Shown one piece after another: positions 1-50,745 of a DNA stretch of 50,745 nt. The notes under the pieces were generated by a model that made no database searches, had not been told where the DNA came from, and worked only from the letters and a program-made list of their open reading frames with translations. The DNA comes from Chitinophagales bacterium. GTDB lineage: Bacteria > Bacteroidota > Bacteroidia > Chitinophagales > JANQFB01. Location of the stretch: positions 1-50,745 of the forward strand of contig JANQFB010000325.1 in NCBI GenBank assembly GCA_028278085.1, given 5' to 3'. A program made the position numbers and the translations under genes. How positions within the stretch are numbered: the first letter of the stretch is position 1; each line of letters begins with the position of its first letter.

Positions 1-102
1 ATAACCCCCTTGGTAAAATCCCTGAAAGGGTCATTCAAGGCTCCGAAGGATTTTGATTATAAGAAGATTCTCGAAGACGAAATAGTCAAACGGCACCTGT
101 AA
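1..102 (+). CDS. 3' end of a putative antitoxin (DUF6364-like) upstream of the PIN toxin; truncated by the window edge
   Basis: Frame 1 reads ITPLVKSLKGSFKAPKDFDYKKILEDEIVKRHL* with the stop at 100-102, 1 nt before the PIN ATG. It resembles the C-terminus of antitoxins that precede PIN genes in Bacteroidota. Confidence 0.65.
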   Translation: MTPLVKSLKGSFKAPKDFDYKKILEDEIVKRHL

Positions 103-103
103 G

Positions 104-520
104 ATGCAAGTGTTATTTATCGACACCGATGTGGTTATTGATTTTCTGTTAGATAGAGAACCATTTTCAACAAATGCTGCCTTTATATTCAAATTGTCCG
201 AGCAAAAAAAGATCAAATTATTTGTTACTCCCCTGACATTTAGCAACGTCTATTATGTGCTCAGGAAATTTGGCAGCCATAAAAAGGTATTGACCAAGTT
301 AAGAACCCTCCTCCTTTTGACCGACATCCAAAGCGTCAATAGAAAGTCGATAGAATTAGCCCTGAATTTAGCCTTCAAAGATTTTGAAGATGCTATTCAG
401 CACTACTCCGCTTTTCAAAATGAAAAAATTGATTTGATCATCACCAGGAATATCAGTGATTATAGGAATAGTGATTTTCCAGTCATGTCACCGGAGACTT
501 TTATCAAAACCTTCAAATAG
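104..520 (+). CDS. PIN-domain (VapC-like) ribonuclease toxin
   Basis: 138 aa; N-terminal IDTDVVID, DFEDA and IITRNISDY acidic PIN motifs. Confidence 0.9.
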   Translation: MQVLFIDTDVVIDFLLDREPFSTNAAFIFKLSEQKKIKLFVTPLTFSNVYYVLRKFGSHKKVLTKLRTLLLLTDIQSVNRKSIELALNLAFKDFEDAIQHYSAFQNEKIDLIITRNISDYRNSDFPVMSPETFIKTFK

Positions 521-595
521 GGTTTGTATAATAACCGGGGAAATAGCCTCACGAATACTTCAACTTCCAATGAATAAGATTTACCCGGCTACCCT

Positions 596-1978
596 TTGAA
601 ACATTTGAGATCATATAAGCACCTGTTGTATACCATAATCGTGTGTATACTTTTGTGCGGCTTGATCGAACTGGCCTTTTATGCTTTCACAGCCAAAGGT
701 CATTATAAGGTAAAACTATCGAATAGTCTGAATTACCTGGGGCATCAAAATACGCCGGTGCCGGCTTTGGAAAACCTGGATTGGCCGGAGGCCTCTGTGG
801 TTATCCGCTACCCCGACACGCATATGGATCCAATTCCATCCCAAAACCAAAACTTTCCCGATGAATTCCTGCAATCCCGAACGGTCCTCGCTACCCCCGA
901 TGATCTGAAAAGCATTCCCGGCAAGCGGGTGTTCATTGTCGGCGGCTCGGCTGCTTTTGGCTATCGCTATCATTATTCGCAAACCTTCGGATCCCTGATC
1001 TCAGAAACACGCAAGGGCGATTATACCGTGATCAACGCCGCACAGGTAGGATGGTCATCGGGAAGGCTGTTTCCCGTCCTGAAAAGGATCGTCGACCATT
1101 TCGCCCCGGCAGCCATCATCCTGTTTACCGGTAACAATGAATGGGTGCAATGGTCGCATGAAAAACCATCCGGTTTCAGGAATTCAACCCTAACCCTGCT
1201 CTCTTGGGGCAATAAAAGCTATGCCTGTTCCTATTTAATATACAAATGGATCATTGGCCGGCGGGACCAGGTCAGCGATAGCACCGGCCGGTCCGGGGAT
1301 AAATTCTTAGCTCACCAGGATCTTCTCGGATACCGGTACGCACTCCGTTATCCGCTTGTTCCGGACAATGGATTCAATCCACGGGACTGGCCACGTACCA
1401 AAGCCGATTTCCTGGCCGTCTTTAAACAAAACCTGACATCAATGATCAGATACTGTCAGGCAAAGGGCGTCTGGGTGATCCTGATGAATATTCCCTTCAA
1501 CTACAAATTATCCCCGGCCTGGAAACATCCCCAGCCCTTTTACCTGGAGGAAAAGCATAGCGCTACTGTACCCGGGATGATCACAAATGCCGCAGATCTG
1601 ATCGGGCGGGATCAAATTGCAGAAGCTGAAGCAGTGATCAGACAAGTGCTGGCCCTGGAACCGGAAATATCTATTGCTCATTACCTGTTGGCCCATATTT
1701 TAGAAAAAACAGGCCGCGATCGCGCTGCCAGGAACGCTTATGCGCAATCTCGTGAATATATGATCGGCAATTTGGGTTCCATGCTCAGTATCAATGAAAG
1801 CATCCGGAAGGTTGCGGAATCCACGGCCGTAGATTTTGTGGATATTCACCGGTCATTCGATGCCCATGCCCAACAGGCGGGAGATCCTTATCACGCGACC
1901 CTGATCCATGATGATTGTCATCCGAATGTGAAAGGCCATGAGATCATTGCCCGGGCCTTGCTACCCTACCTGGATTAA
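596..1978 (+). CDS. SGNH/GDSL-family hydrolase with N-terminal TM helix and an inserted TPR segment
   Basis: Block I GGSAAFG, NAAQVG, block III GNNE, block V DDCHPN; TPR-like segment EAEAVIRQVLALEPEISIAHYLLA. Confidence 0.75.
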   Translation: MKHLRSYKHLLYTIIVCILLCGLIELAFYAFTAKGHYKVKLSNSLNYLGHQNTPVPALENLDWPEASVVIRYPDTHMDPIPSQNQNFPDEFLQSRTVLATPDDLKSIPGKRVFIVGGSAAFGYRYHYSQTFGSLISETRKGDYTVINAAQVGWSSGRLFPVLKRIVDHFAPAAIILFTGNNEWVQWSHEKPSGFRNSTLTLLSWGNKSYACSYLIYKWIIGRRDQVSDSTGRSGDKFLAHQDLLGYRYALRYPLVPDNGFNPRDWPRTKADFLAVFKQNLTSMIRYCQAKGVWVILMNIPFNYKLSPAWKHPQPFYLEEKHSATVPGMITNAADLIGRDQIAEAEAVIRQVLALEPEISIAHYLLAHILEKTGRDRAARNAYAQSREYMIGNLGSMLSINESIRKVAESTAVDFVDIHRSFDAHAQQAGDPYHATLIHDDCHPNVKGHEIIARALLPYLD

Positions 1979-4182
1979 AGCCGGATACCCACCACACATA
2001 CATCATCGATTTGTCCCCGCTTCCATTGCCATTGATCGAGTGTGGTTTCGAGCTTGCTTTTTTGTTCTTCCGGCTCGAGAGAATGGAGCTCCCGTAACAG
2101 TTCCTTGAAGCGGCGGGAGCTGAACTTTTTATTCCGCTCTCCGCCGAACTGATCCATATAACCGTCGGAATAAAGGTAGATCATATCTCCGGGATTGCCC
2201 GCTATCCGGTGATTGGTGAAAGGTTGGCTTTGCCGGCTATGGTGGATACCGATCGGTTGGCGGTCGCCTCGTATTTCTTCCAATTCGGTGGTGTTTTTCC
2301 TGACCCTGATCAGAGGATTATAAGCCCCGGCGAATTCGACCTGGAGGGTATCCGGGTCTATCTTGCATAAGGCGATATCCATGCCATCCTTCACATTCGT
2401 TTCGGCTGGCAAGCCACCTTTGTTATTAGGATCGACGCCGCTTTGTTTCAGCGACCGGATGATACCGGCTTTCAGTTCATCCAGGATACGGGCCGGTTGC
2501 GTGATCCTTTTTTCATTGACCACCTCATTCAATAAGGAGTTACCGATCATGCTCATAAAAGCTCCCGGCACCCCATGGCCTGTGCAATCGGCTACTGCCA
2601 CGATAATAGCCTGATCTACCGAGGAGATCCAGAAAAAATCGCCGCTGACAATATCCTTGGGTCGATAGAGGATAAATGACTCCGGCAACAGCTTTTTAAA
2701 CACTTCCGGTTCGGGAAGGATAGCATTTTGTATCCGCTGCGCATAATGGATACTGGAGAGGATCTGTTCTTTCTGGTCTTCGATCTCCTTCTTCTGCAGG
2801 GCCAGCAATTTGTTGGCCTTTCTCTTTTGCTGGTATGCCAACATAATAGCGACCACTAAGGCTAATACCAGTCCGAATCCCAGGATAAAGAGGTTGCGCT
2901 GTGCTTTTTGCCGGTCGATTTCCAGGGCCTGAAGGGCTTTATCTTTCTGCAACAATTCGATCTCCTTTTCTTTTTGCGTAGTTTCGAAACGTGTTTCCAT
3001 TTCACTAAGTTGCTTGCTGGTGGTTTCATCGAACAGGCTATCCTTCATTTGGGCATGCAGATCATGGTAGGCCAAAGCTTTTTTGTAATCCTTTTTTATT
3101 TTATAGCTGGCCGCTAATCCATAATAGACATAGATCCTTAATTGGAAACTTTTTACCTTCCTGGCCAGGGAATCTGCCCGGTTAAAATAGTGGATCGCCA
3201 GATCAGGATCCCCCAGTTTATTGGAAAGATCACCCATGTTGATCAGGGATACCAATACGCCTCTTGCATCCTTCATTTGCCGTTTGATCTCGAGCGATTG
3301 GTTGAAATAATCCATCGCTTTTGAAAATTGGTCGAGCGATTCGTAGGCATTACCGATATTATTGAGCGTACCGGATACGGAACGGTGGTCTTCGAGCAAA
3401 CGGTGGATCTTTAAGGCCCGCATATAGTAAGGCAAAGCTTTTTCAGGTAGCCCCATTTGGTTGTATATACCCCCGAGATTGTTGAGCACAAAACATATTT
3501 GGTTGGTATCTTCCAGTTGGTCTTTGAAGGATAGCGCATGAAGAAAATATTCTTCGGCCCTTTCCGGTTTTTTTTGGATGGCATGCACGGTGCCGATACC
3601 GCTATAGGTGCTGACCAGGTTATAATATTCGCGGATCTCCTCGAGGATCTCCGCCGCCTTGAAATAATGTTCAAATGCTTTGGCCAGGTCTTCTTTTCTT
3701 TTATACACTTTCGCCAGGGCCAGATGGCTATTGGCGATCCCGGAAGAATCGTTCAACTCCGTTTTTAATTCATGGTACCGGATCAGACTGCCCAAGGCCT
3801 CATCATAGGCTCTTTGGGTACGGTATACCAGGCCTTGCTGATAATAGAGATCAGCGATAAGCATTTTATCTTTCGTGTTCAAAGCATGCTCCAATCCTTT
3901 TTCGACCATCCACAAGGCGGTATCAGGATTTCCGATACGGTACATGGTGGATAGCTTGAGGTAGCTGTTGGCTTTTACCTCGTCATCATCACTTTGGGCG
4001 ATCAGCCGGTATAGACTGTCGGAATTACCGAAGAGGTTTGCATGAAGGAAAATACTGGTCAGGATCAGCAGGCGTGTAACCGGCTTCCGGAGGCTTGCGT
4101 ATGGGAAAAGAGGGCTCAGCACACTTTTACCTATAAAGATAAGGTAAATTGAAAGGAAATTTTTCAGCTTGGCCATAGCCAA
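1975..4182 (-). CDS. TPR sensor + TM + PP2C/SpoIIE-family protein phosphatase (paralogue 1); true start may be further downstream
   Basis: Multiple TPRs (LNNLGGIY, LNNIGNAY), TM helix, then PKDIVSGDF, ADCTGHGVPGAFMS, DGMD, SDGYMDQFGG and DDVCV. Confidence 0.9.
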   Translation of the reverse strand: MAMAKLKNFLSIYLIFIGKSVLSPLFPYASLRKPVTRLLILTSIFLHANLFGNSDSLYRLIAQSDDDEVKANSYLKLSTMYRIGNPDTALWMVEKGLEHALNTKDKMLIADLYYQQGLVYRTQRAYDEALGSLIRYHELKTELNDSSGIANSHLALAKVYKRKEDLAKAFEHYFKAAEILEEIREYYNLVSTYSGIGTVHAIQKKPERAEEYFLHALSFKDQLEDTNQICFVLNNLGGIYNQMGLPEKALPYYMRALKIHRLLEDHRSVSGTLNNIGNAYESLDQFSKAMDYFNQSLEIKRQMKDARGVLVSLINMGDLSNKLGDPDLAIHYFNRADSLARKVKSFQLRIYVYYGLAASYKIKKDYKKALAYHDLHAQMKDSLFDETTSKQLSEMETRFETTQKEKEIELLQKDKALQALEIDRQKAQRNLFILGFGLVLALVVAIMLAYQQKRKANKLLALQKKEIEDQKEQILSSIHYAQRIQNAILPEPEVFKKLLPESFILYRPKDIVSGDFFWISSVDQAIIVAVADCTGHGVPGAFMSMIGNSLLNEVVNEKRITQPARILDELKAGIIRSLKQSGVDPNNKGGLPAETNVKDGMDIALCKIDPDTLQVEFAGAYNPLIRVRKNTTELEEIRGDRQPIGIHHSRQSQPFTNHRIAGNPGDMIYLYSDGYMDQFGGERNKKFSSRRFKELLRELHSLEPEEQKSKLETTLDQWQWKRGQIDDVCVVGIRL
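2383..2410 (-). repeat. REP-like stem-loop unit embedded in frame in PP2C paralogue 1
   Basis: Minus strand GCCAGCC-GAAAC-GAAT-GTGAA-GGATGGC; same architecture as the units at 15661-15747, 23603-23659 and 32117-32143. Confidence 0.6.
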
Positions 4183-4278
4183 TGCTCCCGGACTTTCATA
4201 CAGGCAGGATCCTGGTTATCAAACGATCATAGCTTATTTTTTCACCATTACATCCCGGGAATAGCTATATTTGAACAT

Positions 4279-5079
4279 ATGGTTTATACGGAATTACCCC
4301 TGCATCCCCGTTTGCAGGACCATGTGCAGTTGTTGTGGATGATGGAATCGGAAAACGAGCCTTTTCCCAAAGAGCAAATATTGCCGGATGGTATTGTAGA
4401 GCTCGTCTTTCATTATAAGGATCCCTATATCACCTATCCCGGTAGCGGAAAGCCATTTAAACAGCCCAGGAGCTTCGCCATTTCCCAAATGCGGCAGTGT
4501 ATTGAGATCGAGTCCGACGGCGAAACAGGGTTCTTTGCCGTACGCTTTTATCCCTGGGGAGCCCACCATTATTTCGACTATCCGGTCCAAAACTTCCTGG
4601 ACCAAACAGTAGCTGCCTCCCAGCTATGGCCTGACCGGTGGGAGGCTTTGGAAATGAATATCGCGAAGGCGCAGGATTATTCGGAAAGGTCCGCTATGAT
4701 CGAGGAATTTTTATTGGAATGCAGGTCATTATATGAAAAACCGGATGCTCCCCTGGAACAAGCCATAAAATTGATCCGGGAAACGAAAGGAGAATTATCG
4801 ATGGAGGAGGTCGGCGAACGAACCGGGCTGGCCAAAAAGCAATTGGAACGGAAATTCAAGAATTCGGTGGGGACCACCCCAAAAGTATTTGCCCGCGTTA
4901 GCCGCTTATTGAATATATGCCGCCACCTGGAAGATTATCAAAATCAGACGCTTACTCAATTGGCCGCTGCTTGTGGTTATTATGATCAGGCGCATTTTAT
5001 AAAAGAGTTCAAAACTTTTTGCGGCTTTACCCCCAAAGCTTTTTTTAAAAAGAACAACGTGGTTTTTGCCGATTTGTAA
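4279..5079 (+). CDS. AraC-family transcriptional regulator (DUF6597-type N-domain)
   Basis: N-terminal ILPDGIVELVF; C-terminal double HTH with LERKFKNSVGTTPK and GYYDQAHFIKEFKTFCGFTP. Confidence 0.9.
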   Translation: MVYTELPLHPRLQDHVQLLWMMESENEPFPKEQILPDGIVELVFHYKDPYITYPGSGKPFKQPRSFAISQMRQCIEIESDGETGFFAVRFYPWGAHHYFDYPVQNFLDQTVAASQLWPDRWEALEMNIAKAQDYSERSAMIEEFLLECRSLYEKPDAPLEQAIKLIRETKGELSMEEVGERTGLAKKQLERKFKNSVGTTPKVFARVSRLLNICRHLEDYQNQTLTQLAAACGYYDQAHFIKEFKTFCGFTPKAFFKKNNVVFADL

Positions 5080-5151
5080 GGCCTTGTCCCTTTTTTACAA
5101 TTTTGTTTCCGGGAATTTGTTTTGATTTGTAGCCGAACCAAAGCATACAAC

Positions 5152-5982
5152 ATGATGGCTGCAAATACCTTTATTCAAACCTTGAAAGACCACCGATCTG
5201 TGGTCCTGGAAACGGTGGCTGATCGACCGGATTGGGAACATGCGGTTAAGACCTTCGATGCCTTCTTTCAACAAATGGCTGATCCTGGTCACGGGCTGTG
5301 GTCGGAAACCATGATCGAAGAACTGCACCGGCAATATTATCAGGCCAGGGATGCGGATAAGGAATGCAAGAATATCACCGAGCGGACCTTAAAGGCCATG
5401 CCAGTCTCGAAAGGCAATGATGTCAAAAAGATCTTTCTCCAGATTGCGAATACCTGCCGGATCTTCCATGCCGGCCATAAAGTGAACTTCGAAGCGCTGG
5501 AGATCCCCGAAAATTTCGAGGAGATACCCATGGCCCCTAAAAAGAAAGGGATATTTACCTATGCCGAACCCATGCCGACCTTGTATCCTAAAATTAGCTT
5601 GACTTTCGATTATTGGGTACCGAAGATCCTGGACTGGACGTTAGAACTTCGCCAACAGGGCGCCCACGAATGGCGTGGTGAAGCCAGTTTTCAATACGAA
5701 TCATGCACGGATTTTATGCGCATAGCCCTGCTATTCCTGTCGGATCCCGCCGGGAACCTGCCCATCTGCAAGCCCGATATCCGCCAGGCATTATTGGAAA
5801 AGATCTTTGACGAAACATTTGTGTGGATCAAAAAATCGGCCAAGCGGGAAGATATCGCGGAGAACAATAAAGCGCTCCGGCTAAACCTGGAAAAAGCTGC
5901 CTCCAGGGCGGCTACCGACATTCCTGCCGAAGCCTGGAACCGGGTACTGGCGCTGGCTCCGGTTAAGGCGCTGTTGAAGTGA
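5152..5982 (+). CDS. Hypothetical protein (likely ATG at 5152 rather than TTG 5122)
   Basis: Long open frame with host-like codon usage and no clear family motif. Confidence 0.7.
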   Translation: MMAANTFIQTLKDHRSVVLETVADRPDWEHAVKTFDAFFQQMADPGHGLWSETMIEELHRQYYQARDADKECKNITERTLKAMPVSKGNDVKKIFLQIANTCRIFHAGHKVNFEALEIPENFEEIPMAPKKKGIFTYAEPMPTLYPKISLTFDYWVPKILDWTLELRQQGAHEWRGEASFQYESCTDFMRIALLFLSDPAGNLPICKPDIRQALLEKIFDETFVWIKKSAKREDIAENNKALRLNLEKAASRAATDIPAEAWNRVLALAPVKALLK

Positions 5983-6023
5983 TATCATCCTTTGTCTGTT
6001 GGATAGAGGAAGTACTTAGATAC

Positions 6024-6090
6024 AAAAAGGCCGTCCGCCAACCATCGGCCACCTGAGGATAGCCGAGGGTATTGAAGGCGGACAGCCTTT
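6024..6090 (-). terminator. Intrinsic terminator-like hairpin after the metalloprotease gene
   Basis: Minus strand AAAGGCTGTCCGCC...GGCGGACGGCCTTTTT: 14-bp stem with one G.T pair, an inner hairpin in the loop, and a T-tract. Confidence 0.6.
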
Positions 6091-6112
6091 CACATAGAAC
6101 AACGCCACATTG

Positions 6113-9100
6113 TTATCGAACGATCACTTTATGGTATTCGGGTTGATCGTTAAGGATGACCTCCAGCAGATAGATACCTTTGGCCAGATCCTTCCCGTCG
6201 ATCTCATTTTGTCCAATGTTCAATAGCATCACCGGCGAGACCTGTTTGCCTGCCAGATCAAATAAAACAGCTTGCGGCCGGCTGGAACCTGTTATTCCTA
6301 TGCTGAACTGACCCGTATTCGGATTGGGAAATACCGTCGACCCCATTTTTGCCCGCGGGATATCCATTCCTCCGGCCTCGTAAGCCATGGTTTTCCGGGA
6401 AGCGCCGTAGGCATAGATCGCTTTGGCAATGAACACCTTTTGGGCGCAATCGGTGGTCAGGGGAGTTGCCTTGGATTGACCGTTCTTATCCGGCTTGCCG
6501 CAGTAGGCCTGGTCTTCGATATGACAAGCTTCCCAACGACCCGTTTTTCCTTTGCTAAGCTGGATGCCGGAAATCTCTTTAAACCCAAGCCGCGTTTCTT
6601 CGGTATCTTCACCCAGGAAAACCCGGTACTTGTCGGTAAACATGCCGCCGATCGTTTCCCGACCCGCCAGTTTTACCGGAACCGGACAGGAAACCGCAGT
6701 AGTAAGGCTGTTCTGACCCATACAATCTTCACAACTGCTGACCGGTATACAGGTGGAGTAATTGGTCGTGACCACCGTGACCGTGGGATTGACACCCGGT
6801 TGGCAGCTCTTCTCAATATTATGATCCGAACCGGCCAGATCCACTGCTACCGATCCACCGCCGGTTCCCCAGAAATTATGCTTGGCCAGTATTTCATTGG
6901 GCGCAATATTGCTTCCATTGTAACACAGTTCGAAAACCATGCCATAGGTGCTGAAAAATGTATTGGGGTGGATTACATTAGGTTGCCCCCGCTTGATGGC
7001 ATGTTCCTCGGCATCGATATTGAGGATAAAGTCTTCACCCGTGATCAAGGGAAGCGCAGACACCGTACTGGTAATGGTACCACATCCTTTATCGCCGACG
7101 GTCAGCATGGCGCTGAAGGCCTGGTTGTCATTATCATATGAACCCTCCAGGTCTACCCCATGTTCGACATTATCGATGATTGCTCCGCCGTTCCGCAAGA
7201 ATACCAGGGAATGACTGCCTTTCACACCGGTGATGTTGTCGTAGATCCGGCCACCATTGATATAACAGCCTGCTACATGGTCGACCTGTATGCCGTAATC
7301 GGCGTCAGTGATCAGGACATCTCCGGTTGTAACATTTGATGCATTACTGGCCTTTATCCCGGTGGTGCCACCGGAAATACTACTGTTGATCAGTGTGAAA
7401 CTGCCAAAGTTATCGCCTTTAATACCGAATGTACATCCGGTAAATTGCAGGTTAACCATGAACGTATGCAAGGGTTTATTATCCAAGTTAATTCCCTTCA
7501 CACAATTATGGATACCGGCATCGAATATTTTGGCGGTGCTGGTAAAGTTACTCAGGGTGATCCCCTCTCTCAGGTTTTCTGCTTCACCGCCGGTAAATTC
7601 AAATTTTGAAAGCCCTTCACCTAATATACCGATGCTGGCATGTTTGGGATCTGTGGACAATAAGCCTTTTAAGGTAACCTGCTCAAAAGTGGCTTGGGTA
7701 TTCTTGATGGAGAACACACTGGTATAGGCATATTCTATCTTAGCATTGCTGATCTTCACCTTGTGCCCGTCAACCGCCAGGGTAGTATAGTTCGTGATAC
7801 GCATAGCCCGCCGGCTAACGCCAAGTCCGTCGATCACGAATTCGCTGTTGTTGCCCAATTGTAGTTCATGGGAAGGTTTAAACTTAATATAGCCGTTCCC
7901 ATAAAAGGTAAGATCTACATCATCATCGGTCTTAAAGATGCCGTCCAGCTCCAAAACCGCCGAGCTGCTGGGGATACTGGCAGGCCCCAAATGAATGCCG
8001 GCGAGGGGGTTGGAATTTTTCAAATGAAGGGTTCCGTATTCCTTGACTTTCATTTTACCGCCCGGGTGTACAAATACTTCGGCACCATCTTCTATCACGA
8101 GCGTGCCAAATGCTCCAACCGTAAAAGTGGCTCCGTTCATTACCTCCAGCTTGCTGCCTGATTTCAGGGTCATGGTGCTGAACTGGCGAACTTCCATAGC
8201 GGCGCCGGGCTGCAATCGGACCAAAGCGCCCGGTTCCACATCCAGGGTGGTATGGTTGTAAAAATCGGTGAAGGTGGTTCCGTTCACCCAGTCGTTGTGC
8301 ACCGCCAGGGTATGACGATTGGGTGTTCCGGTTTTATCTACCAACACAAAACTACCGGATTGAACATCCATCGCCGGATCGCTCAGGCCGTTGGTATGCG
8401 GATTCAGGATCAGCTCACCGGTTAAGCGAGTATCTTCCTTGACCTGGTGATCATCGAATAAAACACGGATGAGCACAAACTCCTCAGGATCCGCTTGGGG
8501 TCCGCCATACCCGATGATCTCGATAGAAACACCATTGAGGTAAATGGGCTCCAGCTTTTCGGTGTTTTTGTTGTAATCCTGGTAGTTGAAGATGCCGGGA
8601 TTACTGCCCAGACCGATGCGCTGGAATTCAGGTAAGGCAGCATTTAAGCCGAGCTGGCCATATACAAAGTTGCCATCGACCATATGAACGGCCATTTGCT
8701 CCTGGGCGCCAACGGTATTCGCCCCCTCGTGTACATCTATACTGTTGTTGCCATCAAGATCCCATCTTACGGAGGTAATTTCATTATGGCCGCCATATGG
8801 ATTCGATGCCCCTCTGGCAAAATCATAGACGGGGTTTCCATACCATTCGGGTGGGGTGGTGAAGGTAGCCGAGGGGGTAAAATCGAAGTTACCCTGGCCA
8901 TAGAAGCAACGGATGCCGTTCGAATAATTGACATTGAGGGCCTGAACAGGTGTATTTCGGGTGCTTTCCATATTGTCGACGATACCGACGACCCCACGAG
9001 GAGCGTCAGGGATGGTATTGCCGGCGCCATCGTTGACAAATCCTGACCGGTTATCGAATGCGGATAGCCCGCGCCGGTATTCCAGCCACAAATGCTGTTT

Positions 9101-10102
9101 ATTCACGTGTGGGATCTTTATCCTGATCACATCCCCTGTAGTTACAAAATCCCCGATAGCATATACATTATTGTCCGAAGCATCTTCCAGGTCGTGGGTA
9201 ATCTCGATCCAGCCGTTGTACCAACGTTCCCAGGCATTGGCAGAATAAAACACCTGCGGACCGGTAGCCATCATTCCCCATCCCGAGTTGGTATAAAAAT
9301 GCTTGCCACTCACATTATTGGAGCTGTTATAATGCGGGGCGCTATACAGGTCATGACCAAATTCATGCAAAAACATTCTCCTGGAATTGATGATATTACC
9401 CATTCCGGCAGGTAGTGTAAATCCGGAAGCACCGGAAACCACGTATCCGCTGGAAAAAGTATAGCCTGTAATACCGGCATAACCGCCCCCACCAAAAGCG
9501 CTACCGGTAAGGCCGGTGGTACCGGTTGGATTCGGTCCGTTATTGTCCCAACGCCAAATGATCGCCACGAAGTCGATCTGATTATCCGGTGAGGAAACCG
9601 AATTATCGAAAGCATAGTTCGGATTATTGGTGCGGGTATCGTTCGGGCTGAAATCATAGCCCGGGTAATTGGCTTCGATGTAGTCGAATACCTTGGTGGT
9701 ATAGGTCGACCAGGGATTGAAGGTGTTGTTATCAGCCGTTGTTGCCAGTACATTGACCCTTTCCGGAAAAATATCTCCGACAAGCCGGAACGGCTGACCG
9801 CTGGGCAACGACATTTGGTAGTAAAAGTTAGACAGGGAGTGGTCCGTTGCCGTCGAGGAAAAATCGCTGAAATTGTCGTAAAACAGATCATCGACATACG
9901 AAGGAAAGGGATCACTATGCTCCCAATTTTGATTAGGCGCCGTGTTGGCATCATTCGTGAATCCTGCATAGATCACCAGTACTCTTACATCCCCCTTGGG
10001 GGTCATTACGTTTCCATTGGGTGTGTACTGCGCCAGACCTTGCTGACTACTCAATAGCCAGACGATACTGCTGATCACCCAAAGCATAGAAATTCTTTTC
10101 AT
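6113..10102 (-). CDS. Secreted zinc metalloprotease (M6/immune inhibitor A-like) with beta-helix-like region and T9SS C-terminal domain
   Basis: Signal peptide MKRISMLW...; HEFGH zinc motif followed by GWGMM; SANAWER; C-terminal VFPNPNTG...LAKGIYLL T9SS sorting signal. Confidence 0.8.
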   Translation of the reverse strand: MKRISMLWVISSIVWLLSSQQGLAQYTPNGNVMTPKGDVRVLVIYAGFTNDANTAPNQNWEHSDPFPSYVDDLFYDNFSDFSSTATDHSLSNFYYQMSLPSGQPFRLVGDIFPERVNVLATTADNNTFNPWSTYTTKVFDYIEANYPGYDFSPNDTRTNNPNYAFDNSVSSPDNQIDFVAIIWRWDNNGPNPTGTTGLTGSAFGGGGYAGITGYTFSSGYVVSGASGFTLPAGMGNIINSRRMFLHEFGHDLYSAPHYNSSNNVSGKHFYTNSGWGMMATGPQVFYSANAWERWYNGWIEITHDLEDASDNNVYAIGDFVTTGDVIRIKIPHVNKQHLWLEYRRGLSAFDNRSGFVNDGAGNTIPDAPRGVVGIVDNMESTRNTPVQALNVNYSNGIRCFYGQGNFDFTPSATFTTPPEWYGNPVYDFARGASNPYGGHNEITSVRWDLDGNNSIDVHEGANTVGAQEQMAVHMVDGNFVYGQLGLNAALPEFQRIGLGSNPGIFNYQDYNKNTEKLEPIYLNGVSIEIIGYGGPQADPEEFVLIRVLFDDHQVKEDTRLTGELILNPHTNGLSDPAMDVQSGSFVLVDKTGTPNRHTLAVHNDWVNGTTFTDFYNHTTLDVEPGALVRLQPGAAMEVRQFSTMTLKSGSKLEVMNGATFTVGAFGTLVIEDGAEVFVHPGGKMKVKEYGTLHLKNSNPLAGIHLGPASIPSSSAVLELDGIFKTDDDVDLTFYGNGYIKFKPSHELQLGNNSEFVIDGLGVSRRAMRITNYTTLAVDGHKVKISNAKIEYAYTSVFSIKNTQATFEQVTLKGLLSTDPKHASIGILGEGLSKFEFTGGEAENLREGITLSNFTSTAKIFDAGIHNCVKGINLDNKPLHTFMVNLQFTGCTFGIKGDNFGSFTLINSSISGGTTGIKASNASNVTTGDVLITDADYGIQVDHVAGCYINGGRIYDNITGVKGSHSLVFLRNGGAIIDNVEHGVDLEGSYDNDNQAFSAMLTVGDKGCGTITSTVSALPLITGEDFILNIDAEEHAIKRGQPNVIHPNTFFSTYGMVFELCYNGSNIAPNEILAKHNFWGTGGGSVAVDLAGSDHNIEKSCQPGVNPTVTVVTTNYSTCIPVSSCEDCMGQNSLTTAVSCPVPVKLAGRETIGGMFTDKYRVFLGEDTEETRLGFKEISGIQLSKGKTGRWEACHIEDQAYCGKPDKNGQSKATPLTTDCAQKVFIAKAIYAYGASRKTMAYEAGGMDIPRAKMGSTVFPNPNTGQFSIGITGSSRPQAVLFDLAGKQVSPVMLLNIGQNEIDGKDLAKGIYLLEVILNDQPEYHKVIVR

Positions 10103-10192
10103 GTTCAATCAAGTTTTTTCGTTAACAAATAGCTGCCGGAATCAGTGAGGCAGCCGTAAAACCACTGGTTCCTGATCCCGGTCTATAAGCAT

Positions 10193-10221
10193 TATCGTGC
10201 AGCCCCATGATCTATAACCAA
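10193..10221 (-). promoter_or_regulatory. Candidate ECF-sigma promoter upstream of the metalloprotease
   Basis: Minus strand TTGGTTATAGATC-N11-CGATA; near-identical motif at 14915-14944. Confidence 0.55.
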
Positions 10222-10311
10222 ACCGGATAACTTTTTTTTACCATAACCAAAAAATTACAAGTAAGCCCGGAAGGGGGAAGGGAGATCAGTCCGTTTATAA
10301 GCCGATGATTA

Positions 10312-11043
10312 TCAATCGAAGTAGGTCGATAGAATAGCTGCGGCCTCGGTCTGACGGAAGCTGCCCTTTTGATGGGCCAGCTTTTCAAAATAAGATCTGG
10401 ATCGGGCCATTTGTTTTGATTCATAGTGGACAATGGCTAGGTACCACCAGCTTTGTTCGTGGTAAGGATTTTGGGATCGTAAAACCGCATTCAGGTGTTC
10501 GATAGCTTTGGGGTAGTCGGCTTCTTCCTTGGCTATATGGCACATCCCGCTATAGAAGTCGGCCAGGTATTGGATCATGTGAAAATCAGCAGTTACCCTG
10601 GCTATGGCCGTAAGCGCTTCATCATACCGGCCGCTATTGTAGAGATCCATGGCGGATTGCCATTCCTGAAGGGTTTCGGGTCCTGTTGTCCGGGGCAGGG
10701 GAGTGCTTTCATAGGGTTGGAAATAAACTTCTGCCAGGGCAGGAGGCTGCTGGAATTCGCTGATCAACCACCAGGAACCGGGGATCAGGAGGATAAGCGC
10801 TATGGCGGCTGCCCACCACCAACGTTTGAAGGGTGAAGGGGAGGGAAAGAGATCCTGACGAATGTTTTCCAGGTCTTTTTTCATCGCCAGACGGCCATCC
10901 TGCCTCACAATTTCGGCCGCCACTGCTTCTGCAAAGGCCTCGTCGTTGGCCATACGTTGTTCAAAAGCGTTTCTTTCCGCTTCGCTGAACCGGTTTTCCA
11001 GGAATCTCGTAACGCTTCTGTTTATGTCGTCGTAATTACTCAT
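10312..11043 (-). CDS. Putative anti-sigma factor (N-terminal anti-sigma domain, one TM helix, periplasmic TPR)
   Basis: FLENRFSEAERNAFEQRMANDEAFAEAV N-domain; TM WWWAAAIALILLIPGSWWLI; TPR-like C-terminus; overlaps the stop of the sigma gene. Confidence 0.75.
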   Translation of the reverse strand: MSNYDDINRSVTRFLENRFSEAERNAFEQRMANDEAFAEAVAAEIVRQDGRLAMKKDLENIRQDLFPSPSPFKRWWWAAAIALILLIPGSWWLISEFQQPPALAEVYFQPYESTPLPRTTGPETLQEWQSAMDLYNSGRYDEALTAIARVTADFHMIQYLADFYSGMCHIAKEEADYPKAIEHLNAVLRSQNPYHEQSWWYLAIVHYESKQMARSRSYFEKLAHQKGSFRQTEAAAILSTYFD

Positions 11044-11620
11044 GTTTAAGAAGGTTTCGGATCGTGGCTTTTGCTTTCACCAACTCCCTTAAGGCTTTCA
11101 GGCACCGGGTTTTCTTATTGCGAACAATTTGTTCGTTTTTATAACCCATTTCCAGGTACAGTTTTTGAACAGGGATATTGTCAAAAATGGCCATCCGTAA
11201 CAGTCGCCGGCAATCGGCCTTTAGTTGATCCATAAGGCCCGCAAGCAGGTCTGTTTTCTCGGCACTGACGATCACCGGTAAAGGTTCGGTAATGGTATGC
11301 TCCACGGTGATGGATTCTTTAAACTTCGTTTCTGCCTTTTTCCTGCGCAACTGATCGATCCACTTATTCCGGCAAACGGCATAGATATAGGTTTTGATAG
11401 AGGCGGTTTGGATAAAATTGCCTGCTCTTACTTTTTCATAAAACACAATAACCGATTCCTGGAAAATGTCGTGTGCATCATCTTCGGAACCATTATTCTG
11501 CAAGACCAGGTTCCGGATAAGGTTGAAATACTCCCGGTAGATATACCTCAAGCCTTTGTTGCAATCCTCCGCGTTACCTTTGAGCAGGCCCAGGATCTTA
11601 TGATCGTTGCTAGTAGCCAC
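11036..11620 (-). CDS. ECF (sigma-70 group 4) RNA polymerase sigma factor
   Basis: Region 2 DDAHDIFQESVIVFY...IKTYIYAVCRNKWIDQLRR; region 4 LKADCRRLL...VRNKKTRCLKALRE; 194 aa. Confidence 0.9.
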   Translation of the reverse strand: MATSNDHKILGLLKGNAEDCNKGLRYIYREYFNLIRNLVLQNNGSEDDAHDIFQESVIVFYEKVRAGNFIQTASIKTYIYAVCRNKWIDQLRRKKAETKFKESITVEHTITEPLPVIVSAEKTDLLAGLMDQLKADCRRLLRMAIFDNIPVQKLYLEMGYKNEQIVRNKKTRCLKALRELVKAKATIRNLLKHE

Positions 11621-11666
11621 CTTGTCCGTTTGTCCTCCTGTTTCGGATTTTACCCACTTTTAATTT

Positions 11667-14600
11667 TCAAATCATTTGATACCGTTTGAGCCAAAACCGT
11701 CTGCCTAACAGGAAACCTAAGGAACCCAGGATAAAAAAGGCCCCTGCAAAGTAGCCGTAGCTCCTCCAACTATTGCCAAATTGCACCGGCTCCCGGTTGC
11801 CGATCACCACGAAATTAGCCCAGTAGAATGGGTGGGCTTTCACGGGATCGGCATGGGATAAAAAAGTTTTTTTGGCCTGGCTGAGCGCCAGGGATTTATT
11901 TTCTTCCCGGCTGATCCCTTCAAAAAATGTTTGCATCAATCGGGCGCTGCTCCGGTCCTCCGCCTGCCAGAGGCTCATGACCACGGCGGGACAACCGGCA
12001 TATCGAAAAGCCCGGGCCAAACTCATGGGGCCTTCACCCCCGATCAGCTTCCCATAACCGGTATTACAGGCGCTGAGTACTACCAGGTCGGCATCGAGAT
12101 CCATATTATATAATTCATAAACATTGAGGTATCCGTCATTTAGCGTGTCATGGGTTTGGGTGAATAGTAGTTTGGAAAGCATGGGTTCTTCATCGTCAGT
12201 CAGGGCATGCATAGCCAGGTGCAATACCCGGTAATCCCCGGCCATGGCCTTGAAATTCGCTTCACTGGCATCCGGGCCCAGATAGGCCATCCCACCCAAT
12301 AAACGATTGACACTTTTTACTTCCACCGAGTTTTTTAACAAGGGCCGGGCATTACTCCGGAATTGGGCAAATTTATCCAATGCAGAAGCGGCAGCCAAAG
12401 CCCCCATATCATAGGTGGGTGCAAAACCGGCATAGCTTTTTGCAGCCCGGTTTGCAGTGGTGGGATATCGATCCAGCCAGGTGGAATAGGCATAATGGAT
12501 CTGTTTTTCGTGGAGGAGGTAGGGCAATTTCCGGTAGTCGTTTTCTCCGGGAGCCGGCGCTGCCGTCAGCAAGGCTTCAAAAGGGATGAGATTAAGTGTA
12601 TTGTCGGGAATAAGGGTGATTGCCGCAATATCGGTTAAGATCTTCCGGCTCTCTTGCGGGAACAACCGGTCATATAAATAAGTTGCTGCAGTAATATAGT
12701 TTTCAAAGGATTGCCGGGGATCCAGGAGGCGTTGTGCAGGATCGGATATGCTTGACCGCAGCATGGCCACGTGCTCATGAAATTTTTCACCGATAGTATC
12801 CCGGTAAAAAATGACCTGAGAAGGGCTTAGTGTCCAAACAAACAAGGACGTGTCGCCCAGGAAATAAGCCATTATCGCCTCTCCGGAAGACAACTGTTGC
12901 TGTAGGGTGGACAAATCTGAACCGTCTACCTGGAATTGCAATTGAAAATATTTAGGGTAGTTTTCCCGGATATGATTTTGCAGCGCATAGTACTGCGATT
13001 TGGCGGAAAACAGCCGGTCGCTGCTTGCGGAGCGTTCTAGGGTATCATTTTTTTCATGGGCCTCCCTGACCTGCCGGGTATAGATAGCCTGTGCAGACCT
13101 TAACTGTTTTTCCCGTTGAAGGATACTGTCGGGAACTCCGGCAAACTGAAAGCTCCCGGCGGCCGCAATGGCCTTTTTCAACTGAAAAGATCTGCTGCGT
13201 TCCATCATTTGGAAGGATTCGGCCAGGTATCGCGGTTCATGCGTCTGTTGGTACAATTCAAAGGTGGTAGCCAGGGTCCCTTCGAATGTTTGTTGTATCT
13301 GCCGGTAAACGGTCTTATTGTTGGCATAATTGTCCATGTCCCTGCGAAGGGTGTCGACCAGGTCTGCCGCTCGTTTGTAGGTATGGCGGGCATGTACCAG
13401 GTAATGCGGATGATCATTTTTACTCATGAAATGCAAAACTTCCGCCTTACGATTGAGGATGTTGAGCAGGAAATTAACATTGGACACAACATTCAATGAA
13501 GGATTATCCCGGTAGTCGTTGCTTTCAAACCCCGGTACCAGCTTTCGGATCAATGTCTGATAAGTGGCTAAAGCGGAATCGGGGTAGCCTGCCTGCCGGA
13601 GATCTTTGCCCATATACAGGGCATTTGTAAAATATTCGCTGACATAGAAGTCGCTGAATTGGGTGAGCCGGCAAGCCTTCCGGAAATGCCTGATACTTGA
13701 GGTATATGCCTTTTTGGCCGAATAATATTTACCCCAACCTTTATGAGCAATACTGTGCGCAGGGTGATCGGGCGCCAAAAAACTCAGCAAAACCTGTTCG
13801 CCTTTTCGGGTATAATAATAGCAGGAATCAAAGGCACCGGCCAAAAGGAGTAGGTTGGCATAGTTGAGGTAGGACTTGCCTGTTTGTGGATTGCTTTCAC
13901 CGTGATGCAGCAAGGTGATCCTTAATTCCTCACGGGTATATGCCAGGCTTTTCCCGGGCTTATCGGGTTCGGAACTGGCATAAGACAGGTTTCGATAAAT
14001 ATCGATCAGGCTTTTGTGATCCGGACCGTGCCGCTGGATGGCCAGCTTCAGGCTTTTGAGGCCGTATTCGATATTTTTTTCCGTATTGCCCAGGCTCGAA
14101 AAAATGATCGATAGGACATTATAGACCATAGCCAGCTTTCTATCCTTTTCTTCCCTGCTCTGATTGGCCAGGAATAGGGCCGTGTCCGCATATGCCTGGG
14201 ATGCTTTGATCAGGTGCAGCGACAAATAGGACATGGATATTTGTCCGTATGATTTAATGATCGAAAAGTCTGTTTCCGCTAACCTGGCTTTTTTTACCCG
14301 GAGGGATCGTTTTTCGGTTTGAATAGACTTCCACCTGTTTCCATCATTTAGATACGCTCTTCTAAGGGTTTCATAGGTACTGATCAGGGATGGATGATCG
14401 TTGCCTTTGAGGCTTATGATCCGGTCAATCGCTTCCTGCAGGTCGGAAATGGCCAGTTTGGGAAACTTATTCCGGTGCTGAAATTTCCCCCTGGCGATAT
14501 AAAAGTTGATCCACAAAGTATCGTCGGCCGGCAGTTTTGAAGTGAGCGTCGTTAACAGTTGCCGGTAGATCAGGCCGGCTTCTTCATAGGATTTTTGCCG

Positions 14601-14849
14601 GCTATGGGATAAGGCGGAAAGATGCCTGGCCGAAATGTAGCGTTTCAGATAAGCATTTTTTTGGAACAGCTCCCCAGCTTCTTTAGCCCGGGCAATAGCA
14701 TTTTTATAGTCCTTGCTCCGATAGGCTTTGTTAGCGGCTTGCATCATTGCCTCGGCGCGTAGGGAATCTCCTTTGGAGGCATTTTCACCCTCAACAGGTA
14801 TCGTTAACAGACTATATGCCACCAAGATGAGTTGCCACTTGTATTTCAT
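11667..14849 (-). CDS. TPR-CHAT (caspase-like, clan CD) protease with signal peptide and C-terminal membrane anchor
   Basis: N-terminal signal peptide (ATG 14849); long TPR array; CHAT motifs IPDNTLNLIPFEAL, LHLAMH (catalytic His), LVVLSACNTG (catalytic Cys), HPFYWANF; C-terminal TM followed by basic residues. Confidence 0.9.
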   Translation of the reverse strand: MKYKWQLILVAYSLLTIPVEGENASKGDSLRAEAMMQAANKAYRSKDYKNAIARAKEAGELFQKNAYLKRYISARHLSALSHSRQKSYEEAGLIYRQLLTTLTSKLPADDTLWINFYIARGKFQHRNKFPKLAISDLQEAIDRIISLKGNDHPSLISTYETLRRAYLNDGNRWKSIQTEKRSLRVKKARLAETDFSIIKSYGQISMSYLSLHLIKASQAYADTALFLANQSREEKDRKLAMVYNVLSIIFSSLGNTEKNIEYGLKSLKLAIQRHGPDHKSLIDIYRNLSYASSEPDKPGKSLAYTREELRITLLHHGESNPQTGKSYLNYANLLLLAGAFDSCYYYTRKGEQVLLSFLAPDHPAHSIAHKGWGKYYSAKKAYTSSIRHFRKACRLTQFSDFYVSEYFTNALYMGKDLRQAGYPDSALATYQTLIRKLVPGFESNDYRDNPSLNVVSNVNFLLNILNRKAEVLHFMSKNDHPHYLVHARHTYKRAADLVDTLRRDMDNYANNKTVYRQIQQTFEGTLATTFELYQQTHEPRYLAESFQMMERSRSFQLKKAIAAAGSFQFAGVPDSILQREKQLRSAQAIYTRQVREAHEKNDTLERSASSDRLFSAKSQYYALQNHIRENYPKYFQLQFQVDGSDLSTLQQQLSSGEAIMAYFLGDTSLFVWTLSPSQVIFYRDTIGEKFHEHVAMLRSSISDPAQRLLDPRQSFENYITAATYLYDRLFPQESRKILTDIAAITLIPDNTLNLIPFEALLTAAPAPGENDYRKLPYLLHEKQIHYAYSTWLDRYPTTANRAAKSYAGFAPTYDMGALAAASALDKFAQFRSNARPLLKNSVEVKSVNRLLGGMAYLGPDASEANFKAMAGDYRVLHLAMHALTDDEEPMLSKLLFTQTHDTLNDGYLNVYELYNMDLDADLVVLSACNTGYGKLIGGEGPMSLARAFRYAGCPAVVMSLWQAEDRSSARLMQTFFEGISREENKSLALSQAKKTFLSHADPVKAHPFYWANFVVIGNREPVQFGNSWRSYGYFAGAFFILGSLGFLLGRRFWLKRYQMI

Positions 14850-14914
14850 CGGTTGGAAGTATTTGATCAACCTGTTTTCCCTTTTTTCACGGAAGGTTCC
14901 GGCATAACTCTATG

Positions 14915-14944
14915 TATCGGATGAGCCTGTCGATTTATAACCAA
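14915..14944 (-). promoter_or_regulatory. Candidate ECF-sigma promoter upstream of the CHAT-sigma-antisigma operon
   Basis: Minus strand TTGGTTATAAATC-N12-CGATA; matches the motif at 10193-10221. Confidence 0.55.
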
Positions 14945-15173
14945 TTTCTGACATTATTTTTTCAGTTTTTTTCGATAGTCCCGTACACCCATCACCGCTC
15001 AGGGATGATCCCGGTAGCTCCAATGTGATTGGATCCCCTGGAAATTGAACTAACCGATGCTGAAACAGTTAGCGCGGTGAAGTAAAATGTATGGAAAGTT
15101 AAAGAAGAAAGTTATATTTCATTAATTGTATGATGATATTTCCATCACCGATACATCGGCTGCTTAGGTTGTA

Positions 15174-17357
15174 TCAGACCCGCACACCTATGACACAAAC
15201 ATCGTCGACCTGTTCCATTTCCTTTTTCCAGGACTCGAAAGCCTGTTGAAGGATATTGCGCTGCTCCTGCATGGATCGATCCTGGTTAACCAGCAACAGC
15301 TCTCTGAAACGCCGGGGGGTGTATTTTCGAACTACCTGACCGGGCGGTAAGTCTTCCCGTCCGCCGAATTGATCCACGAAACCGTCCGTGAACATAAATA
15401 AGCTATCACCGCTTTGAAGTTGAAGCGTATGCCGGGTAAAGGGCTTTTCTTTAATAAACACGCCTATGGGTTGGCGATCCGCCTTTATCTCAACCAAGGT
15501 ATTTTGACCTTCTTTATCCGGTAAATAAGAGCTACCTGCGTCCACACTTGCCATGGTTTCCCGGTGACTGCCTTTCCTGATCAGGTAGAGCGGGTTATAG
15601 GCGCCCGAATATTCCAATTCATTAGTAGCTTTATTCCATGCACACAGGGATATATCCATTCCATCTTTTACTGTCATTTCGGAAGGCAAAGCCTTCTTTA
15701 CCGAAGTTTCAGATGGCTTGCCCTCCGAAACTTCAGTGGAGGAGGGCGAGCCGTCCTTTAGGCTATCAGCAGCATCCGATTGGCCCAAAGCTCTTTTAAT
15801 GCCCGACCGGAGGTGATTTAGGATCTCATTCGATTGTGTTATTCCTTTTTCAATCACGATCTCATTCAGCAGGCTTGTACCGATCATGCTCATAAATGCA
15901 CCCGGTACACCATGTCCTGTACAGTCGGCAACCACCCATATTACTTTGTTGTCGGCAGTTTCGTGCAGCCAATAGAAATCACCGCTGACCACATCCTTGG
16001 GTTGGTAAAGAATAAAATGGTTATCATCATTGCCTTCAAATGCGCCTTGAAATGCCTCGGTGGAGGGTAAGATGGCTTCCTGTATTTTCTGTGCGTAATT
16101 AATACTGTCGGTGATATGTTTGTTCTTTTCATCTACCAGGGCCTTTTGTGATGCGATCACATTCTTTTGCTTCCTTGCTACACTGAAGCGATTGAAGAGG
16201 AAGACCGAAAAAATGATCACCAAAAGCAAGCCCCCGCCTGCCGAAAGGATGATCAATTCCTGCCTTTTCACCTTTTCCCGGTGAGCCAGCTCCTGTTTTT
16301 CTTTCTCTGCCTTTAATAGCGCTTCTTTCTTTTCGAATTCATAGCCCATTTGTTGTTTGATGGCTTCCTTCTGACTTTTCTCATTATTGATGCTGTCGCG
16401 CAGGGTAATATAGGTGTCATATTGCTGTAAGGCCTCCTGCCATAAGGATTGTTTTTTATACACCTGGTAATAGCTTTTGGCGCAGGTCATGAGGTCTTCG
16501 GTATATCGGAGCCTTTCTGCCCATATCATTGCGCTGTCGGTGTACAGTTTTGCCAGCGCCGGACTTCCCTTGGAAAGATAGATATTGGCCATGGAATAAT
16601 AAATATTGGAATGGAAAACGAAATAACCGGTGGCATCATAATAGGATTTGGCACTTTTGTAATAGCGGATGGCGGAATCTGGCAATTGTGCGTATTTGGC
16701 ATCGACGGCTTTACAGAATTGCTCCGAACCGCGTCCGAAATCATCTCCTTGCCGGGCGTAATAGTGTGCGGCTTTTTTCAGCGCTACCGATGCCTCCGGA
16801 AGCTTTTTTATGGAATGATACAAGCTCGATAAGTTCCAGTATCGATCTCCCAGGACGGCGATCTCTTCCCTCGCTTCCGAGATTTGGATACTTTTTTCAT
16901 AATAGGTCAGCGCTTCCTCAATATTTCCCAAAGTTTTGTACAGGATGGCTATACTGTTCAAAATAGAGGCTTCGGAAGATTTGTTTTGGATGTTCTCTGC
17001 AATTCTCAGGGCTTCAAATGACAAATTCAGGGCCGTGGAAATGTCTCCCTTGCTGCTGTATACCGATCCCAGCATATGAATGACCGAGGAAAAGACATCA
17101 TTGTAAAAATTACTTTGTTCCGTGGTCAGGTTTGGCCGACTGATCCTGCTTTTCAACAGATCCATCATGGACAAGCCGGTAGTCATGGCCGAATCCAGGT
17201 TGTTGTTCATGAATACCACCATCTGTGCTTCCAGGCCTTTTATGGCTAACGAGTCCTCCCGAAAATCATTATTTTTTACCGGATCGGTCGTATCCGCCAG
17301 TGGAGCTTGGAGAATAAGGAGGTTGAACAGGATGAGATAAAACCAGTTGATCTTCAT
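15174..17357 (-). CDS. TPR sensor + TM + PP2C/SpoIIE-family phosphatase (paralogue 2)
   Basis: Signal peptide, TPRs, TM, PKDVVSGDF, ADCTGHGVPGAFMS, DGMD, TDGFVDQFGG, DDVCV. Confidence 0.9.
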   Translation of the reverse strand: MKINWFYLILFNLLILQAPLADTTDPVKNNDFREDSLAIKGLEAQMVVFMNNNLDSAMTTGLSMMDLLKSRISRPNLTTEQSNFYNDVFSSVIHMLGSVYSSKGDISTALNLSFEALRIAENIQNKSSEASILNSIAILYKTLGNIEEALTYYEKSIQISEAREEIAVLGDRYWNLSSLYHSIKKLPEASVALKKAAHYYARQGDDFGRGSEQFCKAVDAKYAQLPDSAIRYYKSAKSYYDATGYFVFHSNIYYSMANIYLSKGSPALAKLYTDSAMIWAERLRYTEDLMTCAKSYYQVYKKQSLWQEALQQYDTYITLRDSINNEKSQKEAIKQQMGYEFEKKEALLKAEKEKQELAHREKVKRQELIILSAGGGLLLVIIFSVFLFNRFSVARKQKNVIASQKALVDEKNKHITDSINYAQKIQEAILPSTEAFQGAFEGNDDNHFILYQPKDVVSGDFYWLHETADNKVIWVVADCTGHGVPGAFMSMIGTSLLNEIVIEKGITQSNEILNHLRSGIKRALGQSDAADSLKDGSPSSTEVSEGKPSETSVKKALPSEMTVKDGMDISLCAWNKATNELEYSGAYNPLYLIRKGSHRETMASVDAGSSYLPDKEGQNTLVEIKADRQPIGVFIKEKPFTRHTLQLQSGDSLFMFTDGFVDQFGGREDLPPGQVVRKYTPRRFRELLLVNQDRSMQEQRNILQQAFESWKKEMEQVDDVCVIGVRV
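15661..15747. repeat. Three REP-like stem-loop units embedded in frame in PP2C paralogue 2
   Basis: Units at 15661-15686 and 15691-15717 (minus strand; the latter reads GCCATCT-GAAAC-TTCG-GTAAA-GAAGGC) and 15720-15747 (plus strand GCCCTCC-GAAAC-TTCA-GTGGA-GGAGGGC). Confidence 0.65.
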
Positions 17358-17715
17358 ATGATCGATGCTGTTTTATCCGGATCATTGCATCAAGGCATTT
17401 TCCGCATTATAGCCGGATAATCTTACAAATGTACCCATAAGATCGCAATTAACCGGCTCTCCATCAACTGGCAATGAGGAAGATATCCGAAAGATCCGGG
17501 GATCCTTCTCCCGCTTGCCGGTCAAATCTTCAGCAAAGCAACAATAGGTCGGGATCTCGAAATTTACCCTCGCCATTTTTGTTTATATTTGTTAAAACGA
17601 CCTGGTGTTGTCATTTAACGGCTGGCCGAAAAAATTGAAATACCAGCCAATGATTGCCCACCGGTCTGCCATTCCCAGGATCTTTCTTATTCCATTCCGC
17701 TCAAAATAAATCAGG

Positions 17716-19458
17716 ATGCTACTATCCCGGAACCAGATCACTACCCTGCTCGGATTTATTCGCGCACTGATCGGCTATAACCGGTGGCAGGTGCTCCAGT
17801 CTTTTGTGCTGCTGATCTTCATGGGGATCTCACAGGGCGTAAGTTTACTGCTGCTCATCCCCTTTTTGGCGCTGGCCGGCGTAACGGAAACGGATCAATC
17901 CGATTCCGGCCTCGCTGCCCGGGTAAAAACCGTCTTTGAACATACCGGGTTTGAGCTGAGCCTGATCAATGTATTACTGGCTTATATTTTTATTTTCAGT
18001 TGCTACGCCTTGACCCTGTATTGGCAAAGCATCGTCAACACACAATTGATACAGGGTTTTACCAGGCAATTGCGGAATAAGTTGCACCAGGCCTTTATCG
18101 AGGCCAAATGGCTGTTTATTACCCAAATCCGAACGGCTGATGTGGCCAATTTGTTGGTGAAAGAAACCGGGAAAACCGGATCCAGCACTCAGCTTTTGAT
18201 CCGGCTAATTACACAGTTCATTTTAGCGCTTGTTCATATAGGGTTAGCATTGGTATTATCCTGGCAGCTAACATTGATGGCCCTTGCCGGGATCCTTGTG
18301 CTGATCCTCATACAGCGGTCCATTATGCGCGCGGCTTATGAAAGCGGCGAAGGAAGCTATTTGAACCATAAAGTCCTTTTTTCGATGATCAGCGAGCATT
18401 TGAACGGATTAAAGCTGGTTAAGGGCTATGGCTCGGAGGAGCGACATCACCGGCAGTATAACGAGATCACTAAAAGAGTTAAAGATCATGCCAACCGTTT
18501 TCAATATTCCGGAGCCAGGTCCAAACTTGTCTTTGACATTGGAGGGGTCTTGTTGATCAGCGCATTTTTTTATGCGGCATTGGTATTTTGGAAGATCCCG
18601 GTGATCGAATTATTGTTGATCGTATACATCTTTGCCCGGTTGCTGCCTCGATTCTCCACGATGATGACCATGTACAATGGTTTATTGAATAATATGCCTT
18701 CCTTTGATGCCATCGAGGATATGTGGGTCCGGTTCCGCGAGAACCGGGAAAATATCTCACAAGCCGTTCCGGAACCACTGGCTTGCAAAAAGGAGATCCT
18801 CCTGGAGGGTGTCTCTTTCCGCTACGAAGCCGGTCAGCCCATCCTTACCGGGATCGACTTGAAGATACCTGCCAATCAAACGATTGCCCTCACCGGGCCT
18901 TCCGGATCCGGTAAAACCACTTTGTCAGACCTGATCATGGGATTGTTACAACCGGATCAGGGTTCGATCAAAGTTGATGGAACGGATATTAGTGGCTCCG
19001 CTGGCTGGCGGCAGGCGATCGGTTATGTGCCCCAGGATGGTTTCCTGTTTCATGATACGATCAGGGCCAACCTGCTTTGGGCAAATCCCCAAGCCACGAC
19101 CGAAGCGCTGTGGGAAGCCCTGGAAAATGCCTCTGCCCGATCCTTTGTCGAGCAATTGAAAGATGGGATCGACACGGTAGTTGGCGATAAAGGCGTCAGG
19201 CTCTCCGGGGGGGAGCGACAGCGAATTGCTTTAGCCCGGGCGCTGGTACGAAAGCCCACGCTGCTGGTGCTGGATGAAGCGACCAGTAATCTGGATGATC
19301 AAAACGAGACCCATATCCGTAAAGCCATCCGAGATCTACACCGGAAAATGACCATTCTACTCATTGCCCACCGGTCAACGTTGATAGATGATGCCGATCA
19401 AACGGTTGTGCTGGAACAAGGCAGGGTGAAGGAAATCGTAGGTTCTTACACCCTTTGA
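17716..19458 (+). CDS. ABC exporter, fused permease + ATP-binding domain (MsbA/peptide-exporter type)
   Basis: About six TM helices; Walker A GPSGSGKT, signature LSGGERQR, Walker B LVLDEAT, H-loop IAHR. Confidence 0.9.
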   Translation: MLLSRNQITTLLGFIRALIGYNRWQVLQSFVLLIFMGISQGVSLLLLIPFLALAGVTETDQSDSGLAARVKTVFEHTGFELSLINVLLAYIFIFSCYALTLYWQSIVNTQLIQGFTRQLRNKLHQAFIEAKWLFITQIRTADVANLLVKETGKTGSSTQLLIRLITQFILALVHIGLALVLSWQLTLMALAGILVLILIQRSIMRAAYESGEGSYLNHKVLFSMISEHLNGLKLVKGYGSEERHHRQYNEITKRVKDHANRFQYSGARSKLVFDIGGVLLISAFFYAALVFWKIPVIELLLIVYIFARLLPRFSTMMTMYNGLLNNMPSFDAIEDMWVRFRENRENISQAVPEPLACKKEILLEGVSFRYEAGQPILTGIDLKIPANQTIALTGPSGSGKTTLSDLIMGLLQPDQGSIKVDGTDISGSAGWRQAIGYVPQDGFLFHDTIRANLLWANPQATTEALWEALENASARSFVEQLKDGIDTVVGDKGVRLSGGERQRIALARALVRKPTLLVLDEATSNLDDQNETHIRKAIRDLHRKMTILLIAHRSTLIDDADQTVVLEQGRVKEIVGSYTL

Positions 19459-19582
19459 GGCCATCTACTGCCGGCTGGACAATTGCGGAAGCGGATGAAA
19501 CCTTCCTTTGTTCTGGTCGTATTGTAGGAAATACAAATCCTCCGAATATTCGATTGGCAAAAAATCGAAAACCACAACAGCC

Positions 19583-20782
19583 ATGAATATTCGAGGATCT
19601 TCATCAACAATTTTATTGCACCATTCTTTAATAGCTGCTATCGGCTTATTGCTCCTACTCCCGAATACCGCTGAGGCACAAACCGTTATCTGGGCAGAAG
19701 ATTTTGCCTGGTATTCCGATGGAACCAACAAGGGCTTTAATGGAAGATGGACCAGCACCTGCGGAGGATGTTTGGATCCCGGAGACTGGTTCGATGTCAG
19801 ATCAGGCATGATCCAGGCTGCAGACGTCAATGACTGGTCGGTCTGGGAATCGGAAGTCATTGATATATCCGCATGGACAACGGTGGATTTTCAACTGGAT
19901 GCCATTGAATGGGGCGATATAGAAGGGCCTGATCTTTGTGCTTCCTGTGGTAAGGATATCGACTATTTCGATGTTTATTACAGCGTTGATGGAGGACCCT
20001 ATCAAATGATCGTCAATTGGAATGGTAATGGCTGGGTCGGTGGCTCGTATGGAAATCATACCCTGACCGGCGACCGGTATGCCGGATCGATTGCTACTGG
20101 CGATTGGACTACCACCACTATTTCTCAAAGCGGCCTCGCCGGAAAAACCTTACAGATCAAGGTCGAGATCCGTAATTCCGAAAGTGTCGAATTGATAAAT
20201 CTGGATAATGTTATTGTTCAGGGGAATATCATCCTCCCGATCGAACTGATCTCCTTTACCGGCGAACCCATGGACCAGGGGACAAAAATAAGCTGGACCA
20301 CGGGATCGAATATCGATATCGATTATTATGTGCTGGAAAAAAGTGAGACCGGGCAGGACTTCCGGGAGATCCACCGCGTTTATGTAGCAGGGGATTCACA
20401 CGATACCCAAGCATTCCGGTATGATGATCCGGCGCCGATCAAGGGAGATGCTTATTATCGTTTGCATTGGGTGGAACATCATGGAAACATCGAATATGGC
20501 CCTACCATCCTGGTTAAAGGGAAACCTGCTGCTGACCTGTTGGTCTATCCAAACCTTGCCCGTAACGATATCACCGTTGATCTGCCGGAAGGCTGGTCAA
20601 ATGAGCTTACCCACCTGCGTATTTTCAATATCCAGGGTGCTTTACAATATGCTGGGGCAAAATCACCGGGTATAAATGGCAAAAGGGTTTCACTCGACAT
20701 TTCAGATCTTGCTGCCGGCCATTACCTCTTGCTTGCCGAAAACCACGGACAAGTGATGACCAGTATGATTGTTAAGCAATAG
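19583..20782 (+). CDS. Secreted protein with T9SS C-terminal sorting domain (likely ATG 19583)
   Basis: Signal peptide ending TAEAQ; LPIELISF Ig-like module; VYPN...DISDLAAGHYLL CTD. Confidence 0.8.
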   Translation: MNIRGSSSTILLHHSLIAAIGLLLLLPNTAEAQTVIWAEDFAWYSDGTNKGFNGRWTSTCGGCLDPGDWFDVRSGMIQAADVNDWSVWESEVIDISAWTTVDFQLDAIEWGDIEGPDLCASCGKDIDYFDVYYSVDGGPYQMIVNWNGNGWVGGSYGNHTLTGDRYAGSIATGDWTTTTISQSGLAGKTLQIKVEIRNSESVELINLDNVIVQGNIILPIELISFTGEPMDQGTKISWTTGSNIDIDYYVLEKSETGQDFREIHRVYVAGDSHDTQAFRYDDPAPIKGDAYYRLHWVEHHGNIEYGPTILVKGKPAADLLVYPNLARNDITVDLPEGWSNELTHLRIFNIQGALQYAGAKSPGINGKRVSLDISDLAAGHYLLLAENHGQVMTSMIVKQ

Positions 20783-20917
20783 TCCTTCGACCGGTATCAA
20801 TTTTCGTTATCATAGCTAAGGGAATATACTGCCAACTCGTCCAAGTGTATACAAGCAGAAACCATACTTATCGGAACAAAGAGTCTGTGAACATGTGTTC
20901 CTGCAAGGTTTGTTCAT

Positions 20918-21310
20918 TTACCCGGCAGTAGCTTTTCCCATTTTCCGCAACAGCCACCAATGGCTACCAAAGAGTATAACACAGATCCCGATTATCAGGC
21001 AACTCACGATAATAGTCCGGTATGATCGGTGTTGCACGGATCTGATCTTGTCAGCTTTAGCGGCATCGTACATGACGAGTAAAGCCTCATCATCCGGGAT
21101 ATAGGCCTGATCCTTTTGAGAGGATTTAAGCGCATCCATTTTAAAATTCTCAAAGGAGGTCAGTTTCAACTCATAGGACCCCGAATGTAAAGGGTTGCTG
21201 CGATCAATGACAGCCGATACAAGGCTTGAAGTCGATATGATAACGGTAATGACGGTGACGATGCAGATAATAACGGCATAGACCTGGATGATCTTTTGTC
21301 TTTTTTCCAT
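20918..21310 (-). CDS. Small hypothetical membrane protein (2 TM)
   Basis: Two hydrophobic helices flanking a soluble loop; C-terminal LFGSHWWLLRK. Confidence 0.7.
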   Translation of the reverse strand: MEKRQKIIQVYAVIICIVTVITVIISTSSLVSAVIDRSNPLHSGSYELKLTSFENFKMDALKSSQKDQAYIPDDEALLVMYDAAKADKIRSVQHRSYRTIIVSCLIIGICVILFGSHWWLLRKMGKATAG

Positions 21311-21360
21311 GTTGTTGGTTTTAGAAGGAGGCTGTCTTCAAAAGGTTGTTAATAGTTCAC

Positions 21361-21480
21361 TTGATAAAAATTTGACACCAACCTGCCCGCCGTACATATG
21401 TACTATGGCAGGCGGGTATTCCCTTCCTATGGAAGGGTGTAGGGATGGGTTAATTAACACATCCGTCAAATTTTTGTCAA
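21361..21480. repeat. 120-bp segment bounded by 16-bp inverted repeats and containing two internal hairpins
   Basis: TTGATAAAAATTTGAC (21361-21376) vs GTCAAATTTTTGTCAA (21465-21480), 15/16 complementary; internal ACCTGCCCGCCGTA/TATGGCAGGCGGGT (21381-21417) and CCCTTCC-TAT-GGAAGGG (21421-21437). Confidence 0.55.
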
Positions 21481-21657
21481 TTTTCTTTTTTAGCAGTCTC
21501 AAATGGTTAATCAATCAATTATCAGGGTCCAAACTTAACCGCCAGGGGTCGTTTATGCAATCCAGTTTTTAAAAATTACGGACTTTAAAAAATCCAATAT
21601 TTCGTATCTTTATGAGTAAATACAATTATTTAGGTCAATAATTACGGATTTTTAAAA

Positions 21658-23175
21658 ATGGATCATTTAGTTCAGGTTATTCATAGTTTGTCTCCCGATG
21701 ATCAAAAAGCATTTCCGGGTTTCATTAACCGTCTGAGGAAAAAAAACAATCGCAAAGACCTTGAATTGTATCATTTGGTATTGCAACATGATTCGGAAAA
21801 TGCGAACCCTATTGTAGAGCACCTTTATAAAAGATCCCCGAACAAAGCACAGAAAGAAGCCTATTATGCCAACCGGAAAAGGTTGTTACGCCACCTGAGT
21901 GATTTCATCATTATCCGCAGCCAAACCACTGATCCCAGCAAAGCAGCCTCTATCCTGGGAAAGATCAACCTGGCCAGGTATTTATTTGAAAACGATGATC
22001 CCGGCCTGGGTTGGAAATACCTAATAGAAGCAGAAGACCAGGCGATAAACGGTGAGCATTATGACCTGTTGAATTCCATTTACAACTTGCAGATCGAAAA
22101 TTACAGCCCCAAGTGCAGGCAGGAACTAACCGTGATCATCGACAAACGGATGCGCAACAAACAGATGGAGGATGCGTTGGAACGGGCCAATATTGCTTGT
22201 GCGGTAGTCAAACAGCAGCTTGAGAAATATCGCCTGCAACCGACACCCATCGACTTTGAAAAGCTGGTCAAAGAGATCCTGCAAACCTACGCCTTGGATG
22301 AACTGGTGTCCACCCGCCCGCGACTGCTTTATAAGATCATTTCCATCAGCCGTTCAGCTATTTTGGCTAAAAAAGATTTTTATGCCTTTGAGCCCTACCT
22401 GATCAGCCAATATAAAATGCTGGCCAATAATGGCTTTAACCCCAGTCAGCGGGAAACCCAACTAGGATTCCTATACATGATCGCACACACCCTTTACCGA
22501 AACCGGAAATTTGAGGAAAGCAGCCGCTACCTGGCAGAACTGCAGGCGCTTTTATTGATGGCTTCCAAGGGGCAGCAAGCCCGGTATTATCCCCGCTATA
22601 TCCAGTTGCTGGCTGCCAACAAGGTTTTCGGAGGGGCTTTACCGGAAGGGATCCGGTTGCTGACCGATGCCCTGGCTGATCCTAAAATTAAGTTGTCTCA
22701 CCAGGATCGATTGAATATGCTGGTCAACCTGGGCGTTTACCATTTTCAGCAGGATGACCTGGATTTGGTTCACCAATGCTTTTTGGAGATTAACCATTCC
22801 GACGGTTGGTGTACCAAGATCATGGGAAGCGAATGGGTGCTCAAAAAGAATTTCATGGAAGTCATGCTGTATTTCGATCTGGAGTTGACCGACCTGGCCG
22901 AAAGTCGTATACGGTCCATCGAGCGCAAATTCAAACCCCTTTTCGATTCCCCCAACTACGGCAAAGCAGCCACCTTTCTGCGGCTACTCAAACAAGTGAT
23001 CCAGGATCCCAACCAACTAAAAGACCCTGGGTTTCAAAACCGTGTGGATACCTCTTTCGAATGGTTACCCCTGGAACAGGAAGATCTGCAGGAGATGGCC
23101 TTTTATGCCTGGCTAAAATCAAAAATGCAACAACGGCCCTACCGGGAAGTATTGTTGGAGTTGGCGAAGGGGTGA
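21658..23175 (+). CDS. Conserved hypothetical alpha-helical protein (basic N-terminal helical domain + TPR-like C-terminus)
   Basis: 505-aa ORF, all-helical pattern; no signal peptide or TM. Confidence 0.75.
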   Translation: MDHLVQVIHSLSPDDQKAFPGFINRLRKKNNRKDLELYHLVLQHDSENANPIVEHLYKRSPNKAQKEAYYANRKRLLRHLSDFIIIRSQTTDPSKAASILGKINLARYLFENDDPGLGWKYLIEAEDQAINGEHYDLLNSIYNLQIENYSPKCRQELTVIIDKRMRNKQMEDALERANIACAVVKQQLEKYRLQPTPIDFEKLVKEILQTYALDELVSTRPRLLYKIISISRSAILAKKDFYAFEPYLISQYKMLANNGFNPSQRETQLGFLYMIAHTLYRNRKFEESSRYLAELQALLLMASKGQQARYYPRYIQLLAANKVFGGALPEGIRLLTDALADPKIKLSHQDRLNMLVNLGVYHFQQDDLDLVHQCFLEINHSDGWCTKIMGSEWVLKKNFMEVMLYFDLELTDLAESRIRSIERKFKPLFDSPNYGKAATFLRLLKQVIQDPNQLKDPGFQNRVDTSFEWLPLEQEDLQEMAFYAWLKSKMQQRPYREVLLELAKG

Positions 23176-23205
23176 ATGGAAGTCAGGTACCTGCACGGTC
23201 TGGCG

Positions 23206-25362
23206 CTATACCCGCACTCCAAAAATGCAGATATCGTCAAGCTGCTCCAAACCTCCTCTCCACTTTTCGAAAATGTCGTTCAGCATGATCAGTTGGTCAT
23301 TCATTGGAGAATTTTGAACGGAAAGTAATGATTCTCTAAATCGCTTTGCCGTGTATTTTTTATTGTTGGGCCCACCAAACTGGTCCATAAAACCATCACT
23401 GAAGAGATACAGGGAATCACCCTGCTCAATTGGGACTTCAATGGTATCAAATGGTATTTCTTCCAGGTAAATGCCAATAGGTTGCCGATTGGCTTTCGTT
23501 TCAAACAATTCCCCGTTCCTGATTAAATAAAGTGGATTATAAGCGCCCGAGAATTGAAGTTCGTTCGTTTTTCTATCCCAAACACATAAGGCAATGTCCA
23601 TTCCATCCTTCACTCCCGTTTCGGATGGCTTGCCCGCCGAAACTTCTGTGGAGGAGGGCAATGCCTTGGTCCTTTCATCCGTTCCGGCGGCATGACCCAG
23701 ATCCTTTTTAATGGAATCTCTTAATTGGTTCAGGATCTCACCTGACTTTGTAATCCCCTTCTCGATCACAATTTCATTAAGCAAGCTGGATCCGATCATA
23801 GACATAAATGCCCCCGGTACACCATGACCGGTACAATCCGCCGTTGCCCAAATCACCTTATTGTCGGTAGTTTCATGCAGCCAGTAGAAGTCTCCGCTGA
23901 CAACATCTTTTGGTCTGAACAACACAAAATAATTATCACCTGAACTATTGCTTCCGAATGTCCTGTGCAAATCTTCATTAGAAGGTAAAATGGCCTCTTG
24001 GATCTTTTGGGCATACTTGATACTATCTGTGATATTGCGGTTCTTTTCATCCACTATTTCCTTTTGAGCAGTGATCACTTTCTTTTGCTGTTGGGTAACC
24101 CTGTAACGGCTGAATAAGAATATGGAAAAGATGATCACCAACGCCAATCCTGCTCCAACAGACCAAATGGCTAATCGTTGCCGCTTTACCTTTTCCTTAT
24201 TCGCTAATTCTTGTTTGTCTTTCTCCGCTTGCAGCAGGCTTTCTTTTTTATCGAATTCATATTTCATTTGCTGGGTAATGGTGGCTTTTTGTGTTTTTTC
24301 ATTGATAATGCTGTCACGCATTTGGATGTGTAATCGATACATTTCAAATGCACTTTGATAATCCCGCTCCCGGTTTGCAATGCTGTTCATCAATTTAGCC
24401 GCATCTCTTATACTCTCCGGGAAATTGGTTTCAAAACTTAAAGTCAGTGCTTCTTTCCCCGATTTTTTAGCCGCTTCAACCTTCCCAAGCGCCAGTTGTA
24501 TCGATCCGAGTTTGATGAGACTTTTGGCAATAGCATCTTTATCTTCAATTTTCCTGCTGATCGCTAATGATTGTAGTAAATAGTCGATCGCTTTTGTGGT
24601 ATCCTTTTTCATGGCCATTAACACACCGATATTGGCCAGGAAACTGGATTCGCCATCCAGATCTTCCATTTTTTGGGCTATTCCCATGGCTTTTTGGGTA
24701 TATACCAGCGCTTCATCATATTGTCCCAGATCACGGTATATCGTACCAATATTGTTCAGGGAAATGGCAATACCTTTAGCATCATCAATTTCTTCCCGGA
24801 TCTTGAGGCTTTTTTTATAATAATCCAGGGCAAGCCTGGTATCTCCTTGCCCATCGTGTATGATGCCTAAATTATTCAGCGCTATAGCGACATTTTTGCG
24901 TTCTCCCAATTCTTCCATGGTTTGCAGCGTTTGATGAAAATATTGAATGGCAGAAGCAATATCACCTTGGTTTTTATAAATGATCGCTATATTATTTAAG
25001 CAAATGGCTTTTCCCTTTTTATTGTTGAGTGCTTGCTTTATAACCAGTTCTTTTTTTAAATATTCCAGGGCTAAAACGATATCGCCTTTATTCGTGAATA
25101 AATAACCCAACCACCCATAACATTCGGAGATACCTTCCCGGTAATTCAATTGTTGAGCAATAAGCAAGGCTTGCTCGCAAAATAGAATAGCCGTATCAGG
25201 ATTTGACAAATAATAGCTGTTTGCCTTTTCGATCAGTGACTTTACTGTTGACGTATCCTCTTTTTGAGTGGTGGGGATATCTGGTGGCGTTTGCGCACTG
25301 GCAATCCTAAGGGTGGCCATTAGCCCACACCAAAAAAATGCAATATAGAATGTAATTCTCAC
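23206..25362 (-). CDS. TPR sensor + TM + PP2C/SpoIIE-family phosphatase (paralogue 3)
   Basis: Signal peptide; regular TPRs (AIALNNLGIIH, AISLNNIGTIY); TM; ADCTGHGVPGAFMS, DGMD, SDGFMDQFGG, DDICI. Confidence 0.9.
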   Translation of the reverse strand: MRITFYIAFFWCGLMATLRIASAQTPPDIPTTQKEDTSTVKSLIEKANSYYLSNPDTAILFCEQALLIAQQLNYREGISECYGWLGYLFTNKGDIVLALEYLKKELVIKQALNNKKGKAICLNNIAIIYKNQGDIASAIQYFHQTLQTMEELGERKNVAIALNNLGIIHDGQGDTRLALDYYKKSLKIREEIDDAKGIAISLNNIGTIYRDLGQYDEALVYTQKAMGIAQKMEDLDGESSFLANIGVLMAMKKDTTKAIDYLLQSLAISRKIEDKDAIAKSLIKLGSIQLALGKVEAAKKSGKEALTLSFETNFPESIRDAAKLMNSIANRERDYQSAFEMYRLHIQMRDSIINEKTQKATITQQMKYEFDKKESLLQAEKDKQELANKEKVKRQRLAIWSVGAGLALVIIFSIFLFSRYRVTQQQKKVITAQKEIVDEKNRNITDSIKYAQKIQEAILPSNEDLHRTFGSNSSGDNYFVLFRPKDVVSGDFYWLHETTDNKVIWATADCTGHGVPGAFMSMIGSSLLNEIVIEKGITKSGEILNQLRDSIKKDLGHAAGTDERTKALPSSTEVSAGKPSETGVKDGMDIALCVWDRKTNELQFSGAYNPLYLIRNGELFETKANRQPIGIYLEEIPFDTIEVPIEQGDSLYLFSDGFMDQFGGPNNKKYTAKRFRESLLSVQNSPMNDQLIMLNDIFEKWRGGLEQLDDICIFGVRV
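23603..23659. repeat. Inverted pair of REP-like stem-loop units embedded in frame in PP2C paralogue 3
   Basis: Minus strand CCATCC-GAAAC-GGGA-GTGAA-GGATGG (23603-23628) and plus strand GCCCGCC-GAAAC-TTCT-GTGGA-GGAGGGC (23632-23659). Confidence 0.65.
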
Positions 25363-25508
25363 TGGCCTTTCCGGATCAGATCCACCGTATAGGTTTTGGT
25401 AAATCTTAATAAAAGTCCGGATTTTTCCAAATTTATCCTATTACTGCCAGTACTGCTAAAGCAATCGGTCCACCTGCCTGACAAATCAGGAAACCCCGGG
25501 CTCGCCCG

Positions 25509-25716
25509 GAAGTGAAAAAGAAAAATGCGTAAAATGGCCTCCCCAAATATATGCCGCATAAAAACAAAAAGCCCTTTCTGGATCGACAAGGCTTTTTCTA
25601 CTTTTATGCAGGGCTTGTCCTGAAGTGAAAAAGAAAAATGCGTAAAATGGCCACTCCAAATATATACCGCATAAAAATAAAAAGCCTTGACTTTTACGAC
25701 AAGGCTTTTTCTACTT
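25509..25716. repeat. Two imperfect direct copies of a ~95-bp unit (period 113 bp) just outside the left att site
   Basis: GAAGTGAAAAAGAAAAATGCGTAAAATGGCC...CGACAAGGCTTTTTCTACTT starts at 25509 and at 25622. Confidence 0.9.
25679..25710. terminator. Bidirectional terminator-like hairpin, probably the original tRNA-Glu terminator displaced by the integration
   Basis: AAAAAGCCTTG-N10-CAAGGCTTTTT perfect 11-bp inverted repeat, about 10 bp beyond the duplicated tRNA 3' end. Confidence 0.65.
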
Positions 25717-25720
25717 CAGG

Positions 25721-25743
25721 GCAGCCCCTAGGAGAATCGAACT
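25721..25743. repeat. Left att core (duplicate of tRNA-Glu 3' end)
   Basis: GCAGCCCCTAGGAGAATCGAACT, identical to 32029-32051. Confidence 0.95.
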
Positions 25744-25854
25744 ATCATTATTCACCATTATCAATTCATATCAAAAATGCAGGATAATCGCTTGTTATAG
25801 CTTAATTTAGGAATTAAGAGTAATAAAGAGAAATAAGATTTGATCAATAAAAAG

Positions 25855-25873
25855 TGTCCCCTATACTGTCCCC
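25855..25873 (+). promoter_or_regulatory. Putative integrase arm-type binding sites (left)
   Basis: TGTCCCC twice with 12-bp period, preceded by AAAG; same arrangement at 31954-31972. Confidence 0.65.
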
Positions 25874-25932
25874 TGGTTAAAATTTTGTTTATCTTTATTG
25901 TACCTCATTGATAACCTTTAATTCATACAGTT

Positions 25933-27189
25933 ATGGCAAAAACAAGATTCTTCCTTAAAGACCCAAAAGGGGACAAACCTACATTAGTTTACCTTTTCTT
26001 TAGCTTCAACAGCAATAGGTTGAAATATTCTACCGGGGAAATGATACACCCTAAGTACTGGAATAATGACAAGGCAGTGGAACGTGCAATTAATAGCAAA
26101 AAGTTTCCTGAATACCCGGAATTTAATCAAGCGTTGAATGATATTGAAACCCTTGTAAATAACATCCACCGGAGATTAAAAAATGATGGACACATTCCAA
26201 CGGTTGAAATGATCCGGGATGAACTGGATAAAAATTTGGGGAGGGTTAAAGTTGGTACTAATAAATCGTTTTTGGGTTACCTGGATGAATATATTGAAAT
26301 TACAAAAGTCAAAAAACGAGCTAACACAATTAAAAAGTTTAACGCCCTAAAAACCCATCTTGTTGATTTTCAAAAGATCAAACGGTTTAAACTATCCTTT
26401 GGGAAAATAGATATGTCATTCTTTGAGAAGTTTGAAAATTATTTAATGACCGAGACAGAAGATAAACCATCATTAGTTGATAACAGTATAGGTAAATATA
26501 TTGCAGCGTTAAAGGCGTTTCTCAACTGGACAGTTGAACGTGAATTAAATGCAAATTTGAAGTTTCAAAAGTTTCCAGTTTACCGTAGGGAGGCCGATAT
26601 TATTTATTTAACCGAATTGGAACTGATGAAGCTGTATGAGTTTGACCTTTCCCAAAAGAAACACTTAGAGCGAATACGTGATGCGTTTTGTTTTGGTTGT
26701 TTTACTGGTCTTCGATATAGCGACTATGCACAGATAACCTCCAAAGATATAAAGGAAGATAGTATTAAAATCCGGTCCGTCAAGACTAAGGATTTTCTCA
26801 ACGTTCCTTTGAATGATTATGCTATCGAGATACTTGAAAAATACAACTATCAATTGCCAGTAGTTGCCAACCAACCAATGAACCGGGCAGTAAAAGAGAT
26901 AGGAGAGATGGCCGGAATAGATACCCCCGTTATAATTACCAAGTTACAAGGCGGTAAAACAATTGAAACCCAAGGCCCAAAGTATGAGTTATTGAGTACC
27001 CATTGTGGACGTAGAACCTTTGTTACTTTATCACTGGAAAAAGGTATGAGGCCCGAAACTGTTATGAGTATAACAGGCCATAAGGACTATCAAACTTTTA
27101 AAAAATATGTAAAGATCACTGACAAGGTTAAAAAGGTCGAAATGAATCGAGTTTGGAAAAAACCTGAAACAGCATTAAAGGCTGTCTAA
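25933..27189 (+). CDS. Tyrosine recombinase/integrase with N-terminal arm-DNA-binding domain
   Basis: N-terminal RLKYSTG..IHPKYWN arm-binding motif; catalytic residues FTGLRYSD (R), KT (K), HCGRRT (HxxR), TGH and KKY all present. Confidence 0.95.
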   Translation: MAKTRFFLKDPKGDKPTLVYLFFSFNSNRLKYSTGEMIHPKYWNNDKAVERAINSKKFPEYPEFNQALNDIETLVNNIHRRLKNDGHIPTVEMIRDELDKNLGRVKVGTNKSFLGYLDEYIEITKVKKRANTIKKFNALKTHLVDFQKIKRFKLSFGKIDMSFFEKFENYLMTETEDKPSLVDNSIGKYIAALKAFLNWTVERELNANLKFQKFPVYRREADIIYLTELELMKLYEFDLSQKKHLERIRDAFCFGCFTGLRYSDYAQITSKDIKEDSIKIRSVKTKDFLNVPLNDYAIEILEKYNYQLPVVANQPMNRAVKEIGEMAGIDTPVIITKLQGGKTIETQGPKYELLSTHCGRRTFVTLSLEKGMRPETVMSITGHKDYQTFKKYVKITDKVKKVEMNRVWKKPETALKAV

Positions 27190-27195
27190 AATACC

Positions 27196-27223
27196 GGGGG
27201 TAGCCGATTAGCTACCCCCTTTT
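27196..27223 (+). terminator. Intrinsic terminator after the integrase
   Basis: GGGGGTAGC-CGATTA-GCTACCCCC-TTTT, perfect 9-bp stem. Confidence 0.75.
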
Positions 27224-27250
27224 CATTTCTCTCATTGATACCCCGAAATC

Positions 27251-28012
27251 ATGGCAAAGAATTACACATTAGAAGATGTTAGCAAAATGTTGCACGAGGC
27301 CCAATTAGAAGCCCAAAAAGAATTTGAACATTGGAATAAATCGGAGTTGCCTAAATTGATCCGGGGATTATTTGTCGAAAAGGAAATTGAAAAATTAAAA
27401 GAGCTAAATAATGATTGCCTTTTACATTTAAACGAATTTCTAGCGAAAAATCCAATATTCGAGACTCTCACCCCGGATAATGTTAATAATGAAATTCTGA
27501 ACCTTGTAAATATGTCAGATAATTTCATCCCATTTAAACCATGTAAGGTTATTACATGCAATGAAGAAAACACAAACTTTGAAAGGTGCAAGAAACTTTA
27601 CTTATTGAATACCTATTACAGTCTCTTGTTGGACTATTCAAAAGACCGGATAAATGAGTTAGCAGGGGGTGAGCCGAAAATCGAACCATTAGAAAACCCA
27701 ATAGACCTGAATACGATTCCCGGACGTGTTATGCTGTTTGAGTATTTGGGATTGATAGACTTCTTAACAGAAAAATATGAGATCACCTTTCAAAGTACTA
27801 CCATGTCAAAAACTTTAGGGTATCTCATGCAGGAAAACCCGGACAGTATAAGGCCATATCTTTCAAGTCTTCGCGTGTTCCAAAAAGGTAAAAATAACCC
27901 CAAAAATTCTAAATCGCTAACCCAAGTTATTAAGACTTTGGAAGACTTGAAATTGAAACCTGACCTTGTGCCAAAGGTCCAAAACGACCTCAAAAAAATA
28001 ACATCCGAATAA
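27251..28012 (+). CDS. Hypothetical element protein, possible C-terminal HTH (candidate activator of xis-rep)
   Basis: 253-aa ORF between int and xis; QSTTMSKTLGYLMQENPDSIRPYLSSL looks HTH-like (inference). Confidence 0.7.
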   Translation: MAKNYTLEDVSKMLHEAQLEAQKEFEHWNKSELPKLIRGLFVEKEIEKLKELNNDCLLHLNEFLAKNPIFETLTPDNVNNEILNLVNMSDNFIPFKPCKVITCNEENTNFERCKKLYLLNTYYSLLLDYSKDRINELAGGEPKIEPLENPIDLNTIPGRVMLFEYLGLIDFLTEKYEITFQSTTMSKTLGYLMQENPDSIRPYLSSLRVFQKGKNNPKNSKSLTQVIKTLEDLKLKPDLVPKVQNDLKKITSE

Positions 28013-28100
28013 AAAGAATAAAACTTGTGGGAACCCTCAATAAATCCTACAAAATTCCTACCTCAATTTTGGCAAAGAACAATCAAAAAATCTTTGCCTT

Positions 28101-28403
28101 ATGCAACAACAAATACTTATTACTATTCCCATCGACCAATTCGAGACAAGACAAAAAGAATTAATTAGAGAGGTACTGGCTGAACAACCAACACCTGAAC
28201 CCACTTCCCCAGAGTCCCCCGATTACCTCACCCGCAAAGAGACAGCCAAACTATTAAGAATCTCACTCCCTACCTTACACGAATGGACTAAGTCAGGGGA
28301 TTTGAAATCTTATCGTATTGCCGGGAAGATTCGGTACAAGACAGCCGAAATTGAAGCTGCATTTAAACAGGTAGATGTATTGAAATACAAAAGGAAAGTA
28401 TAA
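28101..28403 (+). CDS. Excisionase-like helix-turn-helix protein (HTH_17/MerR-like)
   Basis: YLTRKETAKLLRISLPTLHEWTKSGDLKSYRIAGKIRYK is a canonical Xis-type wHTH. Confidence 0.9.
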   Translation: MQQQILITIPIDQFETRQKELIREVLAEQPTPEPTSPESPDYLTRKETAKLLRISLPTLHEWTKSGDLKSYRIAGKIRYKTAEIEAAFKQVDVLKYKRKV

Positions 28404-28416
28404 TGCGGACCATCAT

Positions 28417-28485
28417 AAAAAAGGGCAACTTTTTACGGCTGCCCTACCTCATTGATTAACCGCAGTTATGACAACTACAGAAATC
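28417..28485 (-). ncRNA. Predicted ~70-nt antisense (counter-transcribed) RNA over the rep leader
   Basis: Minus-strand Bacteroidota promoter TTTG(28520-28517)-N19-TACCTTTG(28497-28490) and minus-strand terminator AGGGCAGC-N8-GTTGCCCT-TTTTT (28445-28417). The 5' end is approximate. Confidence 0.55.
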
Positions 28486-28506
28486 CCTACAAAGGTACGT
28501 TTTTGA
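28468..28506 (+). CDS. Putative 12-aa leader peptide translationally coupled to rep
   Basis: ATG 28468 gives MTTTEIPTKVRF*; its TGA (28504-28506) overlaps the TTG (28503-28505) that begins MIDFIKI. Confidence 0.4.
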   Translation: MTTTEIPTKVRF

Positions 28507-29774
28507 TTGACTTCATCAAAATACAAGATTTACCCATAGATCATAATGATCTCATTAATTCTCCGTATCTGGAATTTGAAGGTAAGTATAACCGACTAAC
28601 AGGAGAAATCTATGAATTTCCATTGTCTGCTGAATACAATAAAATAACATTCTCAATCAATGATAATGCTAAGTATAGAGTAGATAACCCCAGCATTCCA
28701 TATAAAATCCATTGCAACGTTTCCGGGAGTATCCACAAGTACTTTGATGCAAATGATAGCAACGCATCAGATTTTACTTATCGGCAGCTAATTGATTCCA
28801 TCATAGAAATATGTTCCAAGTTCAGGCTAAACCCCTTTAAATGCGTTCTAACGAATGTAGAGTTTGGAGTTAACATAATACCGCCAATACCATCTGACAA
28901 GGCTCTACGTAATCTTATTAATCATTGGGGTCATGAATTTACACACGTGGGAGGTAAGGCCAAAGGTAAGGAATGCTGTAAACAACAATACTGGATCAAA
29001 ATATATGATAAGAACTGGAAAAGAAAATCGGGTCATGAACTATTACGAATAGAGATCCATGTTGCTAAGATGAATTATCTAACAGAGATCGGAATAAGAA
29101 CGTTAGCGGATTTATTGAGCCTGGATAAAATAATGCAATTAGGAGCAAAATTAGAGGCTATATGGAACGGTATACGATATTTTGATGATACCCTACTTTT
29201 TGATAAAATGAATGATAAGGAGCGTTCATTTATGAATCAATGGAGAAACCCGATCTACTGGCAGGAACTAAAGGAAATTAAATATACAACCTACAAATAT
29301 CACGGCAAAAGGTTCAAAGAAATTACAGAGAAATACAGCCGGGATCACCGGCAAAAACAAATAGGATCACTTATCAAAAAAAAGTGCGCTGAACTATTAA
29401 TCTGTGATCAGGAAACACTATCCAAATTAACCATTTTCTTAGATCAATATTCTAAGGCCAAAACTATCCAAATTACTACTCCTAGTATAGAATTAATCAT
29501 TCCAGAAACACACACAACTCTATCACCTAATAATGGACAAGAAAAAAGAAGATGCAAAACATGTGGGAAGGATATATCAAACCAGAAGGAAGATAGTTTT
29601 TTTTGTAGTGCAAAGTATGTAGGAGAAGAAAGAGCAAAACAATGCCGGAACGCCGATAGTAATCCTAGGAATTACATTAAGAGAAAGATTAATAGGATAC
29701 ACATGTATCCAGTACTATTTGATCCAAATAGATACCTGGTACTAAATGAAGATCAAAAGAAGTTATTAGCATAA
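28503..29774 (+). CDS. Replication initiator, rolling-circle Rep_trans / phage gene II-like, with C-terminal Cys4 zinc ribbon (start TTG 28503 preferred over 28452)
   Basis: MIDFIKI start; GSIHKY, NVEFGVNI, IKIYDK (putative catalytic Tyr) and LLRIEI motifs; C-terminal CKTC...FCS...CRN. Confidence 0.7.
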   Translation: MIDFIKIQDLPIDHNDLINSPYLEFEGKYNRLTGEIYEFPLSAEYNKITFSINDNAKYRVDNPSIPYKIHCNVSGSIHKYFDANDSNASDFTYRQLIDSIIEICSKFRLNPFKCVLTNVEFGVNIIPPIPSDKALRNLINHWGHEFTHVGGKAKGKECCKQQYWIKIYDKNWKRKSGHELLRIEIHVAKMNYLTEIGIRTLADLLSLDKIMQLGAKLEAIWNGIRYFDDTLLFDKMNDKERSFMNQWRNPIYWQELKEIKYTTYKYHGKRFKEITEKYSRDHRQKQIGSLIKKKCAELLICDQETLSKLTIFLDQYSKAKTIQITTPSIELIIPETHTTLSPNNGQEKRRCKTCGKDISNQKEDSFFCSAKYVGEERAKQCRNADSNPRNYIKRKINRIHMYPVLFDPNRYLVLNEDQKKLLA

Positions 29775-29996
29775 TTTGAATGCAATCACCACAAGTACCA
29801 TACATGGGATTTACGGCCATTTATCCCTTTATAGGGGTTACCCCTTACAAAAGGTAGAAATGCGCTAAAATGCCGTTTCTGCATACGGAGAACATGAATC
29901 TTGATTAGTACCCGGATTTAGTAATATTATCTATATGGCTATCGCTGTTATGGTCCCTGGGTCCACATCTGAAATTTAGGAAACATTTTATTAATG

Positions 29997-30227
29997 CTAA
30001 ATATCAAAATCAAATAATTCCTTCATTGAAACGCTTAACCCTTTAGCAATCCTGTAAACTGTTGAAGTAGAAACATTATGCTCTCCTCTTTCTATTCGAC
30101 CTATCTGCTTACCATGATTTTCAATTAAATTGCCTAATTGTTCCTGGGTTAGCTTGCGTTCGTTACGCAATTGCCTTATTCGCCTGCCCAACGCCTTTAA
30201 AAATTCTTCATCCCTGACATATTCCAT
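29997..30227 (-). CDS. XRE-family (HTH_3) transcriptional regulator
   Basis: LGRRIRQLRNERKLTQEQLG...IGRIERGEHNVS...IAKGLSV. Confidence 0.9.
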   Translation of the reverse strand: MEYVRDEEFLKALGRRIRQLRNERKLTQEQLGNLIENHGKQIGRIERGEHNVSTSTVYRIAKGLSVSMKELFDFDI

Positions 30228-30345
30228 GAATGCAAGTTTGCATATTGCCAGAAATTATAAAACCACATATTTGTAGCAAATAATTGTCGGTTTTCTTGGA
30301 TACAATGATAGAGTTCTATAATTTGGCTGGTACATATTATTGCAT

Positions 30346-30535
30346 TAGTCGCTCCCTGCGTCAAAAACTGGTGATTTTTTAGAAATACAGGGATTTTGAT
30401 TAATGCCCACATCCTGGCTATTGCCCGTATGCTTGCGGGTAACTAGTCGGGATTAAGTTAAACGTGGGCATAGTTCGTCTGTATTTCGGGTATACCAGTA
30501 CCTTGACGTAAGGCGGCTATGTCCCACGTTTTTTT
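30346..30535 (+). ncRNA. Long structured RNA / leader (rod-like hairpin with alternative terminator-like fold)
   Basis: Seven nested helices, 58 bp in total, with 7 G.U pairs and no A.C mismatches within the helices. It begins just after a -7-like TATTATTG (30335-30342) and ends in a T7 tract. Confidence 0.7.
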
Positions 30536-30556
30536 ATGCCTTAAACTCATGTAAAC

Positions 30557-30742
30557 ATGAAATCTAAACAATCAAAGAAACTCTGCAAACAAGTAGACAA
30601 CCTGCAATTAGAAATTGAAACATTGACAGCTACCGTCGAGATGTGTTTAACCCGGCAAAGTGAGTTTATTAAAACAGTTAATACCGTATCTACCAACGCC
30701 AAAGACTGTATTGCCGATATAAAGGCAACCCTATCCAAGTAG
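30557..30742 (+). CDS. Small coiled-coil hypothetical protein downstream of the structured leader
   Basis: 61 aa, ATG in A-rich context, heptad-like pattern; followed by a hairpin at 30775-30804. Confidence 0.55.
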   Translation: MKSKQSKKLCKQVDNLQLEIETLTATVEMCLTRQSEFIKTVNTVSTNAKDCIADIKATLSK

Positions 30743-30774
30743 TTCCAGGATAAAACTTCATTTTATTAATTCAC

Positions 30775-30804
30775 GGCCCTACCTGCTATTTGTAGGTAGT
30801 GGCC
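30775..30804 (+). terminator. Hairpin, possible terminator of the leader + 61-aa ORF transcript
   Basis: GGCC-CTACCTGC-TATTT-GTAGGTAG-T-GGCC followed by T-rich sequence. Confidence 0.45.
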
Positions 30805-30831
30805 TATTATTTCATTCCAAAAAGGATCATC

Positions 30832-31107
30832 ATGGAATATGATATTTTATATGTTATCGCATACGATAGGCGTATTGGATACTGGATATTGATCACAGAG
30901 AATATTATGGATGAGAATGAAGGGTATTCAGAATCGGGATTTAAAACGCTATCAGAGGCAAAAGAAGTAGTAACACATGAAATCAACCTGGTTAATGAAC
31001 TTGAAAAGGATAAGAAAGTAATTGAGGTAGATATTAGTGATCGTTCTGATGGCTTAGATTCAGAGGGAATAACAAGATTAATTGTTGAAATGCTCAATCG
31101 CTCCTGA
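30832..31107 (+). CDS. Small acidic hypothetical protein (likely ATG 30832)
   Basis: 91 aa; beta-beta-beta-alpha-like pattern with SGFKTLSEAK. Confidence 0.55.
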   Translation: MEYDILYVIAYDRRIGYWILITENIMDENEGYSESGFKTLSEAKEVVTHEINLVNELEKDKKVIEVDISDRSDGLDSEGITRLIVEMLNRS

Positions 31108-31329
31108 AGATGAAAAGAGGCAAAGAGAGAAATTAATTAGACTTGTCAAAAAAAAGGGGAAGATCCCCAACACCCGATATAATCACCCCCACAATTTTCA
31201 AAAATTCAGACAATTGTATACTAAAGTAGTATAATTTAGTATGGCACGGGGGAAGATTAACACGAATAAAGTACACTAAGTCTACTATAATAATCTTAGA
31301 TAAAGCTTGGAAAAATAAAGCGAGCAAAA

Positions 31330-31545
31330 TCATTCTTGGCTCTTTAACCACGATTGGACTTTTTCTTCCATTTTGGCCTCGGCTTCATTTCGGGTTTTGC
31401 CATAAGTTTCACTAAATTGATCACCTATCTCTTTATCCTTGACCCCATTTTTATATGTAACCATCCGCACTTTTGCAACATATTTAAATGTGCCAATTGG
31501 TTCCATTGGGTCTACAATAATATAATAACCGTAGTTTTTATTCAT
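31330..31545 (-). CDS. Small hypothetical protein, HicB-N/dsRBD-like pattern
   Basis: 71 aa; beta strands followed by ETYGKTRNEAEAKMEEKVQSWL. Confidence 0.55.
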   Translation of the reverse strand: MNKNYGYYIIVDPMEPIGTFKYVAKVRMVTYKNGVKDKEIGDQFSETYGKTRNEAEAKMEEKVQSWLKSQE

Positions 31546-31620
31546 TTCTTGAAGTAAACTTTCGCAAGCGTTCTTCTAAAGTTATAGTTTTTTATTCACT
31601 TATTTTTTAATTTTAGTATC

Positions 31621-31899
31621 ATGCCATTTGAAACCGGACATACAAAGCAGGGAGGACGTAAAGCAGGAACACGCAACAAAACAACACTGGCGGTTAAGGA
31701 GAAGATTCAACAGTTTATCGACGGTTACACCATTGAAGAAATGCAGGAGGATTTTAAAAAATTAGAACCATTAGAGAAGTTGAAATTATTTACAGCGATG
31801 ATCGAATTTGTGCAACCTAAATTGCAACGTACCAATGCGATTATTGAAGATCATACCATAAATGTAACAGTTGGAGGAAAATCTTATAAGAAACGGTAA
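31621..31899 (+). CDS. Small terminase-subunit-like protein (DUF5681-like N-terminus)
   Basis: MPFETGHTKQGGRKAGTRNK Gly/basic N-terminal motif, two central helices, PKLQR and a short C-terminal beta tail. This is an architecture I associate with TerS-like proteins; not database-confirmed. Confidence 0.55.
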   Translation: MPFETGHTKQGGRKAGTRNKTTLAVKEKIQQFIDGYTIEEMQEDFKKLEPLEKLKLFTAMIEFVQPKLQRTNAIIEDHTINVTVGGKSYKKR

Positions 31900-31953
31900 A
31901 TGAGCACACCTATTGATGAAGTAGTCTGTAATTGGGATCAAAACGGTTCAAAG

Positions 31954-31972
31954 TGTCCCCCCTAGTGTCCCC
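31954..31972 (+). promoter_or_regulatory. Putative integrase arm-type binding sites (right)
   Basis: TGTCCCC twice with 12-bp period, preceded by AAAG, as at 25855-25873. Confidence 0.65.
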
Positions 31973-32028
31973 CAAAAGAATATGACCCCTACAAACGATT
32001 GATTTTCAGGAGAGTATATTGTGAAGTT

Positions 32029-32051
32029 GCAGCCCCTAGGAGAATCGAACT
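32029..32051. repeat. Right att core (within tRNA-Glu)
   Basis: GCAGCCCCTAGGAGAATCGAACT, identical to 25721-25743. Confidence 0.95.
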
Positions 32052-32101
32052 CCTGTTTTCAGAATGAAAATCTGACGTCCTAACCACTAGACGAAGGGGC
32101 C
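32030..32101 (-). tRNA. tRNA-Glu (anticodon TTC), CCA not encoded
   Basis: Reverse complement folds as acceptor GGCCCCT/AGGGGCT, D-arm GTCTAGTGGTTAGGAC, anticodon arm TCAGA-TTTTCAT-TCTGA and T-arm AGGAG-TTCGATT-CTCCT. Confidence 0.97.
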
Positions 32102-32116
32102 AAATACCACTTCTTA

Positions 32117-32143
32117 CCTGCCGTAGCGGAATGCGAAGGCAGG
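32117..32143 (+). repeat. REP-like stem-loop in the tRNA leader, between two copies of ACGAAGGGGCC
   Basis: CCTGCC-GTAGC-GGAAT-GCGAA-GGCAGG; the 11-mer occurs at 32091-32101 and 32146-32156. Confidence 0.65.
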
Positions 32144-32434
32144 AAACGAAGGGGCCGTGCTATATTTTAGCGTGTGCAAATTTAGAATATTTTCAATCAA
32201 AATCATAAACACCCAAAAATTATTTTTTAACCCTTACCCCCTATCCTTACATCTCTGATCGGTTGACCAAGACTTACGAAAAATCGTATACCCCGGTCCG
32301 GGCATCTCTCCTTTTACGCCATTTGAAGCATTTGGATACATACCTCCTTCGCCGGAGTTGCCGCTACAACAGGCTCCGGTATTTTTTCCGGGGAAAGGGA
32401 ATCGATTTTATCCCGGATCAGTTAAATTTGCGTC

Positions 32435-33436
32435 ATGTCAACCATAAAAATTGCCATCAACGGATTCGGGAGGATCGGCCGCTTATCGCTGAGAGCCTTG
32501 CTCCCCAACGACCAATGCCAGGTAGTAGCTATTAATGACCTGGCCGATAATCGAACCCTCGCTCACCTGTTCAAATATGATACGGCTCAGGGTCAATTTA
32601 TGGGGGATGTGGGTTTTGATGAAGACCATATCTCCGTCAATGGTCAATCGATCAAAGTATTTGCGGAAAGAGATCCGGCCCAATTGCCCTGGAACGATTT
32701 GGGCGTGGAACTGGTGATCGAATGCACCGGGATCTTCCGCAACCGTGAAGGGGCCTCCAAACACCTGGAAGCCGGTGCCAAAAAGGTCGTCATCTCCGCA
32801 CCCGCCAAAGGAGATATTAAAACCATTGTTTTAGGGATCAATGATGACCTGTTAACGAAAGAAGACGATATCATTTCCAATGCATCCTGTACCACCAATT
32901 GTCTGGCGCCCATGTTGCAGGTGCTGCATGACCGGTTCGAGATCCAGAAAGGATTTGTAACCACTGTTCATGCTTACACAGCGGATCAGCGGATGCAGGA
33001 TGCTCCCCACAGCGATCTCAGAAGAGCCCGGAGCGCCCCCAACAACATCGTACCGACCTCTACCGGGGCCGCGCAGGCTGTCGGGAAAGTCTTGCCGCAC
33101 CTGGCGGGCAAGCTGCATGGAAGCGCTCTGCGTGTCCCGGTGATCGACGGTTCTTTAACCGAACTGACCTGCCTGATCAAAACGGCCGTTGACGGGGAGG
33201 AGATCAACCGAACCTTTAAAGAAGCGGCGGACAACCGCCTGAAAGGCATACTCGCCTATACGGAAGAACCCTTGGTATCTGCCGACATCATCGGCAATCC
33301 GCATTCCTGCATTTTTGATGCCGGGTTGACCAACACCCTCGATAATATGGTCAAAATTACCGGATGGTATGATAACGAATTCGGTTATGCAACCCGGATC
33401 GCCGACCTGACCGCTAAATTATGTCAGCTATTCTAA
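32435..33436 (+). CDS. gap: Type I glyceraldehyde-3-phosphate dehydrogenase
   Basis: INGFGRIGR, catalytic ASCTTNCLAP, WYDNEFGY. Confidence 0.98.
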   Translation: MSTIKIAINGFGRIGRLSLRALLPNDQCQVVAINDLADNRTLAHLFKYDTAQGQFMGDVGFDEDHISVNGQSIKVFAERDPAQLPWNDLGVELVIECTGIFRNREGASKHLEAGAKKVVISAPAKGDIKTIVLGINDDLLTKEDDIISNASCTTNCLAPMLQVLHDRFEIQKGFVTTVHAYTADQRMQDAPHSDLRRARSAPNNIVPTSTGAAQAVGKVLPHLAGKLHGSALRVPVIDGSLTELTCLIKTAVDGEEINRTFKEAADNRLKGILAYTEEPLVSADIIGNPHSCIFDAGLTNTLDNMVKITGWYDNEFGYATRIADLTAKLCQLF

Positions 33437-33482
33437 CGACCATCGAAGGGTGGATAGCACCTAATAAGTAAAACGTATTTTC

Positions 33483-34676
33483 ATGAATACAGTAGCAGGA
33501 TTTGATTGCAGCGGAAAGAAAATGCTGGTCCGCGTGGATTTTAACGTCCCCCTCGATGAAGAGCATAAGATCCAGGATGATACCCGGATGCGAGCCGCTG
33601 CACCTACCCTCAAAAAGATTATTGGCGATGGCGGATCGGCCATTGTGATGTCCCATTTAGGGAGGCCCAAGCAAGGGCCGGAAGAAAAATTTTCGCTCAG
33701 GCATTTGGTAGGACATTTGCAGGAATTATGCGGCGCACCGGTTCGGTTTGCAGACAATTGTATTGGAGAACCTGCCGAGGAACAGGCAAATTCCCTGGCG
33801 CCAGGGGAGATCCTGCTGCTTGAAAATACCCGTTTTCATGCAGAAGAAACAGCCGGCGACCAGGATTTTGCAAAAGCTTTGGCAGCTTTGGGTGACGGCT
33901 ATGTCAACGATGCCTTTGGTACGGCCCACCGGGCTCATGCTTCGACCACCGTGGTGGCGGATTTCTTTCCCAATGACCGAAAGATGTTCGGATACCTGAT
34001 GGCCAAAGAGATCCAAAATGCCGACCAGGTATTATTGAATACCCAACATCCTTTTACCGCGATCATTGGCGGGGCAAAAGTATCCGATAAGATCCTGATC
34101 ATCGAACGACTGTTGGAAAAAGCGGATAACATCCTGATCGGAGGAGGGATGGCTTATACTTTTTTCCGGGCCAAACAAGGTCGTGTGGGCAATTCGTTGG
34201 TCGAAGAAGATAAGGTCGAACTGGCCGGGGAACTGATCCGGAAAGCGGCCGAAAAGAAAGTCTCGCTCATCCTCCCGGAAGATTCCGTCATAGCCGACGC
34301 CTTCGACAACCAGGCCAATACCGATATTTCGGATAGCGGTGCGATCCCCGATGGGTGGATGGGACTGGATATCGGTCCACAAGCCTGCAAATCTTTTAAG
34401 GAGGTGATCCTATCCTCCAAAACCTTGTTGTGGAATGGCCCGATGGGCGTATTTGAAATGGAGAACTTCGCCAAAGGTACCCGGTCGATTGCCGAAGCAG
34501 TGGCCGGAGCTACGGAGAAAGGCGCCTTTTCATTGGTCGGCGGAGGAGATTCCATGGCAGCGATTAACCAAATGGGGCTGGCGAATAAGGTCAGTTACGT
34601 ATCCACCGGCGGAGGCGCTATGCTCGAATACTTTGAAGGCAAAGAATTGCCGGGGATAAAGGCCATTTTGAATTAG
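33483..34676 (+). CDS. pgk: Phosphoglycerate kinase
   Basis: [48 protein letters not shown]. Confidence 0.98.
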
Positions 34677-34848
34677 GCCTTTAATATTCCGTCTGGAAAT
34701 TTGGGAAATTGCCGATTTTGTCATAGGTTGCCGCTTGGTCATAATTACCGGTTAATATGTATTTTTTTGCTATTATGAAGTCCGCAGCCAATTGGTATCT
34801 TGACCCCGGGAAATAGACAGATTTTCACAACACATAAAAATTACAATC

Positions 34849-35874
34849 ATGGCAAAAACCGTTACAAATAAGCCTAAACTGACCCGGATCCTATCCATCG
34901 ACGGTGGCGGGATCAGAGGCATCATACCGGGCCAGATCCTGGTAAGCTTAGAGAAAATGTTGCAGCAAAAAACCGGGAAACGGGGGCTGCATATATCTGA
35001 TTGTTTTGATCTGATTGCCGGCACCAGTACCGGCGGCATACTAACCTGCGCTATCCTGGCGCCTGAGAAAGTCGGGTCTGCCAAGCCGAAATTCACGGCC
35101 CAGGAAGTAGTGGATCTTTACCTGGAAAGGGGTGATGAGATCTTTGAAATACCATTGATGCATAAGATCAAGTCAGGTGGCGGAATACTGGATGAGAAGT
35201 ATCCGGCAGACGGTTTGGAAGAAGCCTTGCAGGATTATTTCCAGGAGCTTTGGCTCAGTGATCTGATCAAGCCCTGCCTGATTACCTCCTATGATATCAA
35301 AAGAAGGAGAGCGCATTTCTTTACACAAGTAGATGCGAAACAAACACCTTCCCGTAACTACCGGGTGAGGGATGTGGCCAGGGCTACTTCAGCCGCACCT
35401 ACCTATTTTGAGTGTGCCCGGGTAAAATCGAAGACCAATATCACCTATCCCTTGGTTGATGGCGGTACATTTGCCAATAATCCCACCCTATGTGCCTATG
35501 CGGAAGTGCGGGATCTGTTCAAAAAACACGCCACCGATATAGCGATCTTATCCCTGGGAACAGGCCATACCAGCAAATCCTATTCCTACAAAGAGGCTAA
35601 AAACTGGGGAATGGCAGAATGGATCAAGCCGGTGATCGATATCATGATGGCCGGTGTGTCCGAAACTGTCGATTACCAGATCCACCAGATCTATGAAGCT
35701 GTCGATAAGCCGGATCAATATCTCAGGATCAATCCCTCCCTCGTAGGTACGGATGTCAACCCGGATATGGATGATGCAACCACGGAAAACCTCCAGGCAT
35801 TGAGAGAACTGGGCACCGAAACCGCCCAGAATTATGAAGAGCAACTGAAAAAATTCATTGATCTGATCATTTAA
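34849..35874 (+). CDS. Patatin-like phospholipase
   Basis: DGGGIRG, GTSTG nucleophile, SAAPTYF, DGG. Confidence 0.92.
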   Translation: MAKTVTNKPKLTRILSIDGGGIRGIIPGQILVSLEKMLQQKTGKRGLHISDCFDLIAGTSTGGILTCAILAPEKVGSAKPKFTAQEVVDLYLERGDEIFEIPLMHKIKSGGGILDEKYPADGLEEALQDYFQELWLSDLIKPCLITSYDIKRRRAHFFTQVDAKQTPSRNYRVRDVARATSAAPTYFECARVKSKTNITYPLVDGGTFANNPTLCAYAEVRDLFKKHATDIAILSLGTGHTSKSYSYKEAKNWGMAEWIKPVIDIMMAGVSETVDYQIHQIYEAVDKPDQYLRINPSLVGTDVNPDMDDATTENLQALRELGTETAQNYEEQLKKFIDLII

Positions 35875-36016
35875 GGAGATTTCCCCCAACCCTGCCATTT
35901 TATATCCTTAAATTTGCTTGCTGGCCGGTCATCGTATTTCCATGAAAAATTGTAAATTGTTCCGGGCTGGAATAAATGGATCATATTCCTTCCGCTTTGG
36001 ATCAAAATAATTGTAT

Positions 36017-37972
36017 ATGAAACGAAGTATTGTCCTAATCATTTCCTTGTTGTTTTGGAATGGTCTGTTGGCTAACATGATGAATCATCGGATAGCAATA
36101 AAACCCTGGCCTCACTTTTTATCCGGCCAGGCATTCCTTACCATGCATCTCCCGGCGAAAGATTCTTATAATAAATGTATCAAAGAAGGGGATGCGGCCT
36201 ACCAGGCTAAGAATTACAGGTCTGCGAAAGTATGGTATCAGAAGGCAGCAGAACTCAAGCCGGATGAGTACTATCCCAAACAGATGTTGGAAAGCATCAA
36301 AGCCATTGAAGACGACCGCGCCAAAGAAAAGGCTTTCAAAGCATTCCTGGGTAAGGCCAATGCTGCCTTTAAAGCCGCCAAATACGATACGGCGGAAATT
36401 TTGTATAACCAGGCCTTGCTGAAGGATCCCGAAAGTAAGACCATTAATCAGCGCCTGGAATCCATTGCCAATAAACGGAAACGATACAAAGAGCTGATGG
36501 AGGAGGCCCAAACGGAACTGGGCCAACCGAAACCGGATTATGCCAAGATCAAAAGCGCATTGACAGATGCGCAGACCACCTGGCCCAAAGCCACGGAACC
36601 CCAGAAAATGCTGGATGTCATCGCCCGTGTGGAATCCGGGAAAGTCAAGCCCCAAAAATCACTGGAGGAGGGCGCTAATTTTTATAACCAGGGTCGATAC
36701 GAGCAGGCGGAATCCAAATTTACCGAAGTCATTTATGCCGATCCCGGTAATCATAAGGCTTATGAATTCCGGGGGATGACGAGGAGAAACCTGGGTGACC
36801 ATCAGGCTGCAGCAGGGGATTTTGACAAAGCCATCGCCATTAAGGTGGAAGATCATAACATCTACCACAAGCTGGGCTGGGCCAAAATGGCGGCGGATGA
36901 TTCCACCGGCTTGATTGCGGTGTGGAGTCAAGCCATTGCCATGCAGCCCGATGATTCCATTGCTTATATAGAGCGGGCTAAAACAAAGCAATATTACCGG
37001 CAAGACTATACCGGCGCCATCAAAGACCTCGATAAGGCCGTGAAGATCGCCCCGGAATACGGTGAAGCATATTACTTACGCGGCTATATGAATAAGCTAA
37101 CAGGAAATTTCAAGCAGGCAAAAGTCGACTATAACATGGCCTTGAAACTGGGGTATAATGACAAAGAGTTCATTAACCGGGAATTAAGGGAAATGGAAAC
37201 CATTGAAGAACGGAAAACCGCCAGCGCCAAGAGAGCTGAAGATCGGCAAAAGATGAAATCCCATAAAGGGCCCACCAAAGAGATGAAGATCTTATCGGCA
37301 AAAGCCAATATCAGGAATTCGAAATTTAGTTTCGGGGAAACCGATAAGAATATCATTGCCAGGCTCCAATTCGGGAATTCGGTGGAAGTCAAATCACAAG
37401 ACGAGGAATGGGCTACCCTTGTTTACGAAGGGAAAGAACGGTTTACCCTGGTGGAAAATATAGGAACGGCTGAAGATTTCACGGCTATTGAAAAGGTCCT
37501 GGCTAATCCCGATGCCGCCAAAGTGCTCAACCGGGGTCATTATCGCCTGGCGGTAAAAAACTATATTGCCAAACAACCCAATAAATGGCAGGTTTATGGG
37601 CAACCGGAATCTTCCAGGTTCAATAAAGCCGTCGAAGGCCGGTTTTCCCTGCCCAGGGAAATGGATATTGCCTGTATCATTGAAACGCAGGGCAGGGGCC
37701 GGTTGCTGGTATTCAATTTCGGAGAGACCAATCAAGCGGATTTGGTTTTCTCCAAAGACCTACCGGACGAATTCCATATGTGGAAAGTGCCCAAAGGCTC
37801 GAGAGGAACCCGGTGGGTCAATGCCGAATTTAAAAAGCTCCCTGGCAAGATGGCTGCAAAACTGGAGGTTTATGACGCTATATATGTCAAACCCGTGAAG
37901 GAAGGAACAGGCCAAAAAGGTTTTTTGATCCTGTACGATGGGTTTGAGTTCCAGGAATTTATCAAAAAGTAA
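36017..37972 (+). CDS. Exported TPR-repeat protein with SH3b-like domain (likely ATG 36017)
   Basis: Signal peptide MKRSIVLIISLLF; many TPRs; ANIRNS...IIARLQFGNSVEV...EEWA SH3b-like segment. Confidence 0.75.
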   Translation: MKRSIVLIISLLFWNGLLANMMNHRIAIKPWPHFLSGQAFLTMHLPAKDSYNKCIKEGDAAYQAKNYRSAKVWYQKAAELKPDEYYPKQMLESIKAIEDDRAKEKAFKAFLGKANAAFKAAKYDTAEILYNQALLKDPESKTINQRLESIANKRKRYKELMEEAQTELGQPKPDYAKIKSALTDAQTTWPKATEPQKMLDVIARVESGKVKPQKSLEEGANFYNQGRYEQAESKFTEVIYADPGNHKAYEFRGMTRRNLGDHQAAAGDFDKAIAIKVEDHNIYHKLGWAKMAADDSTGLIAVWSQAIAMQPDDSIAYIERAKTKQYYRQDYTGAIKDLDKAVKIAPEYGEAYYLRGYMNKLTGNFKQAKVDYNMALKLGYNDKEFINRELREMETIEERKTASAKRAEDRQKMKSHKGPTKEMKILSAKANIRNSKFSFGETDKNIIARLQFGNSVEVKSQDEEWATLVYEGKERFTLVENIGTAEDFTAIEKVLANPDAAKVLNRGHYRLAVKNYIAKQPNKWQVYGQPESSRFNKAVEGRFSLPREMDIACIIETQGRGRLLVFNFGETNQADLVFSKDLPDEFHMWKVPKGSRGTRWVNAEFKKLPGKMAAKLEVYDAIYVKPVKEGTGQKGFLILYDGFEFQEFIKK

Positions 37973-38015
37973 ATATTTTGCCGGGATACCACGATCATTT
38001 ATTCCGGATCCGGAT

Positions 38016-38066
38016 AAAAAAAGCCCGGCTTGCCAGGCGTTTATCTTTCCTAAGCAAGCTGAGCTT
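38016..38066 (-). terminator. Hairpin with T-tract between convergent genes
   Basis: AAGCCCGGCTTGC / GCAAGCTGAGCTT imperfect stem, preceded on the plus strand by an A-run. Confidence 0.4.
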
Positions 38067-38087
38067 AATTGTATATTCGGATCTCGC

Positions 38088-39326
38088 CTAAAGTCCGGAT
38101 CCGCCGTTTAAATATACCTTCTTAGTCACCATACCTTTTGGGGTCTCGATTACGGTTATATAGAGACCTGAATTGATATCACGCATCACAACCCTGTTGC
38201 GTGGCTGGTTCTGGACATTTTGATGGATCATCTGCCCCTGGGCATTGAAAACCTTGATCACGGCAGGTAAATTTCCCGGTTGATCAAAATCGACCGCGAT
38301 AGTGTTGTGAACACGATATACCCGGATATCATTGTCCAGAGGAATGGGATCGGCAACATTCATAATTACCCCATCTTTTAAGGTAATCTCATCCGATGGA
38401 TCTGATAAAGTATTCATCGTCGCTTGGGTTCCGTCAGCTACCGATAAAACAAAAATTTTATACGGCGTATCATTTTCAATAGGGTCGCCATTCCTATCCA
38501 GTGATTCAAAGCTCTGGGAAATATTGGCCCCTGTTTTATCAACCCTTGTATACCAGCCTGACATAAGAGCACTGGCCGTACCAACATCGAAAGCACCGGC
38601 ATCGGCTGCCTTGACGGCTATAACCCTGTAATGATCCACTTTATTTTCGTCGGCAGCCTTATCAAAGGATACCTGAAGATCACTCTTATCCCCATTGTCA
38701 CCGATATCTGCTACAGACAAATTGGAAATAGCGCCGGCCGAAATGACCGCCCCACCGGTAGCTCCGGCTAAAATGGATTGATCGGGTATATCCTCGAAGG
38801 CATAATCCTTTATCGTGAATTCATCGGCAAAGCTGTGAACATCCAGTCGGGCCCAGCCATAATGAATATTACCCCCTACTTCCAATTGCAATCCCATATA
38901 CTTATCGACGGCGCCACCCCATTGTCCGCCACCGCCATAAGAATAGGAGGTAAAACTCTTGAGTAGCCCTCCTTCGCCCCAATCCCAGGTGGAGAAAGGC
39001 CCAAGATAGGTTCCGATGTTTACATTATGGTCTAATTCTATGATTTTGCCAGAGTCCCATAGACACTTGTTCTGATTTTGGGCATCGACCGATATTTTTT
39101 TAACTGGAATACCAACAGTCGTAAAGGTGCTGTATGTGATCTTATAATCAATCGTACCGTCATTATTCAGGTCCAGTTCATATTCGTCGCCATTGCTGTT
39201 GTAAGTTACGTCAGGATCGATATCCGTGTACTGAATAGCCCCCTGTGCGGGCTGTATCATTCCAACCAGTGTTCCGGCAATGGCAGAGTAAGCGCTTAAA
39301 TGTTTTCGTAAAAGTTTTTTCTTCAT
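38088..39326 (-). CDS. Secreted protein with T9SS-like C-terminal domain (likely ATG 39326)
   Basis: Signal peptide; DLNNDGTIDY Ca-binding-like motif; YGWARLDV; C-terminal IKVFNAQGQ...SGLYI...KKVY. Confidence 0.75.
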   Translation of the reverse strand: MKKKLLRKHLSAYSAIAGTLVGMIQPAQGAIQYTDIDPDVTYNSNGDEYELDLNNDGTIDYKITYSTFTTVGIPVKKISVDAQNQNKCLWDSGKIIELDHNVNIGTYLGPFSTWDWGEGGLLKSFTSYSYGGGGQWGGAVDKYMGLQLEVGGNIHYGWARLDVHSFADEFTIKDYAFEDIPDQSILAGATGGAVISAGAISNLSVADIGDNGDKSDLQVSFDKAADENKVDHYRVIAVKAADAGAFDVGTASALMSGWYTRVDKTGANISQSFESLDRNGDPIENDTPYKIFVLSVADGTQATMNTLSDPSDEITLKDGVIMNVADPIPLDNDIRVYRVHNTIAVDFDQPGNLPAVIKVFNAQGQMIHQNVQNQPRNRVVMRDINSGLYITVIETPKGMVTKKVYLNGGSGL

Positions 39327-39632
39327 AATAAATTTTGTGTTAAGAAATCTTATAAACCGACTAGCCAACTGTATAGATAAATCAAAATTTAGCCGTCAGT
39401 CACAAATATATCTCCGTCGTTATCCTGAAAAAACAACGAATTCATAATCGGTCGGAATTTGATTGGATTGGTGCAAGTTGGCTTTGAATTCGGATTACCC
39501 GCCCAGATAGATCCTGATGTTCGGCAAAGACCATGGTTCGTGCCCCCACCACAAGACCTTTCCCTCCTAATCAATTGATAATCAAATCGGTAGTCTGTGG
39601 AAAACTTTTTTGAAAAAGAATTTTGGTTATTT

Positions 39633-39656
39633 GTGGTAAAAAGTGGTAATTTGTGG
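39633..39656 (+). promoter_or_regulatory. MraZ operator (GTGG repeats with 10-bp period)
   Basis: GTGG at 39633, 39643 and 39653 directly upstream of mraZ; matches the established MraZ binding-repeat arrangement. Confidence 0.75.
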
Positions 39657-39678
39657 GAGATTTCGAAATCATTTAGGA

Positions 39679-40140
39679 ATGACGCGCTTTCTGGGGGAAT
39701 ACGATTGCAAAATCGATGCAAAAGGCCGGGTTATGATGCCTACGGCCCTAATGAGGCAATTGCCTCCGGAAGCACAGGAGCGATTCGTGATCAACAGGGG
39801 CTTTGAGCAATGCATAACCCTTTATCCCTTCAATGAATGGGAATTGATCAGCGCGGAAGTGAATCAATTGAATCTATATGTGAAAAAGAACCGGGATTTT
39901 GTCCGCTACTTCTATCGGGGAGCTACGGAATTAGGGCTGGACGGGCACAATCGCCTGCTGATCCCGAAAAGGTTGATCGAATATGCCAAGATTGCCAAGG
40001 AGCTGGTTTTGTTTGCCTATTCCAACAGGATTGAGATCTGGGCCAAAGACCTGTACGACAACCTGTTGACCGATGAGCCGGAAGACTTCGCAAACCTGGC
40101 CGAAGAGGTTATGGGAGACAAAAACGAGGAACAAGAGTAG
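39679..40140 (+). CDS. mraZ: Division/cell-wall cluster transcriptional repressor MraZ (ATG 39679)
   Basis: FLGEYDCKIDAKGRV and LDGHNRLLIP repeated motifs; first gene of the dcw cluster. Confidence 0.96.
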   Translation: MTRFLGEYDCKIDAKGRVMMPTALMRQLPPEAQERFVINRGFEQCITLYPFNEWELISAEVNQLNLYVKKNRDFVRYFYRGATELGLDGHNRLLIPKRLIEYAKIAKELVLFAYSNRIEIWAKDLYDNLLTDEPEDFANLAEEVMGDKNEEQE

Positions 40141-40184
40141 CGCCATAATTATGGGGATTCTGCGAACTAAACCAACCATCGACA

Positions 40185-41090
40185 TTGGCTGCCAAATATC
40201 ATGATCCGGTATTGCTGCATACATGTGTGGAAGGGTTGGCCATAAAGGAAAACGGGATCTATGTCGACGCCACCTTTGGAGGCGGAGGTCATAGCAAAGC
40301 GATCCTGGAACACTTGAAAAACGGAAAACTGATCGCATTCGACCAGGATAAGGATGCGGTACAAAACATTTGGGATGATGAAAGATTGTTATTGATCCGC
40401 CAAAACTTCAGGTACTTGAAGCAATACTTACGGCTGCACCACATTGAACAAGTAGATGGCATTTTAGCTGACCTGGGTATTTCCTCCCATCAGATCGACA
40501 CGCCTGAACGGGGATTCTCTACCCGTTTTGATGCGGCCCTTGACATGCGGATGAACCAATCTACCGGGATAACCGCCCGCGAGATCCTTAACCAATACAC
40601 TACTGCTCAGCTACAGGATATTTTCAGCCGCTATGGGGAGATCCGGAATGCCAAAACGCTGGCTGCGGCGATCAGATCCGCCAGAGAAGTGAGGCCAATT
40701 GTTACCGGGGGCGATCTTAAAGCGATCATTGATCCGCTGGTGAAAGAAAGGAGGCAAAAATATTTTGCCCAGGTCTACCAGGCCTTACGCATTGAAGTGA
40801 ACGACGAAGTCGGGGCCCTGTGTGATTTCCTCAACCAAAGTGTGGAAGTGCTAAAACCCGGAGGCAGGTTGGTTGTGATCTCCTATCATTCCCTGGAAGA
40901 CAGGCTGGTCAAGAATATGATCAAAAGAGGCAATCTCGAAGGAGAGGTTGAAAAAGACTTTTACGGAAGGCCTTATTTCCCGCTGACACCTGTAAATAAA
41001 AGACCCATCGTCCCCGACGGATCGGAGATCAGCAGGAACCCGAGGGCCAGAAGTGCAAAACTCAGGATCGCCATCAGGCAGGCAGGATGA
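40185..41090 (+). CDS. rsmH: 16S rRNA m4C1402 methyltransferase
   Basis: HDPVLL, DATFGGGGHS, DLGISSHQID, YHSLEDR, NPRARSAKLR. Confidence 0.97.
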   Translation: MAAKYHDPVLLHTCVEGLAIKENGIYVDATFGGGGHSKAILEHLKNGKLIAFDQDKDAVQNIWDDERLLLIRQNFRYLKQYLRLHHIEQVDGILADLGISSHQIDTPERGFSTRFDAALDMRMNQSTGITAREILNQYTTAQLQDIFSRYGEIRNAKTLAAAIRSAREVRPIVTGGDLKAIIDPLVKERRQKYFAQVYQALRIEVNDEVGALCDFLNQSVEVLKPGGRLVVISYHSLEDRLVKNMIKRGNLEGEVEKDFYGRPYFPLTPVNKRPIVPDGSEISRNPRARSAKLRIAIRQAG

Positions 41091-41443
41091 ATACTTATAA
41101 AAATACCGTCAGCGGCAAGCGGGCCAAAGCCACCAGGTTTTTGGAACTGCTGGATATCGGCTACTACCTGAGCTATGAGAAGGTATTTGGCAACCTGGCC
41201 TTCCTGCTTTTCGGGGTGGTATTGGCCATGTTCTATATCTGGAATTCGCACCAAACGGAGAAGATGATCCGGGAAATGAATAAAATGAACAAAGATCTGA
41301 AAGAATTGAGGTGGGAATATATGAGTAAAAAGTCAGAGCTCATGTTCAGGAGCAAGCAATCCGAGGTGGCGCGAAGTGTGGCTCCCCTGGGCATCATGGA
41401 ATTAAGAACCCCACCTAAGAAAATCCAGGTCTTCCCGAAATGA
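41087..41443 (+). CDS. ftsL: Cell division protein FtsL-like
   Basis: Single TM plus coiled coil, located between rsmH and ftsI. Confidence 0.85.
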   Translation: MNTYKNTVSGKRAKATRFLELLDIGYYLSYEKVFGNLAFLLFGVVLAMFYIWNSHQTEKMIREMNKMNKDLKELRWEYMSKKSELMFRSKQSEVARSVAPLGIMELRTPPKKIQVFPK

Positions 41444-43536
41444 GCATTAAGAAAGACATATTATGGCGGGTTTACCTGGTATTTGGGCTGATAGGGGTAG
41501 GGGCGCTGTCTATCATTTTTCAGGCCTTTAAGGTGCAAACGATGGAAGGCGGCTATTGGCGGTCGATGGCCGACAGTCTCACCACCGCCTACCGGACCAT
41601 TGAAGCGGAAAGGGGTAATGTTTATGCGGAAGATGGAAGCCTGCTGGCAACTTCACTGCCATTTTTCGAAGTGCGGATGGATTTGAAAACAGAAGCCCTG
41701 ACCGCGGAGATCTTCAATAGTCATGTCGACTCCCTGGCCTGGTACCTGGCCGAATTCGATCAAAGCCGGACACAACCGGAGTGGAAACGGAAACTGATCA
41801 ATGAACGGAATGAAGGAGAGCGTTTCCTGCTGATCCACCGGAAAGTCTCCTACCCGGATCTGCTTAAAATGAAGCAGTGGCCATTGTTCCGCCTGGGTAA
41901 ATACAAGGGGGGCTTCATTTCATTTCAGCAAAACAAACGGGTAACGCCATTCCGCTTGCTGGCCCATCGGACCATCGGCTATGTCAGGGAAGGTATTCAA
42001 CCGGTTGGTCTTGAAGGAGCCTTTGATGAATACCTGGCCGGTGTGCATGGTATCCGGCTCGTGCAAAAAGTTACCGGCGGGATTGAAGTACCGATCAATG
42101 ACAATAATGAGATAGAACCGGAAAACGGGATGGATATCATATCAACCATCGATATCAACCTGCAGGATGTCGCCGAAGATGCCCTCTACCGGGCTATTCA
42201 GGATCACAAAGCCGACCATGGTTGTGTGGTGCTGATGGAAGTTTCGACCGGAAAGATCAAGGCCATTGCCAACCTGGGGAGGTCCGGTGATGCCTTATGG
42301 GAGACCTATAATTACGCCGTCGGTGAAAGTACCGAGCCAGGATCGACTTTTAAACTCCTTTCGATGATCGCCTTGCTGGAAGCCGGGATGATCAGGATCA
42401 CAGACAGCGTCGATATAGAAAAAGGGGTCAAACAGTTTTACGACGAAACCATGAAAGATTCCGAGGAGCACGACTACCGGATGGTAACGGTGCAAAAGGC
42501 CTTTGAAATATCTTCAAATGTCGGCATCTCCAAGCTGATTGCAGCGCATTTCGGGAAAAAACCACAGGCCTTTATCAACCAGATCCGGTCCATGGATCTG
42601 CACCGGAAGACAGGAATAGAGATAGCCGGCGAGCCGGAACCGGTCATCAAAACGATCAAAGACGAGGATTGGAGCGGTATCAGTTTGCCCTGGATGTCGG
42701 TGGGTTATGAATTACAGTTTACGCCCTTGCAACTGCTCACGTTCTATAATGCCATTGCCAATAATGGTAAGATGGTCAAGCCCTACCTGGTAACAGCCGT
42801 GCAGGATTACGGCCGTGACCTGGTAACCTTCAAACCCCAGGTGATCAACGACAAGATCTGCTCCCCGTCCACCTTGAGGAATGTCAGGAATTTGCTGGAA
42901 GGAGTGGTGGAAAAAGGCACCGCCAGGAACATAAGATCCGCAAACTTCAAAATGGCTGGAAAAACAGGCACGGCCATGATCGCGGATCGCAAACACGGTT
43001 ACAAACAGGTCTATCAGTCCTCCTTTGCCGGCTATTTCCCGGCAGATAAGCCCCTGTATTCCTGTATCGTGGTGATCAATGCGCCGAAAAGCGGCCATTA
43101 CTACGGCAGTACGGTTGCTGCGCCGGTTTTCCGGGAGATCGCCGATAAGGTTTATTCCAATACCATAGAAATGCACCAACCGATCAACAATGATAAAAGC
43201 AAATACTATGCAAGCACCATTCCGGTAGCAAAGGCGGGCTTTAAGAATGAGGCGCGATATATCTATAATCAATTGGGAATATCCTTTTCCCAGCCTAACG
43301 GAGTGGATTGGGTGTGGTGCCGGAAGAAAGATAATTCCATTGAGATGAAAGAGCGGGAGTGGATCAAAAACCTCGTTCCCAATGTGTTGGGGATGGGCCT
43401 GAAAGATGCCCTCTACCTGCTGGAAAACGAAGGCCTCCGGGTAATGGTGGTTGGCAGAGGCCGGGTCAAAAAGCAATCTATCCCGCCGGGACTAAAAGCA
43501 AAAGATTACGAAACCATAACGATAGAATTAGGCTGA
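41440..43536 (+). CDS. ftsI: Peptidoglycan D,D-transpeptidase PBP3 with C-terminal PASTA domain
   Basis: EPGSTFK (SxxK), SSN, KTGT; VPNVLGMGLKDA PASTA. Confidence 0.93.
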   Translation: MSIKKDILWRVYLVFGLIGVGALSIIFQAFKVQTMEGGYWRSMADSLTTAYRTIEAERGNVYAEDGSLLATSLPFFEVRMDLKTEALTAEIFNSHVDSLAWYLAEFDQSRTQPEWKRKLINERNEGERFLLIHRKVSYPDLLKMKQWPLFRLGKYKGGFISFQQNKRVTPFRLLAHRTIGYVREGIQPVGLEGAFDEYLAGVHGIRLVQKVTGGIEVPINDNNEIEPENGMDIISTIDINLQDVAEDALYRAIQDHKADHGCVVLMEVSTGKIKAIANLGRSGDALWETYNYAVGESTEPGSTFKLLSMIALLEAGMIRITDSVDIEKGVKQFYDETMKDSEEHDYRMVTVQKAFEISSNVGISKLIAAHFGKKPQAFINQIRSMDLHRKTGIEIAGEPEPVIKTIKDEDWSGISLPWMSVGYELQFTPLQLLTFYNAIANNGKMVKPYLVTAVQDYGRDLVTFKPQVINDKICSPSTLRNVRNLLEGVVEKGTARNIRSANFKMAGKTGTAMIADRKHGYKQVYQSSFAGYFPADKPLYSCIVVINAPKSGHYYGSTVAAPVFREIADKVYSNTIEMHQPINNDKSKYYASTIPVAKAGFKNEARYIYNQLGISFSQPNGVDWVWCRKKDNSIEMKEREWIKNLVPNVLGMGLKDALYLLENEGLRVMVVGRGRVKKQSIPPGLKAKDYETITIELG

Positions 43537-45002
43537 TGCAACGGCTGAAAGACATATTATATAAAGCCCCCCTGGTCGATGTTGCCGGTTCTACCGATCT
43601 GCAAATTGCCAAAATATGCTTTGATTCCCGAAAGGTAGTGGCCGATACATTGTTTGTAGCGGTCAAAGGTTTGCAGACCGATGGGCATGAATATATCGCC
43701 GAGGCCATTAAAAAGGGTGCCGTAGCCATCGTTTGTGAGGAGTTCCCTAAAAATAGAGAGGAGCATATCGCCTATCTGAAGGTTAAAGACAGCGCTTATA
43801 CGCTGGGTATCATCGCTGACAACTTCTTTCATAATCCCTCGGCCCAACTTTCCCTGGTCGGGATAACCGGAACCAATGGTAAAACTACTGTCGCTACACT
43901 ATTGTACACCCTGTTCCAGGAATTGGGTCATAAATCAGGCCTTTTATCCACGGTCGAGAACCGCATCGGTAATGAGATCATCAATGCCACCCATACCACC
44001 CCCGATAGCATATCCCTAAATGCGATGATGGCGCAGATGGTCGCTTCGGGATGTACCTATTGCTTCATGGAGGTCAGTTCCCACGCCATCGATCAGAACA
44101 GGATTGCCGGCCTGAAATTCGATGGAGGGGTTTATACCAATATTTCCCACGATCACCTGGATTATCACCGCTCCTTCCAGGAATATATCAATACCAAAAA
44201 GCGCTTTTTCGACCATTTGCCCAAACAGGCATTTGCCCTGTCCAATATCGATGATAAGAAAGGACGGACGATGCTGCAAAACACGCCGGCCAAAGTCCAT
44301 ACCTATGGGTTGAGAGCGATGGGCGATTTCAAGGGGAAGATCAAAGAAAACAACTTTATAGGGCTGGTTATGGATATCGACGGAGAAGAATTGCACTCTC
44401 AACTGATCGGTGAATTCAATGCCTATAATTTGATGTCGGTCTACGCTACCGCCAGGTTGTTGAAAATGGACAAGCTGGAAACGCTGAAAAGCCTGAGCAA
44501 AATGAAAGCGGCTGAGGGGCGCTTCGACTATGTTTTTTCCAGGAAGGAAAAGATCATCGGCATCGTCGATTATGCCCATACGCCCGACGCGCTGAAAAAT
44601 GTATTGTCGACCATTAATAAAATAAAAGCCGGGAATGAAAAGGTGATCTCGGTATTCGGCTGCGGGGGTGACAGGGATAAGAAAAAGCGGCCCTTAATGG
44701 CCGAGATCGCTTGTAAGTTGAGTGATAATGTGATCCTGACCTCCGATAATCCCAGGAGCGAAGAGCCGTCCAAGATCATCAGGGATATGGAAAAGGATCT
44801 CTCCCCTAATCACCGGAAAAAAGTGCTGGCATTGATCGATAGAAAAGAAGCGATCAAAGTGGCCTGTACCATAGCCGAATCAGGAGATATCATTTTGGTA
44901 GCCGGAAAGGGGCATGAAAAATACCAGGAAACCAAAGGTCAAAAAGAGCCCTTCGATGATAAAAAAGTTTTAGCTGAAACATTCCGGGAATTAGGAAAAT
45001 AG
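43536..45002 (+). CDS. murE: UDP-MurNAc-Ala-Glu:meso-DAP ligase (ATG 43536 overlapping the ftsI stop)
   Basis: GITGTNGKTT, MEVSSH, DHLDYH, DYAHTPD, DNPR (DAP specificity), GKGHE. Confidence 0.96.
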   Translation: MQRLKDILYKAPLVDVAGSTDLQIAKICFDSRKVVADTLFVAVKGLQTDGHEYIAEAIKKGAVAIVCEEFPKNREEHIAYLKVKDSAYTLGIIADNFFHNPSAQLSLVGITGTNGKTTVATLLYTLFQELGHKSGLLSTVENRIGNEIINATHTTPDSISLNAMMAQMVASGCTYCFMEVSSHAIDQNRIAGLKFDGGVYTNISHDHLDYHRSFQEYINTKKRFFDHLPKQAFALSNIDDKKGRTMLQNTPAKVHTYGLRAMGDFKGKIKENNFIGLVMDIDGEELHSQLIGEFNAYNLMSVYATARLLKMDKLETLKSLSKMKAAEGRFDYVFSRKEKIIGIVDYAHTPDALKNVLSTINKIKAGNEKVISVFGCGGDRDKKKRPLMAEIACKLSDNVILTSDNPRSEEPSKIIRDMEKDLSPNHRKKVLALIDRKEAIKVACTIAESGDIILVAGKGHEKYQETKGQKEPFDDKKVLAETFRELGK

Positions 45003-45016
45003 CACCATAAACAGCC

Positions 45017-46267
45017 ATGTTTTATTATTTGTTTGATTTTTTGGATGAGCGGTTCGACCTGATCGGGGCGGGTGTATTTGAGTACATCTCCTTTCGGGCG
45101 GCTATGGCGGTGATCTTTTCATTGCTGATCTCCATGGTTTTCGGCAAAAGGATCATCGATCTGCTTCGCCGGCTGCAGGTGGGAGAGTCTGTCCGCGACC
45201 TGGGCCTGGATGGTCAGAAAGAAAAGGAAGGAACGCCTACCATGGGGGGATTGATCATCCTCGGTTCGATCCTGGTACCAACCCTCCTCTTCGCACAGAT
45301 CCATAACATCTATATCCTGCTGATGATCATCACAACAGTATGGATGGGGGCTATCGGTTTTATCGATGACTATATCAAGGTCTTCAAAAAAGATAAGAAA
45401 GGGCTTGCCGGTCGCTTCAAGGTATTGGGACAGGTAGGCCTCGGGGTTATTGTCGGGGCCACCATGTATTTCCATGAAGATATCGTCGTCAGGCAGGAAG
45501 TGGACATTAACCCTGTTACCGATGTCGACAACAAGCCCTACCAGATCAATGGCGAAAATGGCGTAGACCGGATCACCTATGATGTGAAGATCCCCGTAAC
45601 GACCATTCCGTTCGTGAAAAACAATGAATTCAACTATGCCTCTTTGCTGGCCTTCCTGGGCAACGGATATGCCAAATGGGCCTATTGGGTGTTTATCCCA
45701 TTGGTTATCCTGATCGTTACCGCTGTCTCCAACGGGGCAAATATGACCGATGGGCTCGACGGTTTAGCCACGGGTACCTCTGCGATAATCGGAGCGACCC
45801 TGGGTGTGTTTGCCTATGTATCGGGTAACGTCATCTTCTCCGATTATCTCAATATCATGTATATCCCCTTATCCGGGGAACTGGTCATATTTTCCGCAGC
45901 ATTTATCGGCGCCTGCGTCGGCTTCTTATGGTATAACTCCTATCCGGCCCAGGTCTTTATGGGCGACACGGGAAGCCTGGCCATCGGAGGGATCATCGCT
46001 GCGCTGGCTATTGTGGTCAGAAAGGAATTGTTGATACCTGTGCTATGCGGCATTTTCCTGGTAGAAAATGTTTCGGTCATGATCCAGGTGGGCTTTTTCA
46101 AATATACCAAACGGAAATACGGTGTGGGGCAAAGGATCTTCAAAATGGCACCCCTGCATCACCATTATCAGAAGATGGATTTTCATGAATCCAAGATCGT
46201 CACCCGCTTTTGGATCGTCGGCATTTTACTGGCCATTTTAACCATTGTAACCCTGAAGCTGAGATAA
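45017..46267 (+). CDS. mraY: Phospho-N-acetylmuramoyl-pentapeptide transferase
   Basis: [38 protein letters not shown]. Confidence 0.97.
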
Positions 46268-46270
46268 TAC

Positions 46271-47614
46271 ATGGGCAAATCGAAAAAACTCGCGATTCTG
46301 GGCGCCGGCGAAAGTGGTGTTGGCGCTGCGATCCTGGCTAAGAAGATGGGCTATGAGGTATGGGTGTCAGATAAAGGTAAAGTTGCCGGGAAATATGCCA
46401 AAGCGCTGGTGGAGCATGGCATTGATTGGGAGGAAGGAACTCATACCCTCGACAGGATATTATCTGCCGATGAGGTGGTCAAAAGCCCCGGGATCCCGGA
46501 TGATATTGACCTGATCAAACGGATCCGCGGGAAGGGTATTCCGGTGATATCGGAAATTGAATTTGCCGGCAGGCATACCAGCGCCACTACGATCGCTATT
46601 ACCGGTAGTAACGGCAAAACCACCACCACCACGCTTACGCATAGCCTTTTGAAGAATGCCGGATTAGATGTAGGCCTGGTCGGTAATATCGGCTTCAGTT
46701 TTGCCCGGCAAGTCGCGGAAAAAGACCATGAATACTATGTCATCGAAATGAGCAGCTTTCAGCTCGACGGGATCGCTGACTTTGCACCGGATGTAGCCGT
46801 TTTGCTCAACATCACCCCTGATCACCTGGACCGCTACGACTATCAGCTCGACCGCTATGTGGATTCGAAATTCCGGATCACCCAAAATCAAACCGACAAT
46901 CAATATTTCATTTACTGCCTGGACGATCAGTTGATCACCTCCCGGCTCCAACAAACCAATATAACAGCCAAATGCCTTCCCTTTTCACAGTACCAGGTGT
47001 TAGCGGAAGGCGCATGGATAGAAGACCAAAAATTGATCATCAACCTAAAAAAAAAACGATTTGAGATGTTTATTTATGATCTAGCTTTGCAAGGACGCCA
47101 TAACCTGTACAATTCCATGGCCGCAGGAATTGTAGCCCGCATTTTCGATCTCCGGAAGGACGGGATCAGGGAAAGTCTGAAAAATTTTCAAAACCTCGAA
47201 CACCGACTCGAATTTGTGGCCAAAGTGCACGGCATAGAATTTATCAACGACTCCAAAGCCACCAATGTTAATTCCACATGGTTTGCCCTCGAAACCATGG
47301 ATAAGCCCGTGGTGTGGATCGTGGGTGGAGTCGATAAGGGCAACGACTACGCCTCCCTGGTGCCCTTGGTCAAGAAAAGTGTCAAAATGATCATATGCCT
47401 GGGTAATGATAACCGCAAGATCCATGAAGCGTTTTCCCGCCATGTCGACCTGATCGTAAACACCGGCAGCGCCCAGGAGGCCGTAAAAGTATCCTATCAT
47501 TTTGCGCAGAAAGGCGATGTGGTATTGTTGTCGCCGGCTTGCGCCAGCTTCGATCTGTTCGAGAATTACCAGGACAGGGGCTGGCAATTTAAAAATGCGG
47601 TTAAAGCTTTATAA
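46271..47614 (+). CDS. murD: UDP-MurNAc-L-Ala:D-Glu ligase
   Basis: GAGESG, KSPGIP, TGSNGKTTT, EMSSFQL, NDSKATN, LSPACASFD. Confidence 0.97.
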   Translation: MGKSKKLAILGAGESGVGAAILAKKMGYEVWVSDKGKVAGKYAKALVEHGIDWEEGTHTLDRILSADEVVKSPGIPDDIDLIKRIRGKGIPVISEIEFAGRHTSATTIAITGSNGKTTTTTLTHSLLKNAGLDVGLVGNIGFSFARQVAEKDHEYYVIEMSSFQLDGIADFAPDVAVLLNITPDHLDRYDYQLDRYVDSKFRITQNQTDNQYFIYCLDDQLITSRLQQTNITAKCLPFSQYQVLAEGAWIEDQKLIINLKKKRFEMFIYDLALQGRHNLYNSMAAGIVARIFDLRKDGIRESLKNFQNLEHRLEFVAKVHGIEFINDSKATNVNSTWFALETMDKPVVWIVGGVDKGNDYASLVPLVKKSVKMIICLGNDNRKIHEAFSRHVDLIVNTGSAQEAVKVSYHFAQKGDVVLLSPACASFDLFENYQDRGWQFKNAVKAL

Positions 47615-47638
47615 GGCTAAAATAAGAGAAACAAGCCG

Positions 47639-48805
47639 ATGGATTGGGTATTCAATAAAGTCAAAGGTGACCGGACGATCTGGTTGATCGTACTGCTGCT
47701 GTCATTATTCTCCTTGTTGGCGGTATATAGTTCTTCCGGCACCCTGGCGTATAAATATAAATCAGGGAATACCGAATACTATTTGCTCAAACATTTTTTA
47801 CTGATCGTTTTTGGTTTGGGCATCATGTACCTGGCCCATTTGGTGAATCATCAATACTATTCCCGGATCGCACAGGTTTTGCTTTACCTGTCGATACCTT
47901 TGTTATTCATTACCTTGTTGTTCGGAACCGATATCAACGAAGCCAAAAGATGGATCACCCTTCCGTTGATCAATGTATCGTTTCAAACCTCCGACCTGGC
48001 CAAGCTGGCGCTGATCATGTATACGGCCCGGTTGCTTTCCCGCAAGCAGGCATGGATCAAAACCTTCCGGCATGCTTTTATACCGATCATGATCCCGACC
48101 TTATTGGTTTGCAGCCTGATCGCACCGGCAGATCTTTCCACGGCAGCCATTTTATTCCTGACCTGTCTCTTGCTGATGTTTATCGGCCGTATCAACCTGA
48201 AATACATATTTATCATGGTCGGTTCGGCAGTAACCATATTGGCCATCTTCATTGCCATAGCGGTAAATCTGCCCAACCAGGGGAGGGTAGAGACCTGGGA
48301 AAACAGGATCAAAAGCTTTATGAACGACGACCGCGGCTCATACCAGGTGCAGCAGGCCAAGATCGCTATAGCCTCGGGAGGTGTTATCGGAAAGGGGCCG
48401 GGGAACAGTACCCAGCGTAATTTTTTACCCCATCCGTATTCCGATTTTATATATGCCATCATTATCGAGGAATATGGTATGGCAGGTGGAATTTTGCTGA
48501 TTGCCTTGTATATGCTGTTATTGCTGCGATCCGTCAAAATTGTACTGAAATGCCCGAGAGCGTTCGGTGCCTTGCTGGCGGTCGGTTTAAGTCTTAGTTT
48601 GGTGATCCAGGCCATGATCAATATGGCTGTTACCGTTAACCTCCTGCCGGTTACGGGGTTACCGCTGCCGCTGGTCAGCATGGGGGGAACATCCCTCTGG
48701 TTTACCAGCCTGGCTATCGGGATCATCCTGAGTATCAGCAGAAATGTAGAAGAACTGGAAACAGAAGAAGCGCAATTAAACTATGCATCACAAAGTCATT
48801 ATTAG
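47639..48805 (+). CDS. ftsW: SEDS peptidoglycan polymerase FtsW
   Basis: About ten TM helices; AKRWI, FQTSDLAK, SDFIYAIIIEEYG, LPLVSMGGTS. Confidence 0.95.
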   Translation: MDWVFNKVKGDRTIWLIVLLLSLFSLLAVYSSSGTLAYKYKSGNTEYYLLKHFLLIVFGLGIMYLAHLVNHQYYSRIAQVLLYLSIPLLFITLLFGTDINEAKRWITLPLINVSFQTSDLAKLALIMYTARLLSRKQAWIKTFRHAFIPIMIPTLLVCSLIAPADLSTAAILFLTCLLLMFIGRINLKYIFIMVGSAVTILAIFIAIAVNLPNQGRVETWENRIKSFMNDDRGSYQVQQAKIAIASGGVIGKGPGNSTQRNFLPHPYSDFIYAIIIEEYGMAGGILLIALYMLLLLRSVKIVLKCPRAFGALLAVGLSLSLVIQAMINMAVTVNLLPVTGLPLPLVSMGGTSLWFTSLAIGIILSISRNVEELETEEAQLNYASQSHY

Positions 48806-49886
48806 TGGTGGCGGAACCGGTGGACATGTATTTCCGGCTATTGCAATTGCCCACGCCTTGAAAAAACAGGATCAGGAGATGGAAATATTATTTATCGGGG
48901 CGAAAGGAAAAATGGAAATGGAAAAGGTGCCGGCGGCCGGCTATCCGATCAAAGGCTTATGGATCAGTGGATTTCAAAGAAATATGAGTATTCGGAACTT
49001 AATGTTCCCCTTTAAAGTAGTGTCGAGCTTGATACGTGCAAACAATATGATCAATGATTTTAAGCCGGATGCCGTTGTCGGTGTGGGAGGCTATTCCAGT
49101 GGTCCGGTGGTATATATGGCCTCGAAAAAAAAGATCCCCACTTTGATACAGGAACAAAATTCCTATGCCGGGGTAACCAATAAAATATTAGCCCCGAGAG
49201 TCGATAAGGCTTGTGTGGCCTATGATCATATGGAGCGATATTTTCCGGCACATAAGATCATTCATACCGGCAACCCGGTTCGGGATACTATCGCCAATAT
49301 GCAGGTATCCGATGCTGAAAGCCTTGAATATTTCGGATTGCGGGATAAGGGCCCAACTATCCTGGCGATCGGCGGCAGTTTGGGCGCACGCACCATTAAC
49401 CAGAGTATTGTCAGGTACCTGGATAAGATCCTGGATGCCGGGGTATCCCTGATCTGGCAAACCGGTAAGCCATTTTTTGAAGAAGCCAAGCAAGTGGCCG
49501 GGGATCATGACCGGATCAAGGTTTTTGATTTTATCGACCGGATGGATCATGCCTATACCGCTGCGGATGTTATCTTGTCGAGGGCCGGAGCCATTGCCGT
49601 TTCCGAGCTGGCCATTGTGGGAAAGGCGGTTATCCTGGTGCCCTATCCCTACGCGGCAGAGGATCACCAGGCCAAAAATGCCCAGGCATTGGTCGATAAG
49701 GGGGCGGCCCTGATGTTCCGTGATGACGAAAGCACCGAAAAACTGATACCTGCCGCTTTGGAGCTATTGTCAGACAGCGGGAGGCGCCAACAATTGGGAG
49801 CGGCCATCAGGCAACTGGCCATCACCGACGCTGCCGACCGTATAGCCGCGGAAGTCCTTGACCTGGTACTACGCCGGTCGGCATGA
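48783..49886 (+). CDS. murG: Undecaprenyl-PP-MurNAc-pentapeptide GlcNAc transferase
   Basis: GGGTGGHVFP, QEQNS, GNPVR, GGSLGA, HQAKNA. Confidence 0.97.
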   Translation: MHHKVIISGGGTGGHVFPAIAIAHALKKQDQEMEILFIGAKGKMEMEKVPAAGYPIKGLWISGFQRNMSIRNLMFPFKVVSSLIRANNMINDFKPDAVVGVGGYSSGPVVYMASKKKIPTLIQEQNSYAGVTNKILAPRVDKACVAYDHMERYFPAHKIIHTGNPVRDTIANMQVSDAESLEYFGLRDKGPTILAIGGSLGARTINQSIVRYLDKILDAGVSLIWQTGKPFFEEAKQVAGDHDRIKVFDFIDRMDHAYTAADVILSRAGAIAVSELAIVGKAVILVPYPYAAEDHQAKNAQALVDKGAALMFRDDESTEKLIPAALELLSDSGRRQQLGAAIRQLAITDAADRIAAEVLDLVLRRSA

Positions 49887-49903
49887 ATCGTTAAGCATAA
49901 CGG

Positions 49904-50745
49904 ATGGATCAGCATAAGCACATATATTTCATCGGTATTGGCGGCATAGGGATGAGCGCCATAGCCCGGTATTTCAAAGGCAAGGGATATTCGGTGAGCG
50001 GTTATGACCGGGTGGAAACGCCGCTGACCCAAAGCTTACAGGAGGAGGGGATGGATATTCATTACCGTGACGATCCGGCCTTGGTACCTACCGACAGCCC
50101 CTTTGTCATTTATACACCGGCCATTCCCGACGATCACCTGGAACTGAGCCATTGCCGGGAAATGAAATATACCTTGAAGAAGCGCTCCCAAGTGCTGGGT
50201 GATATCACCAATGATATGTATGGTATTGCGGTAGCCGGTTCCCATGGAAAGACCACTGTCTCTGCGATGATAACCCATTTGCTGCACTGCGCCGGTATGG
50301 AACCGACCGCATTTTTAGGGGGAATTGCCCTCAACTTCCGCTCCAATTTTGTTCCGGGCCGGTCGGATCTTGCTGTTGTAGAAGCAGATGAATACGATCG
50401 CTCGTTTCTGCGATTATATCCCAAATTGGCAGTAGTTACGGCCATAGATTCCGATCACCTGGATATTTACGGGAATACCGGCACGTTGGAAAAAGCTTTT
50501 CTCGAATTTGCCGGCCAGATCCATTCGGAGGGCACCCTGATCCATAACCACCGGTTGACGCAGTTCGATGCATTACCGGAGCTAAAAAAGATCTCCTATC
50601 ATTTGGATGATCCTGAGGCTGACTATTATACCAACAATCTCCGGGTCACGGAAGGCGCCTATCGTTTCGATATCGAAACACCCGGCGGTATGCTGGAGGA
50701 GCTAACCTTTAATATCGGAGGCTTGCATAACATCGAAAATGTGGT
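49904..50745 (+). CDS. murC: UDP-MurNAc:L-alanine ligase, truncated by the window end (absent from the ORF track)
   Basis: ATG 49904 reads MDQHKHIYFIGIGGIGMSAIARYF...AVAGSHGKTT...VVEADEYDRSFL...DHLDIY. Confidence 0.95.
   Translation, partial: MDQHKHIYFIGIGGIGMSAIARYFKGKGYSVSGYDRVETPLTQSLQEEGMDIHYRDDPALVPTDSPFVIYTPAIPDDHLELSHCREMKYTLKKRSQVLGDITNDMYGIAVAGSHGKTTVSAMITHLLHCAGMEPTAFLGGIALNFRSNFVPGRSDLAVVEADEYDRSFLRLYPKLAVVTAIDSDHLDIYGNTGTLEKAFLEFAGQIHSEGTLIHNHRLTQFDALPELKKISYHLDDPEADYYTNNLRVTEGAYRFDIETPGGMLEELTFNIGGLHNIENV

Follow-up and report, generated by a model that had tools for sequence, protein, structure and literature searches.

We analysed a window of 50,745 nucleotides (contig JANQFB010000325.1 of a Chitinophagales bacterium) in which four co-oriented genes, all on the minus strand, encode a TPR-CHAT protease (11667..14849), an ECF-type sigma factor (11036..11620), an anti-sigma-like protein (10312..11043) and a T9SS cargo protein (6113..10102). 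ORF calls and Pfam/TIGRFAM profiles bear out both the positions and the domain content of this four-gene set, which a first-pass annotation of the DNA had proposed.

The CHAT protein, predicted to be exported and C-terminally anchored, comprises 1060 aa from the ATG at 14849, and an alternative TTG start at 14870 would add 7 aa. Inspection and hydropathy place a signal-peptide-like hydrophobic stretch at about residues 1-20 (14790..14849, minus strand), which forms a helix of low pLDDT in the AF2 model. It is followed at about residues 23-640 by an array of TPR/helical repeats (12930..14783, minus strand; Pfam TPR_12, E 8e-16, and TPR_10) that is all-helical in the model. The caspase-like domain (11796..12686, minus strand) matches Pfam CHAT (PF12770, clan CD) with 186.9 bits against a cut-off of 24 (E 7e-55). 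Its catalytic dyad, His881 (codon 12207-12209) and Cys928 (codon 12066-12068; both minus strand, numbered from the ATG), is invariant in 27/27 aligned homologues, suggesting that some proteolysis is under selection, whatever its substrate. Hydropathy further identifies a C-terminal TM anchor at residues 1031-1049 (11703..11759, minus strand) followed by a basic tail, and a tail with such a hydrophobic segment is also present in 26 related Bacteroidota loci. The signal-like N-terminus, repeat array, intact His/Cys dyad and terminal TM segment ascribed to this protein are thus all seen by Pfam, alignment and hydropathy. The best Foldseek matches of the model (pLDDT 87.4, pTM 0.81) are Csx29 (8eey_B, E 6e-15), separase (1e-14) and DdvA (3e-11 for 8rw5; 4.5e-11 for 8rot_A). 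As modelled, the protein is of the TPR-CHAT architecture of the separase/craspase type.

The sigma factor (194 aa, minus strand) is confirmed by TIGR02937 (57.2 bits against a cut-off of 42.9, residues 24-179 of 194) and Sigma70_r2 (36.7 bits against 24); judged by these profiles, it is of the ECF (group 4) type with regions 2 and 4 only. It scores 54.6 bits with the Bacteroidetes-type model TIGR02985, below the cut-off of 126.4, and PDB relatives at E 0.001 or better were not found. The anti-sigma-like gene (243 aa, minus strand) overlaps the sigma stop by 8 bases, and in every trio of CHAT, sigma and anti-sigma genes the latter two are same-strand neighbours. The description of its product as a single-TM protein with a TPR domain agrees with what we see: the sole hydrophobic segment spans residues 75-94 (10762-10821, minus strand), a juxtamembrane segment with a conserved Arg118 (codon 10690-10692, minus strand) follows, and TPR matches at residues 160-226 lie in a predicted periplasmic domain (10315-10668, minus strand).

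The N-terminal domain of the anti-sigma-like protein is modelled as three helices and predicted to be cytoplasmic. Among 48,161 chains searched with VIA, its top match is the cytoplasmic domain of the PupR anti-sigma (Z 6.0, rmsd 2.1, 55 aligned); RskA ranks third and RsiW fourth. The top Z-score lies below 8, in a range (5-6) that is frequent among helical bundles. A Foldseek search with the same model returned no match below E 1. The Pfam anti-sigma model zf-HC2 has no match in the window's protein and matches 4/27 family members weakly (best E 0.009). Sequence inspection finds no His/Cys zinc motif in this domain; HxxxCxxC is present in two paralogues of the same genome (C554 and C200).

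The signal-like N-terminus and the C-terminal TM segment with its basic tail suggest that the CHAT domain lies in the periplasm. The topology predicted from hydropathy and the positive-inside rule agrees with the earlier proposal that the CHAT and anti-sigma TPR domains share one compartment. The underlying features, namely the signal-like CHAT N-terminus, its terminal TM segment and basic tail, and the single anti-sigma TM segment, recur in 12/12 trios inspected.

The fourth gene (6113..10102, minus strand) encodes a protein of 1329 aa with a signal peptide, an M6-like N-domain carrying the motif HEFGH (residues 246-250; 9353-9367, minus strand), a beta-helix-like middle part and a type A C-terminal sorting domain (6116-6334, minus strand; Por_Secre_tail 34 bits against a cut-off of 27, TIGR04183 36.6 against 23). 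The gene had been read as a T9SS-secreted HExxH metalloprotease; its sorting domain and motif are present, but two peptidase models stay below their cut-offs, the M6 domain model TIGR03296 scoring 20.3 bits (cut-off 110.8) and Reprolysin_3 20.5 bits (cut-off 22.4). Its nearest Atlas cluster (score 0.98) has Peptidase_M6 on 27% of its members. The protein has no tblastn match in any of 79 related loci, so that the secreted protease, placed in the cascade by the first-pass annotation, is not among the conserved components of the module. T9SS cargo genes do lie beside 3/7 trios of the same genome (the window, C165 and C554), but this adjacency is weak evidence because the genome holds at least 150 Por_Secre_tail matches (395 candidates, of which 150 were scored).

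A link between the cargo gene and the other three genes is instead supported by a common promoter-like motif. The site pointed out earlier at 10193..10221, which we place at 10193..10220 (P2: TGGTTATA, 15 bases, CGATA; minus strand), 91 bases upstream of the T9SS ATG, is borne out by a motif search of the window and has a twin at 14915..14943 (P1: TGGTTATA, 16 bases, CGATA; minus strand), which precedes the CHAT ATG by 66 bases. With a spacer of 15 or 16 bases, the motif matches nowhere else in the window, where 0 matches are expected; genome-wide there are 7, whereas 40 shuffled-motif controls average 0.6 (maximum 4). The C165 paralogue has a motif pair of its own (GGTTACC, 16 bases, TACTAA), one copy facing its sigma and anti-sigma genes and the other its T9SS-cargo-CHAT operon, and the genome has only 3 matches, of which this pair supplies 2. 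The evidence from these motifs, which comes from one genome, supports a tie between the CHAT operon and the T9SS gene, and P1 is probably an autoregulated promoter of the CHAT-sigma-anti-sigma operon. The same arrangement is compatible with CHAT serving the sigma factor purely as an output, in the form of a co-transcribed regulon member, with the anti-sigma sensing through its own TPR domain and being processed by other proteases: CHAT leads the operon downstream of P1, and the T9SS-CHAT operon of C165 has a motif copy in front of it.

The CHAT/sigma/anti-sigma trio is a real conserved module. CHAT adjoins a sigma gene and a gene for a TPR protein of 218-280 aa in 11/11 of the closest loci whose flanks are long enough to show it, the arrangement being same-strand in some and divergent or convergent in others. 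An HMM search found sigma and anti-sigma both within 5.4 kb in 22/26 Bacteroidota loci with a TM-tailed CHAT, the remaining 4/26 being cut by a contig end or holding only a CHAT fragment. CHAT and anti-sigma are separate proteins in all related Bacteroidota loci inspected, and the source genome carries seven complete paralogous trios. This persistence in changing orientations, together with the seven paralogous copies, upholds the functional link drawn between the three genes and makes it very improbable that they are chance neighbours with no common function.

Across a 301-genome sample of the phylum, the C-terminal part of CHAT matches in 133 genomes and the anti-sigma profile in 183, the anti-sigma family being the commoner, and at least 36 of the best 70 anti-sigma matches lie no more than 10 kb from a CHAT match. 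For some strong anti-sigma matches (G225:C1, G209, G190), the contig or even the whole genome gives no CHAT match, so that a sigma/anti-sigma pair can occur without an adjoining CHAT, as would be expected if CHAT were an output. Two observations speak against CHAT being an output alone. Among the seven paralogues of the source genome, CHAT distances correlate with anti-sigma distances (r 0.58, reached by 29 of 5000 permutations), compared with r 0.35 for sigma and anti-sigma (354 of 5000). In addition, the C-terminal anchor goes with the TPR-type anti-sigma: 26/26 Bacteroidota CHATs carry it, whereas those CHATs of Acidobacteriota and Verrucomicrobia that lie beside a non-TPR (beta-domain) anti-sigma-like protein lack it. 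CHAT and sigma distances show no correlation among the seven paralogues (r 0.09; 1918 of 5000), which counts against a switch made up of all three proteins.

Co-folding of CHAT with the periplasmic domain of the anti-sigma, suggested as a check in the first-pass annotation, supports binding. The predicted complex of CHAT 420-1040 with anti-sigma 97-243 scores 0.67, compared with 0.07 for the best of 3 controls; a score of 0.67 is reached by 116/157 solved complexes and 2/215 mismatched pairs, counts that apply only approximately here because the alignments for our run were custom-made. Contact agreement between the three runs is at least 80%, and the pLDDT of the partner is 86. We conclude from this model that the periplasmic domain of the anti-sigma probably binds the CHAT domain directly. 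A complex prediction that passes its controls is a third point against CHAT as a mere output, a reading that we consider quite unlikely.

The best contacts listed for the complex join the anti-sigma TPR domain to CHAT 1001-1006, 708-712 and 770-773, not to catalytic residues. The interface also includes CHAT 962-966, the loop after the conserved SLW strand beside the catalytic Cys, and anti-sigma 112-125, flanking Arg118. From caspase structures, we take the 962-966 loop to line the S1 site. The Arg118 segment is placed beside this loop by elimination only, without model coordinates. A basic residue occupies the place of Arg118 in 26/27 anti-sigmas, and position 965 of CHAT is Asp or Glu in 25/27.

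Taken together, these results lead us to propose a three-component envelope-to-gene switch in which CHAT cuts the anti-sigma and the freed sigma transcribes its own operon and the T9SS gene, a reading to which we give a probability of roughly 45%. The exported CHAT protein would hold its TPR array and caspase-like domain in the periplasm through a C-terminal anchor in the inner membrane. The three-helix cytoplasmic domain of the anti-sigma would hold the ECF sigma, with a short juxtamembrane segment and the small TPR domain exposed to the periplasm. The anti-sigma TPR domain is predicted to dock on the CHAT domain; once the large TPR array senses a signal, CHAT would cut the juxtamembrane segment, with Arg118 as the candidate P1 residue. 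By analogy with the established RIP pathway, the RseP-like site-2 protease of the genome (an M50 gene scoring 191.7 bits) would then cut the membrane stub and free the sigma. As the shared motif suggests, the sigma would transcribe its own operon from P1 and the gene of the T9SS M6-like protease from P2, so that CHAT may, by cutting the anti-sigma, turn on a secreted protease gene. Seven such channels would operate in parallel in the source genome.

Alternatively, CHAT and the anti-sigma TPR domain may form a complex in which the anti-sigma is not cut. The TPR domain could keep CHAT inactive in a securin-like manner until a signal frees it to act on other periplasmic proteins, or CHAT could be a co-sensor whose ligand-bound TPR array reshapes the anti-sigma for degradation by housekeeping proteases. 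The predicted contacts of least error, between the TPR domain and the CHAT surface rather than the catalytic site, agree with such a complex, as do the invariant dyad, with its sign of some proteolysis being selected for, and the parallel of separase held by securin (PMC11506125). The T9SS cargo genes adjoining three of the seven trios fit as well, but among so many sorting-domain matches in the genome they carry little weight. Because the interface also covers the conserved-Arg juxtamembrane segment and the loop beside the catalytic Cys, we regard a complex without cleavage as unlikely, though it deserves serious consideration, and continue with the switch that depends on cleavage.

To our knowledge, the way in which an ECF sigma is activated is understood in few of the numerous ECF groups. 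If the proposed switch is true, a caspase-family enzyme joins the proteases that initiate regulated intramembrane proteolysis, hundreds of unannotated Bacteroidota gene trios are explained, and a set of orthogonal sensor/sigma/promoter units becomes available.

The first-pass annotation compared the locus with Craspase and knew of no mechanistic description. It gave the Craspase facts correctly (PMC10028731), but the closest precedent, as described in PMC11506125, is DdvA/DdvS. CHAT as a site-1 protease is already in print for DdvA, where it remains unproven (PMC11506125), while we found no published description of the split form. DdvA of Myxococcus xanthus, the one studied CHAT-bearing anti-sigma, is fused to a periplasmic TPR-CHAT that is proposed to act as site-1 protease ahead of RseP; mutation of its catalytic dyad gave no phenotype, autocleavage was not seen under the conditions tested, and such fused proteins are reported there only in Myxococcota and one Comamonas (PMC11506125). 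The two systems share an ECF sigma paired with a known (DdvA) or presumed (window) anti-sigma that spans the membrane once and has three helices on the cytoplasmic side, and a TPR-CHAT of the separase/craspase type with a His-Cys dyad, which is periplasmic in DdvA (PMC11506125) and predicted to be so in the window. However, DdvA combines ZAS domain, TM, scaffold and TPR-CHAT in one polypeptide with a CHCC zinc centre, and DdvS controls a CBASS/CRISPR island (PMC11506125). In the window, by contrast, the two genes (14849..11667 and 11043..10312) are separate and flank the sigma gene, CHAT has its own predicted signal sequence and C-terminal anchor, the anti-sigma has only a small TPR domain and no zinc motif, and the gene tied to it as a candidate target encodes a T9SS protease-like protein, with 0 PADLOC matches to the four proteins. 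By this analogy, the module would divide between two proteins a mechanism that has so far been put forward for a single Myxococcus protein only. In DdvA the key step could not be put to the test, since its activating signal is not at hand and one chain is both protease and substrate; the split module has the protease and its presumed substrate as two proteins, which makes binding and cleavage directly testable in vitro, the catalytic Cys and a candidate cleavage residue both being identified.

In Craspase, the Cas7-11/Csx29 assembly of type III-E CRISPR with Csx30 and CASP-sigma, a TPR-CHAT protease likewise cuts the inhibitor of an ECF-like sigma (PMC10028731), whereas in the module the cut is only proposed; Csx29 is also the best structural match of our CHAT model. 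Unlike the proteins of the module, which are predicted to be exported or membrane-bound, Craspase is described as cytoplasmic, RNA-activated through Cas7-11 and acting on the soluble substrate Csx30 (PMC10028731). No Cas or CRISPR-associated family was found among the window genes scanned against Pfam; lacking Cas7-11/gRAMP or Csx30 among them, and with export signals on its CHAT protein, the locus, as far as scanned, is not a Craspase. Classical RIP, in which DegS and RseP act on RseA, also combines a single-pass anti-sigma, a periplasmic site-1 cut and an M50 site-2 protease (PMC11506125). The source genome offers the corresponding anti-sigma and M50 gene and the site-1 cut is proposed, but a clan CD cysteine protease dedicated to each sigma/anti-sigma pair would replace the cell-wide serine protease. 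Sigma genes of actinobacterial ECF54 are conserved beside TPR-bearing CHAT proteins (PMC7826278 supplement); unlike the module, ECF54 is described there as restricted to Actinobacteria and free of an anti-sigma, its neighbours being of the subtilase and carboxypeptidase-regulatory-like kinds. The supplement text through ECF295 mentions CHAT for no Bacteroidetes ECF group (PMC7826278).

A broader reading, doubtful but worth stating, is that periplasmic TPR-CHATs form a general, hitherto unrecognised class of dedicated site-1 proteases for ECF anti-sigmas, each docking on its own anti-sigma and cutting on the C-terminal side of a conserved basic residue that lies just beyond the membrane. The class would comprise three forms: split and anchored with a TPR-type anti-sigma (Bacteroidota), split and unanchored with a beta-domain anti-sigma-like protein (Acidobacteriota, Verrucomicrobia), and fused (Myxococcota). 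Under the same broader reading, large genomes would multiply the module; the seven copies of the source genome would provide it with parallel private input channels, some of them driving T9SS-secreted enzymes.

All four genes of the neighborhood lie on the minus strand within 6113-14943, and their domain matches bear out the first-pass annotation, which had described a CHAT protease, an ECF sigma factor, an anti-sigma-like TPR protein and a T9SS-secreted protease in a co-oriented set. The CHAT gene (14849..11667, minus strand) encodes 1060 amino acids with a long TPR array N-terminal to the CHAT domain (Pfam CHAT, E 7e-55). By sequence inspection, the N-terminus is a hydrophobic, signal-like stretch; at the C-terminus, beyond the last conserved part of the CHAT domain, some 20 residues lead to a hydrophobic segment (1031-1049), with a basic tail behind it. 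The dyad is intact, with His881 and Cys928 invariant in the alignment of homologues (27/27). A confident AlphaFold2 model built on the homologue alignment (pLDDT 87.4, pTM 0.81) has the protease fold, its closest PDB structures being Csx29 of Craspase (E 6e-15), separase (1e-14) and DdvA (3e-11), the Myxococcus xanthus anti-sigma fused to a periplasmic TPR-CHAT domain. Sequence searches of the PDB returned no match for the CHAT protein or the sigma factor, and PADLOC returned none for the four proteins. The closest CHAT match beyond the window's own genome shares 32-33% identity (40 relatives, none nearer than the same order).

The sigma gene (11620..11036, minus strand) is of the ECF type, scoring 57.2 bits against TIGR02937 vs a cut-off of 42.9. 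Its stop is overlapped by 8 bases by the next gene (11043..10312, minus strand), which is always coupled to a sigma gene and encodes a 243-amino-acid protein with a cytoplasmic N-domain, one transmembrane (TM) helix (75-94) and a periplasmic TPR domain, placing the latter in the compartment also predicted for CHAT. This protein is a probable anti-sigma factor. Pfam zf-HC2 does not match it, and matches weakly in only 4 of the 27 family members. An HxxxCxxC zinc-type motif stands at the expected place in two of the genome's seven anti-sigma paralogues, those on contigs C554 (L084:3063-3863, plus strand) and C200 (L085:850-1623, minus strand), and is absent from the other five, the window's included. 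The predicted structure of residues 1-75 consists of three helices. Among 48,161 representative chains, the best match to this model is the anti-sigma PupR in its cytoplasmic domain (Z 6.0, rmsd 2.1 Å, 55/55 residues), with RskA third and RsiW fourth, all at Z values that are modest for helical bundles. Foldseek with the N-domain model gave no significant match, and a PDB search with the anti-sigma profile returned TPR proteins only.

The CHAT, sigma and anti-sigma-like genes form a real, conserved module. Searching a one-genome-per-species collection with the CHAT protein yielded 79 related loci, and in all 11 of the closest loci with enough flank CHAT adjoins an ECF sigma gene and a gene for a TPR protein of 218-280 amino acids, in the window's order in some and in divergent or convergent order in others. 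With HMMs for the sigma and anti-sigma proteins, both partners were found at most 5.4 kb from CHAT in 22 of 26 Bacteroidota loci with a C-terminal TM tail; of the other four, three start less than 300 bases from a contig end and one has a CHAT fragment only. The window's genome (6.1 Mb, 590 contigs) carries ten CHAT paralogues at 27-30% identity and seven complete trios, on contigs C21 (the window), C169, C589, C42, C165, C554 and C200. The partnerless CHAT genes, on C579 (L086:5662-8547, minus strand) and in tandem on C135 (two genes, L087:11-6273, plus strand), have no TM tail and end with the CHAT domain; the matches to them contain single in-frame stops. Of 301 evenly sampled genomes of the phylum, 133 match the C-terminal part of CHAT and 183 the anti-sigma profile. 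Among the matches listed, a CHAT match lies within 10 kb of at least 36 of the best 70 anti-sigma matches in this sample. Some strong anti-sigma matches have no CHAT on the contig or in the genome. The sigma/anti-sigma pair can therefore exist alone. Two Saprospiraceae trios (L011:7812-9299 and L012:7572-9029) encode short CHAT proteins of 485-495 amino acids, in which the TPR array is missing and the CHAT domain stands between a signal sequence and a TM tail; their genes too adjoin a sigma and an anti-sigma gene, with a LuxR-type response regulator and a PAS histidine kinase next to them.

We modeled CHAT residues 420-1040 together with anti-sigma residues 97-243, using a 27-row alignment for each. 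The complex scored 0.67 (runs of 0.67, 0.68 and 0.65), compared with 0.07 for the best of three controls. When the tool was calibrated, 116 of 157 solved complexes attained the score mark, as did 2 of 215 mismatched pairs, rates that are rough here since our own alignments were used. The runs share at least 80% of their contacts, with a partner pLDDT of 86, and the prediction supports binding of the anti-sigma periplasmic domain to the CHAT protein. We know of no solved complex of the CHAT/anti-sigma type from which it could have been memorized.

The contacts of least error join anti-sigma TPR loops 157-160, 191-197 and 227-229 with CHAT residues 708-712, 770-773 and 1001-1006. The interface further includes CHAT 962 and 964-966 and anti-sigma 112, 114-117, 120-122 and 125. 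CHAT 962-966 come directly after the SLW strand with its invariant Trp961; in caspases the equivalent loop, behind the SWR strand, lines the S1 pocket. An acidic residue, Asp or Glu, occupies position 965 in 25 of 27 CHAT proteins. Anti-sigma 112-125 flanks Arg118. This position is basic in 26 of the 27 family members and lies just outside the membrane, 12-20 residues downstream of a conserved LY/F..Y motif. By elimination, the model would place the Arg118 segment at the active-site loop of CHAT. Covariation of CHAT 965 with the basic residue was set aside, as the single exception pair (L020) is too few to count. Pairwise distances were also set against one another for the seven paralogues within the one genome, a small sample, but one that species history cannot confound. 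The C-terminal part of CHAT and the anti-sigma correlate at r 0.58 (reached by 29 of 5000 permutations), sigma and anti-sigma at r 0.35 (354 of 5000), and CHAT and sigma at r 0.09 (1918 of 5000). This co-variation is an independent hint of contact between CHAT and the anti-sigma.

The best-supported reading, to which we give a probability of roughly 0.45, is that the module is a split version of the switch proposed for DdvA. In this plausible mechanism, the anchored periplasmic CHAT protease would dock on the small TPR domain of the anti-sigma, and a signal taken up by the large TPR array would lead CHAT to cut the juxtamembrane segment of the anti-sigma. An RseP-like protease encoded in the genome would then clear the membrane stub, and the sigma factor would drive two promoter-like sites on the minus strand, P1 (14915-14943, before the CHAT gene) and P2 (10193-10220, before the T9SS gene). 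With protease and anti-sigma on separate chains, the split form makes such a mechanism easy to test.

DdvA and its ECF sigma factor DdvS are the closest system, alike in logic and protease fold; unlike the split proteins here, DdvA is a single polypeptide with a zinc anti-sigma domain, and the system controls a defence island (PMC11506125). Its authors report such fusions from Myxococcota and a single Comamonas alone; mutating the dyad of DdvA gave no phenotype, and they saw no autocleavage (PMC11506125). The idea of CHAT as site-1 protease is therefore unproven for DdvA too. A main rival reading is that the complex forms but CHAT cuts another substrate or only senses; the putative position of the Arg118 segment would count against it, and we consider it rather unlikely. 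Craspase has in common with the proposed split switch a TPR-CHAT protease and the notion that it cuts an inhibitor of a sigma factor, but is cytoplasmic and RNA-activated (PMC10028731), unlike the CHAT of the window, which is predicted to be exported and membrane-anchored. In ECF classification 2.0 (PMC7826278), the supplement gives CHAT neighbors only for actinobacterial ECF54, without an anti-sigma, and CHAT is not mentioned in the main text. Our literature search, whose coverage lay outside subscription-only papers, turned up DdvA and CRISPR papers only, none of them on the split module of Bacteroidota. On that coverage, the split module is an unpublished variant of a switch whose kind is known. 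New here are its seven-fold paralogy, two promoter-like pairs linking modules to T9SS genes, a binding prediction with controls that points to a candidate cleavage segment, and within-genome co-variation.

The bipartite motif of P1 and P2, TGGTTATA followed after 15 or 16 bases by CGATA, has two copies in the window, with 0 expected, at 66 bases upstream of the CHAT ATG (P1) and 91 bases upstream of the T9SS gene ATG (P2). Genome-wide it has seven matches, vs a mean of 0.6 (maximum 4) in 40 shuffled-motif controls. Those on C58, C282 and C381 fall within long ORFs and that on C55 within an opposite-strand LytTR gene, and these were taken as chance. Another, intergenic and with a 14-base spacer (C587:15340-15366, plus strand; L100:2341-2367), lies 277 bases upstream of a T9SS subtilase gene (1189 amino acids, Peptidase_S8 and Por_Secre_tail), a possible further regulon member. 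As a regular expression the motif is absent from the other paralogous loci, and a gapped-word screen of these gave only noise, except on C165. That module has a motif pair of its own, GGTTACC, 16 bases, TACTAA, at C165:8693-8721 (minus) and 8765-8793 (plus; same coordinates in L083), which make up two of only three genome matches. Both copies lie in one 161-base divergent intergenic region: one points towards the sigma and anti-sigma genes, the other towards the operon that joins a T9SS cargo gene with CHAT. On the plus strand, the motif extends exactly to where the longest possible sigma ORF begins; the true start must therefore be downstream, or the mRNA is nearly leaderless. In two modules, private bipartite motifs before the module's own operon and a T9SS gene would fit autoregulated ECF promoters. 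CHAT could also be a mere output of the sigma factor; the place of its gene behind P1 would suit this and the predicted binding of its product to the anti-sigma would count against it, and we judge it improbable, the less likely of the two main alternatives to the split switch. No convincing ORF for a small secreted peptide was seen in the intergenic regions 10109-10311 and 14850-15173 or in the 900-base gap of the C42 paralogue.

The product of the T9SS gene (10102..6113, minus strand; 1329 amino acids) carries a signal peptide and an HEFGH motif, and its type A T9SS sorting domain passes the two curated cut-offs. Its score against the M6 model is far under the cut-off; in the nearest Atlas cluster 27% of members carry Peptidase_M6, which suggests an M6-like peptidase. 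A PDB sequence search matched the sorting domain only. The protein is outside the conserved module set, since tblastn found no match to it in any of the 79 related loci. T9SS cargo genes adjoin three of the seven modules of the genome, and such adjacency is a weak sign of output because the genome has at least 150 Por_Secre_tail genes.

Related arrangements occur in other phyla. Acidobacteriota and Verrucomicrobia loci found by the CHAT domain encode CHAT proteins with a signal-like N-terminus and without the C-terminal anchor. Directly upstream of CHAT and on the same strand, 18 of 53 such loci encode a protein of 263-355 amino acids with a related N-domain, one TM helix and a beta-rich, non-TPR periplasmic part. 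In the 12 loci inspected, its gene is preceded by an ORF of 160-218 amino acids, which Pfam calls sigma in none of the 12; the sigma HMM built here matches weakly in four loci, of which only L031 is among the 12. Weak zf-HC2 matches occur in the anti-sigma-like TM protein of 5 of these 12. The three-gene operons (ORF, anti-sigma-like gene, unanchored TPR-CHAT gene) span loci L030-L068, for example L031:1608-6656 and L033:4493-9008, and look like a distant variant of the trio. Several phyla thus have CHAT proteins paired with an anti-sigma-like partner, though the form of the pair differs.

In the window's genome, TPR-based envelope sensors with several kinds of output are grouped close to one another. 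Three SiaA-like sensor phosphatases, each with a periplasmic TPR array, one TM helix and a SpoIIE/PP2C domain, are encoded on the minus strand of the window (1975-4182, 15174-17357 and 23206-25362), two of them flanking the four genes. A fourth SpoIIE/PP2C TPR sensor (L083:10322-12670, minus strand) adjoins the C165 trio, and genes for SiaC and two DUF6272 proteins (L082:8868-10685) neighbor the C42 trio. Just past the upstream SpoIIE sensor of the window, 17716-20782 (plus strand) holds a HepA/MsbA-like ABC exporter gene and then another Por_Secre_tail gene (19508-20782). The stretch 24000-32000, with low GC (0.36-0.39 vs 0.47-0.50 elsewhere), ORFs that lack Pfam matches and a tyrosine integrase gene at its start (25933-27189, plus strand), is probably an integrated element. 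At 40185-50743, the plus strand carries a division and cell-wall cluster of the ordinary type (mraW, PBP, murE, mraY, murD, ftsW, murG).

Follow-up and report, generated by a model that had tools for sequence, protein, structure and literature searches.

NBU1 and NBU2 of Bacteroides are helper-dependent elements that use a tyrosine integrase to target the 3' end of a tRNA gene, carry small excision cofactors after int and, at ~10 kb, also encode a MobP relaxase and a primase-like gene. PICMIs of the Vibrionaceae are ~6 kb long, have the gene order int-iolg-alpA-up1-prim-up2, and are packaged as concatemers inside full-size helper capsids (PMC10803314, available sections). VEIMEs are, like the element described here, small, integrase-bearing and without capsid genes, and some occur as insertions in Flavobacteria; homologues of the small terminase, or replication genes of plasmid type, are present in part of them, and VEIME concatemers have been interpreted as signs of rolling-circle replication (PMC9618062, available sections). 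A tyrosine integrase and a Rep_trans-type nickase, which our element also combines, occur in streptococcal MobT/Rep_trans integrative mobilisable elements (IMEs) and with the Tn916, ICEBs1 and ICESt3 relaxases. According to the accessible part of a review, these nickases can replicate the excised circle and initiate transfer, and the elements are often found, as ours is, at the 3' end of a gene for a tRNA or a ribosomal protein (PMC5704250).

The window, i.e. the whole stretch of 50,745 nucleotides analysed from a Chitinophagales bacterium, contains a 6.3-kb element inserted in the 3' end of a tRNA-Glu gene, which the element's own 23 bp restores. A repeat search returned two perfect direct copies of 23 bp, spaced 6,308 bp apart, where by our own arithmetic ~6e-7 exact 23-mer pairs per 9 kb are expected by chance. 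The tRNA coordinates show that this repeat is exactly the 3' end of the tRNA. The GC content is 0.34-0.38 in the element vs 0.45-0.53 in the flanks. Its genes comprise an integrase at the end far from the intact tRNA, a conserved gene (orf2), an HTH_17 excisionase, a 440-aa Rep, an XRE regulator and small ORFs, arranged with the other features as follows:

25721..25743, no strand: attL, the displaced 23-bp copy of the tRNA-Glu 3' end (perfect repeat D7, sequence read)
25851..25873, plus strand: left arm-type site, two GTGTCCCC-like half-sites (repeat D10)
25933..27189, plus strand: tyrosine integrase, 418 aa, with N-terminal arm-binding domain (Pfam, PHROGs)
27196..27219, plus strand: GC-rich hairpin then T run, terminator-like, 3' of int (inverted repeat I6)
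27251..28012, plus strand: orf2, 253 aa, between int and xis (position kept in relatives)
28101..28403, plus strand: Xis, excisionase or AlpA-like HTH_17 protein, 100 aa (Pfam, NCBIfam, PHROGs)
28422..28445, no strand: hairpin directly upstream of Rep, a terminator or candidate replication origin
28452..29774, plus strand: Rep, 440 aa, with a modelled Rep_trans fold, then a helical domain and a C-terminal zinc ribbon (AF2 model)
29997..30227, minus strand: XRE-family regulator, 76 aa (HTH_31 / HTH_3 at 1.5e-11, Pfam)
30557..30742, plus strand: orf61, divergent from the XRE gene (sub-threshold matches only in Pfam, PHROGs and PADLOC)
30799..31107, plus strand: orf102 (no significant family in Pfam, PHROGs, NCBIfam or PADLOC)
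31330..31545, minus strand: orf71 (no family in Pfam, PHROGs, NCBIfam or PADLOC)
31621..31899, plus strand: 92-aa protein, distantly DUF5681-related, with N-terminal GGR..GT.NK motif (profile of relatives)
31950..31972, plus strand: right arm-type site, paired GTGTCCCC-like half-sites (repeat D10, sequence read)
32029..32051, no strand: attR core, the 3'-terminal 23 bp of the intact tRNA-Glu (repeat D7, tRNA coordinates)
32029..32101, minus strand: tRNA-Glu(UUC), integration target, kept intact (ARAGORN)

Searches of Pfam, PHROGs and NCBIfam gave no primase, helicase, terminase, capsid, relaxase or T4SS family match in the element, and PADLOC no defence model beyond generic XRE HTH matches to control-protein and other regulator models. 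An earlier note, made from the letters alone, had described the att repeats and circle length, an intact integrase distal from the tRNA, xis, a Rep with YDK motif and zinc ribbon, an XRE gene, and the lack of primase/helicase, large terminase, capsid, relaxase and T4SS genes; the repeat search, family matches and translations bear all of this out. Its gene list, with four small unknown ORFs, also held, and gains the 253-aa orf2, the arm-type repeats and a TTG start for Rep.

The integrase matches Phage_integrase (2e-12), Phage_int_SAM_5 (2.7e-14) and Arm-DNA-bind_5 (4e-05) in Pfam, as well as the phrog_1 integrase (8.9e-32), and the catalytic positions R, HxxR, H and Y are present in its translation, as read by eye. 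The arm-type sites, one near each element end and 87% identical, are likely binding sites of its arm domain; the circular relative L124 has the same paired motif on both sides of the attP core. Xis matches HTH_17 (3e-12), phrog_66 and TIGR01764 excise (9.8e-08; 32.2 bits, above the cut-off of 28.8). No family was matched by orf2 in Pfam, PHROGs or NCBIfam; its iterated profile recovered 9 more proteins, 8 of which belong to the positional int-to-Rep set, and its nearest Atlas clusters are Bacteroidota hypotheticals (score 0.95).

With NBU1 and NBU2 the element thus laid out shares the integrase, the tRNA 3' end, the row of cofactors after int and the need for a helper, while their MobP relaxase and primase-like gene are absent. 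With PICMIs it shares the size of ~6 kb, the succession of int, a variable gene, AlpA/HTH_17, a variable small gene, a replication gene and accessory or defence genes, and, as far as the available text goes, the lack of capsid and terminase genes (PMC10803314). By analogy to PICMI iolg, orf2 is a candidate excision cofactor (PMC10803314). However, PICMIs replicate through a primase (DUF3987/DUF5906) rather than a Rep_trans-fold nickase, and integrate beside fis in Vibrio rather than in a tRNA gene of Bacteroidota hosts (PMC10803314). For our element, induction and packaging would be predictions, and VEIMEs differ from it in being defined by their presence in virus particles (PMC9618062).

The likely start codon of Rep is the TTG at 28503, which yields MIDF, the N-terminus of its family. 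It has a K-I-Y-D-K motif and a 4-Cys ribbon at the C-terminus, and matches no Pfam, PHROG or NCBIfam model, Rep_trans (PF02486) included. The top 6 Foldseek matches of its AF2 model (pLDDT 78.7) are 4cwe, 4cij and 4cwc at prob 1.0, and VIA aligns 220-239 residues with RepD/RepDE-type structures at Z 11.5, 11.5 and 11.3, the following match being at 6.0. As modelled, Rep is therefore a Rep_trans-type rolling-circle initiator fold, in agreement with the earlier note, and it probably drives rolling-circle replication. The pT181-family initiators RepC, RepD and RepDE, together with RepSTK1 (PDB 4cwc, 4cwe, 4cij), share with Rep this catalytic fold (Z 11.3-11.5), a Y-x-K type motif, and acidic residues in equal order and at similar spacing, but only 7-13% identity and no sequence-profile match. 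Rep also differs from them in its added helical domain and zinc ribbon, and in residing on an integrative element instead of a plasmid.

Ten residues are invariant in 78 Rep sequences (G92, S93, H95, N104, E137, N141, K183, Y185, R199 and E201). In spacing, the conserved D20, E137, Y185 and E201 resemble D46/D142/Y191/E214, which are the metal ligands and catalytic Tyr in RepDE (PMC13107129, available part), a proposed equivalence that is based on this spacing; the ranges aligned by VIA (Rep 13-318 vs 39-301) are consistent with D20 corresponding to D46. By hhalign, Rep gave nothing against three Bacteroidota Rep_trans proteins (prob 0.3).

A search of Bacteroidota for the same gene set, suggested in the earlier note, shows that the element, itself complete, is a member of a family that is real and recurs. 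With the Rep profile, 4,255 representative proteins are recovered at E <= 1e-3, and matches occur in 22 of 401 genomes of the phylum, 15 of them at E <= 1e-20. Judged by record title, every one of 55 GTDB loci comes from Bacteroidota, and the orders represented are Bacteroidales, Cytophagales, Flavobacteriales, Chitinophagales and Sphingobacteriales. Among 69 Bacteroidota Rep loci, an integrase is found in 61 and an excisionase in 63, in the order int-orf2-xis-(orfX)-Rep-cargo; where a metagenome contig extends 3.5 kb or more upstream of Rep, the figures are 18/18 for int and 16/18 for xis. Five relatives could be delimited by tRNA 3'-end repeats, measure 5.4-10.4 kb, and have int distal from the tRNA in every case. 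The cargo of family members is often of defence type (e.g. type I R-M, AAA_15, HEPN, STAND and Panacea).

Circular forms, for which the earlier note had proposed to look, were found for relatives. Terminal overlaps of 79-127 bp, longer than any att core, are present in 5 of 80 metagenome contigs, and these represent 4 distinct circles of 5,005-7,362 bp, all with int, xis and Rep. All four also have an attP architecture, with two arm-site pairs around a core resembling a tRNA 3' end. Circular contigs with this gene set and a reconstituted attP indicate that relatives do excise. The element in the window itself occurs in contigs of a single sequencing run only, possibly the window's own source; there, neither an attP junction nor an empty attB was seen, and its depth is not raised (12.9 in the element; 14.8 and 10.6-11 in the flanks).

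The TerS-like identity that had been proposed for the 92-aa ORF holds in part. Directly, the ORF matches no TerS, DUF5681 or other family in Pfam, PHROGs or NCBIfam, and its structure model is too uncertain to assign a fold (pLDDT 56). A 2-sequence profile, however, recovers 19 relatives, and DUF5681 is matched by 5 of the 20 sequences (best 7.2e-07); hhalign links the family to phage DUF5681 proteins at 82%, across 24 N-terminal columns only. In the Atlas, the top cluster (score 0.96) is a viral one, 31% of whose members have DUF5681. These profiles point to a distant relationship with DUF5681. In Leptospira phage LE3 and phage ctMEh928, the gene immediately before the annotated large terminase, where a small terminase would lie, encodes a DUF5681 protein; a third phage record has the same arrangement with the downstream ORF identified by our own reading only, while in phiEa21-4 the DUF5681 gene does not adjoin a terminase. 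Within the Rep family, 11 of 69 loci have a DUF5681-like ORF after Rep, and locus L076 has a canonical DUF5681 there; such an ORF is also found in 12 of the 45 metagenome contigs that extend 700 bp or more beyond Rep, and in 3 of the 4 distinct circles. In another relative, L070, Rep is directly followed by a genuine Terminase_2 small terminase (3.2e-26), and a tape-measure-like gene also lies after Rep. From this sequence context, the 92-aa protein is a candidate DNA-packaging specificity factor.

The explanation we prefer, to which we give about an even chance as a whole, is that we are dealing with one member of a large and as yet unnamed family of integrative elements in Bacteroidota, 5-10 kb in size and helper-dependent for spread. 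Int and Xis, probably with orf2, would recombine attL with attR into a 6,308-bp circle; Rep would nick an origin on it, with Tyr185 bound to the 5' end, and host helicase and polymerase would run rolling-circle replication to give multicopy circles or concatemers. A helper would be needed, since the element has no transfer genes. In the most speculative steps, this helper would be a tailed phage, in a satellite lifestyle like that of PICMIs or VEIMEs, the 92-aa protein would mark element DNA for the large terminase of that phage, and expression of the accessory module would be under the control of the XRE regulator. Phage packaging is favoured, given the PICMI-like layout, the DUF5681-like ORFs, the Terminase_2 of L070, the defence cargo, the absence from plasmids and the few TraJ genes (see below). 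No sign of encapsidation appeared in any data examined, and two Pfam families found no large terminase in the host bin (94% complete, 590 contigs). The Rep family is found in 1 of 50,697 records of a phage collection and at 2 loci in a pattern scan of IMG/VR; satellites without hallmark genes may escape classification as viral. Of the undescribed satellite class suggested earlier, the recurrent family and PICMI-like layout stand. Capsid-less minimal satellites are already published (PICMI, VEIME), so the novelty would lie in the replication module and the phylum, not in the concept.

The caveat of the earlier note, that Rep might be a MobT-like relaxase, is a live if unlikely rival. The element would then be an integrative mobilisable element, with Rep nicking an oriT after excision, the single strand exported via the T4SS of a co-resident conjugative element, and rolling-circle replication serving maintenance only. 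NBU-like IMEs are typically int-xis-tRNA islands of such size, and Rep has the appropriate fold: Rep_trans-type proteins double as relaxase and replication initiator in Tn916, ICEBs1 and many streptococcal IMEs, and 35 of 118 streptococcal IMEs of this type have no coupling protein (PMC5704250). Yet MobT proteins match PF02486 and partner with TcpA-type coupling proteins of Firmicutes, whereas Rep fails PF02486 and has its zinc ribbon, and the Bacteroidetes IMEs known in 2017 all had canonical relaxases, so far as the accessible text covers them (PMC5704250). In addition, no relaxase, coupling protein or T4SS family is found in the element or in the sampled cargo of relatives, and none of 72,556 plasmid records contains the Rep family. 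The CTnDOT TraJ marker is present in 2 of the 15 strongly Rep-positive genomes (background 22/401), in both of which the Rep match has stop codons, although TraJ is just one marker and a helper may be present only for a time.

We regard as similarly improbable an integrative rolling-circle plasmid without dedicated transfer, spreading vertically or by chance (vesicles, transformation, generalised transduction) and kept by defence cargo such as restriction-modification. Circles in metagenomes, a core of integration, excision and replication genes only, the frequency of defence cargo and the 57 of 69 loci without any DUF5681-like, i.e. packaging-like, ORF would all fit. However, the spread over five orders and 4,255 diverged Rep clusters suggests efficient horizontal transfer, DUF5681-like or TerS genes recur directly after Rep, and no free plasmid among the records searched carries the family. 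Finally, a filamentous-phage satellite or remnant, whose Rep-made ssDNA circles a helper inovirus would coat and extrude, like RS1 with CTXphi, is very improbable: the best listed viral structural matches of Rep are Inoviridae replication proteins (16 at E <= 0.001), Phage_CRI is weakly matched by 2 of 78 family members (best E 0.0058), and the XRE protein is sub-threshold to the RstR repressor model (1.7e-10; 41 bits, cut-off 80), but the element's ORFs include neither a visible Zot-like ATPase nor a small membrane protein resembling a coat protein, and the associated DUF5681, Terminase_2 and tape-measure-like genes are those of tailed phages.

The XRE gene is present in 10 of the 69 family loci. 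Perfect stems of at least 8 near the Rep start occur in 21 of 68 relatives, vs 5 of 68 control windows within Rep.

The window carries a single tRNA gene, a tRNA-Glu(UUC) on the minus strand (32029–32101), and the last 23 nt of this gene are repeated perfectly 6,308 bp to the left, at 25721–25743 (direct-repeat family D7). By our own arithmetic, chance alone would give roughly 6e-7 exact 23-mer pairs in 9 kb, and the 23-bp match coincides with the tRNA 3' end. Between these att repeats the GC fraction is 0.34–0.38, compared with 0.45–0.53 outside, and two pairs of GTGTCCCC-like half-sites (repeat family D10) that look like arm-type integrase sites lie just inside the ends. The perfect tRNA-Glu repeat, the drop in GC and the set of integrase (int), excisionase (xis), Rep and XRE genes together confirm the element that the earlier note had delimited. 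Its features are as follows.

25721–25743: left copy of the 23-bp att repeat
25851–25873: left pair of half-sites
within the element: tyrosine integrase with Arm-DNA-bind_5 and Phage_integrase domains (Pfam)
between int and xis: 253-aa gene (orf253), no assigned family
within the element: excisionase, HTH_17 (PF12728) / TIGR01764
28452–29774 (+): 440-aa Rep, matching no family
within the element, opposite strand: XRE regulator
within the element: three to four small ORFs, no assigned function
31621–31899 (+): 92-aa ORF at the far end of the element
31950–31972: right pair of half-sites
32029–32101 (−): tRNA-Glu(UUC), in whose 3' end the element sits

Within the element, Pfam, PHROGs and NCBIfam give no match to a primase, helicase, terminase, capsid, relaxase or T4SS family, which bears out the earlier observation that primase, capsid and conjugation genes are missing. 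PADLOC reports no defence model among the small ORFs of the window, with the XRE HTH protein giving generic control-protein and regulator matches only, and the comparison of orf253 with PDB sequences returned nothing meaningful. A prophage remnant and a true inovirus were both ruled out as the identity of the element because structural, lysis, Zot-like and coat-like genes are all absent from it. Directly left of attL, at 25498–25716, a 113-bp unit is present as a tandem duplicate (106 nt aligned, 87% identity); each copy contains a hairpin made of an A-run, a GC-stem and a T-run, and the unit looks like a duplication of the original terminator region of the tRNA.

Rep has no Pfam match even at E ≤ 1, no PHROG or NCBIfam model and no meaningful match among PDB sequences. 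The alignment of the 21 relatives returned by a first search is invariant at GS.HK, N, E.G.N, K.YDK, R.E and D, and ends in a C-terminal CxxC...C...C ribbon. The AlphaFold model built on that alignment has a pLDDT of 78.7, with values above 90 across most of the core, and its six best PDB chains in Foldseek all belong to 4cwe, 4cij and 4cwc (prob 1.0; E 1.5e-5 to 2.5e-4), i.e. Rep_trans rolling-circle initiators. VIA-align gives Z scores of 11.5, 11.5 and 11.3 over 220–239 aligned residues, the next entry being TBP at 6.0. By both comparisons the model has the TBP-like catalytic fold of Rep_trans proteins, in agreement with the rolling-circle function that had been proposed for Rep from the sequence.

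In an alignment of 78 Rep sequences, E137, Y185 and E201 are invariant and D20 is conserved in at least 90%. The RepDE active site comprises D46, D142, Y191 and E214, and the spacings of 48 (E137–Y185) and 16 (Y185–E201) residues in Rep compare with 49 and 23 in RepDE (PMC13107129). The aligned ranges of Rep and RepDE fit D20 to D46, an equivalence that is based on spacing and not on superposed residues. Rep is thus probably an active nickase. Its listed start, a TTG at 28452, adds 17 residues that are missing from relatives, and the TTG at 28503, which yields the MIDF... N-terminus shared by nearly all family members, is probably the true start. A hairpin lies 30–90 bp before the Rep start in the window (28422–28445) and in relatives, often with the form AAAGGG..CCCTTT. 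Perfect stems of at least 8 bp occur upstream of Rep in 21 of 68 loci, compared with 5 of 68 control windows within Rep, and the hairpin could be an xis-rep terminator or a candidate replication origin.

At the level of sequence, Rep falls outside the Pfam Rep_trans family (PF02486). None of 78 family members matches PF02486, a search of the whole host genome with that profile gives no match, and hhalign of Rep against three Bacteroidota PF02486-type proteins finds nothing (prob 0.3). A single protein, L094, bridges both profiles weakly, with 2.3e-15 to the Rep family and 5.1e-4 to PF02486, the latter under its cut-off. The Rep family extends the Rep_trans fold to a further branch and to a phylum new to it.

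The Rep profile matches 4,255 representative proteins at E ≤ 1e-3, and 2,059 at 1e-30, among 1.84 billion. Matches are present in 22 of the 401 genomes that we sampled across the phylum, 15 of these at E ≤ 1e-20. Pattern scans of GTDB, IMG/VR and metagenome contigs were built on a tighter alignment of 11 Rep sequences, and among GTDB species genomes the scan yields 55 loci, all from Bacteroidota going by record titles, with carriers that include Bacteroidales, Runella, Arcicella, Flavobacterium, Chitinophagaceae, Mucilaginibacter, Pedobacter, Hymenobacter and others. Among the carriers are cultured strains such as Runella salmonicolor S5, Arundinibacter roseus DMA-K-7a, Segetibacter aerophilus NBRC 106135, Flavobacterium caeni CGMCC 1.7031, Marivirga lumbricoides, Marinifilum flexuosum DSM 21950 and Hymenobacter armeniacus BT189. 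The Rep family is absent from 72,556 plasmid records and occurs in one of 50,697 records of a phage collection. In four sampled genomes (G051, G263, G175 and G187) the Rep matches contain in-frame stop codons, so decayed copies of the element exist.

For synteny, we grouped every ORF lying up to 9 kb from Rep into clusters in 69 pooled loci (12 from the sampled genomes, 2 from IMG/VR, 55 from GTDB and the window, minus one source that yielded no Rep ORF after filtering), with no duplicate Rep sequences in the pool. An HTH_17 (xis) gene is present in 63 of these loci and an integrase in 61, and the clusters next in frequency are a DUF5681-like ORF (11), XRE (10) and DUF4468 (8). Gene order is near-constant: int, a variable gene of 160–500 aa and xis come first, Rep is next, frequently preceded by an additional xis-like gene (about 140 aa), and variable cargo comes last. 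Homologues of orf253 occupy the same position at a minimum of eight other loci, and among metagenome contigs with at least 3.5 kb upstream of Rep, int is found in 18/18 and xis in 16/18. The earlier note had suggested looking for this gene set at tRNAs elsewhere in Bacteroidota, and five relatives are indeed delimited by tRNA 3'-end repeats (Phe, 5.4 kb; Leu, 8.6 kb; Gln, 10.4 kb; Leu, 6.5 kb; Cys, 6.9 kb), with int distal from the tRNA in all five. Housekeeping genes follow within a few kilobases of Rep in many loci, and many elements therefore appear short. Cargo across relatives includes type I restriction-modification, KAP, STAND and AAA_15 ATPases, HEPN, Panacea and DUF3800. The DUF4468 protein (about 190 aa; "TBP-like fold" in its Pfam name; phrog_4002) lies just after Rep in its eight loci, for example at 11839–12378 of L082, and also on the 7.4-kb circle L170.

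Evidence for excision comes from relatives on metagenome contigs. The scan of these contigs gives 80 loci, five of which have identical ends of 79–127 bp, an overlap that far exceeds any att core and marks the molecules as circular or tandem. They represent four distinct circular units of 5,005, 5,177, 5,296 and 7,362 bp, one of them present in two records. All four carry int, xis and Rep, and three have a DUF5681-like ORF directly 3' of Rep. Upstream of int, each circle presents two arm repeats, a hairpin, a core resembling a tRNA 3' end in reverse complement, and two further arm repeats, which is the attP layout expected from joining the ends of an integrated copy; one circle (L124) has the same arm motif as the window, GTGTCCCC. 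Since these contigs are circular and have a reconstituted attP, relatives do excise and are abundant enough to assemble as circles. The 5,005-bp unit was assembled in two separate metagenome records (L124 and L168). For the element of the window, the only run listed as containing the stretch is a DNA run, possibly its source, and no RNA run is listed. The contigs of this DNA run show neither a circle nor an empty-site joint, and depth in that run is 12.9-fold in the element vs 14.8 and 10.6–11 in the flanks; the contigs of this single run neither support nor refute its excision.

The 92-aa ORF, which the earlier note had described as TerS-like, matches no family on its own (Pfam at E ≤ 1, PHROGs, NCBIfam) and has no meaningful match among PDB sequences. 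A word-indexed homologue search returned the ORF alone, and tblastn against phage records gave nothing at E ≤ 1. A homologue with 35% identity over 66 residues lies 3' of Rep in L022, and the profile of these two sequences recovers 18 further proteins, three of them already annotated as DUF5681. Scanned singly, 5 of the 20 family members match DUF5681 (PF18932; best 7.2e-07), the window's own ORF not being one of them, and 15 of 20 match phrog_11043 (function not assigned). In the Atlas, the 92-aa ORF is nearest to small viral DUF5681 clusters (0.96), and its AlphaFold model consists of three helices with a pLDDT of 56, too weak for a fold search. Small DUF5681-like ORFs are also found in 12 of 45 metagenome contigs with at least 700 bp downstream of Rep.

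A canonical DUF5681 gene (3.6e-20) lies downstream of Rep in the relative L076; it has homologues in 303 phage records, and we examined four of these contexts. In Leptospira phage LE3 and phage ctMEh928 the DUF5681 gene lies immediately before the annotated large terminase gene and overlaps it, in MT839917 it precedes an ORF that we read by eye as a putative large terminase, and in phiEa21-4 it does not precede a terminase. Island ORFs and phage DUF5681 proteins have phrog_26239, phrog_4114 and phrog_8771 in common (functions not assigned), and hhalign aligns the island family with the phage proteins at 82% probability (E 1e-5) over just 24 N-terminal columns. The gene slot before the large terminase suggests that DUF5681 is a small terminase family. 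The TerS-like label is a reasonable lead and not a finding: relatives of the ORF occupy the slot before terL in two annotated phages, but neither the ORF nor its relatives match a TerS family in Pfam or PHROG. MT839917 (5.4 kb, "Bacteriophage sp.") was also considered as a possible packaged element and rejected as a phage fragment outside this family; it holds a serine recombinase, a ParB-methylase, the DUF5681 gene and, downstream, the putative large terminase ORF.

Several known classes of element resemble this family in part. PICIs and SaPIs have a primase-helicase replication module and capsid-remodelling genes and span about 10–15 kb, whereas the present element measures 6.3 kb and matches none of those gene families. 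In PICMIs, which are capsid-less satellites, the gene order is int, iolg, alpA, up1, prim and up2, with the genes after int and before prim variable and of unassigned function; PICMIs are described as having no terminase and as being packaged as concatemers by a virulent phage (PMC10803314). Our family has this layout, with Rep replacing the primase. The PICMI model in the same source combines an integrase with an AlpA-type regulator (PF05930 or PF12728; PMC10803314), and the element has both (Phage_integrase and HTH_17, PF12728). However, no DUF3987 or DUF5906 primase is found on any of its ORFs in Pfam, PHROGs or NCBIfam, and PICMIs sit next to fis, whereas the element sits in tRNA-Glu. VEIMEs are capsid-less satellites common in the sea, some of them integrated in Flavobacteria (PMC9618062); they are defined as concatemers inside virus particles, while the present element is known from sequence.

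We consider it highly probable that the element is integrative, excising and helper-dependent and replicates by a Rep_trans-type nickase. It would excise, then replicate through this nickase, and would need a helper for its spread. That the helper route is also that of a phage satellite brings the full statement to about even chances. More tentatively, the family may be a new, phylum-wide class of Bacteroidota phage satellites that replicate by a hitherto unannotated Rep_trans branch and not by a primase, and in a subset of its members a minimal DUF5681-type small terminase would redirect the large terminase of the helper.

Conjugative mobilisation of the element is, in our judgment, unlikely. 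Rep_trans/MobT proteins double as relaxases in Firmicutes, whereas the known Bacteroidetes IMEs, according to the same review, use canonical relaxases, i.e. MobP, MobV, MobQ or MobC (PMC5704250). The element shares a tyrosine integrase at a tRNA 3' end with canonical Bacteroidetes IMEs such as NBU and Tn4555, but no relaxase family is found on any of its ORFs (Pfam, NCBIfam). In addition, the CTnDOT TraJ marker is present in just 2 of the 15 strongly Rep-positive genomes, both with stop codons in the Rep match, against a background of 22/401; this only leans against conjugation because TraJ is a single marker and related genomes are not independent. The host bin, which has no Terminase_6N, TerL_ATPase or TraJ match, is uninformative because it is fragmented (94% complete, 590 contigs). 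The absence of any dedicated transfer route is just as unlikely as conjugative mobilisation. The best named matches of Rep in the viral model library are Inoviridae replication proteins, and a satellite of a filamentous phage is a very improbable reading.

Bacteroidota are major bacteria of the gut, soil, freshwater and sea, and to our knowledge no phage satellite has been experimentally characterised in the phylum. Full-text literature searches, with subscription journals outside their coverage, gave no description of this element family. Given thousands of diverged Rep clusters, frequent defence cargo and free circles, these islands would make up a sizeable unannotated part of the Bacteroidota mobilome. 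Because neither Pfam nor PHROG nor NCBIfam has a model of the Rep family, current annotation and SatelliteFinder-type models overlook these islands, which could be counted with a profile made from the present Rep alignment. The family also offers a testable candidate function for DUF5681, that of a small terminase, and the phylum-wide satellite reading would, if true, give DUF5681 that function.

Some loci combine the family with phage genes. IMG/VR locus L034 and MT835707, both gut-derived, have a 97%-identical module of xis, Rep, antirepressor (Ant) and XRE genes. In L034 the module lies beside genes for an endolysin, a reverse transcriptase (phrog_1423) and a tail protein, and in MT835707 beside two integrases and a DarB-like antirestriction gene, with no structural genes seen; Rep there may belong to a phage or to an element adjoining one. 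In L070, a Terminase_2 small terminase gene (3.2e-26; phrog_51, 1.7e-27) and a 1,124-aa tape-measure-like gene lie directly 3' of Rep (11289–15341), and this locus could be either a satellite of larger size or a hybrid between a family member and a prophage remnant. In L021, Rep is followed by two paralogous proteins of about 430 aa and then by a second integrase. One of the two (11560–12834, 424 aa) has a Peptidase_S74 domain, an endosialidase chaperone typical of phage tail fibres.

Follow-up and report, generated by a model that had tools for sequence, protein, structure and literature searches.

The window (the whole stretch of 50,745 nucleotides analyzed here, from a Chitinophagales bacterium) holds a 6.3-kb integrated element at positions 25721-32051, which is delimited by 23-bp direct repeats corresponding to the 3' end of a tRNA-Glu gene (Table 1). 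The element carries, in this order, a tyrosine integrase, a 253-aa ORF, an HTH_17 excisionase-type protein, a 440-aa protein, a divergent XRE gene, the structured RNA that is the subject of this study, and small orphan ORFs. In size and gene set it is reminiscent of small phage-satellite-like or mobilizable elements. The same core order (253-aa ORF, HTH, and a relative of the 440-aa protein) was seen at locus L037. The XRE gene is absent from the ORF lists of the neighborhoods of five relatives (L037, L205, L127, L124, and L181). The 61-aa ORF downstream of the RNA is a putative gene with zero relatives among 5.8 billion proteins of 33-107 aa and with no match in Pfam, PHROG, or NCBIfam.

The 440-aa protein has no sequence match in Pfam, PHROG, NCBIfam, or PDB. 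The clusters nearest to the Atlas model of a homologue (P0012) are Phage_CRI/G2P replication initiators (TM 0.49-0.51 by query, feature score 0.78-0.80), and, as a lead from this model only, the protein is possibly a rolling-circle replication initiator. Among 400 other sampled genomes of the class, 28 hold a relative of the protein. On many metagenome and genome contigs, relatives were obtained with a 5-sequence alignment, a single-sequence query having given none and a 20-sequence alignment being too divergent. The family is widespread in Bacteroidota (193 metagenome, 120 genome, and only 3 viral relatives), and its invariant residues include G92, S93, H95, E137, K183, Y185, K187, R199, and E201. 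The RNA is carried by only about 7 of the ~190 loci that have the 440-aa gene. Adjoining one relative of this gene, on a contig labelled Dependentiae, is an iteron-like direct-repeat block (L155:951-1230, repeats of the type GTATGACTTYGTGG..TATCTGTTCGCG), which is unrelated to the RNA family.

Table 1. Positions of the element's features and of the segments of the RNA in the window
Feature	Position	Strand	Remark
attL	25721..25743	.	exact 23-bp repeat also at 32029; identical to tRNA-Glu 3' end
Tyrosine integrase	25933-27189		in the 6.3-kb element
440-aa core protein	28452..29774	+	C-terminal Cys-rich motif
XRE-family HTH gene	29997..30227	-	HTH_31/HTH_3, E about 1e-11; divergent from the RNA
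CATATTTG	30266..30273	+	7/8 match to TAnnTTTG; 74 nt before model start
TATAATTTG	30317-30325	+	second candidate promoter
ACATAT box	30332..30337	+	5-20 nt before segment 0 in many members (40 upstream sequences, by eye)
Hairpin H1	30342..30406	+	5' arm self-folded; MFE
Segment 0	30342-30353	+	within H1
Apical loop L1 (ACTGGT)	30367-30372	+	within H1
Segment 1 (ATGCCCACA)	30403..30411	+	partner of segment 2 at rod apex
Hairpin H2	30411..30453	+	extra stable insert in apical loop between segments 1 and 2
Hairpin H3	30460..30531	+	predicted terminator fold; MFE
Segment 2	30460-30473	+	within H3
Loop L3 (ACCAGT)	30494-30499	+	within H3
Segment 3	30517-30531	+	within H3
T7 tract	30529..30535	+	directly 3' of segment 3
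61-aa ORF	30557..30742	+	begins 20 nt past model end; orphan, putative gene
tRNA-Glu(TTC)	32029..32101	-	3'-terminal 23 bp (32029-32051) = attR

Folds of the window copy

The initial annotation of this DNA had described a rod-shaped RNA of seven nested helices with 58 bp, seven G.U pairs, and no A.C pair. All seven helices were found in their places (window 30346-30519) and all 58 pairs are standard, the G.U pairs being 30349/30516, 30353/30512, 30358/30509, 30415/30449, 30417/30447, 30423/30440, and 30428/30435. This rod evaluates to -74.6 kcal/mol. The unconstrained minimum free energy (MFE) of positions 30340-30540 is -83.8 kcal/mol and belongs to a three-hairpin fold, H1 + H2 + H3, followed by the T7 tract. 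The alternative pairing that had been proposed beside the rod, between AAACGTGGGCATAG (30460-73) and CTATG-T-CCCACGTTT (30517-31), was recovered inside H3 of this MFE fold.

When compared with shuffled sequences (shuffle mean -51.6 ± 4), the plus strand reached a z-score of -8.06, with none of 200 shuffles as good, versus -2.82 for the minus strand of the region. With DNA folding parameters, the values were -4.68 for the plus strand and -2.98 for the minus strand. The earlier claim of a single-stranded structure of the plus strand is supported. Also present as described were TATTATTG (30335-42), the ACATATT words (30265 and 30332), the 61-aa ORF, and the divergent XRE gene. The two words had been regarded as operator-like sites of the XRE gene; however, the one at 30332 is a box conserved in the RNA family and the one at 30265 overlaps a promoter-like -7 box, so that neither word is evidence for XRE operators.

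Important to note here is that the window copy is an atypical member of the family described below, as it has the extra hairpin H2, a three-hairpin MFE fold, and an orphan downstream ORF and is devoid of segment 4. Inserts of the H2 type are limited to the window copy and locus L223. The two inserts are unrelated to each other and sit at the same position between segments 1 and 2 (alignments A5 and A7), which supports the apex helix of the rod.

Homologues, distribution, and genomic settings

BLAST-type DNA searches with the 216-nt region retrieved nothing real in phages or plasmids and only chance matches of 22-39 nt in 400 genomes of the class; at family rank, the sample consisted of this genome alone. 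A sliding MFE scan of the loci of the Rep-like 440-aa family returned L037 and L169, along with tRNAs, tandem repeats, and iterons, which were dropped. The energy scan combined with nhmmer revealed a similar plus-strand structure downstream of the 440-aa gene in L037, L205, L127, L124 (identical to L164), and L181 (a locus of Flavobacterium sp. GT3R68), all five of which were confirmed by a covariance model (R1). Viral contigs were then scanned for the pattern, and candidates were examined with R1, which yielded L279, L232, L218, and L223 as well. A further model (R2) was built on the rod from a structure-blind MAFFT alignment of 10 sequences (A6) and recovered L169, whose switch segments are wholly different in sequence. 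At a threshold of E ≤ 0.001 per genome, R2 matched 42 of the 151 sampled genomes of the class. These are spread over 34 of 101 genera, and a single genome can hold as many as 8 copies. When the sample was drawn from the whole phylum, R2 matched 24 of 151 genomes, and only five weak matches lay outside the class.

Three copies are found in the genome under study, namely the one in the window and those at C447:6038-6194 and C390:2845-3007. Their mean column identity of 63% argues against a recently spreading repeat. The copies on C447 and C390 share the loop pair CGACCA/TGGTCG, and the window copy has ACTGGT/ACCAGT. Copies of one genome with matching loops could interact in trans.

The RNA had initially been judged undescribed, and no Rfam family matches the window or the member loci. 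A scan of window positions 24000-36000 against Rfam 15 at E ≤ 1 gave only the tRNA-Glu and a chance miRNA match (E 0.14), 10 member loci gave only tRNA at the gathering score, and 20 further member loci gave tRNAs and one chance sRNA match at E ≤ 1. The RNA therefore falls outside the families of Rfam 15, including C4 antisense RNA, Flavo-1, Bacteroidales-1, and 6S. Full-text searching of the literature brought up no description of the RNA family. The RNA belongs to a widespread and apparently uncatalogued structured family of the class Bacteroidia.

The genes around the members are diverse, and the family shows no fixed link with satellites, the XRE gene, or the Rep-like gene. Downstream genes encode signal-peptide proteins in about 23 of 40 members (judged by eye), including DUF4468, PEGA, TonB_C, DUF5991, and phage tail collar proteins; others encode three DNA methylases (two N6_N4_Mtase and one MmeI-like), TonB-dependent receptors, and a response regulator. 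Upstream genes include, on the housekeeping side, tRNAs, asnB, alr, era, ribonucleotide reductase, and accC and, on the mobile or defense side, TraO/TraQ, a relaxase, IS1595, AbiEii, and AbiC. No conserved neighboring protein that would hint at a trans factor was seen.

Conservation of two alternative folds

The RNA contains four mutually complementary segments that allow two states. In the rod state of ~55 bp, the two arms are paired with each other, as are segments 1 and 2, and segment 0 is joined to the 3' part of segment 3. In the hairpin state, segment 0 pairs with the bases just before segment 1 to form H1, and segment 2 pairs with segment 3 to form H3.

The thermodynamic preference of the family is for the rod. 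When the first 10 members were folded singly, the rod was the full-length MFE in nine, the window copy being the exception. Duplexes between the two arms reached z-scores of -6.9 to -8.7 against shuffled arms in these members, and the hairpins alone reached -2.9 to -5.7 (H3) and -0.1 to -3.9 (H1). Across the full set of 40 members, in which rod length ranges from 46 to 61 bp, the rod duplex is always more stable than the two arm hairpins together (mean -60.0 versus -47.4 kcal/mol), and the rod is the equilibrium fold in 39. The plus strand has a lower MFE than the minus strand in 39 of 40 (mean difference 8.8 kcal/mol), and 140 G.U cells versus 18 A.C cells occupy the rod positions. This excess of G.U over A.C indicates that it is the single-stranded form of the plus strand that is under selection.

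Both folds are maintained by compensatory changes. On A6, the rod pairs 84.4% of the cells, compared with 35-44% when the partners are slid; 18 of 33 pairs have changed on both sides, and none of 500 shuffles reached the observed paired share or covariation score. On A7, an alignment of 40 sequences that was fitted to the rod and hence leans toward it, 92.6% of 1229 cells are paired and 27 of 33 pairs have changed on both sides, again with no shuffle out of 500 as good. The hairpin fold pairs 84.9% of the cells on A6 (38-50% when slid), with changes on both sides in 15 of 32 pairs, and still 79.8% of 1086 cells on A7, the alignment fitted to its rival. Among the individual helices, the base helix of the putative terminator (2:3) is paired in 96.5% of cells in 40 members, and helix 1:2 in 95.2% with seven of nine pairs changed on both sides. 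In the inner helix of H1, all five pairs have changed on both sides on A6, and the L1:L3 helix is 94.7% paired on A7 with all eight pairs changed on both sides. The covariation of L1 with L3 fits either a helix of the rod or a predicted kissing contact between H1 and H3.

Segments 1, 2, and 3 have changed together in L037, L344, L342, L169, L320, L337, and L325, as would be expected if one segment has two alternative partners. An unbiased enumeration of helices on alignment A5 found 1:2, 2:3, the H3 apex, and 3:4 to be conserved; 1:2, 2:3, and 3:4 are mutually exclusive. The 3:4 pairing joins GUCCC of segment 3, which the rod leaves unpaired in some of the members, with GGGAC located ~20-27 nt beyond segment 3, and it has covarying variants. 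It reaches individual significance in only 12 of 40 members (mean z -1.1), and the window copy does not have it. As segment 4 lies beyond the T-tract, this pairing suggests that read-through transcripts exist and take the rod state.

The structure and its two folds are real, conserved, and beyond chance. The comparison of homologues, which the initial annotation had named as a way to examine both folds, yielded compensatory changes for each of them. From its interpretation, a plus-strand RNA with two mutually exclusive folds, one of which ends at a T-tract, and without an Rfam match was upheld, and its analogy to immunity RNAs of phages and satellites, the XRE operators, and the single-strand origin did not find support, for the reasons given above and below.

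Candidate functions

A T-tract, with at least five T within the 10 nt after segment 3, is found in 39 of 40 members, and 36 of 40 have a run of at least four T. H3 is a G+C-rich hairpin directly before this U-tract, as in terminators, and 1:2 is a conserved pairing that excludes the terminator stem, as in attenuators. In 35 of 40 members, the same strand has an ORF of at least 40 aa that begins no more than 160 nt away; the ATG of this ORF is located 20-55 nt past the model end in 30 of 40. Upstream, the consensus of the Bacteroidota -7 box, TAnnTTTG, is present as an exact motif in 21 of 40 members, at a distance of 57-73 nt in 14 and of 22-32 nt in 7. In the window, CATATTTG is a candidate promoter of the leader, as judged from its likeness to this motif. 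Among sequencing runs, no RNA run was found to contain the region, and the one run that contains the stretch is a DNA run of a coral metagenome, possibly its source.

We favor, with moderate confidence, the reading that window positions 30340-30536 (plus strand) constitute a cis-acting 5' leader with a conditional terminator before an accessory gene. The RNA would probably gate whether the downstream gene is read. In this mechanism, the leader would be transcribed from a housekeeping-type promoter ~25-75 nt upstream, and the start codon of the accessory gene would follow 20-55 nt downstream; H3 would act as a classical hairpin-plus-U-tract terminator. When prefixes of increasing length were folded, all six members tested gave H1 first and the 1:2 hairpin next, after which the 3' arm zipped progressively onto the 5' arm; in the window copy, a change to H1 + H2 + H3 takes place only once segment 3 appears. 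The early formation of H1 would make it a kinetic trap. If H1 persists, the 3' arm would fold on itself, segment 3 would displace segment 1, and transcription would stop. If H1 is opened, the 3' arm would zip onto the 5' arm, segment 2 would be kept by segment 1, and the polymerase would read into the gene. The complementary loops L1 and L3 could nucleate the opening of H1, and GUCCC of segment 3, once released, might then pair in many members with the downstream GGGAC. Candidate triggers are a protein that binds H1, temperature, or polymerase speed. The T-tract is also directly adjacent to the 5-bp base of the rod (AGCGU/ACGCU); termination might therefore occur in both folds, and the on and off states could have been wrongly assigned.

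The proposed leader shares several traits with trp and pyr attenuators and with the expression platforms of riboswitches. Like these, it has a hairpin and U-tract in a (here predicted) 5' leader, segment 2 pairs with either segment 1 or segment 3, and an upstream hairpin, H1, forms first and would bias the choice as the PyrR-bound anti-antiterminator does. Unlike in attenuators and riboswitches, no conserved unpaired ligand pocket is seen in this family. Other differences from attenuators are that the terminator competes with a full-length 55-bp rod in which both arms take new partners, that the loops of H1 and H3 are mutually complementary, and that the genes served by the family are unrelated to one another. 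An ATG in segment 1 was considered as the start of a leader peptide and rejected; it is missing in L127, L181, L232, and L218, which makes a leader peptide unlikely, unlike in peptide attenuators.

The CI RNA of satellite P4 and the C4 RNA of phages P1 and P7 are processed leader RNAs that set immunity, and the initial annotation had regarded the window RNA as their analogue. Like them, the window RNA would lie in the leader of a small integrated element and has one segment that is complementary to two others (seqB with seqA and seqC in P4). The family differs from them in its lack of any Rfam match, C4-type families included, in the absence of a target site outside the leader within the element, and in its settings, which mostly lie outside immunity regions and include plain chromosomal ones. 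The analogy is not supported, as the genes that follow the RNA are of many kinds, few of them phage regulators, and no complementary site of at least 11 nt exists elsewhere in the element.

A related explanation is that the RNA is a stand-alone sRNA gene, in which the hairpin fold only terminates transcription and a transcript of ~200-260 nt refolds to the rod and acts in trans, either in immunity or as an antisense RNA in the manner of P4 CI and P1 C4, or by binding a protein. The predominance of the rod at equilibrium, the nearly universal T-tract, and the formal likeness of segment 2 to seqB of P4 are in line with this explanation, and the loop sequences, which vary between copies, could give specificity. 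We nevertheless consider it unlikely, as the 6.3-kb element offers no complementary site of the length given above, the settings are mostly not immunity regions, and spacing and orientation to the downstream ATG are conserved in 30-35 of 40 members with no conserved promoter motif seen between the T-tract and the ATG (by eye, 40 members). Furthermore, the covariation of the 3:4 pairing beyond the T-tract in a subset of members suggests that read-through transcripts matter.

Quite unlikely, in our estimate, is a constitutive 5' rod that stabilizes or processes the mRNA, as an RNase III substrate or a protective structure, and that adds insulation by a leaky terminator without any switch. Such a role would agree with the near-continuous double strand of 46-61 bp and with its placement at the boundaries between housekeeping and accessory genes, and the 3:4 hairpin could cap a processed mRNA. 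It leaves unexplained, however, why 2:3 and H1 are kept up by compensatory changes beside the rod.

That the element folds as single-stranded DNA, either as the single-strand origin of a rolling-circle replicon, which had been the alternative of the initial annotation, or as an attC-like site for cassette recombination, is very improbable. In its favor are the strand-specific fold, an apex that accepts inserts differing in length, and the 440-aa protein on the same strand, which is perhaps, as a lead only, a Phage_CRI-like initiator. A linked, co-oriented rolling-circle rep gene, as expected for a single-strand origin, is nevertheless not a property of the family, since a Rep-like gene is absent in 4 of the first 10 members (L279, L232, L218, and L223) and at 33 further loci (mostly examined over 1.5-kb flanks). 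The copies are scattered over contigs and mostly solitary, with one tandem pair (in G143), and do not form the cassette-spaced arrays beside an integron integrase that characterize attC sites. The T-tract, the fixed orientation, and the ATG spacing point to an RNA, as does the lower z-score of the plus strand with RNA than with DNA parameters.

A selfish palindromic repeat of the MITE or REP type, spreading between genes without a function for the cell, is hardly probable either: up to 8 copies per genome, short inverted-repeat ends (AGCGT...ACGCT), and the frequent proximity of mobile-element genes speak for it, but the three copies of the genome under study are far from the near-identical copies in either orientation that define such repeats, 35 of 40 members are oriented toward a downstream ORF, G.U cells prevail over A.C cells, and covariation is extensive across 34 genera. 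An invertible promoter was rejected, given that the entire segment, and not its ends alone, is self-complementary and strand-asymmetric.

Two groups of published Bacteroidota RNAs invite comparison with the family. Fremin and Bhatt (2021; PMC8040213) list the palindromic Bacteroidetes candidates HMP_4078 (109 bp, near D5_N and integrase domains) and HMP2_4205 (132 bp, terminator-like), which resemble our family as long palindromic candidate RNAs that are near phage or integrase genes or terminator-like. They are reported to fold on both strands, whereas our family is strongly strand-asymmetric; it may nonetheless overlap with them. FopS and GibS are multicopy sRNAs of Bacteroidaceae for which phage-borne copies are noted (PMC11697453), and they share with our family the multicopy occurrence in Bacteroidota. 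FopS is reported to combine a single-stranded seed with a terminator hairpin, to target PUL mRNAs in trans, and to be deposited in Rfam (PMC11697453); with respect to these traits, our family has a different structure and no Rfam match.

The preferred reading would thus assign the RNA to a known kind, the leader with a conditional terminator, with a putative function; its architecture is unusual and the family is apparently new. If transcribed as predicted, it would be among the commoner structured RNAs of Bacteroidia that are missing from Rfam (42 of 151 sampled genomes, often with several copies). If the reading is true, accessory genes, among them those for restriction-modification methylases, TonB-dependent receptors, and secreted proteins and the cargo of integrated elements and prophages, would have in common a point of control that the family marks. 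The opposition of a full-length rod to two hairpins with complementary loops, with both states kept by covariation, would offer a clean natural model for kinetically controlled RNA switching. For annotation, the RNA may serve to flag the starts of accessory transcription units where promoters and leaders are poorly known.

Extending the leader reading, we tentatively imagine the family as a kinetic RNA gate that needs no ligand and that is positioned, by Bacteroidia and by their mobile elements, before horizontally acquired genes for defense, surface, and secreted functions. The choice between rod and hairpins would be made by a global input, for instance temperature, the speed of the polymerase when a phage attacks, or an RNA-binding protein that recognizes the conserved apex of H1, and the copy-specific loops L1 and L3 as kissing partners would nucleate refolding and could let loop-matched copies talk in trans. 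This wider picture is speculative, and we regard it as doubtful.

Some loci are of interest for the position of the RNA relative to elements and islands. At L348 (G007:C19:118500-127500), two copies lie on opposite strands, 4.8 kb apart, and read away from each other; they bracket element-like genes (a 299-aa ORF, an HTH gene, a 488-aa Cys-rich protein, and a DUF1016 nuclease), and one of them is followed by a 705-aa methylase-like gene. In L348-type elements, the RNA may thus be a mark of cargo units that read outward. At L346 (G000:C447) and L322, a same-strand tRNA gene is located ~285-485 nt upstream of the RNA, beside housekeeping genes (asnB and era), which suggests that the RNA is often found at the tRNA-proximal edge of an island. 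The tandem pair mentioned above, at L347 (G143:C2:1361040-1361461), consists of two copies ~100 nt apart on the same strand and is the only such pair seen.
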